Shown here piece by piece: positions 1 through 64,000 of a DNA stretch of 64,000 nucleotides. A program made the position numbers and the translations under genes. Every line of letters begins with the position of its first letter. Positions within the stretch are counted from its first letter, which is position 1. The DNA is taken from assembly GCA_945889005.1 (NCBI GenBank), contig CAMDBI010000003.1, positions 71,814-135,813 on the forward strand. Reading direction: 5' to 3'. The DNA comes from Bacteroides fragilis (GTDB lineage Bacteria > Bacteroidota > Bacteroidia > Bacteroidales > DTGW01). The notes under the pieces were generated by a model. The model searched no databases, had not been told where the DNA came from, and saw nothing but the letters and a program-made list of their open reading frames with translations.

Positions 1-782
1 GAGTCGAGTTGGGAACATCTTTGGCACACTATAGTTATAGGGTCGATCGGTACAACAATTATTACAAAAACGGTTACAGTATCGGGCAAGGAAACTATAA
101 AGACCGCTTACCATCGCCACCAGGCTTTTTTCTGCACAATTTAAATTTAGCTTATACCTTGGACAATTCATTTTTTGGAATAGCATCGCCTCTTCGTGGG
201 CAGCGTTTTAGAATTGAATCGGAACAGTATTTTGGGAAGGTGATGCTTTCGAGTTTGCTGGTCGATTACCGAAAATACGTTTATGTAAAACCTATCGCTT
301 TTGCTTTTCGATTGTATAATGTTAATCGTTTTGGACCAAACGAAATAAACAATTTTGTATATCCGTTTTACCTTGGCTATCCTTGGCTAATTCGTGGATT
401 TGACAATGCTTTTGTGCTTAAAACACAAAATTTTGATCAAATTACTCAAAACGAAAAATTGCTGGGGTCGCGTATGGCAATTTCAAATTTCGAAATCAGA
501 TTGCCTTTTACTGGTCCCAAACGCTTGAGCTTGATTTCGTCGAAATACCTATTTACCGAACTGTCAATATTTGCCGATGCCGGTGTTACCTGGAAAAAAA
601 ATATTCTTCCGCAAGTAGCAACAAACAATAGCAATAACGATATACTCATTGTAACCTCGGGCATTTCGTTGCGAATAAACGTACTGGGAGCAATGATTTT
701 AGAACCTTATTATGCTATGCCTTTCAAATCGAAAGGTTGGGAACAAGCTGCTTTTGGTTTAAATTTTATGCCGGGTTGGTAA
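1..782 (+). CDS. Omp85/BamA-family outer-membrane beta-barrel protein, C-terminal part (5' end outside window)
   Basis: The frame is open to the window edge. Motifs LGYPWLIRGF, GSRMAISNFEIRLPF, SIFADAGVTW and the aromatic C-terminus FMPGW resemble the last strands of surface-antigen D15/Omp85 barrels. Confidence 0.5.
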   Translation, partial: VELGTSLAHYSYRVDRYNNYYKNGYSIGQGNYKDRLPSPPGFFLHNLNLAYTLDNSFFGIASPLRGQRFRIESEQYFGKVMLSSLLVDYRKYVYVKPIAFAFRLYNVNRFGPNEINNFVYPFYLGYPWLIRGFDNAFVLKTQNFDQITQNEKLLGSRMAISNFEIRLPFTGPKRLSLISSKYLFTELSIFADAGVTWKKNILPQVATNNSNNDILIVTSGISLRINVLGAMILEPYYAMPFKSKGWEQAAFGLNFMPGW

Positions 783-937
783 TCTGTTTTTTTATTTCAA
801 GTAAATTCTCAATTCTTTAGCCAAAAAGACATTTTATTTCTGTCAGTTCTGCAAATTTGTCATATTTCAACTTTTGGCACTGCTTTTGAAAAAGCATTAT
901 TCAAAAAAATAATCGTTAAACCAAAAACATCAACAAT

Positions 938-2989
938 ATGCAAAAAGGTAAAATAGGGGTATCGACCGACAATATTTTTCCCATTATTAAGAAATTTCTG
1001 TATTCAGACCACGAAATTTTTCTTCGCGAATTGATTTCAAACGCCATCGATGCTACTACCAAGCTCAAAGCTATGGGGCGTACCGGCGAGTACAAAGGCA
1101 GTATCGACGATCTGAAAGTAACAGTAAGTGCCGACAGCAAAAAGAAAACTCTCACCATTTCGGACAATGGTATTGGTATGACCGCCGAAGAAATCGAAAA
1201 ATACATCAACCAGATTGCTTTTTCGAGTGCCAACGAATTTTTGGACAAGTACAAAAACAATATCGATGCCATTATTGGTCACTTCGGTTTGGGTTTCTAC
1301 TCGTCGTTTATGGTTTCGGAACAGGTCGAAATTGTTACCCGTTCGTACAAAGAAGGAGCACAGGCTGTGAAATGGAGCTGCGATGGTAGTCCCGACTATT
1401 CTTTGGAAGAAACTACTAAAGAAACTATAGGTACAGATATTATTCTTCACCTCGACGACGAATCCAAAGACTTTGCCGAAGAATTTAAGGTGAAAGAATT
1501 GTTGACCAAGTATTGTAAGTTCTTACCTGTGCCGATTGTTTTTGGCAAAAAGAAAGAATGGAAAGACGGCAAAGAAGTTGAAACCAGCGAAGACAACATT
1601 ATAAACAACACCAATCCTGCCTGGAAACGCAAACCTTCGGAATTGAAAGACGAAGACTACATGTCGTTTTACCGCGAACTGTATCCAATGGGCGAGGAGC
1701 CATTGTTCCACATACACCTCAATGTCGACTATCCTTTCAACCTTACAGGTATTCTGTATTTCCCTAAAATTAAGAACAATATCGAGATCAACCGCAACAA
1801 GATACAATTGTACTGTAACCAAGTATACGTTACCGATTCGGTCGAGGGTATTGTGCCCGATTTCTTAACTTTGCTTCACGGGGTAATCGATTCGCCCGAT
1901 ATTCCGCTCAATGTATCGCGTAGTTACCTGCAGAGCGACCAGAACGTGAAGAAAATTTCGAGCCACATCACCAAAAAAGTATCGGATCGTTTGGAAGATA
2001 TTTTCAAAAACAAACGCGACGAATTCGAGAAGAAATGGGACAACCTCAAGCTCTTTATCGAGTATGGAGTGCTCACCGACGAGAAATTTTACGAACGTGC
2101 CGAAAAATTTGCCCTTTTCAAAAATACAGATGGCAAATACTTCACATTTGAAGAATACAAAGACATTATTAAAGAAAATCAGACAGATAAGAATAAGAGT
2201 CTTATATACCTTTATTCTAGCGATGCAGAGAAACAATTTACATTTATCGAAGCAGCCAAGAACAAGGGCTACGATGTTTTGTTGATGGACGGTCAGCTCG
2301 ATGCGCATTTTATCAATCATATTGAGCCTAAGTTTAAAGAATCGCGCTTTGTACGTGTCGATTCCGATATTGTCGACAATCTTATTCAGAAAGACGATAA
2401 GAAAGAATCGAAACTTACAGCCGATCAGAAAGATTCGTTGACTCCGGTTTTTCGTAGCATGACACCTTCGAAAGACAACTATTTCGTTACTTTCGAAGAT
2501 ATGTCGGATCGCGATATGCCTGTGTTCATTACTCAAAACGAATGGATGCGTCGTATGAAAGATATGTCGGCCATGGGTGGTGGTGGAATGAACTTTTATG
2601 GCGAAATGCCCGATAGTTACAACCTTGTTGTAAATGCAAATCACCCATTGGTAAATAGCATTTTAACAGATGTTGAGGCCAAAACAACTGCCGATGTAGC
2701 TACACTAAATGTAGAGATCAAGAAGATCGAATCGGAAGTAGATGCGATCGACAAAGTCAATGACAAGAAAAAACACGACGAAATACCTCAAGCCGATAAA
2801 GACAAAAAAACGGATTTGAATAAGCAGCTCGACGATCTTAAAGCTAAGAAAGAAGGAATTTTGAGCGAGTATTCGAAAAACAATCCTTTGGTGAAACAAC
2901 TTATAGATCTAGCATTGTTGGCAAACAATATGCTCAAAGGCGAAGAACTAAGCAAGTTTGTAAAACGAAGTGTGGAGCTTATAAAATAG
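938..2989 (+). CDS. htpG: Molecular chaperone HtpG (Hsp90)
   Basis: 683 aa. GHKL ATPase motifs ELISNAIDA, DNGIGM and GHFGLGFYS, with full-length Hsp90 architecture. Confidence 0.95.
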   Translation: MQKGKIGVSTDNIFPIIKKFLYSDHEIFLRELISNAIDATTKLKAMGRTGEYKGSIDDLKVTVSADSKKKTLTISDNGIGMTAEEIEKYINQIAFSSANEFLDKYKNNIDAIIGHFGLGFYSSFMVSEQVEIVTRSYKEGAQAVKWSCDGSPDYSLEETTKETIGTDIILHLDDESKDFAEEFKVKELLTKYCKFLPVPIVFGKKKEWKDGKEVETSEDNIINNTNPAWKRKPSELKDEDYMSFYRELYPMGEEPLFHIHLNVDYPFNLTGILYFPKIKNNIEINRNKIQLYCNQVYVTDSVEGIVPDFLTLLHGVIDSPDIPLNVSRSYLQSDQNVKKISSHITKKVSDRLEDIFKNKRDEFEKKWDNLKLFIEYGVLTDEKFYERAEKFALFKNTDGKYFTFEEYKDIIKENQTDKNKSLIYLYSSDAEKQFTFIEAAKNKGYDVLLMDGQLDAHFINHIEPKFKESRFVRVDSDIVDNLIQKDDKKESKLTADQKDSLTPVFRSMTPSKDNYFVTFEDMSDRDMPVFITQNEWMRRMKDMSAMGGGGMNFYGEMPDSYNLVVNANHPLVNSILTDVEAKTTADVATLNVEIKKIESEVDAIDKVNDKKKHDEIPQADKDKKTDLNKQLDDLKAKKEGILSEYSKNNPLVKQLIDLALLANNMLKGEELSKFVKRSVELIK

Positions 2990-3024
2990 AAGGCATATAT
3001 TTAAGTTGTAAATACTGAAATTAT

Positions 3025-3071
3025 AAAACCATGAATACACGAATTGAAAACGGGTATTCATGGTTTTTTTT
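3025..3071. terminator. Bidirectional intrinsic terminator between convergent htpG and peroxidase genes
   Basis: Perfect 14-bp stem AAAACCATGAATAC / GTATTCATGGTTTT with a 15-nt loop. The T run extends to 8 T. Confidence 0.75.
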
Positions 3072-3090
3072 GTAAATAATTATCCGATCC

Positions 3091-3627
3091 TTATTTCACC
3101 CAACCTACAATCTCTTCGTCAAGCGGATTTGTTTTTGGGGCAATAATTTTTATTAATTTGCCGTTTTCGTCAATTAAGAATTTTTGGAAATTCCATTTTA
3201 CATCGGCATCTTCCAGTCCATTATATTTTTTCTGTGTAAGCCATTGGTAAAGGGGATGAATGTCGTCGCCTTTGACCGATATTTTTTCCATCATCGGGAA
3301 AGTAACACCGAAATTGATAGAGCAAAAGGTTTTAATTTCTTCATTGGTGCCGGGTTCTTGACCCAAAAAATTGTTGGCAGGAAAACCTACAATGGTAAAC
3401 TTATCGCCGCCATATTGCTTGTATAGTGTCTCTAAATCGGTATATTGTTTTGTCAAGCCACACTTCGAAGCTGTGTTTACAATCATTAGCTTTTTACCTT
3501 TAAGGCTTGCGAATTGAAAATCGGCACCATCAATAGTTTTTACTGTAAAATCGTAAATAGATGTTGGTATCTCTGCTTTTGCTATTAAAAAAGTGAGTGC
3601 AAGAAAAAATGTAAGTAATGTTTTCAT
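3091..3627 (-). CDS. Glutathione peroxidase family protein (Cys type), secreted
   Basis: 178 aa with a signal peptide. Motifs NTASKCG, FPANNFLGQEPG and WNFQKFL. The catalytic residue is Cys with no in-frame TGA. Confidence 0.85.
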   Translation of the reverse strand: MKTLLTFFLALTFLIAKAEIPTSIYDFTVKTIDGADFQFASLKGKKLMIVNTASKCGLTKQYTDLETLYKQYGGDKFTIVGFPANNFLGQEPGTNEEIKTFCSINFGVTFPMMEKISVKGDDIHPLYQWLTQKKYNGLEDADVKWNFQKFLIDENGKLIKIIAPKTNPLDEEIVGWVK

Positions 3628-3705
3628 TTTGAATATTTTTATTATTAAAGTTAAACAAAAAACGACATAAATTGTTTAATAATAAATTAATTAAACATTC
3701 ATACT

Positions 3706-4287
3706 ATGTCTTTTACGCTATCAATCGGAAATAAAGCACCTGATTTTGTATTACCTGCAACTGATGGAGCAACATATAAATTGTTGGATTTTAACAGCTC
3801 AAAATATTTGGTTGTGTTTTTTACCTGCAATCATTGTCCTTATGTAATAGGTTCCGATGAGGTTACACGCGAAACTGCCAATAAATATGCTGCTAAAGGA
3901 GTTAAGTTCGTAGGTATAAGTTCAAATAGTGTAAACACATACCCCGAAGATAGTTTCCCCGATATGATAAAACGCATGGAAAAATATAAATTTCCGTGGC
4001 TTTATTTGTTCGACGAGTCACAAGAAATAGCCAAAGCTTATGGAGCACTTAGAACTCCTCATTTTTATGTGTTCAACGAAAAGCGCGAATTGGTGTATAC
4101 CGGTAGGGGAGTCGACTCGCCCAGAGATACCTCGAAAATGACTGTGAATGATTTGGAAAGAGCGCTTGGTGAACTTACAGAGGGCAAAGCCATATCGATA
4201 CCTCTTACCAACCCTATTGGCTGCAATATAAAATGGGATGGCAAAGACGCTCATTGGATGCCCGAAGATGCCTGTGATTTGGTGTAA
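3706..4287 (+). CDS. Thioredoxin-fold redoxin (AhpC/TSA-like thiol-disulfide oxidoreductase)
   Basis: 193 aa with a CNHC (CxxC) motif in a redoxin-like context ([12 protein letters not shown]). Confidence 0.7.
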
Positions 4288-4313
4288 TCTTATTCAAAAA
4301 AAATTATTTATTT

Positions 4314-4697
4314 TTGAATAAAAAATTCATGTACAAGCACCTTTTCAAATACACAGTTATTATTATTACCATACTTACAGCCAACTTGTTGACTTCGTGG
4401 ATTTCCGATTACTTCATATCGTACAAAAATCATTATAAGCCACTTACTTTTACATTTGCAGCAATGGGTATTATTGTGGTGGTGTTTTACCCTCTTTTTA
4501 CTAAGATGGAAGAGTTTGTCAATAAACTTTCCAAACACATGATTAAGGGAGGCAAATCGCTAGGTGGAAAGGTGCTGGGTTTGTTTCTGATATTTATTAT
4601 TGCCATTTTGGTACTTACTTATTTTTATTCCCGAATGTGGTACGAAATCGACTTGTTGGTATTGATTTTTAATGGAACAATTTTCGATTATTTTTAA
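4314..4697 (+). CDS. Hypothetical small membrane protein (3 predicted TM helices)
   Basis: ORF with hydrophobic segments. TTG at 4314 or ATG at 4329 are possible starts. No recognisable family. Confidence 0.4.
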   Translation: MNKKFMYKHLFKYTVIIITILTANLLTSWISDYFISYKNHYKPLTFTFAAMGIIVVVFYPLFTKMEEFVNKLSKHMIKGGKSLGGKVLGLFLIFIIAILVLTYFYSRMWYEIDLLVLIFNGTIFDYF

Positions 4698-4742
4698 TGG
4701 ATTCTTTTATTTTCAAAGTGTTGAATGAAGCTCTATTTTAGC

Positions 4743-4750
4743 TACTTTTG
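4743..4750 (+). promoter_or_regulatory. Candidate Bacteroidota-type -7 box (TACTTTTG) for recQ
   Basis: Matches TAnnTTTG. It overlaps the TTG at 4748 used by the ORF track. Confidence 0.35.
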
Positions 4751-6685
4751 CAAAAAAATCAGCACTATTTGGATAAATACCGTCAAATATTAAGCCAGTA
4801 TTGGGGTTATTCGAAGTTTAGACCTTTGCAAGAGGATATAATACGTTCTGTTGTAGAAGGCAACGATACCCTAGCCCTTATGCCCACCGGAGGAGGTAAG
4901 TCCATTACTTTTCAAGTGCCAGCAATGGCAACTGAGGGAATATGCATTGTAGTTACGCCTCTTATTGCTCTTATGAAAGATCAGGTCGAGAACCTGAAAG
5001 CTCGCCAAATTAAGGCTTTAGCTATATACTCGGGGATGGATCGTGGCGAAATAGATGTAGCACTCGACAATGCTATTTATGGCAATTATAAATTTCTGTA
5101 TTGTTCGCCCGAACGCTTGGCAACCGAGATATTTAGAGCTCGTGTGCAAAAAATGAAAGTTAACCTCATTGCAATAGACGAAGCGCATTGTATTTCGCAG
5201 TGGGGCTACGATTTTAGACCCTCGTATATAAAGATAACCGAGTTTCGACAACTTCTTCCTAATGTACCGATACTGGCATTAACTGCCACGGCAACTTCGG
5301 AAGTGGTCGACGATATTCAAGAAAAATTAAGTTTCAAGAAAAAGAATGTTTTTCGAAAAAGCTTCGAACGAAAAAATATTTCGTACATCGTTCGCGAAGT
5401 AGACGATAAACAGAAATACATGCTCAAAATCTTTCAGACTTCGAAAGGTTCGGGTATTGTATATGTTCGTAATCGTAAGCGTACCAAGGAACTTGCATTG
5501 GTATTGATGCAAAATGGTATTTCGGCCGATTATTACCATGCCGGCCTAAGCGACCACATGCGCCACGAAAAGCAAAACAATTGGAAAACGGGTAAAACAC
5601 GTGTAATAGTTTCGACAAACGCTTTTGGAATGGGCATTGACAAAGCCGATGTGCGAGCAGTTGTACATATCGATTTGCCCGACTCGCTCGAAGCATATTA
5701 CCAGGAAGCGGGTAGGGCTGGGCGCGACGAAAAACAGGCTTATGCCGTATTGTTGTACAATACGAACGACAAATTGTCGATTCATCAACGTATTGCGGTT
5801 AGTTTTCCCGATTTGGCGCTTGTCAAAAAAGTATACAATGCACTAGCCAATTTTTTTCAGATTCCCTATGGTGGTGGTAAGTTTATGTCGTACGATTTCG
5901 ATTTAATTGCATTTATAACCCAATATAAGTTCAATGTTCAAACGGCTTTTAATAGTCTAAAAATATTGGAACAAGAAGGTTATATTTCGGTAACCGATGA
6001 GCTCAATATACCTTCGAAAGTACATTTTTTGGTAAGTCGCGACGATTTATATAAGTTTCAGGTCGAAAATGCCATTTTCGACAGTTTTATTAAGTTGTTG
6101 TTGCGTTCGTACGAGGGCATGTTTAGCGATTACGTGAGTATCGACGAGGGTGTGTTGGCGCGCCGTGCCAATACCAATGTCGATACGGTATATAAATATT
6201 TGCAAAAGCTTTCGAAAACAAATATCCTCAACTACATACCTCGTCGCGAGAAGCCTGTGGTGGTGTATACCGAGGAACGATTAGACGAAAGTTCGATTCG
6301 GTTTTCGTATGCCAATTTTAACTTTCGCAAAGAGCGCTATATTGCTAAGGCCGAGGCTATGCTCGAATATGCATCGAGCCACCACAAATGTCGCAGCCAA
6401 TTGTTGCTAGCCTATTTTGGCGAAGTAGATACTTACCGTTGTGGTCAATGCGATGTTTGCCAGCAACGCAACGAACTTGGATTGAGCAAATACGAATTTG
6501 ATATTATTTCTGAACAATTCAAAAAAGAACTACACGACAAAGCTCAACCGATCGACAAACTAATCGACTCTACACATCAAACACTTAATATTGATACCGA
6601 AAAAATTATTAAGGTATCGCAATGGCTTATCGACAACGAAAAATTAAAAAGCGAAGATGGTGTTTGTTGGGAATGGAAGCATTAG
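4748..6685 (+). CDS. recQ: ATP-dependent DNA helicase, RecQ family
   Basis: Helicase motifs MPTGGGKS, DEAHCISQWGYDFRP and LTATA, plus a Cys cluster (CRSQ..CGQCDVC). The start is uncertain: TTG 4748 lies in the putative -7 box and TTG 4769 is the alternative. Confidence 0.9.
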   Translation: MQKNQHYLDKYRQILSQYWGYSKFRPLQEDIIRSVVEGNDTLALMPTGGGKSITFQVPAMATEGICIVVTPLIALMKDQVENLKARQIKALAIYSGMDRGEIDVALDNAIYGNYKFLYCSPERLATEIFRARVQKMKVNLIAIDEAHCISQWGYDFRPSYIKITEFRQLLPNVPILALTATATSEVVDDIQEKLSFKKKNVFRKSFERKNISYIVREVDDKQKYMLKIFQTSKGSGIVYVRNRKRTKELALVLMQNGISADYYHAGLSDHMRHEKQNNWKTGKTRVIVSTNAFGMGIDKADVRAVVHIDLPDSLEAYYQEAGRAGRDEKQAYAVLLYNTNDKLSIHQRIAVSFPDLALVKKVYNALANFFQIPYGGGKFMSYDFDLIAFITQYKFNVQTAFNSLKILEQEGYISVTDELNIPSKVHFLVSRDDLYKFQVENAIFDSFIKLLLRSYEGMFSDYVSIDEGVLARRANTNVDTVYKYLQKLSKTNILNYIPRREKPVVVYTEERLDESSIRFSYANFNFRKERYIAKAEAMLEYASSHHKCRSQLLLAYFGEVDTYRCGQCDVCQQRNELGLSKYEFDIISEQFKKELHDKAQPIDKLIDSTHQTLNIDTEKIIKVSQWLIDNEKLKSEDGVCWEWKH

Positions 6686-7151
6686 GAGTGCTAAAGTTGG
6701 AAAAATGTTTGGGGCAAGTTTATGACATTTAAAAACGCAGGCTTATGCACTTTGTTAATTGATTTAGACCTTTTGGGGGTTTATCTATACGACATTGTAT
6801 ATTAGGGCATTTCTAAAAACGGCTTTTTAGCTACGCTGAGCCCTTCGGGCTTCTTCGTTGAGCTTCATTTTTAAAATCCTCACTTCGACTTTCATTTAGT
6901 GTAACACATTTACAGTAGTAAACTCCGGGTTTAAAAATTCGTCCGCCTCAAAAAATCGAGTTTTTAGAGACGCTCATTAATTTATGAAAATGAAGGTTAA
7001 AATGGTTTAATATAATTTAAAAAACACACAAATTGCATTAATATACTAGGATTTAATAAGAAATTCATTATTTTTATCGCAAAATATAGCATCAAACAAT
7101 AGTATAACAAAACAATACATGAGTTTGAAGTTGTTTTATAAGAAGGATTGA

Positions 7152-7256
7152 AATAGCGCGATACAACAATTGAACCAAGTTACTCAACAGAATGCTGCTT
7201 CTTCGGAACAAATTGCTGGTAGCACTATAGAACTAGCCCGTAAGGCAGAATTTTAA
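7152..7256 (+). pseudogene. Remnant of the C-terminus of a methyl-accepting chemotaxis protein
   Basis: The 34 codons [34 protein letters not shown]-stop parallel [23 protein letters not shown] of the intact MCP at 14625-16043. A stop lies immediately upstream (7149-7151) and there is no start codon. Confidence 0.7.
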
Positions 7257-7313
7257 AAATAAAGCATTTCTTATTTTAAAAATGTAATAATTTACTTGTT
7301 TTTACTTTTTAGT

Positions 7314-9380
7314 ATGAAAAAACGATTAAAGATTCCTTTTGCTGAAGCCTTGTCAATGCTTCTAAAATATGCATGGTTAAGAGTAAAAGAGCAAATAAAA
7401 TCTGTAGCTTTTATTATATTATATTTAGTTGTTTTTCAAACATTAGTTTTAAATGTACCATTAGCTAATGCCTTAAGCACTAGTTTAGGAATTGCACTTG
7501 TTGTGTTTGGACTTGCTTTTTTTCTCGAAGGTCTTATACTAGGTTTAATGCCTCTAGGAGAGCGTGTTGGAGTTAAAATGCCACAACGAGTAGGAATTAC
7601 CGTAATTGCAATTTTTGGTCTTATTTTAGGATTTGGAGCCACTTTGGCTGAACCAGCAATTAGTGCTTTGCGAACTGCCGGATCTGCTATTACAGCATGG
7701 GATTCGCCTTTGTTATATATGATATTAGAGCCATATTCAAATTGGCTCATTCTTTCTGTTGGAATAGGTGTTGGTTTAGCTGTTGCATTAGGGATGTTTC
7801 GCTTTTATTATAATTGGTCTATTAAACCACTTATTTATATCATAATTCCTACTTTATTAGTCTTATCTATTGTTGCATACTATAATGTCAATTTAAGTAA
7901 AATAATTGGATTGGCTTGGGATTGTGGTGCGGTAACCACTGGGGCTGTAACCGTACCATTGGTTCTTGCTCTTGGTATAGGTGTTTCGCGTTCGTCAAAC
8001 AAAGGGCAAGGATCTAGTGGGGGGTTTGGAATTATTTTATTAGCTTCTGCTTTTCCAATATTAGCTGTTTTAGCGTTAGGAATTATTTTAAACACTTCAG
8101 CTCCGGCTCCTACCGATGAGAAAACTTTTTTTTCAATCGAAAACAGAGAAAATGCACTGCGTGTTTTTTCAAATGAAGAAAAACTTAAGCAACATGCGTT
8201 TACACATGGAAGTGAGGTTGGACGAGAAACTTTCTTTGGTAGTAAGCAAGCGTATAATTCAATTCTATTTTCGTTAAAGAATAATGCTGATTTACATCAA
8301 ACATATTTAGGATCAATAAGCTTATCGGATTGGCTTAAAATGAAGGCATCTGATAGTGAAAGAAAAGTAATTCAAGATAATGGAGATATTGCAAATAAAA
8401 AGACTGATAATTCTTTTGGTAAAGTGATAAAAGAAGAATCTATTGCCGGAATTAGGGCAGTTATACCTCTTTCATTATTGTTATTGATAGTATTGGTGCT
8501 ATTTCTAAAAGAAAAAATAAGATTTAAAGACGAAGTTGCCATTGGAATAGTTTTTACGCTGCTTGGGATGATACTACTAACTTCTGGTATTCGATTAGGT
8601 CTTGCTTCACTAGGTGGAGAAGTTGGAGGCGAATTGCCAAGAGCGTTTGCAAAAGATGATAAATTTATTGACCGAGTTATAATAAATAACTTCGACACTA
8701 CTCTGTTATTTCAAGGAATTTCTAAGGATGGATCAACCAAAACTTATTTTAATTTGATTGGCGAAAACGATCAATTAACTAAAGTAGAATTTAAATATGA
8801 CAATTTTAATAATAATACTAAACAATATGAACATATACTTACCCAAGCCCCTTTGTTTGGTAAGCAACTTACGATACTAGGCTTACTTTTGGTTTTAATC
8901 TTTGCCTTTGGAATGGGTTTTGGAGCAACTTTGGCCGAACCTGCTTTAAATGCACTTGGTTTGACTGTCGAAAATTTGACTGTAGGTACTATTAAGCAAA
9001 AACAAATTGTTAATATTGTTTCGTTGGGGGTTGGTATAGGTTGTACGCTTGGGTTTGCTCGTATTTTATTCGATTTACCTCTAATTTGGCTTATTGTAGT
9101 CCCGTATATTCTTTTAATTATTCTTTCAATTTTTAGTGAGGAAGAATATACTGCTATGGCATGGGATAGTGGGGGAGTTACTACAGGTCCTGTTACTGTA
9201 CCTCTTGTATTAGCTATGGGCTTGAGTATTGGCGGTGCTTTAAATATGGCCGATGGTTTTGGCGTTTTAGCTTTGGCTTCAGCATTTCCAATTATTACAG
9301 TGCTAGGATTCGGATTGTACAAAAATGCTAAGCAAAAACGTTCAATTGACAACAAACAAACAGAAGAAAAACATGGATAG
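7314..9380 (+). CDS. Fused tandem DUF1538 integral membrane protein
   Basis: There are two homologous halves. Each carries GATLAEPA(I/L)(S/N)AL and WD(C/S)G(A/G)VTTG(A/P)VTVPLVLA(L/M)G motifs typical of DUF1538, joined by a soluble linker of about 100 aa. ATG 7314 (MKKRLK) is preferred to TTG 7296. Confidence 0.75.
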   Translation: MKKRLKIPFAEALSMLLKYAWLRVKEQIKSVAFIILYLVVFQTLVLNVPLANALSTSLGIALVVFGLAFFLEGLILGLMPLGERVGVKMPQRVGITVIAIFGLILGFGATLAEPAISALRTAGSAITAWDSPLLYMILEPYSNWLILSVGIGVGLAVALGMFRFYYNWSIKPLIYIIIPTLLVLSIVAYYNVNLSKIIGLAWDCGAVTTGAVTVPLVLALGIGVSRSSNKGQGSSGGFGIILLASAFPILAVLALGIILNTSAPAPTDEKTFFSIENRENALRVFSNEEKLKQHAFTHGSEVGRETFFGSKQAYNSILFSLKNNADLHQTYLGSISLSDWLKMKASDSERKVIQDNGDIANKKTDNSFGKVIKEESIAGIRAVIPLSLLLLIVLVLFLKEKIRFKDEVAIGIVFTLLGMILLTSGIRLGLASLGGEVGGELPRAFAKDDKFIDRVIINNFDTTLLFQGISKDGSTKTYFNLIGENDQLTKVEFKYDNFNNNTKQYEHILTQAPLFGKQLTILGLLLVLIFAFGMGFGATLAEPALNALGLTVENLTVGTIKQKQIVNIVSLGVGIGCTLGFARILFDLPLIWLIVVPYILLIILSIFSEEEYTAMAWDSGGVTTGPVTVPLVLAMGLSIGGALNMADGFGVLALASAFPIITVLGFGLYKNAKQKRSIDNKQTEEKHG

Positions 9381-10578
9381 CGAATTGGTTAAACCCATTA
9401 AAGAAAAAGTTTTTTCTCCTTCTCGCACTGTTTGGAGAACACAAATGGGGAAAGGCGTTTACACTCCGCATAGGGTTAGTCGTATTACTTGTATTGTAAA
9501 TCAATTGTTAGCAAATAATGTTATTGATTTTTTGAAAAAAATAGAAGTTGTAGTTTACGATGAAACCGCTAGGGTTGTTAGAGAACAAATTAGGAAACGT
9601 AAATTTGGTTTGCCTGGCGAAATTAATACCCTCGAAAGTACTTCAGTTAGAATTTTCAGATTCTCTATTCCAAGAGAAAACGCAGCATTAATTACAAAAA
9701 TATTGATAGATATTGCTGAATTACACATACCTGGTAGAGGTTCAATTTTTTCGCAGGAATTAATGGAATTCTCAAATGAACCTCCAAAATTTAATGCCAG
9801 CTTTTTAAGCACCTATTCGTCTGTCAATTACAATTATAACTTGTTAAATAATTTGTCGTATGTTATTTGTGTGCTTTCAGACCCGGGAAGTGGTGAACAA
9901 ATTGCAAAAATTGCACTCGAATTGGGAATTTGTGTTCCATTAATAACATTTGGCACTGGAAACGATATTAGAGATCAGTTAGGTTTGATTCGAATAACAA
10001 TTCCGGCAGAAAAAGAAATTGTTCATTTAGTTATGCCCGAGCAAGATTCCGATAGTATTATTAAACTATTGGTCGAGCACGGTAGACTCGACAAACCCGG
10101 GAAAGGTTTTATTTATCAAACGCCTGTTTCTATCGGTATGATTGATACCAGAATGAAAATTGGAAAACAAAAATATGCAGCAAGTATGGAACAAATTATT
10201 GCAGCCATAGACCAATTAAAATCCGATACAACATGGCGTAAACGTTTAGATGCGAACTCAGATAATTCGAAAATTGGAAAATCAATGATGCCACAAGACA
10301 ATTGCGAAGTTTCAATTATATCCGATGAAGATAGGATTGACGTTTTGAGAGAAACTTGTTTAGAGGTAGGAGCATCGGGAGCAATAACTTCAAAAGTAAT
10401 TCCCATTTCTTGTATTGACGGTGCACATACAACCATGATAAGAAGTGCTATTAGTGTACCTGCTCAAATTACCGATATAGTGGTCGACAAGTTGCTGAAT
10501 GCCAGTACTATAAAAACCGAAAACGTGGATCGAATTCAAGTTCTCGACTCTCCCGCTGCTTATGTTCGATCGTTATAA
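9373..10578 (+). CDS. Multi-domain P-II-like (GlnB-fold) protein, probable partner of the DUF1538 protein
   Basis: Three consecutive segments of about 100-120 aa have a beta-alpha-beta...beta-alpha-beta pattern. The first two end in GRGSIFSQEL and GKGFIYQTPV, which resemble the P-II GDGKIFV motif. ATG 9373 overlaps the upstream stop (ATGGATAG). Confidence 0.55.
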   Translation: MDSELVKPIKEKVFSPSRTVWRTQMGKGVYTPHRVSRITCIVNQLLANNVIDFLKKIEVVVYDETARVVREQIRKRKFGLPGEINTLESTSVRIFRFSIPRENAALITKILIDIAELHIPGRGSIFSQELMEFSNEPPKFNASFLSTYSSVNYNYNLLNNLSYVICVLSDPGSGEQIAKIALELGICVPLITFGTGNDIRDQLGLIRITIPAEKEIVHLVMPEQDSDSIIKLLVEHGRLDKPGKGFIYQTPVSIGMIDTRMKIGKQKYAASMEQIIAAIDQLKSDTTWRKRLDANSDNSKIGKSMMPQDNCEVSIISDEDRIDVLRETCLEVGASGAITSKVIPISCIDGAHTTMIRSAISVPAQITDIVVDKLLNASTIKTENVDRIQVLDSPAAYVRSL

Positions 10579-10616
10579 AAAATAGTTGCTCTAAATTCAT
10601 TGGGTGTTACGGTACT

Positions 10617-10975
10617 AAAATAACCCTTGTTGCTATAGCACTTATTATAGGTTTTTCAAATATGCAGGCTCAGGGGGGTTGAAAGTATAAGCCAATGGAC
10701 TAATGGAGCCACCAAAGCTAAAGTGGCAGGAATTGGACTTTCTAAAAAATTCTGTATCAAACAATTATGTTTATCCAAACCCTGTTGAAGACGTACTTAT
10801 GGTTAAAGGCGCAAATATTAGTTCAGTTACAATATTTGATGCATTGGGTTTACAAGTGTTGAAAACTGATGGCAAGGCTGCAGAAGGTATCAATGTTTCG
10901 GGATTAAAATCAGGCATGTATATGGTTAATGTTACGTCTAATAAGGGTACAACTACTACTACAGTAATTAAAAAA
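10617..10975 (+). pseudogene. Collapsed T9SS cargo gene: signal-peptide remnant plus C-terminal sorting domain only
   Basis: 10617-10679 encodes KITLVAIALIIGFSNMQAQG followed by a stop, with no ATG. In another frame, 10703-10975 encodes a typical T9SS CTD (YPNPVEDVLMV...SSVTIFDALGLQV...SGMYMVNVTS...TVIKK). No mature domain lies between them. Confidence 0.65.
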
Positions 10976-11349
10976 ATAATTATTTTTGGTAAGAACTTAA
11001 ATCGGGTAGACAGATTCATGAAATTAAGAAAAATCTGACACATTCTGAGCTTTTCATTCAGAATCTGACAGCTTATTTCAGAACTCAATGCCGTGAAGGA
11101 CGAATTTAGAGAGTATTTGCCTAAAGTCAATATGCCTGTAAAGAAATCGAATAAAAATTGAGGTAGCGATAATAAGAATAATAACCAAAATATAGTAGGT
11201 CAGATACTTAATGGCAATTTGTTTTATGAGATTTAAATAGAATATCACCAAATAATATATATAAATAATTTAATTACATGTATTTATATATAATTTTATA
11301 AATAATATATAAAAAAGAATTTTAATTTTTATTTAATCTAAATAGTTTA

Positions 11350-11357
11350 TAAATTTG
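11350..11357 (+). promoter_or_regulatory. Candidate -7 box (TAAATTTG) for the cys leader / cysK transcript
   Basis: Matches TAnnTTTG, 18 nt upstream of the leader ATG. Confidence 0.4.
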
Positions 11358-11374
11358 TAAAAAACAAAATCACG

Positions 11375-11458
11375 ATGACTTTAAATTTGAACATATCATG
11401 CTGCTGTTGTTGTAATGTGAGCCACAAAAATGGAAGCAATGATTGTGTGAAAATGTAA
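11375..11458 (+). CDS. Cys-rich leader peptide (27 aa) upstream of cysK
   Basis: MTLNLNISCCCCCNVSHKNGSNDCVKM. Five consecutive Cys codons (TGC TGC TGT TGT TGT) lie at 11399-11413. Confidence 0.6.
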   Translation: MTLNLNISCCCCCNVSHKNGSNDCVKM

Positions 11459-11485
11459 TATTTTTTACCCACTCAATATAATCGA

Positions 11486-11513
11486 GCCCTTCCATAAGAA
11501 GGGCTTTTTTTTT
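11486..11513 (+). terminator. Intrinsic terminator / attenuator between the leader peptide and cysK
   Basis: GCCCTTC-CATAA-GAAGGGC followed by T9, 45 nt upstream of the cysK ATG. Confidence 0.7.
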
Positions 11514-11558
11514 ACCAAAAAAGAAAAAAAATAAATATAAATTCAAAAATTAAGCAAT

Positions 11559-12473
11559 ATGAAAGTAAACAACATTCTCCAAACCATCGGAAATACACCG
11601 CATGTAAAGATCAACAAACTCTATTCGTCCGATTATGAAGTATGGGTTAAATTGGAAAAAGCCAATCCTGGTTCAAGTATCAAAGACCGTATAGCCCTTT
11701 CGATGGTCGAAGATGCCGAAAAGAAAGGAATATTGAAACCCGGAAGTGTCATTATAGAGCCAACCTCGGGCAATACAGGTATAGGATTAGCCATGGTAGC
11801 AGCCGTTAAAGGCTATAAGCTTATATTGGTTATGCCCGAGTCGATGAGTATTGAACGTCGCCGATTGATGTCGATCTATGGTGCACAATTTGAACTTACT
11901 CCTCGCGAAAAAGGTATGAAAGGTGCCATTGAAAAAGCAAACGAATTGGCACAAGCTACTACAAACTCTTGGATTCCGCAGCAGTTCAATAACGAAGCAA
12001 ATATTGCTATACACAAAACAACAACAGCACAAGAAATAATAAAGGACTTCCCCGAAGGTTTAGATTATTTAATAACCGGTGTTGGAACTGGTGGGCACAT
12101 AACAGGAGTAGGTGAGGTATTGAAAGAAAAATGGCCAAATCTAAAGGTTTTTGCAGTAGAACCTGCTTTGTCGCCTGTTATTAGTGGTGGACAACCCGGC
12201 CCACACCCTATTCAAGGTATTGGTGCTGGTTTTGTACCCAACAACCTACACACAGCGGTTCTCGATGGAGTTATTCAAATTAGTAAAGAAGAAGCATTTG
12301 AGTATGCCAATCGTATAGCGCGCGAAGAAGGTATTTTGGTTGGTATTTCTACCGGTGCTTCGTTGGCTGCAGTAGCAAAGAAATTGACCGAAATCCCAAA
12401 AGGTAGTCGTGTGCTCACTTTCAACTACGACACCGGCGAACGTTATTTAAGCATCGAAGGTTTGTTTGCTTAG
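11559..12473 (+). CDS. cysK: Cysteine synthase A (O-acetylserine sulfhydrylase)
   Basis: 304 aa. PLP-enzyme motifs [24 protein letters not shown] and [10 protein letters not shown]. Confidence 0.93.
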
Positions 12474-12482
12474 TTTTTTTAA

Positions 12483-14528
12483 TTAGAACTCAACCGTCAG
12501 TCTGAAAACTATGTCGGACTGGCGGTTGCCTTTTATCTGGTTGAGACCTTCGCCAATAATATTTCTGTCAGCATATTGAGTAAGGCTATATCGAATGCCT
12601 AGCCCAATGTTTTTGCTCATGTTGGCTTTTGCCATTATATAAGTTCTAATTCCCTTGCCCGATAATGCCGGAAAAGAAAATGAATTTGAAATATTGTTTT
12701 CAAACGAGTAAATGGCTGAAAGAAAATCGTCGGTATCGAAAATTGAATAACGTGCTTCTAATTTAAGTTTATTATTAAGTGTGCCAACTGCCACATCATG
12801 TGCAATAAAAAAGCCTTTAGATTGTTCCGAATCGGAGCGATATAAGCTTGTTTCTATAATGTTTTTCATACAAATAAAATTTGATACTTTATATTGTAAC
12901 CCAAGTCGGTATTTTGTATTACTTACTTCTTGAATTGAATACATAGTGCCACTATTGCTTTGGTTTCGTTCTTTTGTTTTTGTTTTGAATCTGAGATACA
13001 AACCCAATGAACTGTTTACTTGGTAATCGGTTTGTACAAAATACTCGTGTCCACGCGATGGGCTGTTGACCCTGTATTTTATCCAAGGAAACATAAATAA
13101 GTCGCTGTATGCCTTTATTGAAAGTTTGCTGATGGGTGTATACTCAATTCCCGAAAACACCCCAAATTCATTCGTAGCAGTACTGTTTTCTGCAAAAGGC
13201 CTATTGTAGCGACTGTAATATTGGGGATTGAAATATCGCGATTGAAGCGCCAATTTTAAATTGTCGACAATGTCTATAGCCATATTGACGGTCGAAGCAA
13301 GCCCTCCCTGTTGCGAAAATGCTTGTTCACCCGACAAAAGAAACGATCGATATATAAACCGGCAATAAACACCTGTTGCAGAAGATTTTTGTCCTCTAAA
13401 TACTAAATTATTATAAGCATCGTCCGATTTCTGAAAATTTTGACTAAAAATACTGAGTGCACCAGTATTGCCAAAGGTGAAATTTTTTATTTTACCTGTA
13501 ATGTTATATCCGCTTGTAAATTCGTCAATTGAGCCTTTGTTGCTGAGACTCGACAGTGTATTGTGAATGCCAGAGACATTCAAAGAGTTGAAATAGCTGT
13601 CGTTAGTTGTACTGTCTAATTTGAGATTTGCATCCAATGCTTTATATGAGATGAATAAAGAAAAAGAAAATTCTTTATGAAAAGTTGTAATAGCCAATCC
13701 TCTTAAATAATTGTTTTCGGAACTTGATGTATACTGGTTTATGCCCTGATTCACTTTCGAAACAGAGCCAATAATCGACGATTTTCCCATCGAAAAGCCA
13801 TTCCACACAACAAGACCCTCTCCAAAATTTGCCATAAAATCGCCCAAAACTATTTTTTTAAACATTTTAAATTGATTGACTGCAACAAAACCACTCAAGA
13901 ATTCAAGATTATTGTTTGAAAGAAACTTTTCGCCCGCATCTTTTTCGAATGTTAAACCGGCTTCAATCTTATCGCGCCGATTAAATCTATATTTTGCGAG
14001 ATATTTCAATGGACTACCAATAAAACCCATATCGGTAGTGTCGTATATAGATTTGAATCCTTCTTTTGCTTCAATATTCGATACGGTTAAAAATAAAAGT
14101 TTAATTTTGCCTTTATTATATAGGTTCTTTATTTGTATGGTGTCAAAAAAATCGACAGGAGCAACAAAAAAGTAGGCTTCAATTTTTTGGGCAAGTTCTA
14201 GATTTATGCTTTTTACCGAGGCAAGTTCAAAAATACTTTTAAATTCATGGTTTTTTGTCCGATAATCGATTATGTCTTGGATTTGAATGGGCGACAAGAT
14301 GTACAGTCGCTCAAAATCTTCTCTCGAAGCGGTATTTAGATTAAAAGGCGAAGATGCTATTGATTCTAATGTTTCGTATAGTTCAGAGGCATTATCTTCT
14401 GTATTTTCGAGTATTTCATCGTTTTGAAGCAATGTTTCTGTACTTTCTTCCAAAATAGATATATTTTGAGCAAAACATTTGAAAATGCTAATATTTATTA
14501 ATAAGAAAAAAATAAAAAAATTTTTCAA
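12483..14528 (-). CDS. Helix-hairpin-helix (ComEA-like) domain protein with a large C-terminal beta-rich/barrel-like region
   Basis: 681 aa with a signal peptide. The N-terminal HhH-like segment is FNLNTASREDFERLYILSPIQIQDIIDYR. The rest is beta-strand-rich and ends in an aromatic residue (..LTVEF). Confidence 0.55.
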   Translation of the reverse strand: MKNFFIFFLLINISIFKCFAQNISILEESTETLLQNDEILENTEDNASELYETLESIASSPFNLNTASREDFERLYILSPIQIQDIIDYRTKNHEFKSIFELASVKSINLELAQKIEAYFFVAPVDFFDTIQIKNLYNKGKIKLLFLTVSNIEAKEGFKSIYDTTDMGFIGSPLKYLAKYRFNRRDKIEAGLTFEKDAGEKFLSNNNLEFLSGFVAVNQFKMFKKIVLGDFMANFGEGLVVWNGFSMGKSSIIGSVSKVNQGINQYTSSSENNYLRGLAITTFHKEFSFSLFISYKALDANLKLDSTTNDSYFNSLNVSGIHNTLSSLSNKGSIDEFTSGYNITGKIKNFTFGNTGALSIFSQNFQKSDDAYNNLVFRGQKSSATGVYCRFIYRSFLLSGEQAFSQQGGLASTVNMAIDIVDNLKLALQSRYFNPQYYSRYNRPFAENSTATNEFGVFSGIEYTPISKLSIKAYSDLFMFPWIKYRVNSPSRGHEYFVQTDYQVNSSLGLYLRFKTKTKERNQSNSGTMYSIQEVSNTKYRLGLQYKVSNFICMKNIIETSLYRSDSEQSKGFFIAHDVAVGTLNNKLKLEARYSIFDTDDFLSAIYSFENNISNSFSFPALSGKGIRTYIMAKANMSKNIGLGIRYSLTQYADRNIIGEGLNQIKGNRQSDIVFRLTVEF

Positions 14529-14624
14529 CGAAAAAAGCTTTAAAAAATTATATAAATATAATATTTTGGTGGTAAATTTATATTACGCAAAACTTAAGTT
14601 TTATCTAATTAAAATAAACTAGTA

Positions 14625-16043
14625 ATGAGCAAAGTTTTAATATTTATACTCGTAATATTAGCGAGTCTTCCAGTCGGTTTTTTAATTGTAAGATTGCGTT
14701 ATGGGCATACAATTATTACCAGGATGGCTTATAGTATTTTCATCACATCTATGATAGTATGTGTTTTGGGTTTTATGGTATCAGAGTTTGGTTTTATATC
14801 ATTAATTTGGTTGTGGCCTACTGCAATGTTAGCTATGCTGGCTAGTAATGCTTATTTCAAGCATGAGTTGCAAAATCCTTTAAAGAAATTGACCAAAAAC
14901 CTCGACGACTTGTCTATGGGTTCGCTCGAATTGGAAATAGATAAGAGTATTCTCAGTCGCAAAGATGAACTAGGTGAAATGACTAGATCACTCGATCGTT
15001 TGATTCACCAATTGAGTTTTGTGGTTTCAAAAATTCAAATGACATCCGATAATATTGCCGATGTTAGTGAAAAAATAAACTCTGATTCAAAAATAGTTTC
15101 ACAAGGTGCAAACGATCAGGCTGCATCGGTCGAAGAGGTTTCGTCGAGTATGGAACAAATGGTTGCCAATATTCAGCAAAATACCGACAATTCGCGTCAA
15201 ACCGAGAAAATTGCTATAGATTCGGCTCAAGGTATTCAGAAAGGAAAGATAGCAGTAGAAACTGCTACTCAATCGATGAAAGAAATAGCCGAAAAAATAT
15301 CAATAATTGGAGAAATTGCATTCCAAACCAATATATTGGCTTTGAACGCAGCAGTTGAAGCTGCTCGTGCAGGAGAACATGGTCGAGGCTTTGCAGTAGT
15401 AGCTGCAGAAGTTCGTAAATTAGCCGAAAGAAGTAAGGTTGCAGCAGATCAAATCAATCAACTTTCAGCAAATGGTGTTTCTATTTCCGATTCTGCTGCA
15501 AATCAACTCTCGGTTATTGCTCCCGAAATCGAAAAAACAGCTAAACTGGTTCAAGAAATTACATCTGCCAGCATCGAACAAAATTCTGGTTCAGAGCAAA
15601 TAAATAACGCTATTCAGCAGCTAAACCAGGCTACGCAGCAAAATGCGGCATCGAGCGAACAAATGGCTTTGAGTGCATCGCAACTTTATTTAGAGGTTGC
15701 CAATTTAAATGAATTTATTTCATTCTTTCAGGTAAAAAACTTAATACAAAAGAAGCGAACCTTTAGAAATGACCAAATCGAAAAAAGGAAGGCTAAAAAG
15801 GAATTTAAGTCTGAATTTGCATCGGAACCAAAGCATGAGGTAAAAACTATTGAACATAAAAAGGAACATGAGGATCCAAAAGTTGCTTATGAAATCAATA
15901 GTGAAGCAAAAACAATGCCGAGTGAAATAAAACACAATCAAACAACAACTGAAACCCGATCTAAATCAAGCGATAAAACAAGTGGTGTAAAGCTCAAAAT
16001 GTTCGACGACGAAAATAAAGACTCTGAATACGAAAATTTTTAA
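14625..16043 (+). CDS. Methyl-accepting chemotaxis protein (2 TM, HAMP, MA domain, long charged tail)
   Basis: Highly conserved MCP hairpin tip [41 protein letters not shown]. The C-terminal ~105 aa are low-complexity K/E-rich and end in DSEYENF. Confidence 0.9.
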
Positions 16044-16066
16044 ATAAACAATTTGTCATCTCAGGA

Positions 16067-16092
16067 AGCACATAATTATTATGTGCTTTTTT
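16067..16092 (+). terminator. Intrinsic terminator after the MCP gene
   Basis: AGCACATAAT-T-ATTATGTGCT followed by T6. Confidence 0.65.
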
Positions 16093-16100
16093 GTTTTTAC

Positions 16101-16108
16101 TATATTTG
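16101..16108 (+). promoter_or_regulatory. Candidate -7 box (TATATTTG) for metH
   Basis: TAnnTTTG 19 nt upstream of ATG 16127. This argues against the 16091 start of the ORF track. Confidence 0.4.
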
Positions 16109-16126
16109 CATTTTTTAATTATTACG

Positions 16127-19100
16127 ATGAAAAAACCTGATATATTTTCAATACTGGAACAAAAAATTTTGGTACTAGATGGCGCTATGGGTACCATGAT
16201 TCAACGATTCAAACTTACAGAAACCGATTTTAGAGGTGTTCAGTTTGTCAATCACCCGCACGATTTGAAAGGCAACAACGATATTTTATCAATAACTCAA
16301 CCCGACAAAATTCGATCGATACACGAAGAGTATCTCGAAGCAGGTGCAGATATTATAAGTACCAACACGTTCAATTCTACTACAATATCGCAATCCGATT
16401 ATGGAATGGAAGCATACGTGTATGAAATAAATTATGCATCGGCAAAAGTTGCAAAAGAAGCTGCCGATAAATATACGCATTTAGATGTTACCAAACCAAG
16501 ATATGTTGCTGGTTCAATTGGGCCTACCAACAAAACAGCTTCAATGTCGCCCGAAGTTAATGATCCTGGTTTTAGGGCAATATCGTTCGATCAACTCAAA
16601 GAGGCTTATCTCGAGGAAGTTAGTGGCTTGCTCGATGGTGGAGCCGATTTGCTATTGGTTGAAACTATTTTTGATACTTTAAATGCCAAAGCAGCCCTGT
16701 TTGCGATTGAAGAAGAATTGGAATCGAGAGGAATATCAATGCCAGTAATGGTTTCGGGTACCATAACCGATGCTAGTGGTCGTACCCTTTCGGGTCAAAC
16801 TACCGAAGCATTTCTAAATTCGCTTTCTCATGTAAAACTATTAAGTATAGGTCTCAACTGCTCGTTGGGTGCTAAGGAAATGCGACCTTACATAGCAGAA
16901 TTGGCTCATAAAGCGCCTTTTTTTGTAAGTGCACATCCCAATGCCGGATTGCCCAATCAGTTTGGCGAGTACGACGAGTCGCCCGAACAAATGGGTTTGA
17001 ACATTCACGATTTTACACAACATCAGTTCCTCAATATTGTAGGTGGATGCTGTGGAACAACACCTGCACACATCAAGAAAATAGCCGAAACCGTCAAAGG
17101 GATGAAGCCACGCCCTCGTCCTGTTTTGGTTCCCGAAACAAAACTGAGTGGACTCGAAGCACTTACAATCAATAAAGCTAGTAATTTTATCAATATTGGC
17201 GAACGAACCAACGTGTCGGGTTCTAAGAAATTTGCACGCCTCATAAGAGAAGAAAAATACGACGAAGCACTTATGGTTGCTCGTACACAGGTCGAAAATG
17301 GAGCACAGGTAATTGATGTTAATATGGACGATGCCATGCTCGATGCCGAAAAGTGTATGGTGCGCTTTTTGCACTTGGTAGCTTCCGAACCCGATATTGC
17401 CCGTGTACCGGTTATGATCGATTCGTCCAAGTGGTCGGTAATCGAAGCTGGTCTCAAATGTGTGCAAGGTAAAGCCATTGTAAACTCGATAAGTTTGAAA
17501 GAGGGAGAAGCTAATTTTATTGATCAGGCAAACAAAGTTAAGCATTATGGAGCAGCCATGGTGGTTATGGCTTTCGACGAGAAAGGACAAGCCGATTCCC
17601 TCGAACGAAAAATTGAAATCTGCTCTAGAGCTTATAAATTACTTACTGAGAAAGTACAATTCAATCCGACCGATATTATTTTTGACCCCAATGTGTTGGC
17701 GATTGCTACTGGTATTGAAGAACACAATAATTATGGAGTCGATTTTATCAATACCATTAAATGGATTAAAGCCAATCTCCCGCATGCCAAGATTAGTGGA
17801 GGTATTAGCAATCTATCGTTCTCTTTTAGAGGAAACGACTATGTTAGGGAAGCCATTCACTCTGTATTTCTTTTTCATGCTATAAAAGAAGGGCTCGACA
17901 TGGGCATTGTCAATGCAGGTGCACTTGTTATATACGACGATATACCAAAAGACCTGCTCGAAAAGGTCGAAGATGTGGTGCTCAATCGCAGACCCGATGC
18001 AACTGAGCGTATGATCGATTTTGCAGAAAAGGTAAAGAATCAAGCCCAGAAAATCGAAGTTGTTGTAGACCAATGGCGCGGCAGTGTATTGGAAGAACGC
18101 TTAAAATATGCACTGGTAAAGGGTATTGCCGATTTTATCGAAATAGACATACAAGAGGCTATTGCCAAGTACCCCAAAGCCATAGAGATTATTGAAGGGC
18201 CACTTATGGACGGCATGAATGTAGTTGGCGATTTGTTTGGAGCCGGCAAAATGTTTCTTCCTCAGGTAGTGAAAAGTGCTCGAGTAATGAAAAAGGCTGT
18301 AGCAGAGCTTATGCCTGTTATCGAAGCTCAGAAAGCTCCTGGTTCTACAAGCTCTTATGCTGGGAAAATATTGCTGGCTACTGTCAAAGGCGATGTTCAC
18401 GATATCGGAAAAAATATTGTGAGTGTTGTGCTGGCTTGCAATAATTACGAGATTATTGACATGGGTGTAATGGTACCTACCGAAAAGATTTTGGAGGCTG
18501 CTCAACGCGAGAAAGTTGATATAGTTGGTTTGAGTGGTCTTATTACACCCTCGCTCGAAGAGATGACCAATGTGGCAAGTGAAATGGAGCGATTGAGTAT
18601 GACTATTCCTTTATTGGTAGGTGGTGCAACGACTTCGAAAATTCATACAGCCGTAAAAATATTGCCTTCATACAGTGGCGCAGTTATGCATGTTAAAGAT
18701 GCATCGAAGAGTGTATCTGTAGTTAGCAATTTGCTTTCGAAAGATAGGGATGCATTTATTGCAGCTTCGCGAAAGGAATACGACGATTTGCGAAATTCAT
18801 ATGCCGATTCGAAAGGAAAGCAGGCATATATCTCGCTCGAAGAGGCTCGAAAAAATAAGTTTAAGATTGATTGGAAAAGTGAACCTGTCGTAAAACCTGC
18901 ACAAATTGGACTTAAAGTTGTTAAAGACTATCCTATAGGCGAGATCCGTGAATATATTAGTTGGATTTTCTTCTTTATTGTATGGCAATTGAAAGGCAAG
19001 TATCCCGATATATTGAAAGACCCAAAACAAGGCGAAGAAGCTCAGAAGCTGTTTGCCGATGCCAACCGTATGCTCGACGAGATAGTCGGCAATAAGCTGT

Positions 19101-19801
19101 TAACTGCCAATGGTGTTTATGGAATAATGCCGGCAAACGCTGTAGGTGACGATATCGAGGTGTATGCCGACGAAAGCCGAAGTCAAGTAATCTATAAATT
19201 CTGCAATCTACGCAATCAGGTGTTGAAAGAAGATGGCGATGCAAACCTTTGCCTGTCAGACTTTGTTGCTCCTAAGGAAAGTGGCATTGCCGATTACTTA
19301 GGCGTGTTTGCCCTTACTGCAGGTATTGGAATTGAAAAGTTGATTGCCAAGTTCGAAAAAGATCACGACGACTACAACAGTATAATGGTAAAAGCTTTGG
19401 CCGACCGATTGGCAGAAGCTTTTACCGAATTGGTTCACGAAAAAGTACGTAAAGAGTTTTGGGGCTATGCCAAAGACGAAACACTTGATCTGGATTCGAT
19501 GATTCTTGAAAAATATCAGGGTATCCGTCCGGCACATGGCTACCCGGCTTGTCCAGACCATTCAGAGAAACGTACTTTGTTCAATTTATTACAGGGCGAA
19601 CAAAATACAGGTATTACACTTACCGAAAGCTATTCGATGTATCCTGCAGCTTCGGTTAGTGGGCTTATGTTTGCTCACAAGCGTGCCAAATACTTTTTTG
19701 TCGATAAAGTTTCGCGCGATCAGGTCGAAGATTATGCCCATAGAAAAGGCGTTTCCGTCCAACAGGTCGAAAAGTGGATTGCATCGAATTTGAATTATTA
19801 A
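16127..19801 (+). CDS. metH: Cobalamin-dependent methionine synthase
   Basis: About 1224 aa. It has Hcy-binding, pterin-binding, B12-binding ([11 protein letters not shown]) and AdoMet activation domains in canonical order. Confidence 0.95.
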
Positions 19802-19853
19802 TAAATGTGCAAATGACAAATTTGAAATTTTTCAAATAATTTAATAATAAACG

Positions 19854-19910
19854 CGAAGTCGCAAGACCGCTAAGATATTATTTGTTAATATTTAGTTCTT
19901 TGCGTCTTCG
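19854..19910 (+). terminator. Imperfect long hairpin downstream of metH
   Basis: CGAAGTCGCAAGA... pairs with ...TCTTTGCGTCTTCG, with mismatches and no clean T run. Confidence 0.35.
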
Positions 19911-19936
19911 TGTCTTTGCGTTCAATTTATTTTTAA

Positions 19937-20230
19937 ATGATTAAAGCCAAGAAAATAGTCACTTTTTTCAAAAACAAATACATGCTTACAATGCTGTTTT
20001 TTGTTGTGTGGATTATTTTTTTCGATCAAAATAACCTGATCGATCGTTTTCAAAGTATACAAAAAAATCGTAGCTTAGAGAATGAAAAAACCTATTATCA
20101 GGAAAAAATTGAGGACGACAAGCGCAAGCTTAACGAGCTTCGTACCGATCGCGAAAATCTCGAAAAGTTTGCTCGCGAACAGTACTACATGAAAAAAGAC
20201 AATGAAGATATTTTTGTGTTGGTAGAATAA
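19937..20230 (+). CDS. Septum formation initiator family protein (FtsB/DivIC-like)
   Basis: 97 aa with one N-terminal TM helix followed by a coiled coil (YYQEKIEDDKRKLNELRTDRENLEKFAREQYYM). Confidence 0.7.
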   Translation: MIKAKKIVTFFKNKYMLTMLFFVVWIIFFDQNNLIDRFQSIQKNRSLENEKTYYQEKIEDDKRKLNELRTDRENLEKFAREQYYMKKDNEDIFVLVE

Positions 20231-20328
20231 TCACTTTCACTTATGTCACATATCTTGTTTTTTTATGTCTCATGTCTAATATCTCAATTCTTTTTTCTCA
20301 AATCTAAAAATCTCAAATATTTTTCACA

Positions 20329-20907
20329 ATGATTGAATACCTTTCAAAACTCGATCAATCTATATTCTTAACAATAAACGGTGCACACAACACATTTTTC
20401 GATTACATTATGTGGTGGGCTAGTGGCAAGCTTACATGGTTGCCTTTGTACCTGTTTCTTATATGGCTCTTGTACAAAAAAGCTGGGAAAGCAGTTTGGA
20501 TCTATTTAATAGCATTGTTTTTATTGATATTGATGAGCGATCAGGTATCGGTATTTATTAAAAATCTTACTGAGCGTTTTCGACCTTGTCACAACGAAGA
20601 GTTAAAAGGCATGGTGCATTTGCTCAAAAACAAATGTGGCGGCAAATATGGTTTTGTTTCGTCGCACGCAGCCAATACCTTTGCATTGGCTACTTTTATT
20701 ATTTTAACTTTAAGAAAACAATATTTAGTAATATTAATGCTGTCTTATGCTATTTTAGTATCGTATAGCAGAGTGTATCTAGGAAACCATTATCCATTCG
20801 ATGTTTTAGGCGGTGCATTATTAGGAATTATATGTGGCTTTTTCATTTATTATATAACAAATATTGCCTATATCCGCTTTAAGCCCAAGAGCCATGCTCA
20901 TCATTAG
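20329..20907 (+). CDS. PAP2-family phosphatase (membrane)
   Basis: PAP2 motifs KNLTERFRP, SSHAAN and SRVYLGNHYPFDV. Confidence 0.8.
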   Translation: MIEYLSKLDQSIFLTINGAHNTFFDYIMWWASGKLTWLPLYLFLIWLLYKKAGKAVWIYLIALFLLILMSDQVSVFIKNLTERFRPCHNEELKGMVHLLKNKCGGKYGFVSSHAANTFALATFIILTLRKQYLVILMLSYAILVSYSRVYLGNHYPFDVLGGALLGIICGFFIYYITNIAYIRFKPKSHAHH

Positions 20908-21844
20908 GAATAAGATAAACGACCCCTATTTCAATATAGCCTCTGAAGAATACTTGCTCAAAAGTTTCGACGACGATATTTTTATGCTATATATCAATGA
21001 ACCGTCGATTATTGTAGGAAAGCATCAAAATACACTGGCCGAAATTAATTATTGTTATGTAAAAGAAAATAATATTTCGGTCATAAGACGTATTTCGGGC
21101 GGAGGAACTGTTTTTCACGATTTGGGAAATGTCAATTTTCTTTTTATAAAGAATGGGAGAGATGGCCATTTGGTCGACTTCAAAGGTTTTACAGAGCCAA
21201 TTATTGAGGTTTTGCAGTCATTAGGTATCGATGCGCGCTTCGAAGGCAAGAACGATATTAGGGTAAATGGCTTAAAGATTTCGGGAAATGCCGAGCATGT
21301 ATTCAAAAACAGGACGCTGCATCATGGAACCCTTTTGTTTTCTTCAAATTTGGATTTTCTCAACGAGGCAATTCGGGTCGATGCAGATAAATATCAAAGT
21401 AAGGCTGTGCAATCGAACCGTAGCAATGTAACTAATATTGCACTTCAACTTGCTAGCGATTTGTCTATTGATCGTTTTATGGATTTAATATACAATCAAA
21501 TAGAGAAAAAACAAAATTGTGAACTTTATGAATGGTCCGACAATGACTGGGAAGCCATTATTAAGCTAAAAGAAGAAAAATACGAAACCTGGGATTGGAA
21601 TTATGGATATTCAACTCAATACACCATTACTCGCGAAATTAAAATTGACCATGAAGAGCTGTTATTTAAACTAACTGTCGATAAAGGTATTATTATCGAT
21701 GTTTTTGTCAAAACTAGCCTCATGAATGAAGAATTGGCGTTGCTCTCGCTCAAAGGCTGCAAACATAAGGAAGAGGATATGTTGCACAAGTTGGAACAAA
21801 CTAATTCCGGACGATTGAAAGAATTTGTTTTCGAATTGTTCTAA
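20894..21844 (+). CDS. lplA: Lipoate-protein ligase
   Basis: Motifs NIASEEYLL, RRISGGGTVFHDLGN and KISGNA. ATG 20894 overlaps the PAP2 gene end by 14 nt and is preferred to 20864. Confidence 0.85.
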   Translation: MLIIRNKINDPYFNIASEEYLLKSFDDDIFMLYINEPSIIVGKHQNTLAEINYCYVKENNISVIRRISGGGTVFHDLGNVNFLFIKNGRDGHLVDFKGFTEPIIEVLQSLGIDARFEGKNDIRVNGLKISGNAEHVFKNRTLHHGTLLFSSNLDFLNEAIRVDADKYQSKAVQSNRSNVTNIALQLASDLSIDRFMDLIYNQIEKKQNCELYEWSDNDWEAIIKLKEEKYETWDWNYGYSTQYTITREIKIDHEELLFKLTVDKGIIIDVFVKTSLMNEELALLSLKGCKHKEEDMLHKLEQTNSGRLKEFVFELF

Positions 21845-21859
21845 TATTCATAATATTTA

Positions 21860-21901
21860 TCAATTATCAATTGTCAATTGTCAATTGTCAATTGTCAATT
21901 G
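21860..21901. repeat. Heptamer tandem repeat (TCAATTG)x6, first unit degenerate
   Basis: TCAATTA TCAATTG x5, read directly. It fills the spacer between the convergent lplA and parE stops. Each unit contains the palindrome CAATTG. Confidence 0.9.
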
Positions 21902-21902
21902 T

Positions 21903-23747
21903 TTACGCCACCGCATCTACCAAATCAAGCTCTATTTTAAGATTGTCAATTATAAATTCTTGGCGTTGTGGTGTATTTTTGCCCATGTAGAATTCCAACA
22001 AATCGTGTATTAAGTCTTCTTTTTTGAGGCGAACGGGGTCGAGGCGTATGTCTTTGCCAATAAAATGCTTGAATTCGTCTGGCGAAATTTCTCCCAAACC
22101 TTTGAAACGTGTAATTTCTGGATTTTTACCCACCGATTTAATTGCTTTTTCGCGTTCTTGGTCGCTGTAACAATAAAAAGTTTTGGTTTTATTGCGAACC
22201 CTGAAAAGGGGAGTTTGAAGTATATACAAATGGCCTTTGCGCACCAAATCGGGGAAAAACTGCAAAAAGAAGGTAATGAGCAACAGCCTGATGTGCATAC
22301 CATCGACATCGGCATCGGTTGCAATTACCACGTTGTTGTAGCGCAGGTCGTCTATGCCTTCCTCAATATTTAAAGCTGCCTGAAGCAGGTTGAATTCCTC
22401 ATTTTCGTATACAATTTTTTTGGTGAGTCCATATGTATTGAGGGGTTTGCCTTTGAGGCTAAAAACTGCTTGTGTACCCACATCGCGCGATTTTGTAATA
22501 GAGCCGCTTGCCGAATCGCCTTCGGTAATAAAAAGGGTGGTTTCGAGCTTGCGAACATCGTTGCTGTTGAGGTGAATGCGGCAGTCGCGAAGTTTTTTGT
22601 TGTGCAGATTCGATTTTTTGGCACGTTCGCGGGCTAACTTTTGTACACCCGAAATGGCTTTTCGCTCTTTCTCGTTGTCCTGAATTTTGTGAAGCAATGC
22701 ATCGGCAACATCGGGGTGTTTGTGCAGGTAGTCGTCAAGTGTTTTTTTCAGAAAATCGCTAATAAATTTTGAAACCGTTACTCCGTTGGGAGCTATATCT
22801 TTGGAGCCCAGCTTGGTTTTGGTTTGCGACTCAAATACAGGCTCTTGAACCTTTACGCTTATTGCCGCAACAATGGAGCTACGAATATCCGATGCTTCAA
22901 AATCTTTGCGGTAAAATTCGCGAATCACTTTTACATAGGCTTCTTTGAATGCCTGCAAGTGTGTGCCGCCTTGTGTGGTGTGCTGTCCGTTTACAAAACT
23001 GAAATAATCTTCGCCATACTCGTTGTTGTGGGTGAGAGCTACTTCAATATCGGGCCCTTTGATGTGAATGAGCGGATATAAGCCTGGTTCGCTCATCGAT
23101 TCGGTTAGCAGATCGTACAAGCCGTTTTTCGAGAAAAATTTATTGTCGTTAAAACTTATGGTTAGTCCCGAGTTGAGGTACGAATAGTTCTTGAGCATGT
23201 TTTCGACATACTCATTAATAAAATGGAAATTTCCAAAAAGCTCTTCGTCGGGATGGAATATAACCTCTGTTCCGTTAGGTTCGGTTGTGGGTGCTTCGGG
23301 GTTGTTTTCGACAACGTTACCGCCCGAATATACTATTTTTTTGACCATTTTTTCACGATACGAAAGTATGGTAAAGTTTGAAGAAAGAGCATTCACGGCT
23401 TTTATACCTACTCCATTGAGCCCAACTGACTTAATAAAGGTGTTCGAGTCGTATTTAGCGCCGGTATTCATTTTCGATGAAGCATCGAGCAGTTTCCCGA
23501 GCGGAATACCGCGTCCAAAGTCGCGAACACGGACTATACGGTCGTGTATATTAATTATGATTTCTTTGCCATTGCCCATGGCATATTCGTCGATAGAGTT
23601 GTCAATAACTTCTTTTATAAGAATATAGATGCCGTCGTCTGGCGAGGCTCCATCGCCAAGTTTGCCGATATACATACCAGGTCTGAGGCGTATATGCTCG
23701 TTCCATGCTAAACTCCGTATACTATCTTCTGAATAGGCTGCACTCAT
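21903..23747 (-). CDS. parE: DNA topoisomerase IV subunit B (type IIA topoisomerase ATPase subunit)
   Basis: 614 aa. GHKL motifs ([28 protein letters not shown]) and Toprim motifs ([21 protein letters not shown]). The size fits ParE rather than GyrB. Confidence 0.85.
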
Positions 23748-23943
23748 TTTTCGCTTTTTTAAACATACAAATGTATAGAAAAGAAACTGGCAGTGTTAAT
23801 TTGTTTTTCAACACAGCCTGTTAATACAATTGTTAAAAAAGCTTTATTTTTTGCTTAGTATTGTTGGGTGTCAATATCTGTAAAGTCAAACTTCTTTAAA
23901 ATGGCAAGCTAATCTTTATCATTTAAGCCATTTTGTTAGGCAA

Positions 23944-25416
23944 TTACTGAAATGTGCTTGTGGATTTTATAATTTCGACTTCAAATATTATGTTTCTGTC
24001 CCAGTGTTCCCAATACTTTAAAGCATTTTGGCGGATGAGTGACCAGTAGTTTTCGTCGGCTAAACCAAATTGGCTTATGCCTTTGTGTATGTCTGCTTTT
24101 ATTTGTGCAAGGTATTCGGGTTTTAATGTAATTTTAATAGTTTGATCTTTGTATATGAATATGGCTGTAGGTTTTGTTATGGTGTCACTATCGATTTTTA
24201 TTGTTCCCTGACCTAAGGTAGCACCTGTGCTAACTTGTATGCCATCGTTCATACAACTGTATGGTGGTTTTATTCCGGCATAACTAACTACATTAAGTAA
24301 GTCGGTGCCTATTCCAAAATAGTCGCGAGCTCTTATTCCCATTTTTGCACCAACTATCGAGAAAACTCCAAGGTGTCCGTGAAATTCATCGGTCAACACA
24401 CCTGCTTTCCATTCTTCCAATCCATAACGATTAATTGCCGAATCCATCATTAATCGTACATCGTATGTATACAACTCGCGGTTTAACGGAAATCCATACA
24501 ATGCAACGAATTCACCTGCTTTGTATTTATCCGTAATAATATCTTTCAAAACCTCTTTTACTGCATTGTTGTTGTAGTTTGAGTTATAGCGAACGTTGTT
24601 GTATTTTTTCGATGGTTCAATTGTAAACAATTCGGGGTTGGTTAGAAATACTGCAACCAATTCGTCCCATAGTTTGAAATGCTTTTGTTGTATTTTTTTT
24701 AAAGCTAAAGGTTGCTTGTGTGCTTTATATAAAACGTTTGACAATAGCGTGTTAGAATTTTTGCAAATATTATACAGAGAAGTGTCAAATACTGCTTCTG
24801 TATTGTCGAGGTTGGATATTAAGTTTATTTTAATTTTAGAATCAAATGTTGTTTTTACTGCCGTTGTATCACATTCATAATTAAAGCCTCTAAGTGGATT
24901 TTCTGATTCGTTGTACCAAACCAAGTCTTCGATTTTGCTTATTATTTTTGAATTGGTATTGATAAGTTGTGCTACATTGTTCAAAGGGCCTAGGCATATA
25001 AGCGTAAGTTGTTCCGAAGATGTATTTATAATTTCGGTTATTTGTTGCAAAGATGCATAATTTCCAGATTGGGGCATTGCGCTGCCCCATTGTAATTGCT
25101 GGTTAAACTGTCTCCATTCCGGATTAATCTCTTTTAGTCGATTGCCACACATAACGGGAATGGAGTCAGCGAAAAACTCGTGCAACAACGATTTTACTTT
25201 TAATGCTCCTTCGTTGGGAGGCAACGAACCATCGGAAACCATTATTGCTTTAATTGTTATATTGGAAAGCGATAGCAAAATACTAATTGCTCGCATATCG
25301 TCGATGGCACAGTCGGTATCGACGATAATGCTGTGTTTGTAATGCGAATGCAATGGGCTTGCATTTATTTTTACTATTAGAAATATAAGTAGGGCTATAA
25401 TGCAGCGATTCTTCAT
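23944..25416 (-). CDS. Secreted fusion protein: inosine/uridine-preferring nucleoside hydrolase-like domain + FmdE/FwdE-like domain
   Basis: Signal peptide, then the IUNH motif IIVDTDCAIDDMRAI at the N-terminus. The C-terminal FmdE-like motifs are FHGHLGVFSIVGAKMG and SCMNDGIQVSTGATLGQG. Confidence 0.65.
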   Translation of the reverse strand: MKNRCIIALLIFLIVKINASPLHSHYKHSIIVDTDCAIDDMRAISILLSLSNITIKAIMVSDGSLPPNEGALKVKSLLHEFFADSIPVMCGNRLKEINPEWRQFNQQLQWGSAMPQSGNYASLQQITEIINTSSEQLTLICLGPLNNVAQLINTNSKIISKIEDLVWYNESENPLRGFNYECDTTAVKTTFDSKIKINLISNLDNTEAVFDTSLYNICKNSNTLLSNVLYKAHKQPLALKKIQQKHFKLWDELVAVFLTNPELFTIEPSKKYNNVRYNSNYNNNAVKEVLKDIITDKYKAGEFVALYGFPLNRELYTYDVRLMMDSAINRYGLEEWKAGVLTDEFHGHLGVFSIVGAKMGIRARDYFGIGTDLLNVVSYAGIKPPYSCMNDGIQVSTGATLGQGTIKIDSDTITKPTAIFIYKDQTIKITLKPEYLAQIKADIHKGISQFGLADENYWSLIRQNALKYWEHWDRNIIFEVEIIKSTSTFQ

Positions 25417-25446
25417 AATTACAAGTATTAATCTGTTTTTTATTTA

Positions 25447-27300
25447 TTAAAATCTAAAATGTGTTCCGCCAAATGCTGTAACACCAGGCATGGTATAATA
25501 CCTGTTTGTTTCGTATTTTTGATTCAAAAAGTTTTCTGCACTAACGAATATTTCGGCGTATTTCCATATTTTATAAGATATTTTTGTATTTATGAGGGTG
25601 TAATTTTGAAAATGCACTATTGTCGATGGATCTGTATCAAGATGGTTTATATACTGGATACTTGCCATAACCGATAATTTATTCCAATTATACCTAAAAC
25701 TTGAAAAAAGTTGGTGTTTGGGGGTTGCATAAACAGGGTTTCTCATGTCGATATAGCTATATGTAACTGTTAATGAAATGTTTTGTTGAAGTTTGATATT
25801 TGCAGCAAATTCAATTCCTTTGTTCTCAAGCACGCCTACATTTTGTAGTCCTTTTAACGGCACATTTACGATGAGGTTATCGCCTTTTACAATAAATCCA
25901 GTAAGTTCAATGTTGAGTTTGGTATTTAAGTATGATTGCAGGATTCCGGTTTCATAGCACATTATATTTTCCGGTTTAAGATTGGGATTGTGGTTCCACA
26001 TAAAAAGTTCTTGTATGGTAGGGCTTCGAAAACCTTTAGAAATCGATACTTTCCAAGTGGTTTTAGGGGCAACAGTGTAGGCAAATCCTCCAGAAGGAAC
26101 CCAATGTTTTCCGTAAACTTCATGGTTTTGTAAACGTATTCCTGCATTTAGGGTGAGTTTTTCGAACAATCTTTGTTGCACGAATCCATATACTGCTGCT
26201 TCGTAAACAGTAGTATCTTTATGCACTATACCTTTTCCTGCCATTGCCAGTTCATTTTGTGCAATTCCGCCATAATTTATATAGTCGACACCCAATGATA
26301 TATTATTTCCCTCAAATAGATTAGCTGTTTCGTGAATATTAAATCCATAATTGGCATCGTTTGAATGAAAATTATCTTGAATAGTTTTTCCGGAGATTTT
26401 ATGTTCACCGAAATTGTAAAAGAGCTTGGTTACTCCGGAAAGTTTCTCGTATTCATTTTCTAAATCAAATGCCCAATAACCGCGAACAATGTCAAGATTG
26501 TTGCCTTTTTGAGCGTTAACTGTATCGGGTCCCGGGTCAGTGGCCTTGAAGTGGGCAATACTAAAATCGGAAGTTGCACGAAAATGCTGATTGAATTCAT
26601 AGCCCATTTTAATATAGCCATTGTTTATGTTGAATTCGGAGTTGGAACGGTGTCCGTTAGTTTGGTCGTGGTTTGTCGAAGCAAAAATGCTTAGCTTGTT
26701 CTTTTTAAAGCCTCCAGCTGCCATGTATTTTTGAGTGTTGAACGAACCATACATTAGCTTGGCATTTCCGTGAAAGCCTTCTGATGTTTGTTCGCGGGTA
26801 ATAATGTTGATAATGCCTCCCATTGCATTTGACCCATAAAGTATGGAGGCCGGTCCTCGTATGACCTCGACTTTCTCCACATCTGAAGCAACATAAGAGT
26901 CGGCTAATGGATGACCGAATATTCCCATAAACTGAGGATGTCCATCTATCAACATAAGTACTCCTGTGGTTGGGCTACCGCCAATACCACGCATGCTTAT
27001 TTGTCCGGCTGCCCCTGCTGCAACGCCAAAACCTGTTACTCCTCGTTCGGTTACATACAGACCGGGGACGCGACCGTTCAGAACCGGCAATATAGCCGAT
27101 TCGCTGCTTTCAGATATTTGATCGTGGGTTACTACCGTTACTGCCATTGGTACATTGTTTTTGTTCACTTTTACGGGTGAACCAGTTACAATAATCTCTT
27201 CGAGGTTAATAGTGTCCTTAATTGGTTTTGTGTTTTCTTGAGACAATACTGAAAGTATTGTAAAAGAGGATGTAATAATGATAAGAGATAGTTTGTTCAT
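25447..27300 (-). CDS. TonB-dependent receptor (BtuB/CirA size class)
   Basis: 617 aa with a signal peptide. Plug motifs (EEIIVTGSP, NGRVPGL, IRG..S.LYGSNAMGGIINI), a beta-barrel, and terminal F. Confidence 0.9.
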   Translation of the reverse strand: MNKLSLIIITSSFTILSVLSQENTKPIKDTINLEEIIVTGSPVKVNKNNVPMAVTVVTHDQISESSESAILPVLNGRVPGLYVTERGVTGFGVAAGAAGQISMRGIGGSPTTGVLMLIDGHPQFMGIFGHPLADSYVASDVEKVEVIRGPASILYGSNAMGGIINIITREQTSEGFHGNAKLMYGSFNTQKYMAAGGFKKNKLSIFASTNHDQTNGHRSNSEFNINNGYIKMGYEFNQHFRATSDFSIAHFKATDPGPDTVNAQKGNNLDIVRGYWAFDLENEYEKLSGVTKLFYNFGEHKISGKTIQDNFHSNDANYGFNIHETANLFEGNNISLGVDYINYGGIAQNELAMAGKGIVHKDTTVYEAAVYGFVQQRLFEKLTLNAGIRLQNHEVYGKHWVPSGGFAYTVAPKTTWKVSISKGFRSPTIQELFMWNHNPNLKPENIMCYETGILQSYLNTKLNIELTGFIVKGDNLIVNVPLKGLQNVGVLENKGIEFAANIKLQQNISLTVTYSYIDMRNPVYATPKHQLFSSFRYNWNKLSVMASIQYINHLDTDPSTIVHFQNYTLINTKISYKIWKYAEIFVSAENFLNQKYETNRYYTMPGVTAFGGTHFRF

Positions 27301-27365
27301 GTTTTTTGATTGTTTAATGTTGTTACGTATTTTGAAAAACGTGTTACTGTTAATTTAAAAAAATA

Positions 27366-27767
27366 TTAATCGGTTTTGCTCATTACTAGTTTGCCATGTT
27401 TAATGCCTTTGATGGATATTAGTTTATCGGATAGTTCGGTTAGTTTGTTAGCAGTACCTTTAACTACAATAATTTCTAAACACATATCGTGGTTTAGATG
27501 ATAGTGCTGTGTAGAAAGTATTGCATCAAAGTATTCATGTTGAATATCATTTAATTTTGTGACAATTTCCTTCTTCTGATGTTCAAAAAGCAATACGACT
27601 GCACCAGCAACCACATTATTGCATTGCCATTTTTTTTCTACAATGTTTTTTTCAATCAAATGTCGGACTGCTTGTGAGCGGTTTGCAAAATTATTATCGA
27701 CAACATATTTATCTAATGCTATCAGCAAATCTTCTTCCAAGCTAACACCAAAACGAGACACAGGCAT
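27366..27767 (-). CDS. nikR: Nickel-responsive transcriptional regulator NikR
   Basis: N-terminal ribbon-helix-helix (RFGVSLEEDLLIALDKYV). The C-terminal domain carries H-x10-H-x-H-x5-C (HEYFDAILSTQHYHLNHDMC), identical in spacing to the E. coli NikR high-affinity Ni site (H76/H87/H89/C95). Confidence 0.88.
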   Translation of the reverse strand: MPVSRFGVSLEEDLLIALDKYVVDNNFANRSQAVRHLIEKNIVEKKWQCNNVVAGAVVLLFEHQKKEIVTKLNDIQHEYFDAILSTQHYHLNHDMCLEIIVVKGTANKLTELSDKLISIKGIKHGKLVMSKTD

Positions 27768-27795
27768 AATAATACTTATATTTAATTTCGTGCTA

Positions 27796-27803
27796 CAAAA
27801 ATA
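27796..27803 (-). promoter_or_regulatory. Candidate -7 box (TATTTTTG on the minus strand) for the nikR operon
   Basis: The plus strand reads CAAAAATA, 29 nt upstream of the nikR ATG. Confidence 0.35.
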
Positions 27804-27815
27804 TATTTTTTTAAA

Positions 27816-27850
27816 AGAATTATTTTAATTCTAGAAATAAACATAATTCT
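27816..27850. promoter_or_regulatory. Three TAATTCT heptads (one inverted): candidate operator upstream of nikR
   Basis: AGAATTA-TTT-TAATTCT is a perfect palindrome at 27816-27832, and a third TAATTCT lies at 27844-27850. The palindrome lies over the expected -33 region. Confidence 0.3.
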
Positions 27851-28164
27851 ACTTAGACAGATTTGCAATGTCTTTTTAATAGCCGCTTAGCGGCGAAATA
27901 TTATTTCGGTGCTATGTGGCTTAATAATTTTGGTATATTATCTTTCTACAAAGATGTAGCAACTAATTTGCTTTTATTAAACTATGTTTTTGTCTTATTC
28001 GATATTATGTATATAGCTTTCATTTTGTTTAATCTGTCAAAGTTGAAATAAATAGTTAACTAAAAACTCTCAAATGACAGATCATTTTCGAAAAAAATGA
28101 TTAACTTGTATGTATTAAAAAAAATTATTACATGTCTTTAGCTTAAATTTTTAATTAATAAACT

Positions 28165-29622
28165 ATGGCACGAATTGTAGTACTTGGTTCAGGAGTGGCT
28201 GGACATACAGCATCGGCATACCTCCGAAGGTGGTTAAATAAATCGCATGAAGTTATTGTTGTTTCTCCAAATTCATATTATCAGTGGATTCCTTCAAATA
28301 TATGGGTAGGAGTAGGAAGAATGACGGTAGATCAGATTCGTTTTAAGTTGGCACCATTATACAAACGTTGGAAAATTGACTTTAAGCAGGCTAAAGCAAT
28401 ATCTATTAATCCCGAAGGAAATGACCAAATTTCTAAAGGATTTGTGAGTATTGAATATATTGATGATGCTCGAAAAGGGCAAACAGAAAATGTTGAATAC
28501 GATTTTTTGGTAAATGCGACCGGACCGAAATTGAATTTTGAAGCCATTGAAGGTCTCGGGCCCGGCAAAAACACGGTGTCGGTATGTACTTATTCGCATG
28601 CTGCCGAAGCATGGGAAAAACTAAAGGTTTGTATCGAAAATATGAAAAATGGTGAACGACAAAAATTTGTAATTGGCACTGGTAGTGCAACTTCGACTTG
28701 TCAAGGGGCTGCTTTTGAATATATTCTTAATGTTGAAAACGAGATTAGAAGTCGTAACCTTCGCCACATGGCAGATATTACATGGATTTCTAACGAATAT
28801 GAAATGGGCGATTTTGGAATGGGAGGAGCTTTCTTGCAAAAGGGAGGATATGTTACTTCAACTAAAATATTTACCGAATCGTTTTTTGTCGAAAGAGATA
28901 TTCGATGGATTAAGCGGGCTGGTGTTTATAAAGTTGAGCCAGGAAAAATCTTTTATGAAAATTTGGATGGAGAATACCTCGAAGAATCGTTCGATTTTGC
29001 CATGTTGATTCCCGGATTTGCCGGACATGATATAAAAGCTTTCGATATGCATAATTTCGATATTACAAGCAAAATATTTGCTCCTAATGGTTTTATGCGG
29101 GTCGATGCCGACTATTCGGCAAAAGCTTACGAAGACTGGAGTGTAAACGATTGGCCTTCGACTTATCAAAATCCCATTTATGCAAATATGTTTGCTGCAG
29201 GCATTGCATTTGCGCCGCCTCATGCAATATCTAAACCCATGAAGAGTAAAAATGGCACTTTAATTTCGCCGGCTCCACCACGTACGGGTATGCCATCGGG
29301 GGTAATTGGAAAAATTGTAGCCAAAAATATTGCCGAATGGATCAAAAGCGGACAGCCTCTTATGAAGCATAAAGCATCTATGGGGCGCATGGGGGCTGCT
29401 TGTATTGTTTCGGCAGGCTATGGTCTTGCTCGCGGCAATGCAGCTACCATGACTGTTTCGCCCATTGTTCCCGATTGGGAAAAATATCCAGAATGGGGAC
29501 GCGATATTAAATACACAATGGGCGAACCTGGGCTTGCAGGTCATTGGATGAAACTTTTTATGCATTACATGTTTTTACACAAGGCAAAAGGTTATCCATT
29601 TTGGTATTTACTGCCCGAGTAA
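28165..29622 (+). CDS. sqr: FAD-dependent pyridine nucleotide-disulfide oxidoreductase, sulfide:quinone oxidoreductase-like
   Basis: 485 aa. N-terminal Rossmann motif VVLGSGVAGHTAS, Cys motifs TSTCQGAAFEY and GAACIVSAG, and an amphipathic C-terminal tail. Confidence 0.6.
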   Translation: MARIVVLGSGVAGHTASAYLRRWLNKSHEVIVVSPNSYYQWIPSNIWVGVGRMTVDQIRFKLAPLYKRWKIDFKQAKAISINPEGNDQISKGFVSIEYIDDARKGQTENVEYDFLVNATGPKLNFEAIEGLGPGKNTVSVCTYSHAAEAWEKLKVCIENMKNGERQKFVIGTGSATSTCQGAAFEYILNVENEIRSRNLRHMADITWISNEYEMGDFGMGGAFLQKGGYVTSTKIFTESFFVERDIRWIKRAGVYKVEPGKIFYENLDGEYLEESFDFAMLIPGFAGHDIKAFDMHNFDITSKIFAPNGFMRVDADYSAKAYEDWSVNDWPSTYQNPIYANMFAAGIAFAPPHAISKPMKSKNGTLISPAPPRTGMPSGVIGKIVAKNIAEWIKSGQPLMKHKASMGRMGAACIVSAGYGLARGNAATMTVSPIVPDWEKYPEWGRDIKYTMGEPGLAGHWMKLFMHYMFLHKAKGYPFWYLLPE

Positions 29623-29694
29623 GTCATAACTGTTTTGTTTACATGTAATTAAATGGCTTAATGATTCGTTATTAATTTCTAAAAACAGATACAA

Positions 29695-29847
29695 ATGAAA
29701 ACTACAAGAGGATATACCCAAGATTATTATAGTCCGATGCCAACAAAATCGACCCTCTTTTGGCGCAATTTTATTCCTTGGCAAATGCTGCGGTTTATTA
29801 TTTTAAATCTAAAAATCTTAAAAATTGTTGTTAAAGGGCATTCATAG
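29695..29847 (+). CDS. Hypothetical 50-aa protein with a hydrophobic/amphipathic C-terminal half
   Basis: The unannotated ORF MKTTRGYTQDYYSPMPTKSTLFWRNFIPWQMLRFIILNLKILKIVVKGHS lies 72 nt after the SQR-like gene. No family recognised. Confidence 0.3.
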   Translation: MKTTRGYTQDYYSPMPTKSTLFWRNFIPWQMLRFIILNLKILKIVVKGHS

Positions 29848-29871
29848 AAATGTCAAATCTAAAATTTCATT

Positions 29872-29879
29872 TATGTTTG
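29872..29879 (+). promoter_or_regulatory. Candidate -7 box (TATGTTTG) for the ECF sigma operon
   Basis: TAnnTTTG 23 nt upstream of ATG 29902. Confidence 0.35.
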
Positions 29880-29901
29880 TGTGTAAATAATAAAGGTGTT
29901 A

Positions 29902-30477
29902 ATGACCGATAGCGTACTTATTGAACATATAAGCAATGGTAACCGCGATTTGTTTCGTGTGTTGGTCGAGCGCTATCAGAAAATGGTGTTTCGAACATGC
30001 CTGGGCTTTATACATAACAAAGACGATGCCGACGACCTTACACAAGAGGTTTTTATTCAGGCTTATTTATCACTTTCTACATTTAAAGGTACTTCATCAT
30101 TTTCAACTTGGATTTATCGTATAGCTGTTAATGCATCGCTCAACAAGGTGCGAAAATCTTCGAAAAATATTTTTCTTCAACAATTCGAAAAACTTCTGCC
30201 CGGAAACAAACATGGAGAAATATCAATATCGCTTCCCGAAAACGAGAACCCCGAGAACCTATTGATACAAGACGAACACCGCGCGTGGGTTCAGAAAGCC
30301 TTGAACAGTCTGCCCGAAAACCAGCGTACAGCTATCGTATTGAGCAAATACGACGATTTGAGCCAAAAAGAAATTGCCGAAATAATGAACACATCCGAAG
30401 GTGCCGTAGAAGCATTGATACAGAGAGCCAAAGCTAATCTTCGCGAAAAATTATCGTCCTCTTCAAAAAAAAAATAA
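29902..30477 (+). CDS. ECF-type RNA polymerase sigma-70 family factor
   Basis: Region 2 (DDADDLTQEVFIQAY) and region 4 (LSQKEIAEIMNTSEGAVEALIQRAK). Confidence 0.9.
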   Translation: MTDSVLIEHISNGNRDLFRVLVERYQKMVFRTCLGFIHNKDDADDLTQEVFIQAYLSLSTFKGTSSFSTWIYRIAVNASLNKVRKSSKNIFLQQFEKLLPGNKHGEISISLPENENPENLLIQDEHRAWVQKALNSLPENQRTAIVLSKYDDLSQKEIAEIMNTSEGAVEALIQRAKANLREKLSSSSKKK

Positions 30478-30532
30478 AAAAATACCGTAGGAAAAATATA
30501 AGTTTTGTTTCTAACTATAAAAGTCAATTAAA

Positions 30533-30964
30533 ATGAAATGCGAATTATGCAAAAAAGAATTAGATGCGTACCTCGAAGGTCGATTGACCGAAGGTACAAG
30601 GGCTCTGGTTGATGCTCACCTCAAGGAGTGTAGCGAATGTGCCGCAGTATATATGGTCGACAGTATTGCCAACAAAGTGATGGACGGTGAAAAAGATTTG
30701 GAATCCAATCCATTTCTCGTTACCCGAATTATGGCAAACATTGAACAGACTGAATTACAACGCACTGAAATTAAAGGCATTCCAGTTTATTCGAGGGTGT
30801 TGAGACCTGCAATAATTGGTATGTCGATTGTTGCAGCTATTACGATGGGTATTTTTGCCGGGAATGCCTATTCGCCCAATATTCCTTCATCAGGAATGCC
30901 ACAGGAACTGGCGTATATCGACGATGCAAGTTTAGAAGGAATAGCAATATTAACAACAGAATAA
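30533..30964 (+). CDS. Anti-sigma factor (zf-HC2 type, single TM)
   Basis: N-terminal C-x2-C ... H-x3-C-x2-C (CELC...HLKECSEC) and one TM helix. It sits directly after the ECF sigma gene. Confidence 0.8.
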   Translation: MKCELCKKELDAYLEGRLTEGTRALVDAHLKECSECAAVYMVDSIANKVMDGEKDLESNPFLVTRIMANIEQTELQRTEIKGIPVYSRVLRPAIIGMSIVAAITMGIFAGNAYSPNIPSSGMPQELAYIDDASLEGIAILTTE

Positions 30965-30973
30965 TCAAAGATC

Positions 30974-31522
30974 ATGAAAACTCAAAGTAAACACACATTT
31001 TTGGTTTGGGCGGTTGTAATACTTGCTGTGATGAACATATCGACGCTTGCAACCATATTGTTTCATAAGCATTATTCCACCGATGCTGTTAGAAATACGG
31101 CACCAGATTCACAACAACTCGAGACAGATGCCGAAAAGTTTAGTGGCAGGTATTTTCGCGATAAGCTCAATTTCGATAGCGAACAAATGGAAGAATTCAG
31201 AAGTTTCAATCCCGAATTTAGACAACAGGCAAAAGTTATCACTATTGAACTTGCTCAACTTCGTAAACAAATGCATGTCGAAATGTCGGCAAACAATAGC
31301 GATACTGCGAAACTCAATGCCTTGTCGGACTCTATCGGTCGTTTACACTCGTCGCTCAAAAAACTCACTTACAAGTATTATATCGACATGAAAAACATTT
31401 GCAACACCGACCAGCAAAAGCAATTGGAACAATTGTTCGGAGCATTGTTTACCAACGACCAATCAATGAGTTTTCCTCAACATGGCGGACGACCTCAACA
31501 CGGCAAACGAATGAATAATTGA
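30974..31522 (+). CDS. Spy/CpxP-like periplasmic protein ('periplasmic heavy metal sensor' family)
   Basis: N-terminal anchor followed by helical repeats with LTxxQ-like elements (FDSEQMEEF, NTDQQKQLEQL). Confidence 0.6.
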   Translation: MKTQSKHTFLVWAVVILAVMNISTLATILFHKHYSTDAVRNTAPDSQQLETDAEKFSGRYFRDKLNFDSEQMEEFRSFNPEFRQQAKVITIELAQLRKQMHVEMSANNSDTAKLNALSDSIGRLHSSLKKLTYKYYIDMKNICNTDQQKQLEQLFGALFTNDQSMSFPQHGGRPQHGKRMNN

Positions 31523-31555
31523 CAAAAGAATTTTAAACAATTAAATTTTATAGAA

Positions 31556-31813
31556 ATGAAAACAAAACTTATTCTTACAGGATTGGCATTGATGGCCGCA
31601 ACAACAATGATGAATGCCCAAAATGGAACCGGAAACGGTAAGGGCAATGGACAAGGTAAAGGTTCGGCCTATGTCGACCAAAACAACGATGGCACTTGCG
31701 ACAATTTCTCTGCCAATAAAGGTAAAGGCAATGGTAGTGGCAAATGCGATGGAACTGGCAAAGGTAAAGGCAAAAAAGATGGTTCGGGAAAAGGGCAAGG
31801 AAAAAATAAATAA
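31556..31813 (+). CDS. Small secreted Gly/Lys/Asn-rich repeat protein
   Basis: Signal peptide (MKTKLILTGLALMAATTMMNAQ), then GxGKG repeats with two DG(T)CD / GKCDG motifs. Confidence 0.55.
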   Translation: MKTKLILTGLALMAATTMMNAQNGTGNGKGNGQGKGSAYVDQNNDGTCDNFSANKGKGNGSGKCDGTGKGKGKKDGSGKGQGKNK

Positions 31814-31943
31814 ACTTCTTCGAGAAATTCTCAACTGATTGCAAATCCCCCAAGTTTATACTTCTTTAGTTAATATTAGGTGCACGATAGCTGCACAATG
31901 TTCCAAAGAAAATTTATTAAATAGCTGAATGACAGATTGTAAA

Positions 31944-31951
31944 TAATTTTG
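31944..31951 (+). promoter_or_regulatory. Candidate -7 box (TAATTTTG) for the DUF2202 gene
   Basis: TAnnTTTG 57 nt upstream of ATG 32008. Confidence 0.3.
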
Positions 31952-32007
31952 CAATAATCTGAATGGGATAATTATGTGTATTTTTTAACAAACAAAAAAT
32001 AAAAACG

Positions 32008-32817
32008 ATGAAAACAAGTATTAAAAAAATGATTTATGGCGGTATGTTCGCTACAACACTCGTATTCTCAACTTCATGTGAAAACGATTTAATGAACAAT
32101 TCTGACCAATTACAGTATGCACAGGTAATAGATGTAGCATCCGATGGTACAACCACCATGATTGAGGCTAATGCGCAGCTAGCACTAGTTGAAACCTCTG
32201 CATTGAACGAAGGCGAATTAAATTCCTTGCTCAAGATGAAAGCCGAAGAGCAACTTGCCCGCGATGTGTATAACGAACTGTACTCAAAATGGAGTAGTCT
32301 GCAATTCTCTCGTATTGCACGTGCCGAAAACAATCACCTAAATGCAATTGTAACACTACTTAAGTATTATGGTGCAAGCGATACCGTTATTGGAAGTGCC
32401 GGAGTATATGCCGATGCAGCTGTTCAGACTCTTTATAACGATTTAATAGCAAAAGGTTCGGTTTCGAGCGAAGAAGCCTTTAAAGTTGGTGCTCTGATTG
32501 AAGAAATGGACATTAAGGATCTTAGCGATGCAATAGATGCTACTTCAAATGCCAATATTAAATTGGTGTTGGAAAACCTCGAAAAAGGTTCGCGCAATCA
32601 TCTAAGGGCTTTAAACAAACAACTTACCACTTTGGGTGTCACTTATGTACCTGTTTATTTATCACAAGCCGAATACGACCAAATTGTTACTTCTTCGATG
32701 GAAAAAGGTCAGCAATACAAGATGAAATCGAATGGCAAAGGTTATGGTAAAGGTAAAAGAGGCCGCGGACAAGGAAATAGTCAAGGACAGTATGGCAATG
32801 GAACTTGCAGCTTGTAA
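32008..32817 (+). CDS. DUF2202 ferritin-like domain lipoprotein with a Gly/Lys-rich tail
   Basis: Lipobox (FSTSC). DUF2202-type motifs LLKMKAEEQLARDVYNELY, RIARAENNHLNAI, EEMDIKDL and EKGSRNHLRAL. The C-terminal tail is GKGYGKGKRGRGQGNSQGQYGNGTCSL. Confidence 0.75.
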   Translation: MKTSIKKMIYGGMFATTLVFSTSCENDLMNNSDQLQYAQVIDVASDGTTTMIEANAQLALVETSALNEGELNSLLKMKAEEQLARDVYNELYSKWSSLQFSRIARAENNHLNAIVTLLKYYGASDTVIGSAGVYADAAVQTLYNDLIAKGSVSSEEAFKVGALIEEMDIKDLSDAIDATSNANIKLVLENLEKGSRNHLRALNKQLTTLGVTYVPVYLSQAEYDQIVTSSMEKGQQYKMKSNGKGYGKGKRGRGQGNSQGQYGNGTCSL

Positions 32818-32828
32818 CGAATAGCTTC

Positions 32829-32876
32829 AAACACAGAGACACGGAGGGTATTATTATTCTCTGTGTCTTTGTGTTT
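32829..32876 (+). terminator. Hairpin downstream of the DUF2202 gene
   Basis: 18-nt arms AAACACAGAGACACGGAG / CTCTGTGTCTTTGTGTTT (two G-U positions) with a 12-nt loop and no long T run. Confidence 0.5.
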
Positions 32877-33168
32877 ATAATGTACCTATCAAAAAACGTA
32901 GAATAAAAATCGCAAAGAATGGGTCAATTAAAAACTGAATCTTCATCATCAATAAAGATATTTTGAAACCATGGGATTATGCAAACTAAAAGTTAATCAA
33001 TAATCAAGTTGTTAAATATGTTTTTTAAATATATAATAATCAGCAATATATTAATTAACTATTTAATACTTTATCATCATTCAACTGTTAAATTCTGCTA
33101 TTCATCGATTTAGATTTTTTATCAACGAAGATTCAATATAATTTCGTTGCATATAAAAATTTTAAAAA

Positions 33169-33723
33169 ATGGAAAAACAACATGTTTGCCCTTGGTGGCT
33201 TGGTTATACTTTTATTCTTCCCATACGAAAATACCAACACAATCCCCAAAGGATTTTAGGCCCACATATAAATCCAGGGATGAAAGTGATGGATTATGGC
33301 ACAGCTATGGGTTACTTTAGCATTCCGTTGGCTCAAATGGTTGGAGAAAGAGGAATAGTGTATTGCGTTGACATTCAAGAAATGATGCTTCAACAACTCG
33401 AAAAGCGAGCTATTAAATACAAGGTAAATGATAGTATAAAAACACTTTTGGTTGGTAAAAATTATAATCCTAGTGAACTGGTAAACCAACTAGATTTTGT
33501 GTTACTATTTGCAGTTGTGCACGAAGTGCCCGACAAGGAAAAATTATTCCAAGATATTTATACGATGCTCAAACCCGGAGCTAAAGTTTTGTTTGCAGAA
33601 CCTAAAGGTCATGTAAAACCAAATGATTTTGAAAATTCGTTGCAAATTGCTAAAAAAGCAGGTTTAAACTTATTGGACGAAAAGCCTATGAAAAAAGGGC
33701 TGAACGCGTTATTGTTGAAATAG
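33169..33723 (+). CDS. Class I SAM-dependent methyltransferase
   Basis: Motif I VMDYGTAMGYF, with an N-terminal CPWWLGY segment. Confidence 0.75.
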   Translation: MEKQHVCPWWLGYTFILPIRKYQHNPQRILGPHINPGMKVMDYGTAMGYFSIPLAQMVGERGIVYCVDIQEMMLQQLEKRAIKYKVNDSIKTLLVGKNYNPSELVNQLDFVLLFAVVHEVPDKEKLFQDIYTMLKPGAKVLFAEPKGHVKPNDFENSLQIAKKAGLNLLDEKPMKKGLNALLLK

Positions 33724-33730
33724 TGCGGTA

Positions 33731-34225
33731 TTACCTTTTTAATATCTTAATACTTATCCCTTTCTGAGCCGACCAACCCGATTGGTCTGTAAGGCTTATG
33801 AAAAAATGATAATCGCCTTCGTCAAATAATCCACTACTATTGCCTGTTGGAATAGTAACCGTATAATTGGTTTCGTATTTGTTTAACCCTGCAGGTATAT
33901 CATAATCCTGAATAAACAGAAAAGGATTAACCGGTGATTTCTTGGGACTCATATTACATTCTGTAACTTCGGTGCTGTGGGAATGATGGTCGAAGTTGTG
34001 GTGAATGTCGATGTTGAATGCCTGTACAGAGCCAAGTTCTGCATTGTCGGAAAATAATGCTTTAAAGGTAAATGATTCTCCAAAGTATAGGGTATCGCAA
34101 TTGTTTGGGAATGCTCCCACTAAGCTTAAATCGATTTCTGGTTTTTGTTTGTCAATATCATCTTTTGTTTCGCACGAAATGCTAACAGCTAGGAATATAA
34201 TAAAAATGAACTTTAATGTTTTCAT
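33731..34225 (-). CDS. DUF4625 domain lipoprotein
   Basis: Lipobox (AVSISC) and His-rich DIHHNFDHHSHS. It sits downstream of a TonB-dependent receptor. ATG 34225 is preferred. Confidence 0.6.
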   Translation of the reverse strand: MKTLKFIFIIFLAVSISCETKDDIDKQKPEIDLSLVGAFPNNCDTLYFGESFTFKALFSDNAELGSVQAFNIDIHHNFDHHSHSTEVTECNMSPKKSPVNPFLFIQDYDIPAGLNKYETNYTVTIPTGNSSGLFDEGDYHFFISLTDQSGWSAQKGISIKILKR

Positions 34226-34278
34226 AATAAAAAAGATTAAAGCGGCAGACCTTATACAAATCTGCCGCATTGGTTAAT

Positions 34279-35124
34279 TTATAAATTTAAAACTATTGGA
34301 TAATGACCTGAAAAAGACCATATTCCACCAAAGGCATCAATACATTTTACCACAATGTAGTAATTGCCCGATTGCCAGGCAATATTACCAGTAATATTAT
34401 TTGGCGTGATATTATTATCCTGAGCTGCTCCTACAGTTATACTTGAAGAAAAATTATGAGTCGTAGGACTATTAAAATCGTGGGTATGTAGCATAGTAAT
34501 TGTGTTGCTTGCATTCACATTTGCATCTGTTAAATTTTGGTCTACACGAACCAAGCCAATGTACATACCCCCCAAAGCTTTATCGTCGCTTACTGAACCT
34601 GAAATACTTATTACTTGTCCATTACTAAAAACCTGATTATTTGTTGGTGAATTAGAGATGGTAATTGCAGGTGCAATTGCATCATTTGGGACTTGTATTA
34701 TGAGGTCAGCTTCAGCACTACTCTGATTACCTTCCATATCAGTAACTACAAAGTCAAAATGATATTCGCCGGCTTCTGCCTCATAAGCAATATCCAAATG
34801 TTCATGAAAAGTAGTATTTTTCATACCCGAAAACTTTGTATAAGTAGTATCTATTTCCCATTCTTCATGTTCTCCTTCTTCATGATTCTCTCCCTCTGGA
34901 TGTATTCTTACCTGAATTTTGTCAATTTTTCCTTCAGCAACTACATCTACTTCAATGTGTAAGTCACTCCCAATTATTGCGATATGGTCGTTGCCATGAC
35001 TATCGCCTTTGCCAAGTTCTTGAATAGTTATAACGGGTTTGGCTACTTCTTCTTTTTTGTCGCACGAAGCTAAAAACATGCTTGCTGCAAATGTTAGTGC
35101 TATAAGTAATACTCTTGTTTTCAT
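34279..35124 (-). CDS. DUF4625 domain lipoprotein (two Ig-like repeats, His/Glu-rich loop)
   Basis: Lipobox (FLASC), a HPEGENHEEGEHEEWE segment, and a second repeat with MLHTHDF. Confidence 0.6.
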   Translation of the reverse strand: MKTRVLLIALTFAASMFLASCDKKEEVAKPVITIQELGKGDSHGNDHIAIIGSDLHIEVDVVAEGKIDKIQVRIHPEGENHEEGEHEEWEIDTTYTKFSGMKNTTFHEHLDIAYEAEAGEYHFDFVVTDMEGNQSSAEADLIIQVPNDAIAPAITISNSPTNNQVFSNGQVISISGSVSDDKALGGMYIGLVRVDQNLTDANVNASNTITMLHTHDFNSPTTHNFSSSITVGAAQDNNITPNNITGNIAWQSGNYYIVVKCIDAFGGIWSFSGHYPIVLNL

Positions 35125-35157
35125 TATTTTAAAATTTAAATGGTTATACATAAAAAA

Positions 35158-37569
35158 TTATTTATTATTTACCGAAAAGGGAACCGATACATTTAAAATA
35201 AAGTTCCGCCCTGGTTCGGGTACATTAATCAGCCGGTAATAACTGGTATGGTTAAAGTATTTGTTGTTGAGCAGGTTTTGAACCTGCAATGTAATAGATA
35301 TCGATTGATTTTTGAGCTTTATATCGCCACCCAACCCAATGTTAACGACCTGATTACCATCGGTAGTTTCTTCGGGAGGTACTATGTTTTTTTGTGGTGC
35401 TGTAAGTCTGTAATCGACCGATAAATAAGCATTTTCAATACGTTTTATCTTTAATATCTGATATTTAATATTGAAAATTGCAGAGGCAGGGGGCGAAAAC
35501 GGCAGGGTAAAGCCCTTTTTTGCACCCGATAATTGCTCAGAGTAAACATATTCGCCCATGATACCCAATTGCACTGGTTTTAAAACCTGATAATGGGCAT
35601 GAATTTCAGACCCGTAGCGGAAAACTCGACTTTGCATGTAATTATAAACCTGATTGCCAAAACCATAATACCTGTCGTGTTCCGACGAGGGGTTTAGGTA
35701 TATATAATTGGTAAAATAGTTCAGAAAAGGGCTAAGTCCCACAGCTATTTTGTTGGTCTTATATTCCATACCTATATCGAACTGGTACGATGTTTCGGGC
35801 AATAAATCGGCACTGCCAACTTCGTAACTAAAATGATGATAATTAACTCCATTAGCAGCAAGCTCTTTTGCTGTTGGCATTCTGAAACTCTTACCCAGAT
35901 TGGCTTTAAACGTCCATTTTTCAGAATTATAATTATATCCTGCCGACCACGAAATACTCGAAAAGTTTCGATTTATACCCGTTGCACGTTTTAGCTTATT
36001 CAGAGTAGTATCGCCTTGAATGTTAACAGGCGAAGGAAACCAATCGTAGTATTCCTGAGTGTTTATTTGCCCATAGTCGTAACGCATACCCGTTAAAAAG
36101 TTGCTTCTGTCCGAAAAATGGTACTTTACAAATGCATAGCTACCTATAGCATATTGTTTGTATGCTGGTACTATAAAACCTCGTCCGTTGATTCGGTTTA
36201 CCTGCAATTCGCTATTGATACCAGTAGTCAATACTACTTTGTTGTTAATAGCATAATTGATTTTTGCATTTTGAGAATACACCTCTTTGTCGAATTGCCT
36301 TTCCAAATCTGCATTAAAATCCAAAGTATCGGGAAATACTGCTGGCATCCATCCATGATTTACATATTGGCTCCATTCTTGTCTGAAATTGTGCTGAAAA
36401 CCAAGTTCTGTTTCAATTTTCAGTCTTTCCCAATTGTATTGGCTTTTGTTTATTAATTTGAAATGCTCAACTTCCTGATTTGGGAATTGAATATCGCGGT
36501 TTGAATTGTCGTGTAAGTTTGCATCGACCCTACGGGGTTCCAAACCATGTGCATTGGCAAAAAAACCGCTTTTTGCATTTACATTGCTTATATAAAACCT
36601 ACTCTGGAACTTAGTTCGAATTACTCCTAATGATAGATGCAGGTTTTTTTCATTTCCTGCTGTATTGCGCAAGCGTTTTTTATGCAGTGCAGCCTTGTAC
36701 GAATAAATATCTACACTATCGGTTGGTACTTTGTAATCGGCAAAATCGATTATTGTTGCCCGCAAATCAGCGAAAAACCAATTCTTTCGACCATAAATAG
36801 CCAATGAGGTTCCAAGGTAATCGTTATTTGTTTTGCCAGAAAAATCTACTGAACCCCCCAAGGAATTTTCGGCAGGTATTTGTCTGTTTTTCATATCTAT
36901 AACCCCTCCAATAGCATCTGACCCATACATGAGCGATGCAGGACCTTTGATAACTTCAACATAGTCAACTGCATACTGGTCTATTTCGAGACCATGGTCG
37001 TCGCCCCATTGTTGGGCTTCGTGCTTTATACCGTTTTCAACTACAACCACACGGTTAAAACCCATACCACGTATAACAGGCTTCGATTGTCCTGAGCCAA
37101 TATCGATGGTCGTTACCCCAGGCAATCGTTCGAGCGATTGCATAAGGCTACCGCCAAGATTTTGCTTCAGGTAATCGCTGTTAACAATTTCAATATTGAG
37201 CGATTCTTCCTTTTTGCGCTTTTCGTCCTGATTACCCGTTATAATTACTTCGTTGAGTGTTTGAAGAAGAGGCTTCAACTGTAACGATAGGTTTTGTTTA
37301 TTACTTATATCGAAAGTCTCGCTGTATTTTTCAAATCCAAGAAATGATATTTCAATTGTATATTTCCCGTCGGTTAAACCACGAAATTCGAAGTTCCCAT
37401 TTTGGTCGGTAACTGTAATTTTTTGAATAGGTGATAAGAAAACATTAGCTCCTTGTATGGGCACGCGATTTTCGTCACATGCTTGACCTTTAAGAGTATA
37501 CAAAACCTGACTATAGCTTGTGACTGGTATAAATGCCATCAAAACATATAGCCCTATTAATAATTTCAT
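35158..37569 (-). CDS. TonB-dependent receptor with an N-terminal carboxypeptidase-regulatory-like domain
   Basis: 803 aa. The N-terminal region has CarboxypepD_reg-like segments (ANVFLSP...VTDQNGNFEFRGLTDGKYTIEISFLGFE). Plug motifs follow (RLPGVT, IRGMGFNRV, GPASLMYGSDAIGGVI), then the barrel. Confidence 0.9.
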   Translation of the reverse strand: MKLLIGLYVLMAFIPVTSYSQVLYTLKGQACDENRVPIQGANVFLSPIQKITVTDQNGNFEFRGLTDGKYTIEISFLGFEKYSETFDISNKQNLSLQLKPLLQTLNEVIITGNQDEKRKKEESLNIEIVNSDYLKQNLGGSLMQSLERLPGVTTIDIGSGQSKPVIRGMGFNRVVVVENGIKHEAQQWGDDHGLEIDQYAVDYVEVIKGPASLMYGSDAIGGVIDMKNRQIPAENSLGGSVDFSGKTNNDYLGTSLAIYGRKNWFFADLRATIIDFADYKVPTDSVDIYSYKAALHKKRLRNTAGNEKNLHLSLGVIRTKFQSRFYISNVNAKSGFFANAHGLEPRRVDANLHDNSNRDIQFPNQEVEHFKLINKSQYNWERLKIETELGFQHNFRQEWSQYVNHGWMPAVFPDTLDFNADLERQFDKEVYSQNAKINYAINNKVVLTTGINSELQVNRINGRGFIVPAYKQYAIGSYAFVKYHFSDRSNFLTGMRYDYGQINTQEYYDWFPSPVNIQGDTTLNKLKRATGINRNFSSISWSAGYNYNSEKWTFKANLGKSFRMPTAKELAANGVNYHHFSYEVGSADLLPETSYQFDIGMEYKTNKIAVGLSPFLNYFTNYIYLNPSSEHDRYYGFGNQVYNYMQSRVFRYGSEIHAHYQVLKPVQLGIMGEYVYSEQLSGAKKGFTLPFSPPASAIFNIKYQILKIKRIENAYLSVDYRLTAPQKNIVPPEETTDGNQVVNIGLGGDIKLKNQSISITLQVQNLLNNKYFNHTSYYRLINVPEPGRNFILNVSVPFSVNNK

Positions 37570-37663
37570 CGAAAGAATTGTAAGGGTAATATAAAAATAA
37601 TAGTAACCAACAAGTCATGCTCTATGAAGCTGTCTTATTGGGAAAAGGAAAGATTGTAAGAAA

Positions 37664-37975
37664 TTAAGCTACAGGAGGAGCTCTAAGCTGTTGAAAATGA
37701 TAACTAACTCTTAATTCGGGAGTCGAAGGAATGCTAAATGTAAAAAATATAGCAGAACTACTACTTAATTGCGATTGCTCTGGTTCGATAAATGGAAGAT
37801 AGTTGAAATCGCATATATAACAAACTTTTGTTTGTGTTTCTATAGAAGTGCCATCGTGATTGCAGGCATCATGCTCATTGTGGGAATGATGGTGCAACGA
37901 TTTCGAAAGCATTGGAGCAGTAAGTACTATCCAATGGAACAAAATAAGTATTGTTATATTTATTCGCGATTTCAT
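37664..37975 (-). CDS. Small His/Cys-rich exported protein (DUF2946-like features)
   Basis: N-terminal hydrophobic segment, HHHSHNEHDACNHD, the CxxC motif CYIC, and a C-terminal LRAPP. It is the first gene of the TonB-receptor operon. Confidence 0.45.
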   Translation of the reverse strand: MKSRINITILILFHWIVLTAPMLSKSLHHHSHNEHDACNHDGTSIETQTKVCYICDFNYLPFIEPEQSQLSSSSAIFFTFSIPSTPELRVSYHFQQLRAPPVA

Positions 37976-37993
37976 GTACGGTAATAACACCAT

Positions 37994-38054
37994 ACAAAGA
38001 TAATTGTTTTTTTAAAATTACTTTTTCTTTACGACAGCTCCCATTGCGCAGTAT
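37994..38054. repeat. Direct repeat copy 1 (partial duplicate of the 3' end of the ferredoxin-like gene)
   Basis: The 40-bp core at 38015-38054 is identical to 39073-39112, and the ~20-bp left flank is about 90% identical. Confidence 0.9.
37995..38002 (-). promoter_or_regulatory. Candidate -7 box (TATCTTTG on the minus strand) for the TonB-receptor/DUF4625 operon
   Basis: The plus strand reads CAAAGATA, 20 nt upstream of ATG 37975. It lies inside direct-repeat copy 1. Confidence 0.35.
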
Positions 38055-38203
38055 TCAATTAGACGTGAAATACTCTCGAAACATTTTTGAAAGCATAATT
38101 TTTTTTAGAAATTGAATATAGAAAGCCGCCTAGAGAGAAATCTGGCAGGCTTTTTTGTTTTGAAGAAAAATCTGTAAATTTGTGGTATATATAATTCCGA
38201 ACC

Positions 38204-38854
38204 ATGGAAGTACTTGAAATTGAGAAAGCATTGCTTAGCCGCCCCGATGCGCTAAAGATTACCAAGCGAGTCAATAAAATTATTGACGAAGAAAAAAAGG
38301 AGCGTCAGCACTTTTACCAAATTGTGACCGAACAGGAAAAAGCTGAATTTATAAACGGTGAAATCGTATATCATTCTCCTGTTAGAATTGAGCACAATCA
38401 AATTAGTGGGTTGGTATTTCAACTTTTGAATGTGTACGTTATAAAAAACGAATTGGGATTTGTAGGTGTGGAAAAAATACTGATTAATCTGGAAAGAAAT
38501 GATTACGAACCGGATATTGTCTATTTTAATGCAAAGAAAAGCGCGCATTTCAAACCCGGACAAATGTTTTTCCCCGCACCCGATTTAGTTGTTGAAATCC
38601 TGTCCGAATCCACCGAAACACGCGACCGTGGCGTGAAATTTACCGACTACGAAACCAGCGGTGTTACTGAATACTGGATTATTGACCCTTTCTTGAAAAC
38701 TTTTGAACAATATCATTTGGAGGAAGGCGAGTATCAATTGGTAATAAAAACGAAAAAGGAAACCATAAAGTGTTTTGCCATAAAAGGACTTACTTTCCCT
38801 GCTGATGCCGTTTTTTCTACAAAAAAGAATGTAGAAGCATTGATAAAATTATGA
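38204..38854 (+). CDS. Uma2-family (DUF820) putative restriction-endonuclease-like protein
   Basis: PD-(D/E)xK-like core EPDIVYF...PDLVVEILSEST, followed by KFTDYETSGVTEYWIIDP. Confidence 0.8.
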   Translation: MEVLEIEKALLSRPDALKITKRVNKIIDEEKKERQHFYQIVTEQEKAEFINGEIVYHSPVRIEHNQISGLVFQLLNVYVIKNELGFVGVEKILINLERNDYEPDIVYFNAKKSAHFKPGQMFFPAPDLVVEILSESTETRDRGVKFTDYETSGVTEYWIIDPFLKTFEQYHLEEGEYQLVIKTKKETIKCFAIKGLTFPADAVFSTKKNVEALIKL

Positions 38855-38902
38855 ATATAGACTAACAACGCTTTTTTCTTTGCAATTGTCCGAACCGAGC
38901 AG

Positions 38903-38945
38903 AACCTTACGGCTGCAGTTCACTGACGTATACAGCCGTAAGGTT
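38903..38945. other. Perfect 13-bp stem hairpin downstream of the Uma2 gene
   Basis: AACCTTACGGCTG-(17 nt)-CAGCCGTAAGGTT with no T run. Confidence 0.6.
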
Positions 38946-39050
38946 GAGGAATAAAAACTACAAGCCCACGTTCAATTTAAGACCAAAAATTCTAGGTTCT
39001 TTATAAAAAATAATACGGGAAGGGAAGTTTTTTAATTTTTTTTCATTATA

Positions 39051-39112
39051 ACAAAAGATTATTGTTTTTTATAAATTACTTTTTCTTTACGACAGCTCCC
39101 ATTGCGCAGTAT
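39051..39112. repeat. Direct repeat copy 2 (authentic 3' end of the ferredoxin-like gene plus downstream flank)
   Basis: See copy 1. The core encodes ...YCAMGAVVKKK-stop on the minus strand. Confidence 0.9.
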
Positions 39113-39261
39113 CTGACGCATTTACCACATTCGGTACATTTTGTTTCGTCTATAACGGGTAATCCATATCCATTTTGTGAGATTGCACCCACTGGACAAA
39201 TTCTAATTATCGGGCAACGATGATTTTGAGGACAAGTTAAAGGACTAATTGTTAAGGCCAT
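39076..39261 (-). CDS. Small 4Fe-4S ferredoxin-like protein
   Basis: 61 aa. CTECGKCVRYC plus a CPQNHRCPIIRICP Cys pattern. Confidence 0.7.
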   Translation of the reverse strand: MALTISPLTCPQNHRCPIIRICPVGAISQNGYGLPVIDETKCTECGKCVRYCAMGAVVKKK

Positions 39262-39278
39262 ATTAAATTGAATATTGA

Positions 39279-39578
39279 TTATTGAATATTTATTAACGCG
39301 TTCATTAATTGAGGTTTGGTATGAATTCCAGGTTGTTTGTATTTGAGCTCACCATTTTTAAATATAGCCAATGTTGGAACGCCTTGAATTTGAAAACGCT
39401 TCGCGATTTCGGGGTTTTGGTCAACATCAATTTTTATAACCCTCACTCTTTCGCCCAAATCGGTAGCTACTTCTTTTAAAATGGGCGATTGTGCTTTACA
39501 TGGCCCACACCATAGCGCATGAAAATCGACAATCACGGGTTTATTGTCGTTTATTATTGAATCGAAATTTGCTTTCAT
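39279..39578 (-). CDS. trxA: Thioredoxin
   Basis: 99 aa with the canonical WCGPC active site. Confidence 0.9.
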   Translation of the reverse strand: MKANFDSIINDNKPVIVDFHALWCGPCKAQSPILKEVATDLGERVRVIKIDVDQNPEIAKRFQIQGVPTLAIFKNGELKYKQPGIHTKPQLMNALINIQ

Positions 39579-39589
39579 CTTTTTTAAAA

Positions 39590-39871
39590 TTAATATTTTA
39601 TAATTTTTTCTACAAATCGACCTTTGTTTGTAAAATAACCTTCATGAACATCGTTTAACTTAGTGTTTGCGATATCGATAGGTTTACCGATGTTGCGGTT
39701 GTTCATACGATAAAAGATATCGACCAAGTGGTTGCCATAAACCACATAACCCGATGCAATGTTTGGGGGTTGGTCGGCATATTGCTTACCATCATCGACC
39801 CATATTGCAGGGCAAATTGTCCACTCATTTTCAGATATTTCCATTGAAAAGGGATTTTGGCTTTTTGACAA
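39590..39871 (-). CDS. Hypothetical protein
   Basis: ORF co-directional with and adjacent to trx. TTG 39871 or ATG 39844 are possible starts. No family recognised. Confidence 0.4.
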   Translation of the reverse strand: MSKSQNPFSMEISENEWTICPAIWVDDGKQYADQPPNIASGYVVYGNHLVDIFYRMNNRNIGKPIDIANTKLNDVHEGYFTNKGRFVEKIIKY

Positions 39872-39991
39872 AATCTATATAAATTCCATATTATTGTTAT
39901 ACAACATATACTAAATTACTATATTTCTTTCAATTCCAATAAGTATTTCTGAATTTGGAAAAGTCGTGGACAAATTCACTATGACTCAAAT

Positions 39992-40489
39992 TTATACCTT
40001 ATAAGTTAAACTTCCATTAGGGCAAACAGCCACACATTTTAAACATTTTGAGCAGGTGTAACTATCTCCGGGTTTAATCATTGCGGGTTTGAATAAACTG
40101 TATTTTTCGGGTTCCATACTTACAATATAGCATTGCTTGTCGCATATTCCACAGTTTTTGCAAGTATCGGCATTAAGTTTTATTTTAAAAAACGAAAACT
40201 TATTTAACCAACCCGAAATCCAAGCAATAGGGCAGCCAAGCTTATGATATTGGTACATTGCACTTGCTTTACCATCGGGCATCATACTCATCATAAGCTC
40301 CATCATTAAACCTAATGGACATACCCAACGGCAAAATACTTTACCAAAAACTATACCTGTTGCAACTCCAACTAAAAGCACCCACCATAACGAGATATGA
40401 AAATAAGATATTGCAATATAGGTTGATACTCCAAATAATGCCAGAATAATAACTCTTTTATTTACTAAAAATTTAAAGACTTTTCGCAT
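39992..40489 (-). CDS. Membrane-bound 4Fe-4S binding protein (NapH/MauN-like)
   Basis: Two TM helices, then CRWVCPLG, CKNCGICDKQC and CSKCLKCVAVCP. Confidence 0.7.
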   Translation of the reverse strand: MRKVFKFLVNKRVIILALFGVSTYIAISYFHISLWWVLLVGVATGIVFGKVFCRWVCPLGLMMELMMSMMPDGKASAMYQYHKLGCPIAWISGWLNKFSFFKIKLNADTCKNCGICDKQCYIVSMEPEKYSLFKPAMIKPGDSYTCSKCLKCVAVCPNGSLTYKV

Positions 40490-40499
40490 TATGTAATTA

Positions 40500-41006
40500 T
40501 TAAAATAAACTGAATTTAAAGTTCATAAAACGAAGCATATCCTCAACTTCAAGAGATACTTTTTCGATAATATTTTCAGTTTCGCCACCAAACAATTTGC
40601 CCATAACCATACCGTTCGATGTGGCAACATACACTTGACCGTCCGACTTTTCATATACTGCAAAAGCTTTTGGCATCATTGCTCCAATGCGTTTTCTGTC
40701 GTCCGATTGTAGCATTTGTGACGATGAAACTCCACTGCAATATTGAATAATATTGTATTTTCCGATGGCTTTTCCACCATATTTTTGCACTTCGCTATTT
40801 TGGTCAATTACCGTTACTACATGCCATCCGGGTGTATTGTTTACGCGTGTTGAGATGGTTTCGACAGTTTTTTCGAAATCATAAGGACTTTTCATTTCTT
40901 TCAACATCATTTTTCCTGCAGAAAGATTAAGGGCAATGGCTGTAAAAACTATTCCTGCCATAAGACCAAATATGCCAAATACAATGGCTATTAATTTTGT
41001 TTTCAT
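40500..41006 (-). CDS. DUF302 domain protein with an N-terminal membrane anchor
   Basis: Size and pattern (..IIQYCSG.., AMMPKAFAVYEKSDGQVYV) resemble DUF302. Confidence 0.5.
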   Translation of the reverse strand: MKTKLIAIVFGIFGLMAGIVFTAIALNLSAGKMMLKEMKSPYDFEKTVETISTRVNNTPGWHVVTVIDQNSEVQKYGGKAIGKYNIIQYCSGVSSSQMLQSDDRKRIGAMMPKAFAVYEKSDGQVYVATSNGMVMGKLFGGETENIIEKVSLEVEDMLRFMNFKFSLF

Positions 41007-41037
41007 TATTTTACGTTTTTATTATTATTTCTTTAAA

Positions 41038-41988
41038 TTATTCTTCTTTCACACAAATTTCGCCTTTGCGAATATGTTTAATGGTTTGCCATGCCACAAT
41101 TGTAATGGCAATGATGGTAGTAAACAAAAGCACCCACGAAATATATTGAAAAAACGAGAAATGAGTTATCTGAAACCCCAATGTTGATGCAATAGTAACT
41201 GCAGCCAAAGGAAATGTAAATGCCCACCACGACATAAAAAACTTAAGCTGAGTAAAGCTTTTATACATTGTTACCAATAAAGCAACAAAGAAATAAGCCA
41301 TAAAAAGCATAAAAACCGCGAAATTGTCCCAGCTCTGTGTTAATCGCATATACGAAATAAAGCCAACTGCTGGAGGAGCTAAGAGTATAAAAAATGTGGG
41401 TATAAACTTCTCGGGCAATTGTGCGTGGAAAATGGCTCTATATAAGAAAATGGTGAACAATACAATCCAAAAGAAAAAACCGGCTGAAAAGTAAAAAAAC
41501 GAGAATATTTCGGGAGCATAGTCTACCCCACTTACCGGTATTAAAATATTGCCAACCACAGGAATAAACCAAGCTGGATTGAAATGCTGAATTTCGAAAT
41601 TGTGTTGTATCCAAAAACTTATGGTTTTAAACATAAAAACGGTATGAAGCACTACTCCAAGCCACCACAAAACGATAGACAAAAAAGGATAATAAGTCAT
41701 AAAAGTTATGGACAATAATAAGAGAGAAATACTTATGGCTGAGAAAAAATTTATCCGTATGCGGTGTTTGAAGTCGGCACGAACTTCTTCGGGAAACCAT
41801 GCCAGTTTCAAACCATAAAGTACTACTAATGCTAAAAACAACGACAATACAGTGTAAACTGATACATCGTAAAATATTTTGGGCAACCATTGCAGGTGAT
41901 AAAATTTGCCAAAAGCAATGGACAAGCCTGTAAGTCCCATCACAACTGCAAAAGAGGTGACTGGGAAAAATTGAATTTTTTGTTTCAT
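41038..41988 (-). CDS. TehA/SLAC1-family anion channel/transporter
   Basis: 316 aa with about 10 TM helices and typical TehA/Mae1 family length and hydrophobic pattern. Confidence 0.6.
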   Translation of the reverse strand: MKQKIQFFPVTSFAVVMGLTGLSIAFGKFYHLQWLPKIFYDVSVYTVLSLFLALVVLYGLKLAWFPEEVRADFKHRIRINFFSAISISLLLLSITFMTYYPFLSIVLWWLGVVLHTVFMFKTISFWIQHNFEIQHFNPAWFIPVVGNILIPVSGVDYAPEIFSFFYFSAGFFFWIVLFTIFLYRAIFHAQLPEKFIPTFFILLAPPAVGFISYMRLTQSWDNFAVFMLFMAYFFVALLVTMYKSFTQLKFFMSWWAFTFPLAAVTIASTLGFQITHFSFFQYISWVLLFTTIIAITIVAWQTIKHIRKGEICVKEE

Positions 41989-42063
41989 GTGTTTATTGGA
42001 TTTCTAAAAGTTCTTTTAAACGTTGTTGGTTAAAACCAACCACTATTTGCACTCTGTTTTTTG

Positions 42064-42480
42064 TTAAAACTTTGAGATTTTGTTTAGTAAAAAATCTTTC
42101 GATTTAATTCCCACAAATCTTTCTACTTCTTTGCCTTTATCGAACAGTATCAGGGTAGGTATACTCCTCACTTTATACTTTTGGGCAAGCGATTGGTATT
42201 GCTCAATGTTTACCTTTCCTACCCTTTTTTTTCCATCGAGTTCCGAAGCAAGCTCGTTCAAAACGGGCGCCATCATGCGACAGGGTGCACACCACTCAGC
42301 CCAAAAATCGACCAATACTAGCTTATCGTTGGTTTGGTGTTGAAAATTTTTGTCGGTCAGAGTTAATATTTTATCGTTATCGGCAACAATTGGCATGTTT
42401 TTCATTCGTCGTTGCGACCAAAACATCAGAAGTCCTATGGCCATTATTATTAGGCCTATTATCGTCATAGTTGTTTGCAT
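42064..42480 (-). CDS. Membrane-anchored thioredoxin
   Basis: N-terminal TM helix plus a thioredoxin domain with WCAPC. Confidence 0.85.
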   Translation of the reverse strand: MQTTMTIIGLIIMAIGLLMFWSQRRMKNMPIVADNDKILTLTDKNFQHQTNDKLVLVDFWAEWCAPCRMMAPVLNELASELDGKKRVGKVNIEQYQSLAQKYKVRSIPTLILFDKGKEVERFVGIKSKDFLLNKISKF

Positions 42481-42481
42481 A

Positions 42482-43453
42482 TCAGCCTGCTACTAGTTTT
42501 TGTTTTTTTGTTTTCAATTCATGTAAATAATTCGATGCTGCCAATGCAGCTACTGTACCATCGCCTACAGCAGTAGTTACCTGCCTGAAACGCTTGGCTA
42601 CACTATCGCCGGCTGCATACACTCCTTCAATATTAGTCGACATATCGGGTTTTACCAATATTTCGCCCCATTTATTGAGTTCCACTTTGTCTTTTACAAA
42701 TTCTGTATTCGGAATGTAACCAATGAATATAAAAGTACCTTCTGTTTTGAAATTATTCACTTCACCAGTTTTTAGGTTCTTAATATCGACACTTTCTAGG
42801 TTTTCGGAACCATTAAAAGCAGTAATGCTCGATTCCATTACGAAGTTAATTTTCGGGTGATTTCGAGCTTCTTCAATTGCATGTTCAAAAGCTTGAAAAT
42901 GGTCGAACTGATGCACAATGGTAACTTTAGAAGCATATTTGGTAAGCGATACCGCCTCTTCGAGAGCCGAGTTGCCACCTCCAACTACAACAATTTCTTT
43001 ATCGGTAAAAAAATCGCCATCGCAAGTAGCACAATACGAAATACCTTTGCCTTTGAACTTGTCTTCGCCAGAAACTCCGAGTGTACGAGACCTGCCGCCG
43101 GGGGTAAGTATTATATTGTTAGAAGTATATACATTTCCATCGGAAAGTGTAAGTCTTTTCTCTTCACCCGAAAGTTCAATGTTTTCAATATTGATGTTCG
43201 ATTTAATATCGCAACCGAAGGTTTTTGCCTGCTTTTTCATAATATTGGCAAGCTGATAGCCACTAATACTCTCTACACCTGGGTAGTTGGCTATTTCGTG
43301 GGTAAGTACCATTTGTCCACCCACAGTACCTTCGTTTACAATAAGAGTTCTTATCCTTGCACGCGACAGGTAGATACCTGCCGTAAGTCCGGCAGGCCCT
43401 GCACCTATTACAATGGCATCGTAATGATTGTTTGCTTCCATGGCTTTATGCAT
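42482..43453 (-). CDS. trxB: Thioredoxin-disulfide reductase
   Basis: GAGPAG FAD motif, redox-active CATCDG, and NADPH motif VVGGGNSALEEA. Confidence 0.93.
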   Translation of the reverse strand: MHKAMEANNHYDAIVIGAGPAGLTAGIYLSRARIRTLIVNEGTVGGQMVLTHEIANYPGVESISGYQLANIMKKQAKTFGCDIKSNINIENIELSGEEKRLTLSDGNVYTSNNIILTPGGRSRTLGVSGEDKFKGKGISYCATCDGDFFTDKEIVVVGGGNSALEEAVSLTKYASKVTIVHQFDHFQAFEHAIEEARNHPKINFVMESSITAFNGSENLESVDIKNLKTGEVNNFKTEGTFIFIGYIPNTEFVKDKVELNKWGEILVKPDMSTNIEGVYAAGDSVAKRFRQVTTAVGDGTVAALAASNYLHELKTKKQKLVAG

Positions 43454-43802
43454 TTACGGTTGCGGCAAATTCTTTGTCCAAAATGGAGGTTACTTGTGCT
43501 TTGGTTTGTATGCTCGAAGTTGCTTTTACTACTTTACCATTTTTGTAATAAATAGTAAATGGAATACCCATAAACCCCTTAACTTCTGGAAGGCTACGTA
43601 TTACATGCGATTCGGGATTGTCGAATTCCATATCGAAGAATTTTACATGCTTGTATTCTTCTTCAAGTTCTTCGGCAATTCCATAAACAGGAATACACAT
43701 AGGACCCATACGGCCACATATTACCATTACGTTTTCGTTTTCGCCGATTATTTTTGCATGGTCAGCGGCACTTTCGATGTGTTTTAAATTTGTGTACAAC
43801 AT
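43446..43802 (-). CDS. Thioredoxin-fold protein with an atypical active site
   Basis: 118 aa. CGRMGPMC replaces WCGPC. It overlaps the trxB start by 8 nt. Confidence 0.6.
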   Translation of the reverse strand: MLYTNLKHIESAADHAKIIGENENVMVICGRMGPMCIPVYGIAEELEEEYKHVKFFDMEFDNPESHVIRSLPEVKGFMGIPFTIYYKNGKVVKATSSIQTKAQVTSILDKEFAATVNA

Positions 43803-43830
43803 GGCTTTTTATATTTAATTGTTTATGATA

Positions 43831-43838
43831 CAAAGTTA
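43831..43838 (-). promoter_or_regulatory. Candidate -7 box (TAACTTTG on the minus strand) for the trx/trxB operon
   Basis: The plus strand reads CAAAGTTA, 29 nt upstream of ATG 43802. Confidence 0.35.
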
Positions 43839-43973
43839 GTTTGAAACATAATCCTGGCAAAGCTTTTACCATGTTGAGGCAATAGCTTTGGGACTATTGT
43901 ACAACAGGTTTTTTATTGTTTTAGATTAATTCTGTTTTTTCCTATACCTTTATAAAGTAGTTTATATATAGAA

Positions 43974-44669
43974 ATGAAAACAATACAAGAAACCGACAAA
44001 GAATTTATTTGCGACATTCAAGCTCCATGTTTTCAATTGCTTACACCCGAAGAGATAGAGCTGGTAAGGGCAAGTAAAACTCAGGTGATTTTTCGAAAAG
44101 GCGATAGTTTATCAAAACAAGGTGCTTTTGCATCGTATGTACTGTTTATAATAAACGGACTTGCAAAGCAATACGTCGAGGATAGTGGCATAAAGGATTT
44201 CAATTTGCAAATAATAAAACCGGGAGAGTTTGTGGGTCTGTCGGCTGTGTTTACCAAAACATCGTTTAACTATTCGACTGTAGCTATTACGAATTGTCAG
44301 GCATTTTTAATCGAAACAGAAGCTATTGCCAATGTGGTAAAACAAAATGGTCAGTTTGGTTTCAATATTATAAAGCGATACTGCGAACAAAATGGCAGTC
44401 TTTATCATTCGTTGCGAACCATTTTATATAAACAAATGAATGGTCGTATGGCAGAGGCTCTTCTGTATTTAGATGGATTGAAACACATAGAACCCGATAT
44501 ATTTCAGTTGCTTAGTCGAAAAGATATTGCCGATTTTGCCAATGTATCGGCCGAAAATGCAGTAAAACTTCTTAAAAGCTTTGAAAAAGATGGATTTATT
44601 GAACTGAAAGAAAAGGATGTTTTTATTTTAAAAAGAGATGAATTAATAGAAGTAAGTAAAAGAGGCTAG
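43974..44669 (+). CDS. Crp/Fnr family transcriptional regulator
   Basis: cNMP-binding-like beta-roll (RKGDSLSKQG) and a C-terminal HTH (SRKDIADFANVSAENAVKLLK). Confidence 0.85.
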   Translation: MKTIQETDKEFICDIQAPCFQLLTPEEIELVRASKTQVIFRKGDSLSKQGAFASYVLFIINGLAKQYVEDSGIKDFNLQIIKPGEFVGLSAVFTKTSFNYSTVAITNCQAFLIETEAIANVVKQNGQFGFNIIKRYCEQNGSLYHSLRTILYKQMNGRMAEALLYLDGLKHIEPDIFQLLSRKDIADFANVSAENAVKLLKSFEKDGFIELKEKDVFILKRDELIEVSKRG

Positions 44670-44753
44670 TTCATAATCACTTTTTTTACATGATTTTTTT
44701 TAGGATTTGTAAAAAAGCGTAAGAATTATTATATTTAAGTAAAAATTGGTAAT

Positions 44754-46607
44754 ATGAAAAAACGATTAGCATATCAAGTCGCAATCCCGGTATTGGCAGT
44801 TGCCATTATCACGATTTTAGGATTTGTTTTTGTTTCAACATTTGTTGTAAATCAGATTATCGACAAACAAATAAACGAACAAGTTGTAAAAGCGAGAGAA
44901 TCGTACAAAGGTAATTATGAAAGGTTTATAAACAAGGCCGTTCAAATATCTGCGATTATATCTTCTCAAAAAGGAGTAATAGAAGCATTTAAAACATATA
45001 ACTCAACTAACGATTTAGAAAAAAGCGTTAATATATTAAAAGAAGATTTTCAGAATGCCGATAAAGCAATGAAATATGTTGGTTATAAAAATCTGCGGAT
45101 TCATTTTCATACTAAAGATTATAAATCATTTTACCGAAGTTGGGTCGATAAAAGGGGCGATGACCTTTCGTTCAGAAATACATTGAAAAAATGCATTAAT
45201 GAGAAAACACCAATATTAGGTATAGAAGCAGGCAGAGGAGGTATTGCTATTCGTGGTATTATGCCGGTTTTGGATGAAAATAATGAGGTTTTAGGTTCTG
45301 TAGAAAATCATATTGATGTTGGCGAATTAATGAAAATATTATCTACAGATACTCTTTCTGAGAATTATGCTTTGTATATCATGCCCGAACTGGTCGAATT
45401 GATGGACAAAAATATTAGTAATCAAACCGGAAACAGAAGTCAGCTCATTGGAGCATTTATGTTACTATCGGCAAGTAGCAATTATTTTATAACAGACAAT
45501 ATTGACGAAACAATTTTAAAACAGGCTATAAATGAGGCAATAAATATTCGAGGGGAAAGTCATTATTATAATTTCAATCCGGCATTTGACTTCGATGGGA
45601 AACCTATTGGTGTTATAGCCTATCAATACAATTTGGATGAAATTAACCGAAAATCTAAAAGTTTGAAAATAACTTTTATCTTGATAGGTGTTTTTGCAGG
45701 TGTTATTTTAATAATGTTAATTTTTGTATCGATAAGTAGAAATCTCAATAAGCCTATAAATAAAATTAAAGAATATGTAAAAGGCATTTCGGAAGGAGAT
45801 TTGTCAAGCCAACTCGAATTTGAATCGGACAATGAATTGGGGGAAGTTAGAAATGATCTTGAAAAAATGAAAATTAATTTGAAAGAGATAGTAAGTACTA
45901 TTATAAATGAAAGCGAAAAGATCTCAAAAATAAGTAATGAAATGAGCAATTCTGCAATCGATATTTCACGAGGAGCGTCAGATCAGGCTTCTTCGATCGA
46001 AGAAATGTCGTCGTCGATGGAAGAAATTTCGTCAAATATTCAACAGAATTTTGATAATACAAGGCAAACAGAGCAAATAGCAATACAATCGGCACAAAGT
46101 GCCAAAGAAGGCAATCGTTCGGCCGAAGAGATGGCAGATTCGATGCATTCCATTGCCGAAAAGGTTAAAATTATAAACGATTTAGCTTTTCAGACTAATA
46201 TACTGGCGCTCAATGCAGCAGTTGAAGCTGCACGTGCGGGCGAGCAAGGCAAAGGTTTTGCTGTTGTTGCAAGCGAGGTTCGCAAACTTGCCGAACGAAG
46301 CAAATTAGCTTCCGATGAAATTGCAAATATTATTAATGTTGGGGTTCAATCGTCGAAAAACATAAGTGAAAAGCTTTTGCAAATTGTTCCTCAAATAGAA
46401 AAAACTGCCCAATTGATTCAAGAAGTGTCGGTTTCGAGCCATGAAGTGAGCGAAGGGTCTATGGAAATAAACAATGCCATGTCGCAACTTAACCAAATAA
46501 CGCAACAAACAGCATCGCAAGCCGATGCAATGTCTAATGTAGCATCTGAGTTGAAAAGGCAAGCAAATTATTTAAAAGAACAGGTAGAATATTTTAAAGT
46601 TGATTAA
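44754..46607 (+). CDS. Methyl-accepting chemotaxis protein with a periplasmic Cache-like sensor domain
   Basis: TM1, a ~280-aa extracytoplasmic domain, TM2, HAMP, and an MA domain ([41 protein letters not shown]). Confidence 0.9.
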
Positions 46608-46630
46608 AAGATACACTGATAGTTTTTAAA

Positions 46631-46662
46631 GAAAAAAGCTGTTCGTTAGGACAGCTTTTTTC
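46631..46662. terminator. Bidirectional terminator between the MCP and peroxiredoxin genes
   Basis: Perfect 12-bp stem GAAAAAAGCTGT / ACAGCTTTTTTC with an 8-nt loop. A/T runs are built into both arms. Confidence 0.75.
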
Positions 46663-46684
46663 TTAAATTACTAGTTTTCAATAG

Positions 46685-47395
46685 CTATTTTTTCTTCAAT
46701 ATTTTATTTAAAACAGTTTCTTTATCAATCTTTTTGGTACAGAAGAACCAATCGTAACAAGTAGTATCTGCATTTTTTCCTTCCATACGTTCTTTCGCTA
46801 CTCCACATGAACCTGCAGGAGGCACTATTACTTCATCGCCTGGACGCCAATCTGCTGGAGTTGCAATGCTAAATTCGTCTGCGGTTTGTAAAGCTAATAC
46901 AACACGATACAACTCATCAAAATTACGACCTAAGCTAAGCGGATAATAAATGATAGTTCTGATAATTCCTTTAGGGTCAATAACAAATACCGCACGAACT
47001 GCTTTTGTATTGCTTTCACCAGGCATCATCATTCCATATTTCTGAGCCACTTCCATAGTTATATCTTCAATCAAAGGAAATGTTACTTCAACATTTTTCA
47101 TTCCTTTGTACTCAATTTTTTCTTTTATGGTACGCAACCATGCAATATGGCTATAGAGTCCGTCGACAGACAGACCAACAAGTTTGCAATTGGCTTCATT
47201 GAATTTTGGTTCTAATGTTGCAAAAGTCATAAACTCCGAAGTACAAACTGGCGTAAAGTCAGCAGGATGGCTGAACAAAATAACCCAACTGCCTTTGTAA
47301 TCCGATGGGAAATTAATTGGTCCCTGAGTTGTAACTGCTTTAAATTCTGGTGCATTTTCGCCTATGCGAGGCATTGAAATTACTTTTTCTTCCAT
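46685..47395 (-). CDS. Peroxiredoxin (Prx6/1-Cys-like subfamily)
   Basis: FSHPADFTPVCTSE peroxidatic Cys motif; 236 aa with a C-terminal extension. Confidence 0.9.
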   Translation of the reverse strand: MEEKVISMPRIGENAPEFKAVTTQGPINFPSDYKGSWVILFSHPADFTPVCTSEFMTFATLEPKFNEANCKLVGLSVDGLYSHIAWLRTIKEKIEYKGMKNVEVTFPLIEDITMEVAQKYGMMMPGESNTKAVRAVFVIDPKGIIRTIIYYPLSLGRNFDELYRVVLALQTADEFSIATPADWRPGDEVIVPPAGSCGVAKERMEGKNADTTCYDWFFCTKKIDKETVLNKILKKK

Positions 47396-47425
47396 GATAA
47401 TTTAATTTTTAATGATGTTTATATT

Positions 47426-47851
47426 TTAGCATTTATCAAACGTACCCCTTATTTGGAGCACTATTCCTTCAATTTTAAAACCTGTTAAATTCTTTTTCTT
47501 AAAATATTCTTGAAGTATTAAATCTAATTCTTCGTCTTTATAATCTTCTATCAAATCGCATTCTGAACAATATAAATGATGATGGTTTTCGGTAATGCCA
47601 TCATATCTCATTACATCATTGTCTGTTTTTACTTTTCTAATTATATTGTTTTCAACAAATGTTTCAAGCACCTTATATACAGTGCCAATAGCTATATTTG
47701 GATTTGAATCTCTTATATATTCAATGATATTATCAGCAGTAGGATGGTTGTTTAATTTATGTATAGCTTCAAGTATAACAGTTCGTTGAGGAGTAATCTT
47801 TAATCCTTTATCAAGTATTTTTTTTCTAATTTCTTCTTTAAACTCTTTCAT
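47426..47851 (-). CDS. Fur-family regulator, PerR-like
   Basis: Winged-helix N-terminus, HHHLYCSEC..., one CxxC and a C-terminal Cys. It is co-transcribed with the peroxiredoxin gene. Confidence 0.8.
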   Translation of the reverse strand: MKEFKEEIRKKILDKGLKITPQRTVILEAIHKLNNHPTADNIIEYIRDSNPNIAIGTVYKVLETFVENNIIRKVKTDNDVMRYDGITENHHHLYCSECDLIEDYKDEELDLILQEYFKKKNLTGFKIEGIVLQIRGTFDKC

Positions 47852-47866
47852 CGAATAATTACTAAA

Positions 47867-47881
47867 TAAGAATGATTCTCT
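47867..47881. promoter_or_regulatory. Fur/PerR-box-like palindrome upstream of the perR-like gene
   Basis: TAAGAAT-G-ATTCTCT with a perfect 5-1-5 core (AGAAT G ATTCT). It lies between a candidate -7 box (47890-47897) and ATG 47851. Confidence 0.35.
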
Positions 47882-47889
47882 TTATATAG

Positions 47890-47897
47890 CAAATTTA
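47890..47897 (-). promoter_or_regulatory. Candidate -7 box (TAAATTTG on the minus strand) for perR-prx
   Basis: The plus strand reads CAAATTTA, 39 nt upstream of ATG 47851. Confidence 0.35.
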
Positions 47898-47951
47898 ATT
47901 AAATATTTGTTTAGTTCAAATATGATATTGAATAAAAATGATTTTTAAAAA

Positions 47952-48101
47952 TTATTTAAGAATATAAACTTCCATACTGCCACATTTGGGGCATATTTCA
48001 ATTTTATCGGAGCCCATACAGGTTTCAACACTATCCCACAATACTTCTTTTGAGGTTCCTGTCCAATTGCAATTTCTGCATTTTAGATTAATATCTGTCA
48101 T
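47952..48101 (-). CDS. 49-aa zinc-ribbon-like protein (unannotated in the ORF track)
   Basis: MTDINLKCRNCNWTGTSKEVLWDSVETCMGSDKIEICPKCGSMEVYILK has CxxC...CxxC. Its ATG directly abuts the stop of the upstream 75-aa gene. Confidence 0.5.
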   Translation of the reverse strand: MTDINLKCRNCNWTGTSKEVLWDSVETCMGSDKIEICPKCGSMEVYILK

Positions 48102-48329
48102 TTAGTTCATAGAAGAAATAATATCCTCGACACTTTTAAAAGAATTTGGTAATAAATCGGGAGGGCATTTGCCAATTTTTTCCTTTACAAGATAGCGTTT
48201 GCATTGAGACCAGCCTTCGGTGCCGGCTTCACAATATACTTTTTTATAATTTTTTGCTGTAGTTTCTTTGCCTACAAGTACTCCGGAATAAATAGGGCAT
48301 TTTTCGAAGTTTTTACAAATGGTTTCCAT
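48102..48329 (-). CDS. 75-aa Cys-rich hypothetical protein
   Basis: Five Cys (C5, C11, C33, C43, C55). No family recognised. Confidence 0.5.
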   Translation of the reverse strand: METICKNFEKCPIYSGVLVGKETTAKNYKKVYCEAGTEGWSQCKRYLVKEKIGKCPPDLLPNSFKSVEDIISSMN

Positions 48330-48348
48330 AGTTTTAGATATTTAACTC

Positions 48349-48469
48349 AATGTCGTTAAGTTTAGAAAAAGGTATCGACTTCGCTCAACCTGACACATAC
48401 ATAACAGCGTCACAATGAGCGAAGTCGAAGTGTGATTTAAAACACAAAAAAACTTAACTAAACGACATT
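48349..48469. repeat. Compound 121-nt inverted repeat / long hairpin
   Basis: The inner perfect 13-bp stem is TCGACTTCGCTCA (48375-48387) / TGAGCGAAGTCGA (48416-48428). The outer arms are AATGTCGTT..TAAGTTT / AAACTTA(ACTA)AACGACATT. Confidence 0.8.
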
Positions 48470-48481
48470 AATATTTAATTA

Positions 48482-48580
48482 TTAATCGTGACAACCTGCA
48501 ACAGTTTTTGAAATTTTTGCACAACATTGAGCAACTTTAGCCTTTGGGGCTATTTCTTTCTTTTTAATTAATGTTTTCAT
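48482..48580 (-). CDS. 32-aa Lys-rich, Cys-containing mini-ORF (unannotated)
   Basis: MKTLIKKKEIAPKAKVAQCCAKISKTVAGCHD lies 29 nt after the methyltransferase stop on the same strand. Confidence 0.3.
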   Translation of the reverse strand: MKTLIKKKEIAPKAKVAQCCAKISKTVAGCHD

Positions 48581-48609
48581 GTTTTGAATTTTGTATTATT
48601 AAAGTTAAA

Positions 48610-49212
48610 TTATTTTTGGGCAACAAGCAAAAAAATAGGAAACAATTTGCCTGAATCACGTTTTATCTCATAACAATTTGAATAACTTATATTTCTGAAC
48701 CCAATAGCCGTTAATAATTCGGATAGTTTATCGGGACTGAAGCCAAAGTGAACTTTAACATCAGGTCCATGAAATGAGCCATCTTCAGAGAATAGGTCGG
48801 CAATAGCCAAAAAAGAATTAGTATTAAGAATTTTATAAAATTTGTTTAAAACTGTTTCTACATCATCAACATGGTGCAATACCATTTGATTGAAAATAAA
48901 ATCAAAGTTATTATTGTGATATTCTGTATGTTCAAAGTCGAAAAACAAAGGTTTTAAATGATTCAGATGAGTGCTTAATACTTTTTCTTTCATTACCTCA
49001 ACCATTTCTTTCGAATTATCCATTAATGTTATTTCCGATAACTTATCGGCAAGAAGAAAGCTTAAAATACCTGTACCTGCTCCATATTCCAATGCTTTCA
49101 TATTTGAAGTTAAAGGAATAGTTTCAAGTATTTTACTTGCTATAGCCTCTGAACGCTCCCAATGAATTGGATTACTATCCCAATCACGGGCTACTTTGTC
49201 AAAATTGCTCAT
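48610..49212 (-). CDS. Class I SAM-dependent methyltransferase
   Basis: Motif I LEYGAGTGILS, 200 aa. Confidence 0.8.
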   Translation of the reverse strand: MSNFDKVARDWDSNPIHWERSEAIASKILETIPLTSNMKALEYGAGTGILSFLLADKLSEITLMDNSKEMVEVMKEKVLSTHLNHLKPLFFDFEHTEYHNNNFDFIFNQMVLHHVDDVETVLNKFYKILNTNSFLAIADLFSEDGSFHGPDVKVHFGFSPDKLSELLTAIGFRNISYSNCYEIKRDSGKLFPIFLLVAQK

Positions 49213-49238
49213 GTTTTAAATAATTAATATTTATGAGC

Positions 49239-49706
49239 TTAATAATCCAATGTTATAATACGACCTTTTGTAAAGCCAAAAAACTTGTCCTTTTGGGCTA
49301 TCTGAACACCATCCAATAAATCTTCAGGTTTGAAACCGGCAATTTTTAAACAGGTTGGACATGCCATTACACTTACATTTCTTTCATTCAACTGTTTAAT
49401 ATAAGTATGAGCCGACTCAAAATCTGCAAAATTTAAATCTTTTGAAGTTTTCACCAGAAGCTCAACAGCGTGTATGTCCATGTAAACAAGTACATCTTTA
49501 TCTTTCGACATCATTACTGCCATTTTGAGAGGCATTAGCACTTTATGAGGGTCGTTGTAACTTTCAGTAATATGAATAAAAACCCCATCCCTTACACTAT
49601 CGGTTGTGCAACAAGATTCTTTAACAGTTCTTTCTTCTTTGCTATGTGTCTGATTACACGATAAAATAAAAAGAGTTACGATAAAAATTAAGCCTAAATT
49701 TTTCAT
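49239..49706 (-). CDS. DsrE/DsrF-like family lipoprotein
   Basis: Lipobox (FILSC). DsrE-fold-like pattern (VFIHITES...PLKMAVMM...VLVYMDIHAV...MACPTC). Confidence 0.5.
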   Translation of the reverse strand: MKNLGLIFIVTLFILSCNQTHSKEERTVKESCCTTDSVRDGVFIHITESYNDPHKVLMPLKMAVMMSKDKDVLVYMDIHAVELLVKTSKDLNFADFESAHTYIKQLNERNVSVMACPTCLKIAGFKPEDLLDGVQIAQKDKFFGFTKGRIITLDY

Positions 49707-49797
49707 AATGTGTTTTTTTATAAAAATATATAATATTCTTCATATTATATGTAATGCTAATGTGAAAAATATACTAATAGTGGTTGCAAAGAGCAGT

Positions 49798-50862
49798 TTA
49801 TTTAGCAATAGTGCTCGAAAGTTTATTGACCTTGTCGAGATACATTGCGAACGAACGGTATAAAAAGTGTGTCCACTTGCCAAAAGGTACTATTAACACA
49901 GCCCATTGAACCAATACAATAATATGAACAATGTATAGCCATGAGTTTTGCTCTAATATTTGGAAGTCGATAAATAATCGTACGAAGAAAGCTGTAAAAG
50001 CCATCAGAAACAACCAAACCACGAACAACCAATCGGAAGGCTGAGAATGTTTGCTTACTTCTTTGTCTTTTTTAATACGGCGTCGCATAAAATCGAAGGT
50101 AACCCCAAATACTACGATACTTTCCAAATAACCAAGTACGATAATAAAAATATTGTCGGAACCAAACCAATCGAGAAATACAGTGGTAAAAAGCAAAGCG
50201 AGGTATCCGAAAACTAAAATAAGGTGTTCGAACCATCGGGTTTGATTATCGTCGCATCCCAATGCTCGTTTTTGAGTGAACATGTGTATAAATAATTCGC
50301 TCAAACTTTTATAATACACTTTTAATGGTATTTTCTTCTTTGAACTGCCAGTTAAGAACCACCACATCCGTATAAGATTTGGTGTAAGAATAATAGCAAA
50401 CACAGCTGCAATAGCTACCATTTCGAATGTATGACCAATATGCATTAACGTTGGTAAATGAAAATCGAGAGAAAAAGCATAAGCAACAATCAGAACTGTT
50501 GTGACGATAAATGCTATAGAAGTAAGCGTAATTGATTTATATAGTAAGCCCGACAAACCAGTCCAATCGTATTTGGCAGAAAGCCAACGACGAAGCGACA
50601 TCATGAGTTCACCAGGATTGGCAGAGCGTGGACATTGTGAGCTACATTCGCCACAATAATAGCATAACCAAGGCTTTAACGACGATTTAATTTCGTCTTC
50701 CAAACCTAGTGCACTGTACCGTACCATTTCGCGAGGAAAGGCATCTTCTTTTGTAGCAAGTGAACATGTAGCAGTACAGTTGCCACAATTATAACAGGCA
50801 TTAAAATCGAATGCGCCGTATTTTTTGAGTTCTTTGCCGAACGATGGATTTATGCTAGCCAT
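49798..50862 (-). CDS. QmoC/HdrE-like membrane subunit: N-terminal 2x[4Fe-4S] ferredoxin domain fused to a multi-TM cytochrome-b-like domain
   Basis: CYNCGNCTATC and CYYCGECSSQCP, followed by at least 5 TM helices with conserved His (HIGHTF, FEHLILVF, HIIVLVQW, WTHFLY). Confidence 0.65.
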   Translation of the reverse strand: MASINPSFGKELKKYGAFDFNACYNCGNCTATCSLATKEDAFPREMVRYSALGLEDEIKSSLKPWLCYYCGECSSQCPRSANPGELMMSLRRWLSAKYDWTGLSGLLYKSITLTSIAFIVTTVLIVAYAFSLDFHLPTLMHIGHTFEMVAIAAVFAIILTPNLIRMWWFLTGSSKKKIPLKVYYKSLSELFIHMFTQKRALGCDDNQTRWFEHLILVFGYLALLFTTVFLDWFGSDNIFIIVLGYLESIVVFGVTFDFMRRRIKKDKEVSKHSQPSDWLFVVWLFLMAFTAFFVRLFIDFQILEQNSWLYIVHIIVLVQWAVLIVPFGKWTHFLYRSFAMYLDKVNKLSSTIAK

Positions 50863-51137
50863 TATTTTGTGAGTTTATAAAAGTAATATTCGTCCATATC
50901 ATCGAGACTGTCAACGGCTATTTCACCAAACTTTTGCATAGCCATTAGGTAATATGTTGTTTCGTGTAATGGCATTTGTATTGCAGATGCAATTTGCGGG
51001 ATAGATTTTGGTTCGTCCTTCAAAGCATCTTTAATAGCCTTTTTATAACTGTTGAATTTCTTGCGTTCTTCGGTTACCGCATCTGGCACGGTACGTTTTT
51101 GCTTTATGATGTCGATGGTTTTGGTCTTTGTTTCCAT
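50862..51137 (-). CDS. 91-aa soluble protein, possible winged-helix fold
   Basis: It is intercalated between the HdrA-like and QmoC-like genes. Its stop overlaps the next ATG (TAATG). No family recognised. Confidence 0.45.
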   Translation of the reverse strand: METKTKTIDIIKQKRTVPDAVTEERKKFNSYKKAIKDALKDEPKSIPQIASAIQMPLHETTYYLMAMQKFGEIAVDSLDDMDEYYFYKLTK

Positions 51138-51148
51138 AATTTATTTTT

Positions 51149-52855
51149 TTATTCAGCAAGTGCATCAATCATAGCTTCTAATTGTGCATTAGTAAATCCG
51201 GCTAAGTCGATTGCATCTGTAGGACATACAGGTGTGCACATACCGCAGCCTTTACAGTTTGTTTCATTGACACGAGCCACTTTGCGTCCTTCGTAATCGA
51301 CCATTTCAATAGCATCGAACGAACAAGCTTCTTCGCACTTGCCACACCATGTGCAGGCTGCCGGATTGAGTTTGGCCAACACAGGTTCGAGCGAAAGTTC
51401 GCCTTTTGTTAGTACCGAATTAGCTTTGGCAGCTGCTGCTTGCGACGAATTGAGTGTTTCGATAATGTTCTTTGGCGATTGGCATGTTCCGGCTATAAAA
51501 ACGCCATCAATAACCGTTTCTACGGGGCGTAATTTCATGTGAACTTCGTTGAAGAAATTGTCGCGTCCGAGCGGTATCTTCAACATATCTTGAAGTGCTT
51601 TGTTTTCGCGTGGTATCATGCCTGTAACCAATACTACAAGGTCAACTTCTGCTTCTATTTCTTTGCCCGATGTTAGTATATCTTTAACCGAAACAATGGT
51701 TTTATTGCCTTTTAATTCAATCGTTGGGATATTATCGAGTGTAAATTGTAGAAAAATGTCACCTTGCTTCGATGCTTCTTCATAAATAAGTTCTTGTTTG
51801 CCATATGTGCGAACACCTCGAGTATAATGTAGGTTGGTAATATCTTTGAACTTTTGTTTTACTAAAACAGCTGTGTGCGAAGCAGTTGTGCAGCAATATC
51901 GTGAACAATATTTATTGTCGCCTTCGTCGTCTTGTCGGCTACCAACGCAATAGATGTAAGCAATCGTTTTTATTTTTTTACCTTTAAACTCAAGCTTGTC
52001 CGATGTGTTTACCAATTGTTTGAATAATGGTAAGGTTATTACATTGTCGAGTTTTCCAAAACTGTATTCGCCTTCAATAGGTTGGTAGGGTTCAAAACCT
52101 GTGTTTACAACAATACCACCAGCATTAAGAGTAAGTACTTCATTATCAACTTTTACTTTCAATTCAAAATTGCCGATACTCCCTTTTTTCTCAACAATTT
52201 CGGCTTTGGTAAACAATTTAATGTTTGCTCGTTTTTTTATTTCAACTAAAAATTTATCGACCAATTCTTTACCAGTTATGTTCAATGGAAATACTTGTCC
52301 AGAGTTAACAACCTTTCCTCCAACCGATTCGTTTTTTTCAATCAAGTAAACCTCAGTGCCCATATCGGCCAACGAAATAGCAGTTCGCATTCCACCAACA
52401 CCCGCTCCTACAACAGCTACTGCGTTTAATGCAGGGACTTTTTTAGAGAAAAGAGCTTCTGACTCACGAGCCTTTGCAATAGCTGCTTTTACAAGCTGAA
52501 TGGCTTTTTCGGTAGCGCCAGGCTTATCGTTTGAATGTGCCCATGAACTTTGTTCGCGAATATTTGCTTGGATATAATTAAAAGAATTGAGTCCAGCACG
52601 ATTGGCAACTCCTCTGAAGGTGTTTAAATGCAGTTTTGGCGAACACGAGGCTACCACAATTGCATCAAGTTGGTCGTTTTGAATATCGGCAACCATCTCT
52701 TTTTGCGATGAGTCGGCACAGGCAAATACGGTATTTTTAACCAAAAAGACATCGGCTTCGTCTTTTACTGCCTCTTTAACTTTATCGATATTAACATAAT
52801 CGGAAATATTGCCACCACAGTGGCAAACATATACTCCTATTTTTTTCTTACTCAT
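51149..52855 (-). CDS. HdrA/QmoB-like FAD and Fe-S flavoprotein
   Basis: HdrA N-terminal cluster domain (IGVYVCHCGGNIS, VVASCSPK), FAD motif VVGAGVGGMRTA, CSRYCC, and two C-terminal ferredoxin motifs (CTWCGKCEEAC, CKGCGMCTPVCP). Confidence 0.75.
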   Translation of the reverse strand: MSKKKIGVYVCHCGGNISDYVNIDKVKEAVKDEADVFLVKNTVFACADSSQKEMVADIQNDQLDAIVVASCSPKLHLNTFRGVANRAGLNSFNYIQANIREQSSWAHSNDKPGATEKAIQLVKAAIAKARESEALFSKKVPALNAVAVVGAGVGGMRTAISLADMGTEVYLIEKNESVGGKVVNSGQVFPLNITGKELVDKFLVEIKKRANIKLFTKAEIVEKKGSIGNFELKVKVDNEVLTLNAGGIVVNTGFEPYQPIEGEYSFGKLDNVITLPLFKQLVNTSDKLEFKGKKIKTIAYIYCVGSRQDDEGDNKYCSRYCCTTASHTAVLVKQKFKDITNLHYTRGVRTYGKQELIYEEASKQGDIFLQFTLDNIPTIELKGNKTIVSVKDILTSGKEIEAEVDLVVLVTGMIPRENKALQDMLKIPLGRDNFFNEVHMKLRPVETVIDGVFIAGTCQSPKNIIETLNSSQAAAAKANSVLTKGELSLEPVLAKLNPAACTWCGKCEEACSFDAIEMVDYEGRKVARVNETNCKGCGMCTPVCPTDAIDLAGFTNAQLEAMIDALAE

Positions 52856-54177
52856 GACAATGATTTTAAAAAACTCGAAGTTTCGGAAGCTGCAGCACCT
52901 GCCGACATAATGGTGTCGGGTATATCCATTGGAGCTGTTGCAGTACCCGCAACAAAAACTCCATCGATTGAAGTTCGGGCAGGACTCGACATTAACTCGG
53001 GCTGATTAATATAGTTTAAAGCATCTAACTGAAGTTTTTCATTCTTAAATACTTTTGCAATTTCCGGATTAGCAAGTAAACCAACCGATAGTACTACCAA
53101 ATCGTGTTTACTCTCAGTTATTTTACCTGTAGCAATATCTTCGTAACGAAGAATAAGGTCGCCATTTTCTTTTTCGGTAATACCTGCAATTTTTCCTTTC
53201 ACGTATTTAGCTCCCATGTCTTTAGCCTGTAGGTAAAATTCGTTGTAACCCTTGCCAAAAGCACGGATATTGATGTAATACATCGAAACATCGGCCATAG
53301 GTAAAGCACCCATTAGTAATTGAGCCTGTTTGGTTGAGTACATACAGCAAACTTGCGAACAAATAGGGTTTCCGACAGTATGGTCGCGCGAACCGGTGCA
53401 AAAGATATAAGCAATCTTGTCGGGTGTTTTGCCATCTGATGGGCGTAAAATACTATTAAATGGTCGGGTTGGAGCTAGTTGACGCTCCATTTGCATTGAA
53501 GTAATTACATTTTTATAACGTCCATAACCATAGCGCTCAATGGATATGGGGTCAAACAATTTAAAACCAGTTGCAACCACTACTGATTTAACCTGCACAT
53601 TGATAATTTCTTCTTCCATCGAAAAATCGATACAACTCGATGGACAAGCCTTTTCGCAAGCACCACACATGATACAGTTATCAATATCGATAAGTGCTAT
53701 ACGTGGATTGGCAATGCTAAATGGGATATATACAGCCTTGCGTGCTACCAAATTAAATTGAAATTGGTCTTTAGTAACCGAAGGACATACTTTTTCGCAT
53801 TCCTGACATCCTGTACAGTCGTTTTCAACGACATAACGAGGTTTCTTTTTAAGAGAAACAGAAAAAGAGCCATTGCTATTTTTAATAATCTCGTTTACCT
53901 CTGTAAGCGTATGGATTCTAATATTTGGATGTCGAGCAGTCTCGGACACCTTAGGAGTAGTGATACAGGCAGCACAATCGAGAGTAGGGAACACCTTGCT
54001 GAGTAGTATCATTTTACCACCAATTGAAGGCTCTTTCTCAACAAGAAGCACTTTGTAACCCATATCGGCAAGCTTAAGCGCCGACTCTTCTCCGGCAATA
54101 CCTGCTCCAATTACCAATGTATCGTATTGGGTATCGTTAAGGCAGACGTCTGTTTGTTTTTCGCTTTGTAAAGGCAT
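52852..54177 (-). CDS. HdrA/QmoA-like FAD and Fe-S flavoprotein
   Basis: VIGAGIAGEESA, the HdrA signature FPTLDCAACI, inserted ferredoxin motifs CTGCQECEKVCP and CIMCGACEKACP, and CSQVCC. Confidence 0.75.
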   Translation of the reverse strand: MPLQSEKQTDVCLNDTQYDTLVIGAGIAGEESALKLADMGYKVLLVEKEPSIGGKMILLSKVFPTLDCAACITTPKVSETARHPNIRIHTLTEVNEIIKNSNGSFSVSLKKKPRYVVENDCTGCQECEKVCPSVTKDQFQFNLVARKAVYIPFSIANPRIALIDIDNCIMCGACEKACPSSCIDFSMEEEIINVQVKSVVVATGFKLFDPISIERYGYGRYKNVITSMQMERQLAPTRPFNSILRPSDGKTPDKIAYIFCTGSRDHTVGNPICSQVCCMYSTKQAQLLMGALPMADVSMYYINIRAFGKGYNEFYLQAKDMGAKYVKGKIAGITEKENGDLILRYEDIATGKITESKHDLVVLSVGLLANPEIAKVFKNEKLQLDALNYINQPELMSSPARTSIDGVFVAGTATAPMDIPDTIMSAGAAASETSSFLKSLS

Positions 54178-54179
54178 AA

Positions 54180-54581
54180 TTATATTGTTTTAGCCAGTTC
54201 TAGTTCTTTTGAAAAAGAAATCATGTGTTTTACAAAAGGTTCGGCACAAACCGAGCAAATTGCAGCCATTTTAAGTTGCGAAGGTTTTAGACCTTTTTGC
54301 TTCATTTGCTCGTGAGTAGCTGAAATAATAGCAGAAGTTTTTTCGACACACGATTCGCCAAACGAACAATCGGTACCATCGGCTGCAATAAACACACCGT
54401 CGAAACCTTTTTCGAAAGCACGCATAATCCAACGAGGCTTTATGCAACTCGAACAGGGTACACTTATTGAATACACTGTATTCGGATAATGCTTTTTCAA
54501 CAAACCGGCAAGGTCAATTGCTGGGTCTGATATTTTTTCTGTCGAGAACACTAGTATCTTGGCTTTGGTGCTCATAGTCAT
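54180..54581 (-). CDS. MvhD/FlpD-like hydrogenase iron-sulfur subunit family protein
   Basis: 133 aa. The pattern VPCSSC...RAFEKGFDGVFIAADGTDC resembles the MvhD delta-subunit family. Confidence 0.6.
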   Translation of the reverse strand: MTMSTKAKILVFSTEKISDPAIDLAGLLKKHYPNTVYSISVPCSSCIKPRWIMRAFEKGFDGVFIAADGTDCSFGESCVEKTSAIISATHEQMKQKGLKPSQLKMAAICSVCAEPFVKHMISFSKELELAKTI

Positions 54582-54584
54582 TTT

Positions 54585-54833
54585 TTATTTTTTGAGAAAT
54601 AAACGATATATACCATCTTCGTCAATAGAGCCAAGGTATTCGTATTCCATTTTTTTGCACCATTTCGGAATATCGCTCTTTGTACCTTCGTCCGATGAAA
54701 GTATTTCCATTATTTGACTAGCTTGCACATCGCCAATTGCTTTTTTGGCTGCCAAAAGCGGTCCAGGACAAGCGGTTCCACGTGCATCTACTGTTTTGTC
54801 GCTCTTAAGAGCTTTTAATTCGTCTGTTGTCAT
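54585..54833 (-). CDS. tusA: TusA-family sulfur carrier protein
   Basis: DARGTACPGPLL has the TusA CPxP active-site motif. ATG 54833 is preferred to 54866. Confidence 0.8.
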   Translation of the reverse strand: MTTDELKALKSDKTVDARGTACPGPLLAAKKAIGDVQASQIMEILSSDEGTKSDIPKWCKKMEYEYLGSIDEDGIYRLFLKK

Positions 54834-54842
54834 GATAATATA

Positions 54843-54935
54843 ATTTGAAAATTTGAAAATATGCAAATTTGAAAATGAAATAATTGTTTAAAGATGAGAT
54901 GATTTGATGATTAGATTAATAATTCATTTTCAAAT
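54843..54935. repeat. ATTTGAAAAT decamer: three direct copies plus one inverted copy
   Basis: Direct copies lie at 54843-52, 54851-60 and 54867-76. The inverted copy ATTTTCAAAT lies at 54926-35. All are in the dsrE-like / tusA spacer. Confidence 0.85.
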
Positions 54936-54957
54936 CAACTCATTTTTAAATTTATAA

Positions 54958-55506
54958 TTAAATAAACAATTGAATGCGGCTTTCGTCGGCATCTGAGAGG
55001 TAGCTGCCAACACCAACATATTTCAGATGTGGGTAGTCAATCATTTCCTCTTTTTTGAAGCCCATTAGGTCCATACTCATTTCGCATACGTTTATTTCAA
55101 CGCCTAGTTCACCAGCAGTTGCAAGCAAATCTTCGAGCGATGATACACGTTTTTTCTTCATTAAACTTTTAAGCATGGCAGTTCCCATACCTGCCATATT
55201 CATTTTCGAAAGTTTTAGTTTCTTACTGCCACGAGGCATCATAAAACCAAACATTTTAGACATAAAGTCTTTTCCTTTGCCCGATTTGTTTGGGTCGCGA
55301 AGCATGGCTGTTGCCCAAAATGTAAAAAACATTTTCACTTCGGTATCCATAGCACGTGCGCCCGTTGCTATAATCATGGCTGCAAGCATTTTGTCCAAAT
55401 CGCCCGAGAATGCAATAATCGATATTTGGTCTTTTGCTTGACGGTTCTGTAATTTTTTTAATTTTTCTTCAAGTTCTGCAACTTGTTTTTCTATTTCGTT
55501 TGCCAT
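54958..55506 (-). CDS. DsrE/DsrF/DrsH-like (DrsE_2) family protein
   Basis: 182 aa. An N-terminal coiled coil, then ISIIAFSGDLDKMLAAMIIATGA...FFTFWA...CEMSMDLMG, typical of the DsrE-like proteins that pair with TusA. Confidence 0.65.
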   Translation of the reverse strand: MANEIEKQVAELEEKLKKLQNRQAKDQISIIAFSGDLDKMLAAMIIATGARAMDTEVKMFFTFWATAMLRDPNKSGKGKDFMSKMFGFMMPRGSKKLKLSKMNMAGMGTAMLKSLMKKKRVSSLEDLLATAGELGVEINVCEMSMDLMGFKKEEMIDYPHLKYVGVGSYLSDADESRIQLFI

Positions 55507-55542
55507 TGTTTATATTTTAAAATTTGATTGTTTTTCGAATAA

Positions 55543-55550
55543 CAAAGATA
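55543..55550 (-). promoter_or_regulatory. Candidate -7 box (TATCTTTG on the minus strand) for the dsrE-tusA-hdr/qmo-like operon
   Basis: The plus strand reads CAAAGATA, 37 nt upstream of ATG 55506. Confidence 0.35.
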
Positions 55551-55582
55551 AATTTTAGAATGTGTAAGGAACAATATAGGTA

Positions 55583-55598
55583 TGTGCATGTTTACACA
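55583..55598. promoter_or_regulatory. Imperfect CRP/FNR-type box TGTGC-N6-ACACA
   Basis: Read directly. It lies 6 nt from the perfect box. Confidence 0.4.
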
Positions 55599-55601
55599 TT
55601 A

Positions 55602-55623
55602 ATATGTGATGTATATCACATAT
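55602..55623. promoter_or_regulatory. Perfect CRP-type box TGTGA-N6-TCACA inside the 22-bp palindrome ATATGTGAT-GTAT-ATCACATAT
   Basis: 9-bp perfect arms, in the divergent spacer between the Crp/Fnr gene and the dsrE-like operon. Confidence 0.6.
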
Positions 55624-55664
55624 TTTATTATCTTTATTTAGATTTATTTGTGTAAATTAAAGAA

Positions 55665-56348
55665 ATGGAAAAAATACATTGCAAGTTATGTAGTTTCAAA
55701 TCAACAGCTGAAAAGGAGTTGAACGATTGTGAGCTCGATGTTTTGGGAAATAACTGTGCTGAGGTTAAGTTCAAAGCAGGAGATGTAATTATTATCCAAG
55801 ACTCATTTTCGACCAATGTAGCCTATATAAAAACAGGTTTGGTCAAAATACATAGAAAGGGGCCGATTAAGGATATGATTATGAGGATTGTAAAGGCTCC
55901 GGCATATCTTTGTTTACCTAGTTCGTTTGGCGATAAGATTAACCATTTTTCGGCAACTGCGCTTGAGGACGATACGACTATTTGCTTTATTGACCTTCAT
56001 ACATTTAAACAATTTATATATGCCAATGGCGATTTTGCTTATCAAATTTTACTTGATTTGAGTAAAGGTCAGTTACAAAGTTTTCAAAACCATATAAATA
56101 ATGCTCAGAAACACAACATAGGTAAAGTTGCTGAGGTGCTTTTGTTTTTTGCAAATGATATTTATAAAAGTTCCACATTTGCACTTCCAATTTCAAGGCA
56201 AGATATTGGAGATATAACGAGTTCAACACGCGAAAGTGTTAGCCGGATTTTATCGGACTTTCATAAAGATAAAATTGTTGATATCGACGGAAAAAATGTT
56301 ACAATTCTGAATATCGATTTGTTAAAACAAATGAGTGAGAAAGGTTAA
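55665..56348 (+). CDS. Crp/Fnr family transcriptional regulator with an N-terminal Cys cluster
   Basis: The N-terminus has C-x2-C-x12-C-x8-C (CKLCSFKSTAEKELNDCELDVLGNNC). A cNMP-like domain and a C-terminal HTH (SRQDIGDITSSTRESVSRILS) follow. Confidence 0.85.
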   Translation: MEKIHCKLCSFKSTAEKELNDCELDVLGNNCAEVKFKAGDVIIIQDSFSTNVAYIKTGLVKIHRKGPIKDMIMRIVKAPAYLCLPSSFGDKINHFSATALEDDTTICFIDLHTFKQFIYANGDFAYQILLDLSKGQLQSFQNHINNAQKHNIGKVAEVLLFFANDIYKSSTFALPISRQDIGDITSSTRESVSRILSDFHKDKIVDIDGKNVTILNIDLLKQMSEKG

Positions 56349-57142
56349 TGTGTTTCATATCCCGTACAATTGTAAAAAATATTCAAATCGCAATCATTGA
56401 GCATTTTTGCGTAATTATCCACTCCAGTGCAGTGGCAAAGACCTATTGACTGAGGTCTAACTTTATTGAAATAATCTTTTACTACATTATATTCATCCGT
56501 AGAAGCATCTTTTAAATGAAAACCGCCTAAAACCTTAGCAATGGGCAATTTGAAATGTTCGGTTGCTGTGGTGCAAATATTGGTAATACCTCTGTGCGAA
56601 CAGGCTGTAATAATGTTTATTTGTTCGTTTTGCTTTATTGCTATAAAAAGCTCATCGTTAAAAGTATCATCGATAAAATCGTCGCCTTGTTTTACTTGAA
56701 GGCCTTTGAAATGCGTATCGGTAGCATTGTAAATAGTAATATCGGGCATTAAAAAAACATTATTGGCTATTTCTGTAATTTCGTTTACGTAAACAATTCT
56801 GTTTTTAATATTTGGCTCATCGTATTTGGTACCAATAAAACGACTTTTACTATGATACTTTGGAACGAATATTTCTTTTTTAGCATATACTTTAGCCTTA
56901 TTATTTCTATAAAGAAATGGGTATAAGCCACCCGTGTGGTCGTAGTGCCCATGCGAAAGCACTAATATATCAATATCATTGATTTCAATCCCCAATTTTA
57001 GAGCATTTTCCATAAACAGTTTGCTCTGCCCCGTATCGAAGAGTATTTTTTTATCGTCGGTTTCAATATAAATGGAAAGCCCATGTTCAGCAACTAAACC
57101 AGCTTTATATACGAGGTTTTCGATTAAAGTTATAATTCGCAT
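56345..57142 (-). CDS. MBL-fold metallo-hydrolase
   Basis: HGHYDHTGG motif, 265 aa. Confidence 0.8.
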   Translation of the reverse strand: MRIITLIENLVYKAGLVAEHGLSIYIETDDKKILFDTGQSKLFMENALKLGIEINDIDILVLSHGHYDHTGGLYPFLYRNNKAKVYAKKEIFVPKYHSKSRFIGTKYDEPNIKNRIVYVNEITEIANNVFLMPDITIYNATDTHFKGLQVKQGDDFIDDTFNDELFIAIKQNEQINIITACSHRGITNICTTATEHFKLPIAKVLGGFHLKDASTDEYNVVKDYFNKVRPQSIGLCHCTGVDNYAKMLNDCDLNIFYNCTGYETH

Positions 57143-57163
57143 ATTGTTAGATATATAAAAAAA

Positions 57164-58858
57164 TTACTTTTCTCTTCCATAAGTCCAAGCCATTATTCCT
57201 CCTTCGAGCACTTTCACGTTATTAAATCCATTTGCCTGAAGAATTAATGCAGCTTCGTATCCACGTAGTGAAATTTTACACCAACAGATAATTTCAGCGT
57301 TTTTGTCTTGTGGCATTTCTTCTAAACGTTTGCGAAGTTGACCAAGTGGGATAAGTTTTTCGCCAATTCCTAGACGCATTTGTTCATATTCATCGGGGTT
57401 GCGGAAGTCTAGCAAAACGAGCTTTTCTTTTTTATCGAGCTTTTCTTTGAGCTGCTCTGCTGATATTCCCTTGAAATATCCGTATAGTTTGTTTTGCATA
57501 ATGTGAGCAGTGGCAATACTATGGTCAATAGCCAAAGAATAGGGTGGAGCATAAGGCAAGTCGGCATTTACCATATCATTTACTGTAAGTTTACCCTGTA
57601 TAGCCATTGCCCAAATAGCAACCTGTTTGCTTACATCGCCAGGTCCAAGTACCTGAGCACCTAAAATAGTGCCTTTTGATTTTTCGACCACCAATTTGGT
57701 AACCAATAATTTTCCCTGCATAAAACCGGGTTTGTCTAGACTGGCATTTACAACAGTTTCAATATTTGTAATGCTGTTTCTAATTGCATTTTGTTCCGAC
57801 AGCCCTGTAGCACCAACACCATAATCGAATACTTTGCAAATACCTGTTTGTATCGTACCTGGAAACGATGCAGTATTTCCATTAATAATATTTTCGCCTG
57901 CTACCCTTCCCTGCAAGTTGGCTAAGTCGCCATAAGGAGCTAAAATAGATTTGTGACTGATAAGATTGGTTATTTCGACACAATCGCCAACCGCATAAAT
58001 ATTGGCATCGGACGTTTGCATGTGATAATCGACTACAATACCACCTGTTTGTCCTATCTGAAGTCCAGCCTCCTTGGCTAATTTGCTGTTTGGGATTACA
58101 CCAATAGCAACCACAGCCAATTCACAAGGAATTTCGGTGCCGTTTTGAAGCTTCACTGCAGTAAGCTTACCATTTTCGCCAATAAATGCAGTCACACCAT
58201 TTTCGAGTATCACATTGGCTTTGCTCTGTACATATTTTTCGACCAATTTTGCCATTTGCCTATCGAGAAAAGTAAGCAGTTGGGGTAGCAATTCGATAAG
58301 AGTAATTTCGATGCCTGCAAGTCGCAATGCTTCGCATGTTTCGATACCAATAAGCCCTCCACCAATAACCACTGCTTTTTTAATCTTGCCTTCATCTTTA
58401 ACTTTACGAAGGTAATCGGCATCTGGCAACGATTGCAGTGTAGTAACGCCATCGAGTTCAATGCCCGGAACGGGTGGTTTTCGAGGAGTAGCACCTGTTG
58501 CAATAACCAATTTATCATATTCGGCGGTGCCTTTTTCACCAGTTAGAATGTCGGTATATTCGATGCGTTTATTTTTACGGTCAATTGCAGTAACTTCTGT
58601 ATGAACCTTTGTTGTTATTTTTTTTGCATTCCAAAAGAATTTTGAGTCGCGAACTACCCCGGCAGGAGAACAAAGAAGTTGGTCGCGGTCGTCGAAAAAA
58701 CCGCCAATATAATAAGGATAGCCACACGAAGCCATCGATAGGTCTGAAGCCTTTTGGTAGATTGTGATTTCCGCATTTTCGTCCATTCGACGAGCTTTCG
58801 ATGCTGCTTTGGGTCCGGCAGCCGAACCTCCGATTACAATAATTCTTTTTGTGTTCAT
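57164..58858 (-). CDS. CoA-disulfide reductase-like flavoprotein with a C-terminal rhodanese domain (CoADR-RHD)
   Basis: GGSAAGPKAA FAD motif, active-site SMASCGYPYY, a second Rossmann motif VIGGGLIGIE, and a C-terminal rhodanese with CWCKISLRG. Confidence 0.85.
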   Translation of the reverse strand: MNTKRIIVIGGSAAGPKAASKARRMDENAEITIYQKASDLSMASCGYPYYIGGFFDDRDQLLCSPAGVVRDSKFFWNAKKITTKVHTEVTAIDRKNKRIEYTDILTGEKGTAEYDKLVIATGATPRKPPVPGIELDGVTTLQSLPDADYLRKVKDEGKIKKAVVIGGGLIGIETCEALRLAGIEITLIELLPQLLTFLDRQMAKLVEKYVQSKANVILENGVTAFIGENGKLTAVKLQNGTEIPCELAVVAIGVIPNSKLAKEAGLQIGQTGGIVVDYHMQTSDANIYAVGDCVEITNLISHKSILAPYGDLANLQGRVAGENIINGNTASFPGTIQTGICKVFDYGVGATGLSEQNAIRNSITNIETVVNASLDKPGFMQGKLLVTKLVVEKSKGTILGAQVLGPGDVSKQVAIWAMAIQGKLTVNDMVNADLPYAPPYSLAIDHSIATAHIMQNKLYGYFKGISAEQLKEKLDKKEKLVLLDFRNPDEYEQMRLGIGEKLIPLGQLRKRLEEMPQDKNAEIICWCKISLRGYEAALILQANGFNNVKVLEGGIMAWTYGREK

Positions 58859-58861
58859 AAT

Positions 58862-59602
58862 TTATGGTTTAGTTATGATTGATACGATTATGACTGAAAT
58901 ACCTGCCAAAAGGAGCAAGAATTGAAATATCGATTGACGGGCATTTGTTTTACGGTGCATTTCGGGAACCAAATCGGCTAGAGCAATGTATATAAAACCT
59001 GCCGCCGATAGTGCAAGAATATAGGGCATGGCAATTTTGGTATACTGACCGGCGTACCAAGCCAACAATGCACCTACAATGGCGGTAACTCCAGAAAAAA
59101 GGTTGTATAGAATTGCTTTGCGCTTGGAAAAACCTGCTTTGAGCATAACTCCAAAGTCGGCAATTTCCTGTGGTATTTCATGTGCAAATACCGATATGGT
59201 AACTACAATACCAAAAGAAGGAGAATGTAGAAATGCTGCGGCAATAACAATGCCATCGAGAAAGTTATGGAACGAATCGCCAATCATTAGCATTAAAGCT
59301 CCTGCTTTGTTGTGTCGGTCGCAATTTTCGTCCACACATATACGCCAAAGCATTATTTTCTCGATAATAAAAAAGAATAATATGCCAATCAAAACAGCAT
59401 ACGTCATTTGATAACCGCCCAGTTTCACTGCATTTGGCAACATACCCAAAAATGCAGCACCAAGTAATGTGCCTCCAGCAAAAGCATTGATGTGTTTTGT
59501 GAGTTTCTGCAAATACTCATTACTAAAGCGCAGCATGAGCGAAGCAAGAAGCACGCTGCCAATATTACCGATGATTACTGCTAAAATTATTGTTGCTATC
59601 AT
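58862..59602 (-). CDS. ZIP-family divalent metal transporter
   Basis: 8 TM helices. Motifs HNFLDGIVIAAAF and FAHEIPQEIADFGVM. Confidence 0.85.
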   Translation of the reverse strand: MIATIILAVIIGNIGSVLLASLMLRFSNEYLQKLTKHINAFAGGTLLGAAFLGMLPNAVKLGGYQMTYAVLIGILFFFIIEKIMLWRICVDENCDRHNKAGALMLMIGDSFHNFLDGIVIAAAFLHSPSFGIVVTISVFAHEIPQEIADFGVMLKAGFSKRKAILYNLFSGVTAIVGALLAWYAGQYTKIAMPYILALSAAGFIYIALADLVPEMHRKTNARQSIFQFLLLLAGISVIIVSIITKP

Positions 59603-60081
59603 TTTACGCCTTCTGTATCTTCAAATACTTTAAAAGAATTGTTTTTATGTTCTCTATCCTTTACAACTAAGGTTGTAACAGGAGCCTTTGATTTTTGATT
59701 GAAAATAATATCGTGTCCCATACAAAGTCCAAAAGAAATGTTTAATTCGGTATTGTTATCAGCAAGAAATTTGGCTTGTCCTGCAGGATTACACGAAATT
59801 CCTTTGGCCTCAATACCCAGCATTTCAGACGAAGGTACTCTACCATTGTAACAATCTATTGATGACACTTCAAACTCGCTTTCTAATGCTTCTTTAAGTT
59901 TTATTGCTTCTCTTTTAAAAGCGATACAATGTGCAATTCCAATGCGTTTTATTCCTGAAAGTCTTGCATATTTTATAAGTTCTTCAACCCTATTTTTACC
60001 CATAATACGTGCTTCTTCAGCTATTCTCATAGTATGAATATCAGCTTCGGAATATAATTTTTTGTGTTCGTTTATGTCCAT
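59599..60081 (-). CDS. DUF1847-like protein
   Basis: GIAHCIAF..., GISCNPAGQA and FGLCMGHD resemble DUF1847. ATG 60081 is preferred (no overlap with the thioesterase gene). Its stop overlaps the ZIP start (ATGA). Confidence 0.5.
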   Translation of the reverse strand: MDINEHKKLYSEADIHTMRIAEEARIMGKNRVEELIKYARLSGIKRIGIAHCIAFKREAIKLKEALESEFEVSSIDCYNGRVPSSEMLGIEAKGISCNPAGQAKFLADNNTELNISFGLCMGHDIIFNQKSKAPVTTLVVKDREHKNNSFKVFEDTEGVK

Positions 60082-60086
60082 ATTAT

Positions 60087-60500
60087 TTAATTTAAAATTA
60101 AATTTTTTTCTATTTTTTTCAAAACAAAATCGGGAGCAACGCATGGCTTCCAATTTTCTACTCTTACAAAAGCAAGTTCTGTTTCGGCTTCGTTAATTAA
60201 TTCATTTTCTTCATTATAAAGCTTATAGTCAAACCATATACGAGCAACTTTTATAGCTTTTAAATGGGTTTGTACTGTAAGTAAAGAATCATAAGAAGTT
60301 GTTTTTAAAAATTTAAATTTCATACTTATTACTGGCAGCATATATCCGGCTTCTTCGACAGATTTGTACGAAACACCAATACTGCGAAACAATTCCCAAC
60401 GTGCGGTTTCGTAATATTTTGCATAATTCGAATGGTGTACAGTTCCCATTTTATCGGTATCGGGATACATTACCCGAAATTTATATTCGTGCGTAATCAT
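60087..60500 (-). CDS. Acyl-CoA thioesterase (4HBT/YbgC-like hotdog fold)
   Basis: RVMYPDTDKMGTVHHSNYAKYYE is typical of YbgC/4HBT thioesterases. Confidence 0.8.
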   Translation of the reverse strand: MITHEYKFRVMYPDTDKMGTVHHSNYAKYYETARWELFRSIGVSYKSVEEAGYMLPVISMKFKFLKTTSYDSLLTVQTHLKAIKVARIWFDYKLYNEENELINEAETELAFVRVENWKPCVAPDFVLKKIEKNLILN

Positions 60501-60656
60501 TATTTATTTTTTTCGCAAGGACATGGAACCGGTTTCTGACTCTTGTATTTTTTATTCGAAGCACAGGCATTAAAAACAAAAGAAAATATTGCCAGTAGCA
60601 AAATTGCTCTAATTGGTATTTTTTTCAAATTCCTTGCCATTTTTATGATGTTATTA

Positions 60657-61448
60657 TTATTTGACTATTTTCTTAAACAATTGTTCAAAAGCCGATTTAA
60701 TTGCAATATCATCAAAAAGTTCGTTCATATTGCCATGGTCACAGCTTTCGCACAGCTTTTCATTTATAGGAATTTGAGCAAGAAGAGGGATACTAAACTC
60801 TCTCGCAATTTCTTCGCCACCCCCTTTTCCAAAGAGAAAATATTTTTCATCGGGATGAACAAAAGGAGTGAACCAAGCCATATTTTCAACAACTCCTAGA
60901 ACAGGAATTCCTATTTGTTTATCGTTATACATTTCAACCGCTTTTTTAACATCTGCTAAAGCAATATGTTGAGGAGTTGTAACCACTATAACGCCCGATG
61001 TTTCGAAGTTTTGCAATAGAGTTATGTGTATATCGCCAGTTCCAGGAGGGGTGTCGATAATCAAGTAATCGAGTTCGCCCCAATATGTTTCTGTAAGCAA
61101 TTGCGAAACACCGCTCGAAACTCTTGGTCCACGCCAAACAATTGCTTGACGACTTTCTATAAAAAAGCCAATAGACATCAGTTTGATTCCAAATTTAGTA
61201 AAAGGAACGATAAATTGTTTGCCATTTTCGGTTAAAGAATCGGGTCTTTCACCTTTTAAATTAAACAAGGTAGGAATCGATGGCCCATAAATATCGGCAT
61301 CGAGCAGACCTGTTGCATAGCCCTCCATAGCCAACGACATTGCCAGCCCGGCAGCTACTGTCGATTTGCCTACACCACCTTTTCCAGATGCTACTAAAAT
61401 GATGTTTTTGATATTGGGAAGTTTCGTTTTTACTATTGGATTGTTCAT
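60657..61448 (-). CDS. Mrp/NBP35 (ApbC) family Fe-S cluster carrier ATPase
   Basis: Deviant Walker A SGKGGVGKST, DTPPGTGD, and the C-terminal Cys pair CESCDHG. Confidence 0.85.
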   Translation of the reverse strand: MNNPIVKTKLPNIKNIILVASGKGGVGKSTVAAGLAMSLAMEGYATGLLDADIYGPSIPTLFNLKGERPDSLTENGKQFIVPFTKFGIKLMSIGFFIESRQAIVWRGPRVSSGVSQLLTETYWGELDYLIIDTPPGTGDIHITLLQNFETSGVIVVTTPQHIALADVKKAVEMYNDKQIGIPVLGVVENMAWFTPFVHPDEKYFLFGKGGGEEIAREFSIPLLAQIPINEKLCESCDHGNMNELFDDIAIKSAFEQLFKKIVK

Positions 61449-61482
61449 AAATTAATGTGCTAATATGTTAATTTTCTTATTG

Positions 61483-62349
61483 TTAATCATTAAATACTGT
61501 ATTGTATATTCGGTATATCTCTTTACTAACTTCGGAGTCGGGCAAGTATTCTGTAATGCTTTTGCACTGAAGCATTGCGTGAACTAGTGGTTCATAAAAA
61601 AGGAGTTTTCCCACGACGGGAATATACTGTTCGTTGCACCAGTTTTCAATATGTTTAGTTAAATCTTCGTTTAAATCACATTTATTGATAACAACATAGG
61701 GTTTCACTTTGAAATTTTTGACCAGTTCCAACACGCGTTTCATATCGTGAAACCCCGAATTGGATGGTTCGGTAACAATTACTACTTTTTTAGCACCTGT
61801 TACCGACGATATTACAGGGCAACCTGTTCCAGGAGGACCATCGATAATAATAGTTTTGCAAGCCATTTCAGTAGCTATTCTACGAGCTTGTTCGCGTACT
61901 ACGTTTACAAGTTTGCCCGAGTTTTCCTCGCCAGGTTCGAGCCGTGCATGAATCATTTTCCCATTGCGGTAATTACCTATAAACCATTTACTTTTGTCGC
62001 TGGGTATCATTGCGATTGATTGTGAAGGACAAATACGTGCACACAATTTACATCCATCGCACGAAGTTTCGGCAATTGTAACTTTCCCGTCGATGTAAGA
62101 AATGGCATCGAAGCGGCAATAGTCGATACACGAACCGCAATTGCTACAAGTGCTATAATCGATTATTGCTTTATGACCCGATACGAATTTTTCTTCAAAA
62201 TAGTTTTCGGGTTGTAATATTAGGTGTAGATTAGCGGCATCTACATCGCAATCGGCTACAACTATATTATGGTTGATGGTAGCAAATGCAGCACTTAGGC
62301 TTGTTTTACCTGTGCCTCCTTTACCGCTCAAAATGGCTATTTCTATCAT
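61483..62349 (-). CDS. MinD/ParA-superfamily P-loop ATPase with an inserted 2x[4Fe-4S] ferredoxin domain
   Basis: SGKGGTGKTS, CSNCGSCIDYC, CDGCKLCARICP and DGPPGTGC. Confidence 0.8.
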   Translation of the reverse strand: MIEIAILSGKGGTGKTSLSAAFATINHNIVVADCDVDAANLHLILQPENYFEEKFVSGHKAIIDYSTCSNCGSCIDYCRFDAISYIDGKVTIAETSCDGCKLCARICPSQSIAMIPSDKSKWFIGNYRNGKMIHARLEPGEENSGKLVNVVREQARRIATEMACKTIIIDGPPGTGCPVISSVTGAKKVVIVTEPSNSGFHDMKRVLELVKNFKVKPYVVINKCDLNEDLTKHIENWCNEQYIPVVGKLLFYEPLVHAMLQCKSITEYLPDSEVSKEIYRIYNTVFND

Positions 62350-63203
62350 TTTTTTATTTTTTCAAGAATAGTATGATACAATTGAATGAATTGTGATTGA
62401 TATTCAGGCTTTTCGTCAACCAACATACGACCTTCGGAATAAATTTTGGCAATTTCTCTATCCATAGGTATTTCCATCAACAAGCTGATATTATTATTAT
62501 GTAAATATTTATAGACACTATCGTCGCCCAAATTTGCCCTGTTTACAATTACCCCGAACGATTTGCCTAGTTGCTGAAGTGTTTCGACAGATAATTTAAG
62601 GTCGTTGAGTCCGAATGGTGTAGGCTCTGTTACCAAAACTACATAATCGGCTTTATCGACAGTAGCAATAAAAGGGCAGGATATTCCCGGAGGCGAATCG
62701 AATAAATTTAGAGTAAAACTACTTACGTCTTTAATAGCCCTTTTGATAACGGGTACAGGTGAGTAAACGCCAATCTCGGCACGAGCTTCTACAATTAGTG
62801 AATGACAATTATTGTAAAAAGATTTTACAGTACCCAGTTTTTTATCTATTTCGGTAATCGCACCAAATTCGCAAGCAAAAGAACATGCACCACAATCGTG
62901 ACACAAATCGTCGACAACCTTTATAAATTTGGCAGGTGGCAAATATACAATCGCATGATAATTGCAATAATCGTGACATTTGTCGCAAAAAACGCATTTC
63001 AAAGGGTCAATAACCGGAAGCTTCTGCGAAATATCAGTGCTTGAAACTAATTCACCATCAATAAATTCTCTTACATTGGGCTCTTCGGCATCGCAATCGA
63101 CCAAATTGATATGAATACCTTCTTTTTGGATTGCCCAAAAAAGATTTGTAGATATTAATGTTTTTCCTGTTCCACCCTTACCACTAGCAATAGCTATATT
63201 CAT
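62346..63203 (-). CDS. MinD/ParA-superfamily P-loop ATPase with an inserted 2x[4Fe-4S] ferredoxin domain (paralog)
   Basis: SGKGGTGKTL, CVFCDKCHDYC, CHDCGACSFAC and DSPPGISC. It overlaps the downstream paralog by 4 nt. Confidence 0.8.
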   Translation of the reverse strand: MNIAIASGKGGTGKTLISTNLFWAIQKEGIHINLVDCDAEEPNVREFIDGELVSSTDISQKLPVIDPLKCVFCDKCHDYCNYHAIVYLPPAKFIKVVDDLCHDCGACSFACEFGAITEIDKKLGTVKSFYNNCHSLIVEARAEIGVYSPVPVIKRAIKDVSSFTLNLFDSPPGISCPFIATVDKADYVVLVTEPTPFGLNDLKLSVETLQQLGKSFGVIVNRANLGDDSVYKYLHNNNISLLMEIPMDREIAKIYSEGRMLVDEKPEYQSQFIQLYHTILEKIKK

Positions 63204-63204
63204 A

Positions 63205-64000
63205 TTAAAAAATATTTTTACGCACTACAAATTCTCCTTTTTTCACTTGTAAAGCATCGGCAATAACGTTGCACTTTACCATAAGAAGAAAATACACGTT
63301 TTTATTTGTTTTATAAAGCAAACCTTCGAGATTTCCCTGTCCTTTTGAAATAATAACATCGGCACGTTCAAATATCTCTATAAATTCGGGAGAGCTGTGT
63401 TCCAATATGGTAGAAGGAGCATCGAAACCATTCGAAACTACTTTTTTAACCACCTTGTCAATTCCAACATATACTGCATCGTGCATCGTAACATCGTTAA
63501 TGACTGGAGCACCTTTTACAGCGAAGTAAACATTCGGATGGTTGATGGTTTCGAGAAAAAGTTTATCGAATACAATTTCGCCATTGTTGTCGCCCAAGTA
63601 CAATATGGTTTTTGCATGTGAAATTGCCTTTTGAAGCTCTTTCGAATGGTCTATAGCAAATTCACTATTCTGAACTTTCTCAATGGTAGCTATTAAATCG
63701 AAGTTTTTGCCCATTGCAAAATCTATAATATTTCCTGCAATGGCTAAACGCAATGCTGTATCGAAAGGATTAATAGACGATGTTATTTTTCGTTTCAAGT
63801 CGTTGTACATACCAAGAACCAAATCGTTGCTTTGTTTTTTACCATCTTTATGAGTATCGGGGTTTTGAGTGTACTTGTAAAGAGCGTTGTGCAAATCGCG
63901 CGACAATAAAGGAGCCGACAAATTATCGGAATGTTTTAAATACAAGTCGGCCATTTCACGAGTAAAACTTGCACAATCTGTTTTGGAAATTTTCTCTTCA
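63205..64000 (-). CDS. DUF89 / ARMT1-like damage-control phosphatase family protein (5' end probably outside window)
   Basis: GDNNGEIVFD, KGAPVINDVT and ISKGQGNLEGL are DUF89-like. The frame stays open upstream of ATG 63954 to the window edge. Confidence 0.65.
   Translation of the reverse strand, partial: EEKISKTDCASFTREMADLYLKHSDNLSAPLLSRDLHNALYKYTQNPDTHKDGKKQSNDLVLGMYNDLKRKITSSINPFDTALRLAIAGNIIDFAMGKNFDLIATIEKVQNSEFAIDHSKELQKAISHAKTILYLGDNNGEIVFDKLFLETINHPNVYFAVKGAPVINDVTMHDAVYVGIDKVVKKVVSNGFDAPSTILEHSSPEFIEIFERADVIISKGQGNLEGLLYKTNKNVYFLLMVKCNVIADALQVKKGEFVVRKNIF

Follow-up and report, generated by a model that had tools for sequence, protein, structure and literature searches.

We found that two overlapping genes on the forward strand of the window (the whole 64,000-nucleotide stretch analysed here, from an assembly assigned to Bacteroides fragilis) encode a fused DUF1538 membrane protein of 688 aa (7314–9380) and, directly downstream, a protein of 401 aa composed of three P-II-like modules (9373–10578). 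Our preferred reading, to which we give a probability of about 0.5, is that the pair is a cation/proton antiporter gated through a T-loop by an asymmetric, single-chain P-II protein docked on it 1:1. A preliminary description of this DNA had spoken of a P-II-gated transporter, and this is still the best reading.

The genes share eight nucleotides (ATGGATAG, 9373–9380, forward strand), with the ATG of the P-II-like gene at 9373 and the TAG of the transporter gene at 9378–9380. The downstream gene thus begins inside the stop region, as had been described, and because the genes overlap, translational coupling may occur. An overlap of identical length was present in 75 of about 110 distinct junctions of related loci. 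A full-length fused DUF1538 gene lay directly upstream in all related loci whose upstream DNA was included, namely 78 of the 80 loci of a first scan and the first 50 loci inspected in a second. The view that DUF1538 genes usually stand beside P-II genes was borne out by all five annotated loci inspected and by three genome scans. No third conserved gene was found near the pair in related loci, and the two genes probably form a self-contained, translationally coupled module. Nine distinct genomes carried, about 120 nt upstream and in the same orientation, a gene for a CPA1-type exchanger with a TrkA_C domain, an observation in favour of the transporter reading.

The preliminary description had set the fusion against the usual adjacent pairs. 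The fusion is not peculiar to this genome: the same pair occurred in at least 8 phyla (Bacteroidota, Kiritimatiellota, Lentisphaerota, Spirochaetota, Riflebacteria and others) and in hundreds of species, and the long fusion is the usual form in a large family that spans many phyla. The P-II gene followed the DUF1538 gene(s) in all three architecture classes, and the number of P-II modules followed the type of transporter: a single module with split pairs, two with compact fusions and three with long fusions. Compact fusion transporters (~497 aa) lacked periplasmic domains and had two-module P-II partners in Bacillota; therefore the transporter core does not require a closed three-module ring. 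Two DUF1538-linked proteins annotated as "P-II family nitrogen regulator" represent the shorter forms, a single-module protein from Methylocystis (WP_124740562.1, 122 aa) and a double-module protein from Peptoclostridium (WP_025436965.1, 222 aa). Like the 401-aa gene, their genes are directly downstream of, and overlap, DUF1538 gene(s), and both proteins matched module 2 of the 401-aa protein best (E 1e-8 to 1e-10). In contrast, both lack module 3 and the helix that follows module 2 in the 401-aa protein (AASxEQIIAAIDxLK...WR), and their partners are split or compact transporters without the periplasmic domains of the 688-aa protein.

The membrane-protein gene was delimited with the ORF list, Pfam, NCBIfam and homologues, of which more than 100 were full-length (62–85% identity). 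A TTG at 7296 was rejected as its start, since the homologue consensus begins with MxKxKKIPF, and the ATG at 7314 was kept. Pfam DUF1538 (PF07556) matched the product in two stretches with 348.8 bits (E 1.1e-104; gathering threshold 22.6 bits) and an alignment of its two halves gave 36% identity (E 1e-25), in agreement with the earlier view that two DUF1538 units are fused in one chain. Unit A (residues 1–262, 7314–8099) and unit B (residues 373–688, 8430–9377) each contain seven hydrophobic segments. Hydropathy, K+R counts in 35 homologues and alignment with split A-type relatives predicted unit A as N-in/C-out; a reversed K+R bias predicted unit B, which contains the NCBIfam UmpB match, as N-out/C-in. 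Both copies of the WDxGxVTTGxVTVP signature, AWDCGAVTTGAVTVPLVLA in unit A (residues 201–219, 7914–7970) and AWDSGGVTTGPVTVPLVLA in unit B (residues 616–634, 9159–9215), are kept, as had been noted, and were invariant in the alignment of 35 homologues. Each unit also has a universally conserved membrane-embedded Glu (AEP motif) and Asp (WD...TTG motif); these residues, E113/D203 in unit A and E542/D618 in unit B, were invariant and lay inside hydrophobic segments. Foldseek matched no solved structure in the PDB to the transporter model, so the transport mechanism is without structural precedent.

The K+R bias was flipped between equivalent loops of the two units in the 35 homologues as well as in split and compact relatives. 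This reversal indicates that units A and B are antiparallel and would form a 7+7 inverted repeat of 14 helices. The suggested pseudo-dimeric transporter is supported as regards its two units, with the correction that charge bias indicates an antiparallel arrangement. In this arrangement the linker between the units and the insertion in unit B are predicted to be periplasmic and therefore beyond the reach of a cytoplasmic P-II protein. A soluble linker of ~100 aa had been described, and a hydrophilic segment does span residues ~263–372; it is its predicted location, away from the P-II protein, that modifies the earlier picture. This linker domain (residues 263–372, 110 aa, 8100–8429) was all-helical in the AF2 model (helices at 269–352) and net acidic by charge counts, and is conserved between phyla, tblastn alignments crossing it at ~50% identity. 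The extra insertion of ~80 aa claimed for the second unit was also found, in loop 2'–3' (residues 440–515, 76 aa, 8631–8858), where AF2 predicted a five-strand beta domain (strands at 450–511) that was missing from the aligned split and compact relatives. Searches of Pfam and the PDB gave no match for either the linker or the beta insertion.

The presence of two conserved, predicted folded extracytoplasmic domains in the long-fusion class raised the idea of a transceptor, in which the membrane protein would mainly sense an external cue through these domains and the P-II-like protein would carry the output to other targets, many of which are known for canonical P-II proteins. We regard this as very improbable: the compact and split classes keep their P-II partner without having periplasmic domains, the transport-type motifs are invariant, and neither a third gene nor an output partner was conserved nearby.

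The view of DUF1538 proteins as uncharacterised had to be revised. UmpAB of Halomonas zhaodongensis, a split DUF1538 pair, functions as a heterodimer in pH-dependent Na+(Li+,K+)/H+ antiport, as shown in E. coli KNabc and everted vesicles (PMC5484666). For activity in E. coli the pair needed no P-II partner, and none was part of the study (PMC5484666). This assignment comes from heterologous assays from one laboratory. UmpAB and the 688-aa protein belong to the same Pfam family, are both built of two homologous units in a 7+7 organisation, and share loop extensions, in loop 3–4 of A and loop 2–3 of B (PMC5484666). Whereas UmpA (~254 aa) and UmpB (~271 aa) are separate, the corresponding units of the 688-aa protein are fused in one chain, which could still be functionally equivalent to the heterodimer; the 110-aa helical linker domain is an addition relative to UmpAB, and the beta insertion is much larger. 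NCBIfam models matched both halves. The N-terminal half had UmpA as its best match (205.8 bits, E 6e-61) and the C-terminal half had UmpB (152.8 bits, E 1e-44; match over residues 525–677). Profile searches thus go part of the way towards a placement in a characterised transporter family, an outcome that the preliminary description had named as counting against its reading, but the scores (206 and 153 bits) are far under the cut-offs of the equivalogs NF041627/NF041628, which are 490 bits for UmpA and 500 bits for UmpB. Judged by these scores, the 688-aa protein is a relative of UmpAB rather than an equivalog, and the UmpAB substrate is therefore not transferable with confidence.

Such scores would also suit a pair with the same architecture and regulation and a different substrate, a small solute or ion such as bicarbonate, ammonium, another anion or a metabolite. 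Like SbtB and GlnK, the P-II-like partner would in that case signal the status of carbon, nitrogen or energy. Identity to the split relatives was only 25–35%; however, split proteobacterial relatives scored 78–111 bits on the UmpA/UmpB models, so that the 688-aa protein is nearer to these models than they are, and it has the UmpA-type and UmpB-type loop extensions as well. Well-studied transporter-linked P-II proteins all regulate uptake of nitrogen or inorganic carbon and not cation antiport, yet the sole experimental datum for the DUF1538 family is cation/proton antiport, and the universally conserved membrane-embedded Glu and Asp are expected for cation/H+ coupling. The family-specific periplasmic domains could bind something that UmpAB does not see. 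With regard to habitat, bacteria of the rumen, digesters, sediment and saline lakes carry the pair, and the many non-saline habitats given in record titles, rumen and anaerobic digesters included, fit a substrate other than Na+ or K+. On the other side, a machine-learning study (PMC13255231) placed DUF1538 in the top 20 of its Pfam predictors for optimal growth pH, a link that is correlative. A different substrate appears unlikely, and judged by homology to UmpAB, exchange of protons against monovalent cations (Na+/K+/Li+) is the most likely activity of the 688-aa protein.

The downstream gene was delimited with its homologues and an AF2 model. Among 346 homologues the best 120 were ~401 aa long, and clustering of the family at 50% identity gave 498 groups, almost all of 365–400 aa. 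A start at 9325 (417 aa) was rejected in favour of 9373, in line with the length of ~401 aa in over 100 homologues. The AF2 model (pLDDT 70.7, pTM 0.76) contained three beta-alpha-beta-beta-alpha-beta modules, that is, the ferredoxin-like P-II fold expected by the preliminary description was present three times. Profiles of the individual modules were searched against the PDB. Module 1 (residues 33–133, 9469–9771, also delimited by AF2) had canonical P-II proteins as its top, full-length matches (E 1.2e-4); module 2 (residues 158–256, 9844–10140), the most conserved, had GlnK1 (E 2.1e-4); and module 3 (residues 308–397, 10294–10563) had P-II (E 8.7e-4). The modules were also homologous to one another in profile-profile comparison, with probabilities of 97.9 for modules 1 and 2 (E 4e-13), 95.8 for modules 2 and 3 (E 7e-9) and, for the weakest pair, 73 for modules 1 and 3 (E 3e-5). 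Together these results upheld the claim of three tandem P-II-like modules. Foldseek matched the model to P-II proteins with probability 1.00 and TM 0.6–0.69, and returned ACT-domain regulatory subunits with lower TM. The 401-aa protein itself was under the gathering score of Pfam P-II (PF00543; 15.7 bits, E 0.02, versus 25 bits), and 10 of 49 family members matched this model at E<=0.01 (best 5.4e-6). At the level of fold, the AF2 secondary structure, the Foldseek matches and the module profiles place the protein in the P-II superfamily. The pTM of 0.76 corresponds to confident mutual placement of the three modules, and a compact P-II-like pseudo-trimer formed by the single chain is plausible on this model.

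The three modules are not equivalent. The canonical P-II B-loop signature is T-G-x-x-G-D-G-K-I-F, including an ATP-contacting Lys. It was not preserved as such; only the G-x-G-x-I-[FY] core was left in modules 1 and 2, as GRGSIF (residues 121–126, within PGRGSIF) and GKGFIY (residues 243–248, within PGKGFIY), and module 3 had no B-loop motif, which agrees with the earlier account of two motifs and a degenerate third module. The Lys of GDGK is replaced in both (GRGS and GKGF), and nucleotide binding by the 401-aa protein is therefore not assured. The T-loop conserved in DUF1538-linked P-II proteins was kept only in module 2 (residues 194–214, GTGNDIRDQLGLIRITIPAEK, 9952–10014), where a near-invariant sequence coincided with low pLDDT (<50 at residues 196–211). 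Its invariants across the family are R200, G204 and K214, and its T-loop/beta3 motif I-x-P-E-K-E-I-V is common to the single and double DUF1538-linked P-II proteins. Module 1 has a hairpin of about the same length, and the loop of module 3 is short and variable. Residues invariant across the family fall in four regions: the T-loop of module 2; the two B-loops, in modules 1 and 2; the beta2 turn of module 3, where GAxGAT opens beta2 and G333 and G336 are near-invariant; and the helical segment after module 2 (residues 257–307, containing AASMEQIIAAIDQLKSDTTWRKR, 10141–10293; AF2 helices at 272–304), in which A270, Q274, D280, W288 and R289 are invariant.

These features also bear on whether the 401-aa protein could be an obligate cytoplasmic subunit or scaffold comparable to TrkA/KtrA-type accessory subunits, its three ferredoxin-like modules binding individually to the asymmetric cytoplasmic face of the transporter, with neither a P-II-like trimer nor a ligand switch. 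The strict pairing of the genes, an overlap that suggests fixed stoichiometry, and the co-variation of module number (one, two or three) with transporter architecture would all fit such a subunit, but an obligate one is difficult to reconcile with UmpAB alone being sufficient for antiport in E. coli. Similarly, a two-module version is unable to close a trimer alone, whereas the pTM of the three-module model indicates a compact assembly. The canonical ATP-binding residues are kept only in part, but the GxG remnants of the B-loop and the Arg/Lys at the T-loop base are retained. ACT-domain subunits appeared among the Foldseek matches, yet the profiles of all three modules matched P-II specifically and not ACT or other ferredoxin-like families. 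We therefore consider such a subunit or scaffold improbable.

Precedents exist for gating of the kind that we favor. In GlnK–AmtB and SbtB–SbtA, P-II or P-II-like proteins gate transporters by inserting T-loops. As in these systems, a P-II-fold protein is encoded beside a transporter, a B-loop GxG remnant is present, and contact is likely to be made by a conserved flexible T-loop, here that of module 2; the shared logic is likely to be a plug on the cytoplasmic face that depends on a ligand. The differences are considerable. AmtB and SbtA are themselves homotrimeric and pair 3:3 with symmetric homotrimers of P-II, whereas the present transporter is one asymmetric inverted-repeat chain from an unrelated family and the three modules of its single-chain regulator are not equivalent; also, the 401-aa protein does not conserve the canonical ATP-contacting Lys. 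We propose that the 688-aa product would be a 14-helix secondary transporter of two inverted 7-helix units, with both termini in the cytoplasm and its two extra folded domains facing the periplasm. The 401-aa product would be a cytoplasmic regulator whose three P-II-like domains are probably packed as in a P-II trimer, and one such pseudo-trimer would dock on one transporter. The T-loop of module 2, the single functional one, may enter the cytoplasmic face and block or release transport, as set by a small ligand in a cleft between modules; this ligand would probably be an adenine nucleotide or a metabolite related to one. A more specific version, which we hold only tentatively, is a pseudo-trimer with broken threefold symmetry, in which one T-loop and one ligand cleft (between modules 2 and 3) are functional and the other modules act as scaffold for 1:1 regulation. 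If true, the series from single to double to triple P-II proteins would record a stepwise remodelling of a symmetric trimer to fit an asymmetric target.

To our knowledge, the P-II proteins studied all work as symmetric homotrimers, apart from occasional heteromers made up of separate chains. No description of a covalently fused, internally differentiated three-module P-II protein was found in the searchable literature, and the pair of transporter and triple P-II protein has never been studied before. If the 401-aa protein is a pseudo-trimer, it would be a natural experiment on target control, revealing which T-loops and which ligand sites among the three are required, and would show how a threefold regulator is fitted to a transporter without threefold symmetry. 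In the DUF1538 transporter family itself, only one member has been characterised and no structure has been solved. The co-variation of module number with transporter architecture provides a clear and testable evolutionary series, and, given how widely the pair is distributed, its function matters for the ion and pH homeostasis of many anaerobes.

The interval 7314-10578 of the window was filled by two open reading frames (ORFs) on one strand. The first runs from an ATG at 7314 to a TAG at 9378-9380 (+ strand) and encodes the 688-aa membrane protein with two DUF1538 units, A in the N half and B in the C half; the second, at 9373-10578 (+ strand), encodes a P-II-like protein of 401 aa, and its ATG at 9373 lies within the last codons of the transporter gene (CAT GGA TAG). 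The preliminary description had placed the start of the downstream gene within the end of the upstream one, and this was borne out by an overlap of 8 nt. ATG 7314 was preferred over TTG 7296, an upstream candidate without homologue support, because homologues of the transporter begin with the consensus MxKxKKIPF. Similarly, ATG 9325 lacked homologue support as the start of the P-II-like gene, and ATG 9373 was preferred because more than 100 homologues are approximately 401 aa long.

Among 1.84 billion cluster representatives, a profile search for the 401-aa protein detected 498 clusters (199 with E≤1e-30), nearly all of them 365-400 aa in length and aligned over the full length. In two genome scans whose sets overlap, relatives were found in 111 and 208 species-level genomes, distributed among Bacteroidales, Cytophagales, Kiritimatiellota, Lentisphaerota, other PVC bacteria, Spirochaetota, Riflebacteria/Ozemobacteraceae, Hydrogenedentota, Delongbacteria and others. 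A full-length fused DUF1538 gene of ~688 aa was located directly 5' in every inspected locus that includes upstream DNA (78 of 80 loci in the first scan and the first 50 loci in the second), with 43-85% identity and an alignment running through both the linker between the units and the insertion in unit B. The junction overlap was 8 nt (ATGnnTAR) in 75 of ~110 distinct junctions and 11 nt in 15 more. The pair is conserved and probably translationally coupled. Clustering of flanking ORFs in ~150 loci revealed no third gene conserved with the pair, and the flanks showed lineage-specific synteny only (AddB-like nuclease, radical SAM, ribH, recF). Nine distinct genomes, which belong to the two orders Bacteroidales and Cytophagales, had a gene for a 489-aa Na_H_Exchanger protein of the CPA1 type, including a TrkA_C domain, ~120 nt 5' of the DUF1538 gene on the same strand (scan loci L003, L025, L028, L058, L061, L064, L070, L074 and L076); this gene is absent from the window, and its adjacency hints at a common role with the pair in cation/proton homeostasis.

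Regarding the membrane protein, Pfam DUF1538 matched it in two stretches (E 1e-104) and the two halves were 36% identical to each other, in agreement with the claim that two DUF1538 units are fused. The signature AWDxGxVTTGxVTVPLVLA, which had been noted in both units, was indeed present in both halves and invariant among 35 homologues, as was GATLAEPA upstream of it. Among NCBIfam models, the N half was nearest UmpA (E 6e-61, 206 bits; equivalog cut-off 490 bits) and the C half nearest UmpB (E 1e-44, 153 bits; cut-off 500 bits), so by sequence the transporter counts as a UmpAB relative rather than an equivalog. UmpAB of Halomonas zhaodongensis, the only characterised DUF1538 system, consists of two ~250-270-aa subunits with seven segments each that co-immunoprecipitate; UmpA and UmpB are needed together for salt and alkali tolerance in E. 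coli KNabc and in everted vesicles they jointly catalyse pH-dependent Na+(Li+,K+)/H+ antiport (PMC5484666). DUF1538 can therefore no longer be called uncharacterised, as it was in the preliminary description. A direct PDB sequence search with the transporter gave no match. An AF2 model of the whole protein (pLDDT 74, pTM 0.74) gave only non-specific helical-bundle alignments (TM≤0.2) in a Foldseek search against PDB.

Hydropathy analysis of the transporter gave 7+7 hydrophobic segments, and the K+R content of equivalent loops (mean over 35 homologues) was reversed between the units. In unit A the N terminus (5.6 K+R) and loops 2-3, 4-5 and 6-7 (2.0-2.5 each) were basic and loop 1-2 was uncharged, whereas in unit B loop 1'-2' (3.0) and the C tail (4.2) were basic and loops 4'-5' and 6'-7' were free of K/R. 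The same contrast was seen in split proteobacterial pairs and compact clostridial fusions. Application of the positive-inside rule predicts that A and B lie antiparallel in the membrane, as a 7+7 inverted repeat whose N and C termini are both intracellular; this topology would place the linker and the loop 2'-3' insertion in the periplasm. The linker (residues ~263-372, ~110 aa) was modelled by AF2 as a bundle of short helices (269-352), and the insertion (residues ~440-515, ~76 aa) as five strands (450-511). Both are net acidic, and neither had a significant match in Pfam or PDB. Both units contain a Glu and an Asp that are embedded in the membrane and universally conserved. By its sequence, the protein is a DUF1538 membrane protein, with a predicted inverted-repeat structure, that is related to a cation/proton antiporter.

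The 401-aa protein is a cytoplasmic, three-module P-II-like protein with one conserved T-loop, the long loop between beta2 and beta3 of P-II proteins. The AF2 model (29-sequence alignment; pLDDT 70.7, pTM 0.76) contained three beta-alpha-beta-beta-alpha-beta modules, M1 (residues 33-133), M2 (158-256) and M3 (308-397), together with a predicted N-terminal helix and a helical segment at 272-304 between M2 and M3. Foldseek matched this model to P-II structures with probability 1.00 and TM scores of 0.6-0.69. Since the whole sequence gave only marginal P-II matches in PDB, we used module profiles built from sub-alignments of 49 diverse family members. When compared by hhalign, the modules proved mutually homologous (probability 97.9 for M1-M2, 95.8 for M2-M3 and 73 for M1-M3), and against all PDB sequences canonical P-II proteins were the top and almost exclusive matches (E 1.2e-4, 2.1e-4 and 8.7e-4 for M1, M2 and M3, respectively). 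An ACT-domain fold was also considered, as aspartate kinase regulatory subunits were among the Foldseek matches, and was rejected because all three profiles were P-II-specific and the P-II TM scores were higher. Pfam P-II was matched directly by 10 of the 49 family members; the protein of the window did not reach the gathering score. The previously proposed P-II fold and its triplication were thus upheld, as was the loss of the glycine motif from a degenerate third module: G-x-G-x-I-[FY], which corresponds to GDGKIF in canonical P-II proteins, was kept in M1 and M2 with the ATP-contacting Lys replaced, and M3 lacked it, keeping a GAxGAT turn like the start of P-II beta2.

Family-wide invariant residues (P189, R200, G204, K214, G245, A270, Q274, D280, W288 and R289) clustered in a 21-residue M2 loop (GTGxRDxLGLLRITIPxEK, residues 194-214) and in the helix after M2 (AASxEQIIAAIDxLK..T.WR.R). 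The loop was disordered in the AF2 model, and typical T-loops are likewise left disordered by AF2. Neither the helix after M2 nor the N-terminal extension had a significant match in Pfam or PDB. This extension (9373-9468, residues 1-32; FSPSRTVWRTQMxKGxYTPHR, with a predicted helix at 16-27) is strongly conserved in Bacteroidota members; members of other phyla begin near residue 23-35 without it. Besides, PDB entry 9p1x contains two differing "P-II family nitrogen regulatory protein" chains, G and H, in six copies (125 aa) and twelve copies (105 aa), a ratio of 1:2. This entry may represent a P-II heteromer and, if so, could serve as a structural precedent for P-II modules that are not equivalent.

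The association of DUF1538 with P-II was also found beyond this family, and DUF1538 genes had been expected to adjoin P-II genes: a "P-II family nitrogen regulator" gene lay directly 3' of the DUF1538 gene(s) in 5 of 5 inspected annotated plasmid or chromid loci. In the first architecture class, split A and B proteins of ~220-250 aa each are accompanied by a single P-II protein of ~110-120 aa (117 species, mostly Alpha- and Gammaproteobacteria). In the second, a compact A-B fusion of ~497 aa without periplasmic domains is accompanied by a two-module P-II protein of ~222 aa (267 species, mostly Bacillota but also Thermotogota; 72 of 73 complete loci), whose gene overlaps that of the fusion (for example, loci L154, 5469-6137; L156, 5466-6134; L158, 4491-5165; and L159-L238). 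The third class, that of the window, combines the long fusion of ~688 aa and its predicted periplasmic domains with a three-module protein of ~375-401 aa (111 and 208 species in overlapping sets). Single and double P-II proteins matched M2 of the window best (E 1e-8 to 1e-10) and share with it the motif I-x-P-E-K-E-I-V where the T-loop ends; M2 is therefore, as judged from these sequences, the putative ancestral and target-contacting P-II unit of the DUF1538 system. The two-module relatives, which might assemble as a trimer of tandems, show that the system does not depend on closure of a three-module ring.

Genes around the pair in the window were unrelated to it. On the 5' side, a RecQ-type helicase gene is followed by a 628-nt gap. 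A short frame in this gap (7149-7256, + strand), with no gene body in front, resembles the C terminus of the signalling domain of methyl-accepting chemotaxis proteins and is probably what remains of a gene. A 127-aa ORF with hydrophobic segments and no Pfam match (4314-4697, + strand) lies between peroxiredoxin-like and RecQ-type helicase genes. On the 3' side, 124 nt after the P-II-like gene, an orphan 111-aa ORF (10703-11038, + strand) consists almost solely of a type-IX secretion sorting domain (Por_Secre_tail, E 9e-15) without a cargo domain and may be a truncated gene. A gene for a PLP-dependent enzyme of the PALP family, presumably a cysteine synthase, and a large helix-hairpin-helix protein encoded on the opposite strand are also found downstream. 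No credible Rfam match (6000-12000, E≤1) and no Bacteroidetes-type TAnnTTTG box (6686-7313) was detected, sigma-70-like sites were no commoner than in shuffled sequence, and the sole strong terminator-like hairpin (11484-11506) was far 3' of the pair. These scans gave no Rfam element, convincing promoter or terminator bounding the pair.

Full-text literature searches (DUF1538, PF07556, UmpAB, tandem or pseudo-trimeric P-II) returned the UmpAB paper and incidental mentions only, none covering P-II partners or fused DUF1538 forms. Public annotation of window-type proteins reads "hypothetical protein" or, in JGI, "nitrogen regulatory protein PII". The pair belongs to the known arrangement in which a P-II-like regulator is encoded beside its own transporter. 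In contrast to known pairs of this kind, the regulator is one chain whose modules have become differentiated, its target is predicted to be an asymmetric inverted repeat, and the transporter has a fold not yet characterised structurally. We infer that the three modules pack like a P-II trimer and that one 401-aa chain docks on one transporter. As happens in GlnK-AmtB and SbtB-SbtA, the T-loop of M2 would enter the cytoplasmic face of its transporter, and docking would be controlled by a ligand in an inter-module cleft, which the invariant residues suggest to be that between M2 and M3. Against a firm assignment are the similarity to UmpAB well below equivalog level, the incomplete canonical nucleotide contacts in the 401-aa protein, the presumed trimer geometry and the two-module relatives. 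The observation of the preliminary description was confirmed as a whole, and its interpretation was partly supported. A machine-learning study placed DUF1538 in the top 20 Pfam families for the prediction of optimal growth pH (PMC13255231). Together with the conserved embedded Glu/Asp and the CPA1 neighbour, this study lends weak independent support to a role of the pair in cation or pH homeostasis.

Follow-up and report, generated by a model that had tools for sequence, protein, structure and literature searches.

A cysteine-codon leader upstream of cysK

The window, by which we mean the whole 64-kb stretch of DNA analysed here, contains a gene for a 304-aa protein that can be assigned to CysK on the basis of its match to the equivalog model TIGR01139 (416 bits; cutoff, 351). 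The gene is preceded by a short upstream open reading frame (uORF) with a tandem array of cysteine codons and by an intrinsic terminator (Table 1). Its upstream neighbour, which ends at position 11038, encodes a protein whose tail carries a T9SS sorting domain. This domain, a TAnnTTTG promoter box and a leader that can be aligned with those of other members (see below) suggest an origin in the Bacteroidota, near Bacteroidales/Marinilabiliales. An initial annotation of the sequence had described the region between the two genes as a candidate cysteine-sensing attenuator. When the window sequence was re-read, all of the features on which this proposal was built were present, including the uORF with its Cys codons, the -7 box and the exact complementarity of ATGGAAG and CTTCCAT, and the terminator was recovered by a terminator scan.

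The promoter box matches the Bacteroidota-type consensus TAnnTTTG, and its distance of 17 nt from the start codon of the uORF suggests that the 5' leader of the transcript is short, in the range of 10 nt. The terminator starts 27 nt past the stop codon of the uORF, and 45 nt separate its end from the cysK start codon. Its stem pairs positions 11484-11492 with 11498-11506 across a CAUAA loop and comprises nine base pairs, five of them G-C, with a calculated energy of -13.6 kcal/mol. Both in the minimum free energy (MFE) structure and in constrained folds of the leader, a middle hairpin brings together two short segments, which we refer to as regions 2 and 3. The TAnnTTTG motif is absent from the interval between the uORF stop codon and cysK (11459-11558), and there is no Shine-Dalgarno-like sequence before the cysK start codon in the window.

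Table 1. Coordinates of the cysK leader and its predicted elements in the window.
Feature	Position	Strand	Basis or remark
-7 promoter box, Bacteroidota-type, TAAATTTG (TAnnTTTG)	11350-11357	+	consensus match only
Leader uORF, 27 codons + TAA, MTLNLNISCCCCCNVSHKNGSNDCVKM	11375-11458	+	ORF reading; 6/27 codons Cys
Cys run TGC TGC TGT TGT TGT, putative ribosome stall site	11399-11413	+	
Region 2, ATGGAAG, predicted antiterminator 5' strand, within uORF	11430-11436	+	16 nt past last Cys codon
Middle hairpin (predicted), holds uORF stop codon, enclosed by 2:3 helix	11441-11483	+	MFE and constrained folds
Intrinsic terminator, GAGCCCTTC-CATAA-GAAGGGCTT	11484-11506, U-tract to 11513	+	terminator scan
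Region 3, CTTCCAT, part of terminator 5' arm	11489-11495	+	exact complement of region 2
A-rich spacer, 45 nt, to cysK start	11514-11558	+	promoter box absent
cysK, cysteine synthase A, O-acetylserine sulfhydrylase	11559-12473	+	NCBIfam TIGR01139, Pfam PALP

Within the window, this combination of features is unique. Five consecutive Cys codons (TGYx5) occur only once in the 64 kb and in none of 100 dinucleotide shuffles, and a composite of an ATG-initiated uORF, at least three Cys codons and a subsequent terminator is likewise found a single time when both strands are considered. A search with Rfam 15 at a permissive threshold did not identify any family that reaches its gathering score at the leader; the best matches, RprA (26 bits versus a gathering score of 70) and Phe_leader (20 versus 55), both fall mainly on the terminator.

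Recurrence before genes of cysteine and sulfur assimilation

At least 75 distinct versions of the same layout were found, in which a short uORF with two to six Cys codons is followed by an intrinsic terminator and, after a short spacer, by a gene involved in cysteine synthesis or sulfur assimilation. The initial annotation had suggested searching related genomes for uORFs with Cys runs followed by terminators. As a signature, we used an ATG-initiated uORF with three or more Cys codons in a row whose stop codon is located no more than 25 codons from the run and no more than 70 nt from the start of a terminator. This composite criterion was needed because bare TGYx3 runs exceed expectation just 2.5-fold upstream of cysK (12 versus 4.7 expected, P=0.0036) and are frequent in other reading frames of GC-rich genomes. 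Among 160 genomic and metagenomic cysK loci, scanned as whole loci on both strands (1.12 Mb in total), 21 composites were detected on the sense strand before cysK, cysE-cysK or an O-acetylhomoserine (OAH)-sulfhydrylase-like gene, compared to a single one elsewhere. Nine of them are positioned directly before cysK, and 12 others sit some 900 nt upstream, again on the sense strand. The possibility that these 12 represent background was rejected, since they are followed by the cysE gene of cysE-cysK operons, by the OAH-sulfhydrylase-like gene or by a small gene and then cysK. In a second set of 63 further loci, seeded with the CysK protein of Draconibacterium, we identified 17 composites, all 17 on the sense strand, and relaxed leaders of the types CC, CYCC and CMCC were found in further Prolixibacteraceae.

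To look at the distribution of the element without reference to any gene, 185,579 species genomes were scanned with the pattern TGTTGYTGY N{50,80} CCTTCC N{8,20} GCTTTTTT, which is satisfied by the window and specifies neither a gene nor the antiterminator. It was found at at least 80 loci, and 81 matches were listed. A proper ATG-initiated uORF is present in 35 of these 81 matches. The next gene encodes CysK at 70-77% identity in 13 of the 35, CysE in eight and a distant CysK-like PALP enzyme in four, the latter corresponding to three genes, one of which lies behind two tandem leaders. The remaining downstream genes among the 35 code for OAH-sulfhydrylase-like proteins (three matches), a sulfite reductase, a RimK-like ATP-grasp protein, a TonB-dependent receptor and an EamA transporter (one each); one of the 35 is probably a false match, and in three a downstream ORF was not found. 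Five further listed matches have uORFs that start with GTG or TTG and precede CysE or the ATP-grasp gene. The listed matches that lack a uORF belong to unrelated taxa and genes; the architecture is therefore specific to genes of cysteine and sulfur assimilation. It is spread over the Bacteroidota (Prolixibacteraceae, Bacteroidales MAGs, Chitinophagales/Saprospiraceae and Flavobacteriales) and the Ignavibacteriota, with single listed matches in Balneolales and 'Eisenbacteria' MAGs. Carriers that can be cultivated include Draconibacterium sediminis and D. mangrovi, Maribellus sediminis and M. mangrovi, and Mariniphaga sediminis. The exact 15-nt Cys run of the window was found at 18 loci in a genome scan. 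Two of them represent genuine leaders, one before cysE (L231) and one before an OAH-sulfhydrylase-like gene (L354); the other 16 were rejected as coding repeats in GC-rich genomes. Relatives of the CysK protein with more than 84% identity were not found in searches of the genome and metagenome collections, and a look-up of the identical protein returned the source assembly alone.

The window element can be placed within this family by direct comparison. It aligns end to end with leaders of the Prolixibacteraceae type, from the ATG through the Cys run, a GGAAG box and an ATTATA box to the terminator. A covariance model (R1) derived from 22 leaders that did not include the window leader matched positions 11375-11515 of its plus strand over model positions 1-138 (46.7 bits, E=2.6e-7), and the next match in the 64 kb, at 20 bits, was partial and corresponded to an ordinary terminator. 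R1 also detects cysE-linked leaders in the Chitinophagales, the Flavobacteriaceae and an Ignavibacteriales MAG, and it picks up 'CYC' variants in the Flavobacteriaceae that were missed by the strict composite scan. These data bear on the trivial explanation that the Cys run and the terminator are adjacent by chance, with the hairpin serving, for instance, the T9SS-tail gene, a notion that could appeal to the fact that the scan predicted no other terminator between positions 11038 and 11484. However, the rarity of the Cys run in shuffled sequence, the match of R1 to the window element and the occurrence of the composite almost only before cys genes, at hundreds of loci with varied upstream neighbours, leave this explanation a negligible probability, and we regard it as effectively refuted by the comparative data.

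Terminator, spacer and predicted antiterminator pairing

The geometry of the leaders is constrained. The 74 distinct leader peptides have a median length of 25 aa, and their longest Cys run comprises three codons in 46 cases, four in 15, five in six, six in three and two in four. The start codon is located 8-30 codons upstream of the run and always in frame with it, and the stop codon follows at a median distance of 11 codons (IQR 10-12; 14 in the window). In strict members, the third positions of the Cys codons show only T/C variation, which is synonymous, and no conservation of the peptide outside the Cys run was detected between lineages among the 74 leaders. It is conceivable that the UGY repeat and the purine box act independently of translation, by binding a protein or small molecule or by functioning as a small RNA, with the reading frame being incidental. 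UG-rich repeats can indeed bind proteins, the uORF is known here from its sequence, and terminated leaders can act in trans, as reported for rnTrpL of Sinorhizobium (bioRxiv 10.1101/606483). Such a mode of action is nevertheless improbable, given the invariant frame of the run with its flanking start and stop codons, the restriction of third-position changes to T/C, the lack of a uORF in matches outside cys loci and the lack of an Rfam family match; moreover, a role in trans would add to attenuation rather than replace it.

The placement of promoters and spacers argues in a similar direction. An exact TAnnTTTG motif ends 4-20 nt before the uORF start codon in 13 of 68 instances, compared to about one to two per 10-nt bin elsewhere, and in four leaders (L247, L287, L300 and L303) the gap between box and uORF measures just 4 nt. 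The spacer that separates the U-tract from the following ATG has a median length of 28 nt and does not exceed 45 nt in 52 of 71 cases, and a promoter box within it was observed only once in 71. Judged by these lengths, the spacers are too short to leave room for a separate promoter between terminator and gene. Short spacers devoid of a promoter box imply that the regulated genes are expressed only by read-through and, therefore, that the terminator must be conditional. The alternative that the uORF represents an independent gene for a small Cys-rich peptide with its own terminator, and that cysK is transcribed from a separate promoter, would account for the fact that box, ORF and terminator make up a small transcription unit that is complete in itself. 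It is hard to reconcile with a peptide that is unconserved outside its Cys run across lineages, with spacers of this kind, including the 45-nt spacer of the window, and with the tight link to genes of the cysteine pathway, and we consider it very unlikely.

The stem of the terminator itself covaries. In an alignment of 23 sequences generated with MAFFT (A1), 94.8% of its stem positions are paired, seven of the 11 pairs have changed on both sides, and none of 500 shuffles reaches the observed values; when the register of the stem is slid along the same alignment, the pairing collapses. In addition, nearly every leader contains, a short distance past its Cys run, a purine box complementary to the 5' arm of its own terminator. 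Examples of this 2:3 pairing include AUGGAAG with CUUCCAU in the window, CAGGAAAGU with GCUUUCCUG in L161, UGGGAAGG with CCUUCCCA in L180 and a stretch of 14 pairs in L132. In the window, the 2:3 helix has a length of 7 bp and an RNAduplex energy of -8.3 kcal/mol (partner 11429-11437), making it weaker than the terminator; its z-score is -2.1, with 22 of 500 shuffles being as good, so that the pairing of the window is marginal by itself and draws its support from the family. To assess the latter in a register-free manner, we compared the duplex energy of the post-Cys segment with its own or a permuted terminator arm for 40 non-identical instances. The mean energy was -14.2 kcal/mol for the own arm and -11.0 +/- 0.4 kcal/mol for permuted arms, a difference not reached in any of 10,000 permutations, and within the closest group alone the values were -14.8 and -12.8 +/- 0.4 kcal/mol, again with 0/10,000; these counts are inflated by the relatedness of the sequences and should not be read as probabilities.

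Folding of the leader, as proposed in the initial annotation, provides a view of how the two structures may compete. The full leader of the window is near-isoenergetic, with -31.6 kcal/mol for the terminator and -30.4 kcal/mol for the antiterminator conformation. In nascent RNA with a ribosome on the last Cys codon and the terminator 3' arm withheld, the 2:3 helix is part of the MFE structure in all 18 instances. Likewise, when a ribosome is placed on the third Cys codon of the window leader and the RNA extends to position 11497, the CUUC segment of the terminator arm is paired with a probability of 0.83-1.0 in the computed fold, in agreement with the original suggestion that the alternative pairing would be available during stalling. 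With the ribosome decoding codon 20 and thus sitting over region 2, the pairing probability of CUUC drops to ~0. The same proposal had assumed that region 2 is covered once translation proceeds to the stop codon. This part does not hold for the window: a ribosome whose A site holds the stop codon covers approximately 11441-11469, leaving region 2 exposed. In the computed folds, naked RNA adopts the antiterminator as well, as seen for the window leader and for most members of the family, so that the off state depends wholly on the position and timing of the ribosome. A general anti-antiterminator formed by regions 1 and 2 is unsupported, since the 2:3 helix wins in truncated folds, and in most members, even with region 1 free, although the full-length MFE structure of the window pairs the Cys run with 11424-11438.

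It could be argued that the uORF controls cysK in response to cysteine without any 2:3 antiterminator, for example if a stalled ribosome altered Rho access, mRNA stability or cysK translation or modulated a leaky terminator in some different manner. In line with this idea, the 2:3 helix of the window is weak and, column by column, the 2:3 pairing in alignment A1 scores no higher than shuffles (69.6% paired versus 70.1%), although its register slips by ~1 nt and its strands vary little; furthermore, the sole Cys-codon attenuators that have been studied experimentally, those of mycobacteria, act on translation (bioRxiv 10.1101/834739). On the other hand, a strong, covarying intrinsic terminator is found in every instance, region 2 matches the own terminator arm at a constrained distance past the Cys run, and the Bacteroidota start sites in question have no Shine-Dalgarno sequence that could be sequestered. 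On balance, we consider control without the 2:3 helix unlikely, albeit the least unlikely of the alternatives discussed here.

Relation to known attenuators and proposed mechanism

Classical leader-peptide attenuators include trpL, hisL, leuL, thrL, pheL and ivbL/ilvL, which are represented in Rfam by the families Trp_leader, His_leader, Leu_leader, Thr_leader and Phe_leader. The leader in the window resembles them in that a 5' uORF contains, in tandem, codons for the amino acid whose synthesis the downstream genes direct, an intrinsic terminator precedes the first structural gene, the alternative helix uses the terminator 5' arm, and a stalled ribosome is predicted to favour the antiterminator. 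It differs from them in the identity of the amino acid, cysteine, in the phyla concerned, the Bacteroidota and Ignavibacteriota, and in that no Rfam leader family matches it. Moreover, no general 1:2 'protector' hairpin is apparent, translation initiation is independent of Shine-Dalgarno pairing, and an untranslated Cys leader is predicted to read through rather than to super-attenuate, because the antiterminator is the predicted fold of the naked RNA.

The notion of Cys-codon leaders as such is not new. Such leaders have been predicted upstream of actinobacterial cys operons, but conserved terminator hairpins were not found upstream of the cys operons of Mycobacterium (Seliverstov et al., 2005; PMC1262725). 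Later work showed experimentally that polycysteine leaderless small ORFs (sORFs) of mycobacteria respond to cysteine and that control at the Ms5788 locus is translational, with the stalled ribosome opening a duplex that masks a downstream Shine-Dalgarno sequence (Canestrari et al., 2020; bioRxiv 10.1101/834739). The mycobacterial sORFs and the leaders described here have in common that a short uORF with runs of at least two to three Cys codons precedes operons for cysteine metabolism and that several loci per genome share the signal, forming a 'ribulon'. By contrast, the mycobacterial sORFs are leaderless, whereas the distance from promoter box to AUG is ~17 nt in the window, and the Cys leader investigated here features a covarying intrinsic terminator and no Shine-Dalgarno sequence; the two show no sequence relationship. 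A further parallel is the uORFC-8-2 motif, a Cys-codon uORF followed by a terminator upstream of cysS in the Rhodobacterales (Brewer et al., 2021; PMC8632094). Similar to the leader in the window, it is a predicted attenuator, with a tandem-Cys uORF followed by a terminator stem and U-run, and both systems are known from prediction only. Yet, uORFC-8-2 controls cysteinyl-tRNA synthetase, whereas the window leader precedes a gene of cysteine biosynthesis, and uORFC-8-2 has only two Cys codons, which occupy positions 14-15 and fall within the first stem, and is confined to one alphaproteobacterial order. The claim of the initial annotation that a Cys-codon leader had not been described in the control of cysK was thus too strong, given the mycobacterial and rhodobacterial precedents. 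Within an incomplete coverage of the literature, no prior report of a terminator-bearing Cys leader before cysK or cysE in the Bacteroidota or Ignavibacteriota was found, and the attenuator survey of Naville and Gautheret as well as transcriptome papers on Flavobacterium and Bacteroides do not describe one.

Taken together, we propose, with a probability of roughly 0.8, that the element is a ribosome-mediated transcription attenuator that reads charged tRNA-Cys and controls cysK. We favour this reading because the architecture recurs, the terminator covaries, region 2 matches its own terminator arm, the window element belongs to the family defined by R1 and there appears to be no room for a separate promoter; the trp/his/leu/thr-type arrangement that the initial annotation had postulated for cysteine thus gains support from several sides. 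From this arrangement, we infer translation of the uORF, stalling on the Cys run, coupling of transcription and translation, and a response to cysteine. Transcription would start just past the TAAATTTG box, and translation of the 27-codon leader would begin immediately. Under a shortage of Cys-tRNA, the ribosome would stall on the five Cys codons while RNA polymerase moves ahead, exposing region 2, the middle hairpin and region 3 as naked RNA. The 2:3 helix could then form before the 3' arm of the terminator is made, such that the polymerase would read into cysK. When Cys-tRNA is plentiful, by contrast, the ribosome would trail the polymerase over codons 15-27, cover region 2 and melt the middle hairpin, thereby allowing the terminator hairpin and its U-tract to form and to stop transcription 45 nt before cysK. 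For this off state, several routes can be envisaged, namely passage of the ribosome across codons 15-24, opening of the middle hairpin, as would be expected for a ribosome arriving at the stop codon, or a hairpin between the Cys codons and region 2 (11399-11438). The model assumes that transcription and translation are coupled in the Bacteroidota.

Extended to the family as a whole, the most likely function of these leaders is to switch on cysteine-synthesis genes when the level of charged Cys-tRNA is low. They are best classed as a large new family within a known kind, the ribosome-mediated transcription attenuators, and this family is apparently widespread and undescribed in the Bacteroidota and their relatives. 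We give slightly better than even odds to the broader view that they constitute a phylum-wide, undescribed RNA family, a ribosome-read 'Cys ribulon' of the Bacteroidota and Ignavibacteriota that operates with intrinsic terminators. If so, this ribulon would comprise cysK, cysE-cysK, OAH-sulfhydrylase-like genes, sulfite reductase and the gene of the RimK-like ATP-grasp protein. Some loci carry tandem double attenuators, and in some leaders Met and Cys codons are mixed, so that these may sense both sulfur amino acids.

To our knowledge, the control of cysteine synthesis in the Bacteroidota and their relatives is poorly charted, and the coupling of ribosome and polymerase in these bacteria has hardly been examined. 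The element described here would offer a simple form of cysteine control that requires no regulatory protein, across many families, and would be direct evidence for a regulatory use of transcription-translation coupling in a phylum whose translation starts do not rely on Shine-Dalgarno pairing. It would also extend classical leader attenuation to cysteine biosynthesis, for which only the mycobacterial translational variant and the predicted cysS leader of the Rhodobacterales stood as earlier examples. On the practical side, the covariance model can serve as a seed for annotation, the family furnishes a list of putatively co-regulated genes, and an uncharacterised ATP-grasp enzyme becomes linked to cysteine through its leader. 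Cultivable carriers of the element include Draconibacterium, Maribellus and Mariniphaga.

Genes preceded by Cys leaders

Scanning of loci from other genomes and metagenomes (L-numbers) placed Cys leaders, i.e., short uORFs with a Cys codon run, together with terminators, upstream of genes for a sulfite reductase, a TonB-dependent receptor and an O-acetylhomoserine (OAH)-sulfhydrylase-like protein (see table). The regulon associated with these leaders is therefore wider than cysK and cysE. In four further loci, a leader with two Cys runs, such as CTCCCFCCC, lies directly in front of a gene for a protein of ~320 amino acids, whose only Pfam match is a weak one to RimK-like ATP-grasp, which suggests an uncharacterised cysteine-related ligase.

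Features of the scanned loci and of the window
Feature	Location	Context
Sulfite reductase gene (NIR_SIR domains)	L225:1353-3503(-)	
TonB-dependent receptor gene	L269:201-2966(-)	Ignavibacteriaceae MAG
OAH-sulfhydrylase-like gene, leader MIKSFQIIMCCCCCQNKSEGF	L354	Chitinophagales
Genes for ~320-aa proteins	L226:661-1614; L253:2507-3460; L238:6660-7691(-); L299:3647-4606(-)	Saprospiraceae and Chitinophagaceae MAGs
Tandem leader units	L286:2320-2408 and 2463-2574	before CysK-like PALP gene; Flavobacteriales MAG
Tandem leader units	L132:336-407 and 489-590	before cysE
Met codon clusters beside Cys run	L038:1326-1400; L232:1209-1320; L289:2655-2766; L071:2-94; others	
uORF MTLPLTTTGAQCCCCCRVACACCLAGPEHWESA	L078:1290-1392	upstream of cysK; Pyxidicoccus fallax (Myxococcota)
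Cys-run uORF MKQHILSGSPFCLCCCCGLPSPII	L011:1369-1443	between cysE and cysK
Duplicated-DUF1538 membrane protein gene	window 7296-9380	
417-aa ORF	window 9325-10578	
AT-rich stretch	window 11180-11350	
Convergent 681-aa gene (HHH_3 domain)	window 12483-14528(-)	
Hairpin	window 12491-12528	

Variation in leader architecture

Several leaders, the one in the window not among them, carry clusters of Met codons directly beside the Cys run, as exemplified by NMMMCCC in a Draconibacterium leader and MCCCCMMMH before OAH-sulfhydrylase-like genes. Met accounts for 12.9% of the four codons on either side of the Cys run vs 3.8% elsewhere in the leaders, in a count that ignores kinship. Leaders of this kind may respond to Met as well as to Cys, the two sulfur amino acids. 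At two loci, two complete units of leader plus terminator stand in tandem ahead of a single gene, an arrangement reminiscent of tandem riboswitches.

The uORF in the GC-rich genome of P. fallax is followed by a GC-rich hairpin that lacks a canonical U-run. Beyond the FCB group, this uORF and its hairpin could represent a version of the leader that is independent or of the Rho type. Downstream of the Cys-run uORF in L011, there is no obvious terminator.

Promoter spacing and upstream region

In L247, L287, L300 and L303, only 4 nt separate the end of the Bacteroidota-type -7 box (TAnnTTTG) from the start codon of the uORF, compared with 17 nt in the window. Because of this short gap, the leader mRNAs of these four loci may be leaderless or nearly so, a property they would share with the leaderless mycobacterial polycysteine sORFs. 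Directly 5' of its own leader promoter box, the window is very rich in A and T and carries repeats of TATATAAATAAT-like units; this stretch may constitute an UP-like or regulatory region.

Other features of the window

The 417-aa ORF, which directly follows and overlaps the end of the duplicated-DUF1538 gene, returned no matches in a Pfam search. A strong hairpin of 15 pairs, apparently the terminator of cysK, is located within the final codons of the convergent gene, so that the same sequence would serve as the terminator of one gene and encode the C-terminus of the other.

Follow-up and report, generated by a model that had tools for sequence, protein, structure and literature searches.

A widespread operon links HdrA- and QmoC-type redox subunits to TusA and DsrE-family sulfur carriers

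In canonical QmoABC, two HdrA-like flavoproteins and QmoC, which joins an HdrC-like 2x[4Fe-4S] domain to an HdrE-like dihaem cytochrome b, are encoded in A-B-C order, and an MvhD-like module forms the C-terminal domain of QmoB; in Ammonifex (locus L085), the gene order is aprB-aprA-qmoA-qmoB(MvhD)-qmoC. The interacting partner of canonical Qmo has been mapped mainly to QmoA and not to the MvhD domain (PMC3333476). Other described relatives are the methanogen MvhADG-HdrABC complexes (PDB 5ODC, 8RVU and others), the sHdr system, organised as hdrC1B1A-hyp-hdrC2B2 with LbpA and a TusA/DsrE3 sulfur relay (PMC11094781, PMC6067878), and the HdrL HdrA/GltD fusions of Desulfobacterium autotrophicum, whose loci were not reported with qmoC, tusA or dsrE (PMC2702500). 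We found no description in the literature of the operon analysed here, dsrE2-tusA-mvhD-hdrA1-hdrA2-p91-qmoC, and no published expression, genetic or biochemical work on members of its family.

The operon lies on the minus strand of the window (the whole 64-kb stretch of DNA that was analysed). All eight minus-strand ORFs listed by an earlier sequence-only reading are present at the coordinates given below, and profile scans agree with their domain assignments. Genes from tusA to qmoC are separated by gaps of 2-11 nt or overlap by 1-4 nt, indicating a single transcription unit. The conserved unit consists of a divergent FNR-like Crp regulator and its operator, followed by dsrE2-tusA-mvhD-hdrA1-hdrA2-p91-qmoC, in which p91 encodes a winged-helix protein. 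Cofactor ligands across the operon proteins are 90-100% conserved in more than 100 sequences. The A-B-C order, the domain content and the presence of an MvhD-like module all parallel QmoABC, as had been proposed, and the complex is probably menaquinone-linked as well.

The QmoC-like subunit (49798..50862, minus strand) matches the NCBIfam qmoC model (NF038018) over its full length with 149 bits. The model cutoff is 300, which we judge to be narrow because a representative (P0126) with 66% identity to the aprBA-linked Ammonifex QmoC scores only 201. An HdrC-like 2x[4Fe-4S] domain, matching HdrC in the PDB, is joined to a membrane domain of six helices that carries four conserved His residues; conservation is 100% for the eight Cys, C203, H213, H313 and H332, and 90% for H193 (n = 136). 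The AF2 model (pLDDT 85) gave NarI as its sole consistent, and weak, Foldseek match (prob 0.8-0.9, E about 1), and PF02665 is carried by relatives. The subunit is a genuine QmoC-family protein, with a membrane domain modelled as a probable, if weakly supported, dihaem cytochrome b.

These features raise the question of whether the locus is ordinary QmoABC moved away from aprBA and still feeding menaquinol electrons to an APS reductase encoded elsewhere. The full-length QmoC-family protein would fit such a relocation, as would the nesting of canonical QmoC among TusA-type QmoC in a rough neighbour-joining tree and the annotation of relatives as QmoC by JGI. We nevertheless regard it as highly improbable. 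Neither aprA nor aprB occurs anywhere in the 64-kb window, in agreement with the sequence-only reading, and aprBA adjoins none of 135 TusA-type loci as opposed to five of eight canonical qmoABC loci; tusA and dsrE are linked instead. The MvhD-like protein is split off from QmoB, as had been noted, and encoded ahead of the flavoproteins, and p91 is confined to TusA-type clusters. Desulfobacterales, the order to which canonical qmo carriers belong, also have the TusA-type cluster, suggesting a paralogous system. Sulfate reduction is not known from Bacteroidales fermenters such as Williamwhitmania.

The flavoproteins themselves argue in the same direction. HdrA1 (52852..54177, minus strand; 441 aa) scores 487 bits on the NF040770 HdrA2 model and covers positions 139-561, with a thioredoxin-reductase-like FAD core, the inserted 2x[4Fe-4S] ferredoxin domain and an FPTLDCAACI motif. 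All 14 of its cluster or motif Cys residues are 100% conserved. Unlike QmoA, it retains both the inserted domain and the HdrA CxxC motif, and it aligns with solved methanogen bifurcating HdrA chains at about 380-390 bits with the FPTLDCxxCI motif in register. Methanogen HdrA is a nearer relative of HdrA1 than QmoA: identity is 43% with the Methanothermococcus HdrA core and 36% with QmoA, and reaches 50% with TusA-type HdrA1 proteins from other phyla. HdrA2 (51149..52855, minus strand; 568 aa), assigned from profile scans and Cys conservation, has an N-terminal 4-Cys domain, an FAD core without the CxxC motif or inserted ferredoxin, and a C-terminal 2x[4Fe-4S] ferredoxin domain. Its conserved Cys residues are C11/13/46/71, C303/317/321/322 and those of the C-terminus, and it is 41% identical to TusA-type HdrA2 of other phyla versus 27% to canonical QmoB. 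HdrA1 and HdrA2 form orthologous groups of their own, and, although the sequence-only reading called them QmoA- and QmoB-like, they are not orthologues of QmoA and QmoB.

The free-standing MvhD/FlpD-like [2Fe-2S] electron-transfer protein (54180..54581, minus strand; 133 aa; PF02662, E = 1.1e-24) has C109 and C112 100% conserved, with C43, C72 and C78 at 69-87%. The small protein p91 (50862..51137, minus strand; 91 aa) gave no match in Pfam, NCBIfam or PDB sequence searches, and contains no Cys. Its suspected winged-helix nature is supported by an AF2 model (pLDDT 85), which matches ArsR/SmtB/MarR winged-helix folds at TM 0.5-0.6. It is encoded at most TusA-type loci of other phyla and is fused to the HdrA2 C-terminus in seven loci; p91 probably belongs to the complex, as a subunit or a domain, and is a further difference from canonical QmoABC.

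Together, HdrA1 and HdrA2 supply the domain set of methanogen HdrA (N-terminal cluster domain, FAD core, inserted ferredoxin domain and C-terminal ferredoxin domain), divided here between two non-identical proteins. MvhD is shared with MvhADG-HdrABC, and the QmoC N-terminus resembles HdrC, but the cluster has neither the HdrB (CCG) catalytic subunit nor the MvhAG hydrogenase, and its high-potential branch ends at a membrane cytochrome b (quinone) rather than at heterodisulfide. The resemblance to sHdr lies in the genetic coupling of an Hdr-like redox complex to TusA and DsrE-family sulfur transferases, in a small uncharacterised protein encoded after hdrA, and in two-Cys ArsR-type regulators close by in many lineages. 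In contrast to sHdr, there are no genes for HdrB or HdrC subunits, a lipoate-binding protein or lipoate ligase, and the cluster encodes two large HdrA proteins with full ferredoxin domains, MvhD and a membrane QmoC, whereas sHdr is soluble with a small HdrA (6TJR gives only 103-135 bits to HdrA1/HdrA2). TusA-type hosts, moreover, are mostly strict anaerobes. At 10 of 126 loci, HdrA1 contains an extra Fer4_20 + Pyr_redox_2 NAD(P)H module as an insertion, yielding proteins of about 900-960 aa beside mvhD that recall HdrL; HdrA1 of the window has no such insertion.

At least 298 species genomes encode this type of QmoC. Synteny was compared in 80 loci among the matches listed, all from Bacteroidota and with 65-76% QmoC identity. 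Most of these 80 listed loci encode p91 (76), HdrA1 and HdrA2 (72 each), MvhD (70), TusA (69) and DsrE2 (59 by tblastn; 66/69 by family clustering), and flanking genes are kept in only 1-11. The full cluster is present in a cultured isolate, Williamwhitmania taraxaci. The core tusA-mvhD-hdrA1-hdrA2-p91-qmoC, with a variably placed DsrE, also occurs in Chloroflexota, Desulfobacterota, Planctomycetota, Verrucomicrobiota, Krumholzibacteriota and Archaeoglobales, in groups including Phycisphaerae, Thermoguttaceae, Anaerolineales, Desulfobacterales and Verrucomicrobia. The operon is real and tightly conserved; its carriers number in the hundreds among fermentative Bacteroidales and extend to several further phyla. 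It represents a widespread family in two domains of life that is not peculiar to this genome.

The two sulfur carriers are part of what is conserved. DsrE2 (54958..55506, minus strand; 182 aa; DrsE_2-type, PF13686 E = 2.8e-53) scores 70.9 bits on NF047629, which has a cutoff of 210; its sole Cys, C141, aligns to the family active-site Cys, a column kept in 115 of 116 sequences. TusA (54585..54866, minus strand; PF01206, E = 1.4e-21) carries its active-site Cys33 in CPGP, 100% conserved (n = 115). The earlier identification of TusA was correct, but translation probably begins at the ATG at 54833 and not at the TTG at 54866, which gives a protein of 82 aa, in line with the 82-84 aa of homologues. 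Directly upstream of mvhD in 69 of the 80 listed Bacteroidales loci and in most loci of other phyla, tusA is translationally coupled to it across a 3-nt gap. A DsrE-family gene was found in 114 of 120 TusA-type loci: it precedes tusA in 66 of 69 Bacteroidales loci, and in other phyla lies either there (12/51) or directly after qmoC (36/51). The sequence-only reading had taken a lack of co-conservation between these carriers and the Qmo-like genes as evidence against itself; the synteny counts show that they are co-conserved across phyla.

Its three further partners fared less well. The DsrE-like lipoprotein (49239..49706, minus strand; 155 aa) is encoded in the same orientation 91 nt beyond qmoC, with a visible signal peptide and lipobox, weak PF02635/PF13686 matches and the active-site Cys column retained. 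Its presence in only one of the 80 related loci listed puts it outside the conserved unit, and it is accessory or unrelated to the cluster. The CoADR-rhodanese gene is a neighbour in five of the 80 loci listed, and the 'SQR-like' ORF at 28 kb, at 43 bits, stays below its model cutoff of 525; neither gene belongs to the conserved unit.

Sister clusters indicate what the carrier genes may specify. MvhG-MvhA-HycI follows mvhD in a cluster of other Bacteroidales (L135) and FrhB/FdhB-Fdh is found in another related HdrA/QmoC cluster (L167), such that MvhAG hydrogenase, Fdh/FrhB or AprBA occupies the TusA/DsrE position. On this pattern we tentatively propose a modular membrane HdrA-QmoC complex whose third redox partner would be carrier-bound sulfane sulfur, coupled to menaquinone and ferredoxin. 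The surroundings of the cluster in phyla beyond Bacteroidota also fit a link with sulfur: two-Cys ArsR-type regulators (NolR/HlyU/SqrR/BigR group) occur at 22 loci, and YeeE/YedE with a second TusA at seven. A membrane-bound MvhD-HdrA1-HdrA2-p91-QmoC complex would take its cytoplasmic partner from the genes beside mvhD, in this case sulfane sulfur as TusA persulfide relayed by the DsrE-family protein. Since the Qmo partner maps mainly to QmoA, equating the gene beside mvhD with the partner is only a heuristic. QmoC would exchange electrons with the menaquinone pool via two haems b and two HdrC-like [4Fe-4S] clusters, and HdrA1/HdrA2 would form a heterodimer equivalent to a split HdrA with the FAD core kept in both. 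The flavin would then join menaquinone/menaquinol, low-potential ferredoxin, reached through the ferredoxin domains, and the MvhD branch meeting TusA/DsrE; in about 8% of loci, the NfnB/GltD-like HdrA1 insert would admit NAD(P)H.

In fermentative Bacteroidales, the net direction would be reductive, with menaquinol and reduced ferredoxin confurcating to convert TusA-persulfide to H2S, and intracellular S0 or polysulfide would serve as a membrane-coupled electron sink. Ferredoxin has a potential of about -450 mV, menaquinone -74 mV and S0 or persulfide/HS- about -270 mV. The ferredoxin-menaquinone midpoint of about -260 mV would thus lie near the sulfur couple. The same confurcation logic has been proposed for Qmo-Apr, and as with canonical QmoABC the third partner and confurcation are both at issue (PMC3333476). 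The sequences show the gene complement, the cofactor ligands, the co-conservation, the modularity and the operator, and the physical complex, its substrate, its direction and bi- or confurcation are what we infer; that quinone-linked reduction or oxidation of carrier-bound sulfane sulfur occurs, possibly by bi- or confurcation, is a reasonable hypothesis. Profile scans found no HdrB/HdrD CCG-type disulfide- or persulfide-reducing subunit in the operon or the 64 kb, and this missing catalytic subunit counts against the sulfane-sulfur reading.

Nearly balanced potentials mean that the reaction could run in either direction. Oxidative bifurcation, in which sulfide (or carrier thiol plus HS-) is converted to TusA/DsrE persulfide and the electrons are split between menaquinone (downhill) and ferredoxin or NAD(P)+ (uphill), would be a flavin-based bifurcation driven by sulfide: the complex would stand in for SQR and supply low-potential reductant as well. 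The cluster has every HdrA module of the H2-driven Mvh-Hdr bifurcating complex and MvhD as the point of entry, and in the Bacteroidales sister cluster the place of TusA/DsrE is taken by an electron donor, Mvh hydrogenase. The two-Cys ArsR-type regulators of the SqrR/BigR group typically control sulfide-oxidising genes. Host habitats, judged from record titles, are sulfidic. We nonetheless consider this direction unlikely: no known sulfide-oxidation site (SQR/FCC-type Cys-flavin or HdrB-type cluster) is evident, menaquinol would have to pass its electrons to a terminal acceptor, nothing accounts for what becomes of the persulfide formed, and the hosts, mostly strict anaerobes and fermenters, need electron sinks and not more reductant.

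The lack of a catalytic sulfur-reducing subunit would also suit a complex for which TusA/DsrE are not redox substrates. It would then be a ferredoxin/NAD(P)H:menaquinone (or thiol/disulfide) oxidoreductase whose true partner is a small molecule or is encoded elsewhere, for example an HdrBC-like module, while the carriers mobilise sulfur (TusA loading from sulfide for thiolation or cofactors), sense or mature. An hdrC-hdrB-like pair lies within 0.07-4 kb at about 10 of the 80 Bacteroidales loci listed, directly after qmoC at L028, and the NAD(P)H-module variants make pyridine nucleotides a possible partner. Bacteroidales neighbourhoods also contain many genes for general redox functions and oxidative stress (TrxR, Prx, Fur/PerR, ferritin-like, DUF134, NifX-like). 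This account is doubtful given the translational coupling of tusA to mvhD and the redox-partner genes that sister clusters consistently place at that position. Retention of TusA and DsrE, with its near-invariant active-site Cys, across phyla and two domains of life despite rearrangement is hard to square with a dispensable accessory.

In Bacteroidales, expression of the operon would be set by the FNR-like Crp regulator. The Crp/Fnr-family gene (55665..56348, plus strand; Pfam cNMP_binding and HTH_Crp_2, with weak NCBIfam CRP/FNR matches) is divergent from the operon in 57-60 of the 80 Bacteroidales loci listed, and its Cys residues at 6, 9 and 107 are 96-98% conserved (C31, 63%), an FNR-like pattern. 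Neither regulator nor operator featured in the sequence-only reading, and nor did the NAD(P)H-module variants or the p91-HdrA2 fusions. The motif TGTGA-N6-TCACA is perfect in 45 of 59 orthologous crp/dsrE2 intergenic regions, and 57 of the 59 depart from it at no more than one position, compared with 14 perfect occurrences in 1180 random 340-nt windows from the same loci. The perfect CRP-type palindrome TGTGATATACATCACA at 55605..55620 is the probable operator, and an imperfect second copy, TGTGTAAACATGCACA, lies at 55583-55598 in the same intergenic region.

All eight open reading frames placed on the minus strand between 49239 and 55506 by the sequence-only reading exist, and Pfam and NCBIfam scans agree with its domain calls. 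They encode a 182-residue DrsE_2 protein (54958–55506; PF13686, E = 2.8e-53), TusA (54585–54866; PF01206, E = 1.4e-21), a free-standing FlpD/MvhD protein of 133 residues (54180–54581; PF02662, E = 1.1e-24), the HdrA-like proteins HdrA1 (441 residues; 52852–54177) and HdrA2 (568 residues; 51149–52855), which score 487 and 482 bits, respectively, on the NCBIfam model that is also called HdrA2, the 91-residue p91 (50862–51137; no family match), a QmoC-like protein of 354 residues (49798–50862), which aligns end to end with NF038018 (positions 4–358 of 360, 149 bits), and a weak DsrE-like protein with a signal peptide and lipobox (49239–49706). From tusA to qmoC, adjacent genes are separated by 2–11 nt or overlap by 1–4 nt. 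The TusA start is more likely to be ATG 54833 than TTG 54866, because homologues are 82–84 residues long. Consensus scans for promoters and terminators gave matches at background frequency and were uninformative.

A genome scan with the QmoC-like protein identified relatives in at least 298 species-representative genomes, and the best 80 of these 298 were taken for analysis of synteny. All 80 loci are from Bacteroidota, mostly Bacteroidales MAGs, with QmoC identities of 65–76%, and they share a conserved gene set: p91 is present in 76, HdrA1 and HdrA2 in 72 each, MvhD in 70 and TusA in 69, with a DsrE-family gene immediately upstream of tusA in 66 of those 69 and a divergent Crp/Fnr regulator in 57–60 of the 80. 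The missing genes are largely explained by contig ends. Independent gene calls recover the full cluster in a cultured isolate, Williamwhitmania taraxaci (GCA_900096565.1). Two further proposed partners fared badly in this comparison, since the DsrE-like lipoprotein is kept in only 1/80 related loci and the CoADR-rhodanese in only 5/80. Other flanking genes encode a methyltransferase (11 loci), Prx (8 loci) and an MBL-fold protein (11/80 by tblastn; 15 of 135 TusA-type loci, i.e. HdrA/QmoC clusters with tusA, by clustering). Being conserved in only 1–15 of the related loci examined, the lipoprotein, CoADR-rhodanese, MBL, methyltransferase, Prx and Fur genes were rejected as parts of the system. 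The label 'SQR-like' for the ORF at 28165–29622 does not hold (43 bits against a cutoff of 525). A link to asrABC, prompted by the 'asr next to hdr' of the Zodletone paper, was likewise dropped, as no such genes recur within 10 kb.

The regulator gene (55665–56348, plus strand) is divergent from dsrE2, and the region between them contains a perfect CRP-type palindrome, TGTGATATACATCACA, at 55605–55620. This operator is conserved: of 59 orthologous intergenic regions, 45 have a perfect TGTGA-N6-TCACA and 57 depart from it by no more than one mismatch, as against a perfect match in just 14 of 1180 random windows. Cys6, Cys9 and Cys107 of the regulator are conserved in an FNR-like pattern. At 55583–55598, 6 nt away from the perfect box, is an imperfect palindrome, TGTGTAAACATGCACA, that may be a second regulator site.

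The cluster extends well beyond Bacteroidota. In a profile scan with diverse QmoC-like representatives at least 595 stretches encode a relative, and 80 loci were taken from the matches listed. Among these 80, the order tusA-mvhD-hdrA1-hdrA2-p91-qmoC is found in Archaeoglobales, in Phycisphaerae, Thermoguttaceae and other Planctomycetota, in Verrucomicrobia and Krumholzibacteriota, and in many Anaerolineales and many Desulfobacterales; at one further locus independent gene calls uphold the order from tusA to qmoC. There are at least 51 TusA-type loci outside Bacteroidota, from at least six other phyla including Archaea. A DsrE-family gene accompanies 48/51: in 36 of them it immediately follows qmoC, and in 12 it sits upstream of tusA. 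That the gene is retained while its position shuffles argues that DsrE is functionally coupled to the complex, as opposed to being a relic of inherited gene order. Recurrent neighbours outside Bacteroidota also include two-Cys ArsR-type regulators of the NolR/HlyU/SqrR/BigR group (22 loci), LysR regulators, sigma-54 activators, and YeeE/YedE transporters with a second TusA (7 loci). A conserved 235-residue Cys-rich protein without a Pfam family is encoded ~0.5 kb downstream of qmoC/dsrE in the non-Bacteroidales locus L103 (11736–12443) and 10 others. A single-protein genome scan with P0125, a sister QmoC-like representative, retrieved just three WOR-3 loci, in which the architecture is different.

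The linkage of the cluster to two Cys-based sulfur carriers is obligatory. TusA scores 76.5 bits on PF01206 (cutoff 28.6) and 54.8 bits on the NCBIfam equivalog for E. coli-type TusA (cutoff 78), and its CPGP motif includes C33, which is 100% conserved (n = 115); it is a TusA-fold protein with its active-site Cys in a CPxP motif. The DrsE_2 protein scores 180 bits with Pfam and 70.9 bits with NCBIfam DsrE2 (NF047629) against a cutoff of 210, and the active-site Cys column of the DsrE family is conserved in 115/116 sequences, which makes the protein a probable DsrE-family member and not the characterised DsrE2. In MvhD, the PF02662 match spans positions 1–120 of the 123-position model, C109 and C112 are invariant, and C43 and C72 are conserved at 81–87%, so that the [2Fe-2S] connector of HdrABC-MvhADG is present here. 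Long ORFs suggestive of TusA-MvhD or DsrE-TusA Rosetta-stone fusions were rejected as artefacts of start-codon choice or as cases of a degenerate TusA-like N-domain. TusA is ~170–207 residues long in three Desulfobacterales loci (L101, L107, L134), where it has an extra N-terminal TusA-like domain lacking the active-site Cys.

Conservation of cofactor ligands was analysed across 100–136 sequences from several phyla, and the ligands are intact. HdrA1 covers positions 139–561 of the HdrA model and keeps the FPTLDCAACI motif; its invariant cysteines are C68, C71, eight within the inserted ferredoxin domain, and C260/273/277/278. It aligns with the solved methanogen HdrA chains over ~415 residues (380–388 bits), including their FPT(L/N)DC(S/A)xCI motif. 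HdrA2 has neither a CxxC motif nor an inserted ferredoxin domain. It retains C11/13/46/71 near the N-terminus, C303/317/321/322 in the core, the FAD motif GxGxxG and the cysteines of the C-terminal ferredoxin domain, and of the HdrA parts it contributes this ferredoxin domain as well as the N-terminal domain. Ligand cysteines of both proteins are 98–100% conserved, except for C504 in the C-terminal ferredoxin domain of HdrA2 (69%). Together the pair has the DCxxC motif and is predicted to carry FAD and the N-terminal, core, inserted and C-terminal FeS clusters of HdrA. Compared with the Mvh-Hdr structure (Wagner et al. 2017), HdrA1 and HdrA2 presumably account between them for one copy of every HdrA domain and two of the FAD core, which would make them a split, heterodimeric HdrA.

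Both the size of HdrA1 and the attachment of p91 vary. In 10 of 126 TusA-type loci HdrA1 is ~900–960 residues long, with an NAD(P)H module (Fer4_20 + Pyr_redox_2, GltD/NfnB-like) inserted in the ferredoxin domain (L007:5007–9999, L009, L035, L036, L040, L042; L114, L120, L154, L156), and these variants resemble the HdrL proteins (PMC2702500). The AF2 model of p91 (pLDDT 85) is a Cys-free winged helix, with no sequence relatives in the PDB. In seven loci p91 is not separate but forms a C-terminal extension of HdrA2 (~730 residues), namely the first six NAD(P)H-module variants listed, which are from Bacteroidales, and L038. Given these fusions, p91 is more plausibly a subunit or domain of the complex than a free regulator.

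The likeness to QmoABC raises the possibility that this is simply a relocated canonical Qmo, and the points in its favour concern QmoC. The protein has HdrC matches in the PDB, its eight cluster cysteines and C203 are invariant, and H213, H313 and H332 are 100% conserved, with H193 at 90%. Its AF2 model (pLDDT 85) contains six long helices, for which NarI is the sole recurrent fold match, a weak one, and PF02665 is present in several relatives. These features point to an HdrC-like 2x[4Fe-4S] domain joined to a multi-helix dihaem cytochrome b. Neither the window protein (149 bits) nor any of the ten diverse QmoC-like representatives (120–221 bits) reaches the 300-bit cutoff of the NCBIfam qmoC model. 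One of the QmoC-like proteins, P0126, shares 66% identity with the aprBA-linked QmoC of Ammonifex, yet scores 201 bits. The cutoff must therefore capture only part of the canonical family, and missing it carries little weight. In neighbour-joining trees (BLOSUM distances, no support values, for qualitative use only), canonical QmoC proteins nest among the TusA-type ones and Bacteroidales form a long separate branch; on the basis of this nesting, we consider the window protein a true QmoC-family member. An exact-sequence look-up of it returned no record, and PDB searches with the operon proteins found no Qmo structure.

The remaining subunits and the gene context argue against relocation. HdrA1 has median identities of 50% to TusA-type orthologues of other phyla, 43% to the M. 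wolfeii HdrA core (357 bits) and 36% to QmoA (248 bits), and for HdrA2 the medians are 41% to TusA-type orthologues and 27% to QmoB, indicating that both form orthologous groups of their own and are not QmoA/QmoB orthologues. MvhD is indeed split off, as first proposed: it is fused to a 736–744-residue QmoB in canonical loci and is a separate 133-residue gene here. Canonical Ammonifex thiophilus (L085) has the order aprB-aprA-qmoA-qmoB-qmoC, and tblastn with its AprA and AprB finds these proteins adjoining 5/8 canonical loci and 0/135 TusA-type loci (flanks of up to 10 kb each side). With the same queries neither gene is detectable in the 64-kb window, in agreement with the earlier claim. Genomic partnership with AprBA is thus absent at the window and at all 135 TusA-type loci.

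The HdrA/MvhD/QmoC core belongs to a modular family, recurring with different neighbour modules: AprBA in canonical Qmo, TusA and DsrE in the window cluster, and, directly after mvhD in other Bacteroidales (L135), MvhG-MvhA-HycI of an Mvh-type NiFe hydrogenase. Such modularity (AprBA, MvhAG, Fdh or TusA-DsrE beside one HdrA/QmoC core) makes the question of the third partner of Qmo, and of confurcation, testable. The hydrogenase-bearing cluster (L135:7293–16358; also L121, L163, L147) encodes Crp, HdrA (601 residues), QmoC, HdrA (583 residues), MvhD, an MvhG-like protein (Oxidored_q6), the NiFe hydrogenase large subunit and the HycI protease, with hypF upstream, and is a candidate membrane-bound H2:menaquinone/ferredoxin HdrA complex. 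A JGI metagenome locus (L167:7033–17125) encodes CCG (HdrB-like), QmoC, HdrA (1048 residues), FlpD, HdrA (669 residues), FlpD, FrhB/FdhB and molybdopterin Fdh, a further set of modules on this core, and tblastn shows a similar QmoC-HdrA-MvhD-HdrA order in Ca. Methanoperedens (L108).

Unlike HdrABC-MvhADG, which has the catalytic subunit HdrB with CCG domains (non-cubane clusters), the operon lacks HdrB: a domain scan found no CCG domain in any operon protein, and tblastn with an HdrB-like query from related loci gave no match in the 64-kb window. The sHdr system (hdrC1-hdrB1-hdrA-hyp-hdrC2-hdrB2 with LbpA) differs in the same respect, as the operon has no genes for HdrB, soluble HdrC or lipoate-binding proteins, and none recurs in the flanks of the 135 loci. 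An hdrC-hdrB-like (CCG) pair lies 0.07–4 kb away in ~10/80 Bacteroidales loci (L028:1795–3585, L010, L017, L034, L037, L051, L066, L074, L079, L080), once directly after qmoC, but not in the window; in some genomes such a pair might provide the catalytic module that the operon lacks.

We propose that the products of the operon assemble into a membrane complex whose QmoC subunit would exchange electrons with menaquinone. Through the HdrA1/HdrA2 flavins, this branch would be coupled both to ferredoxin (to NAD(P)H in variants with the inserted module) and to a branch through MvhD, where sulfane sulfur bound to TusA/DsrE would come in. Ferredoxin lies at ~-450 mV, menaquinone at -74 mV and the S0 or persulfide/HS- couple at ~-270 mV. 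The midpoint between ferredoxin and menaquinone is close to the sulfur couple, so a three-way bi- or confurcation would be thermodynamically sensible in either direction. Oxidative bifurcation is accordingly allowed by the potentials; we favour reduction, in which menaquinol and reduced ferredoxin would confurcate onto TusA-persulfide with release of H2S, because persulfide reduction requires no oxygen-atom chemistry, because the hosts are mainly fermenters in need of electron sinks, and because it mirrors the confurcation logic proposed for Qmo-Apr (PMC3333476). In QmoABC the haems b are reducible by menaquinol analogues (PMC3333476, which also cites Pires et al. 2003 for this). The proposed mechanism has one main weakness: the complex contains no recognised S-S-reducing site (HdrB or HdrD). 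This also leaves room for the view that the TusA/DsrE carriers are not the substrate at all, against which stand their obligatory linkage and the retention of DsrE. An unrecognised class of flavin-based bi-/confurcation, whose mid-potential couple is TusA/DsrE protein-bound sulfane sulfur/sulfide wired to the menaquinone pool and ferredoxin, is a possibility we entertain tentatively and think rather unlikely.

In the literature searched (full text; some relevant reviews were outside its reach), we found no description of a tusA-mvhD-hdrA-hdrA-x-qmoC cluster. This widespread complex of the HdrA/Qmo family combines a new partner module with a split architecture and an extra subunit and has one cultured carrier; it comes from a large, phylogenetically broad and uncharacterised branch whose Bacteroidales type occurs in at least 298 species genomes. 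Were an unrecognised class of flavin-based bi-/confurcation indeed at work, hundreds of 'purely fermentative' Bacteroidales species, along with Anaerolineales, Planctomycetota and others, would take part in cryptic sulfur cycling in a membrane-coupled way that conserves energy, and the complex would provide a simpler experimental model for the long-debated confurcation mechanism of QmoABC. The system as proposed would tie menaquinone and ferredoxin pools to sulfane sulfur inside the cells of organisms that are not regarded as sulfur cyclers; since W. taraxaci is cultured, the hypothesis is directly testable. The reading of metagenomic 'qmoC' and 'hdrA' matches would be affected: relatives already bear the QmoC label at JGI, and such labels could be mistaken for signs of sulfate reduction.

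Several further groups of genes flank the operon. A minus-strand string at 56345–60153, whose 3' end overlaps that of crp by 4 nt, encodes DUF1847, a ZIP metal transporter, the CoADR, which ends in a rhodanese domain (an Npsr-like architecture; 368 bits, CoADR cutoff 579), and an MBL-fold protein; qmoC is immediately followed by the MBL gene in W. taraxaci, as it is in several of the ~11–15 loci with MBL nearby. On the other side, 41038–48329 is a redox/oxidative-stress neighbourhood with genes for a TehA-like transporter, thioredoxin reductase (343 bits, just below the equivalog cutoff of 343.45), a second Crp-family regulator, a methyl-accepting chemotaxis protein, 1-Cys peroxiredoxin and a Fur/PerR-family regulator. 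A Cys-rich 75-residue ORF without family at 48102–48329 recurs in L004, L010 and L017. Finally, 60657–63954 encodes one Mrp-type and two MinD-type P-loop ATPases in tandem, the MinD-type proteins each with embedded ferredoxin-like Cys motifs, followed by an unannotated 249-residue ORF; Mrp/MinD-like genes are, along with NifX-like and DUF134 genes, recurrent neighbours of the cluster in Bacteroidales.
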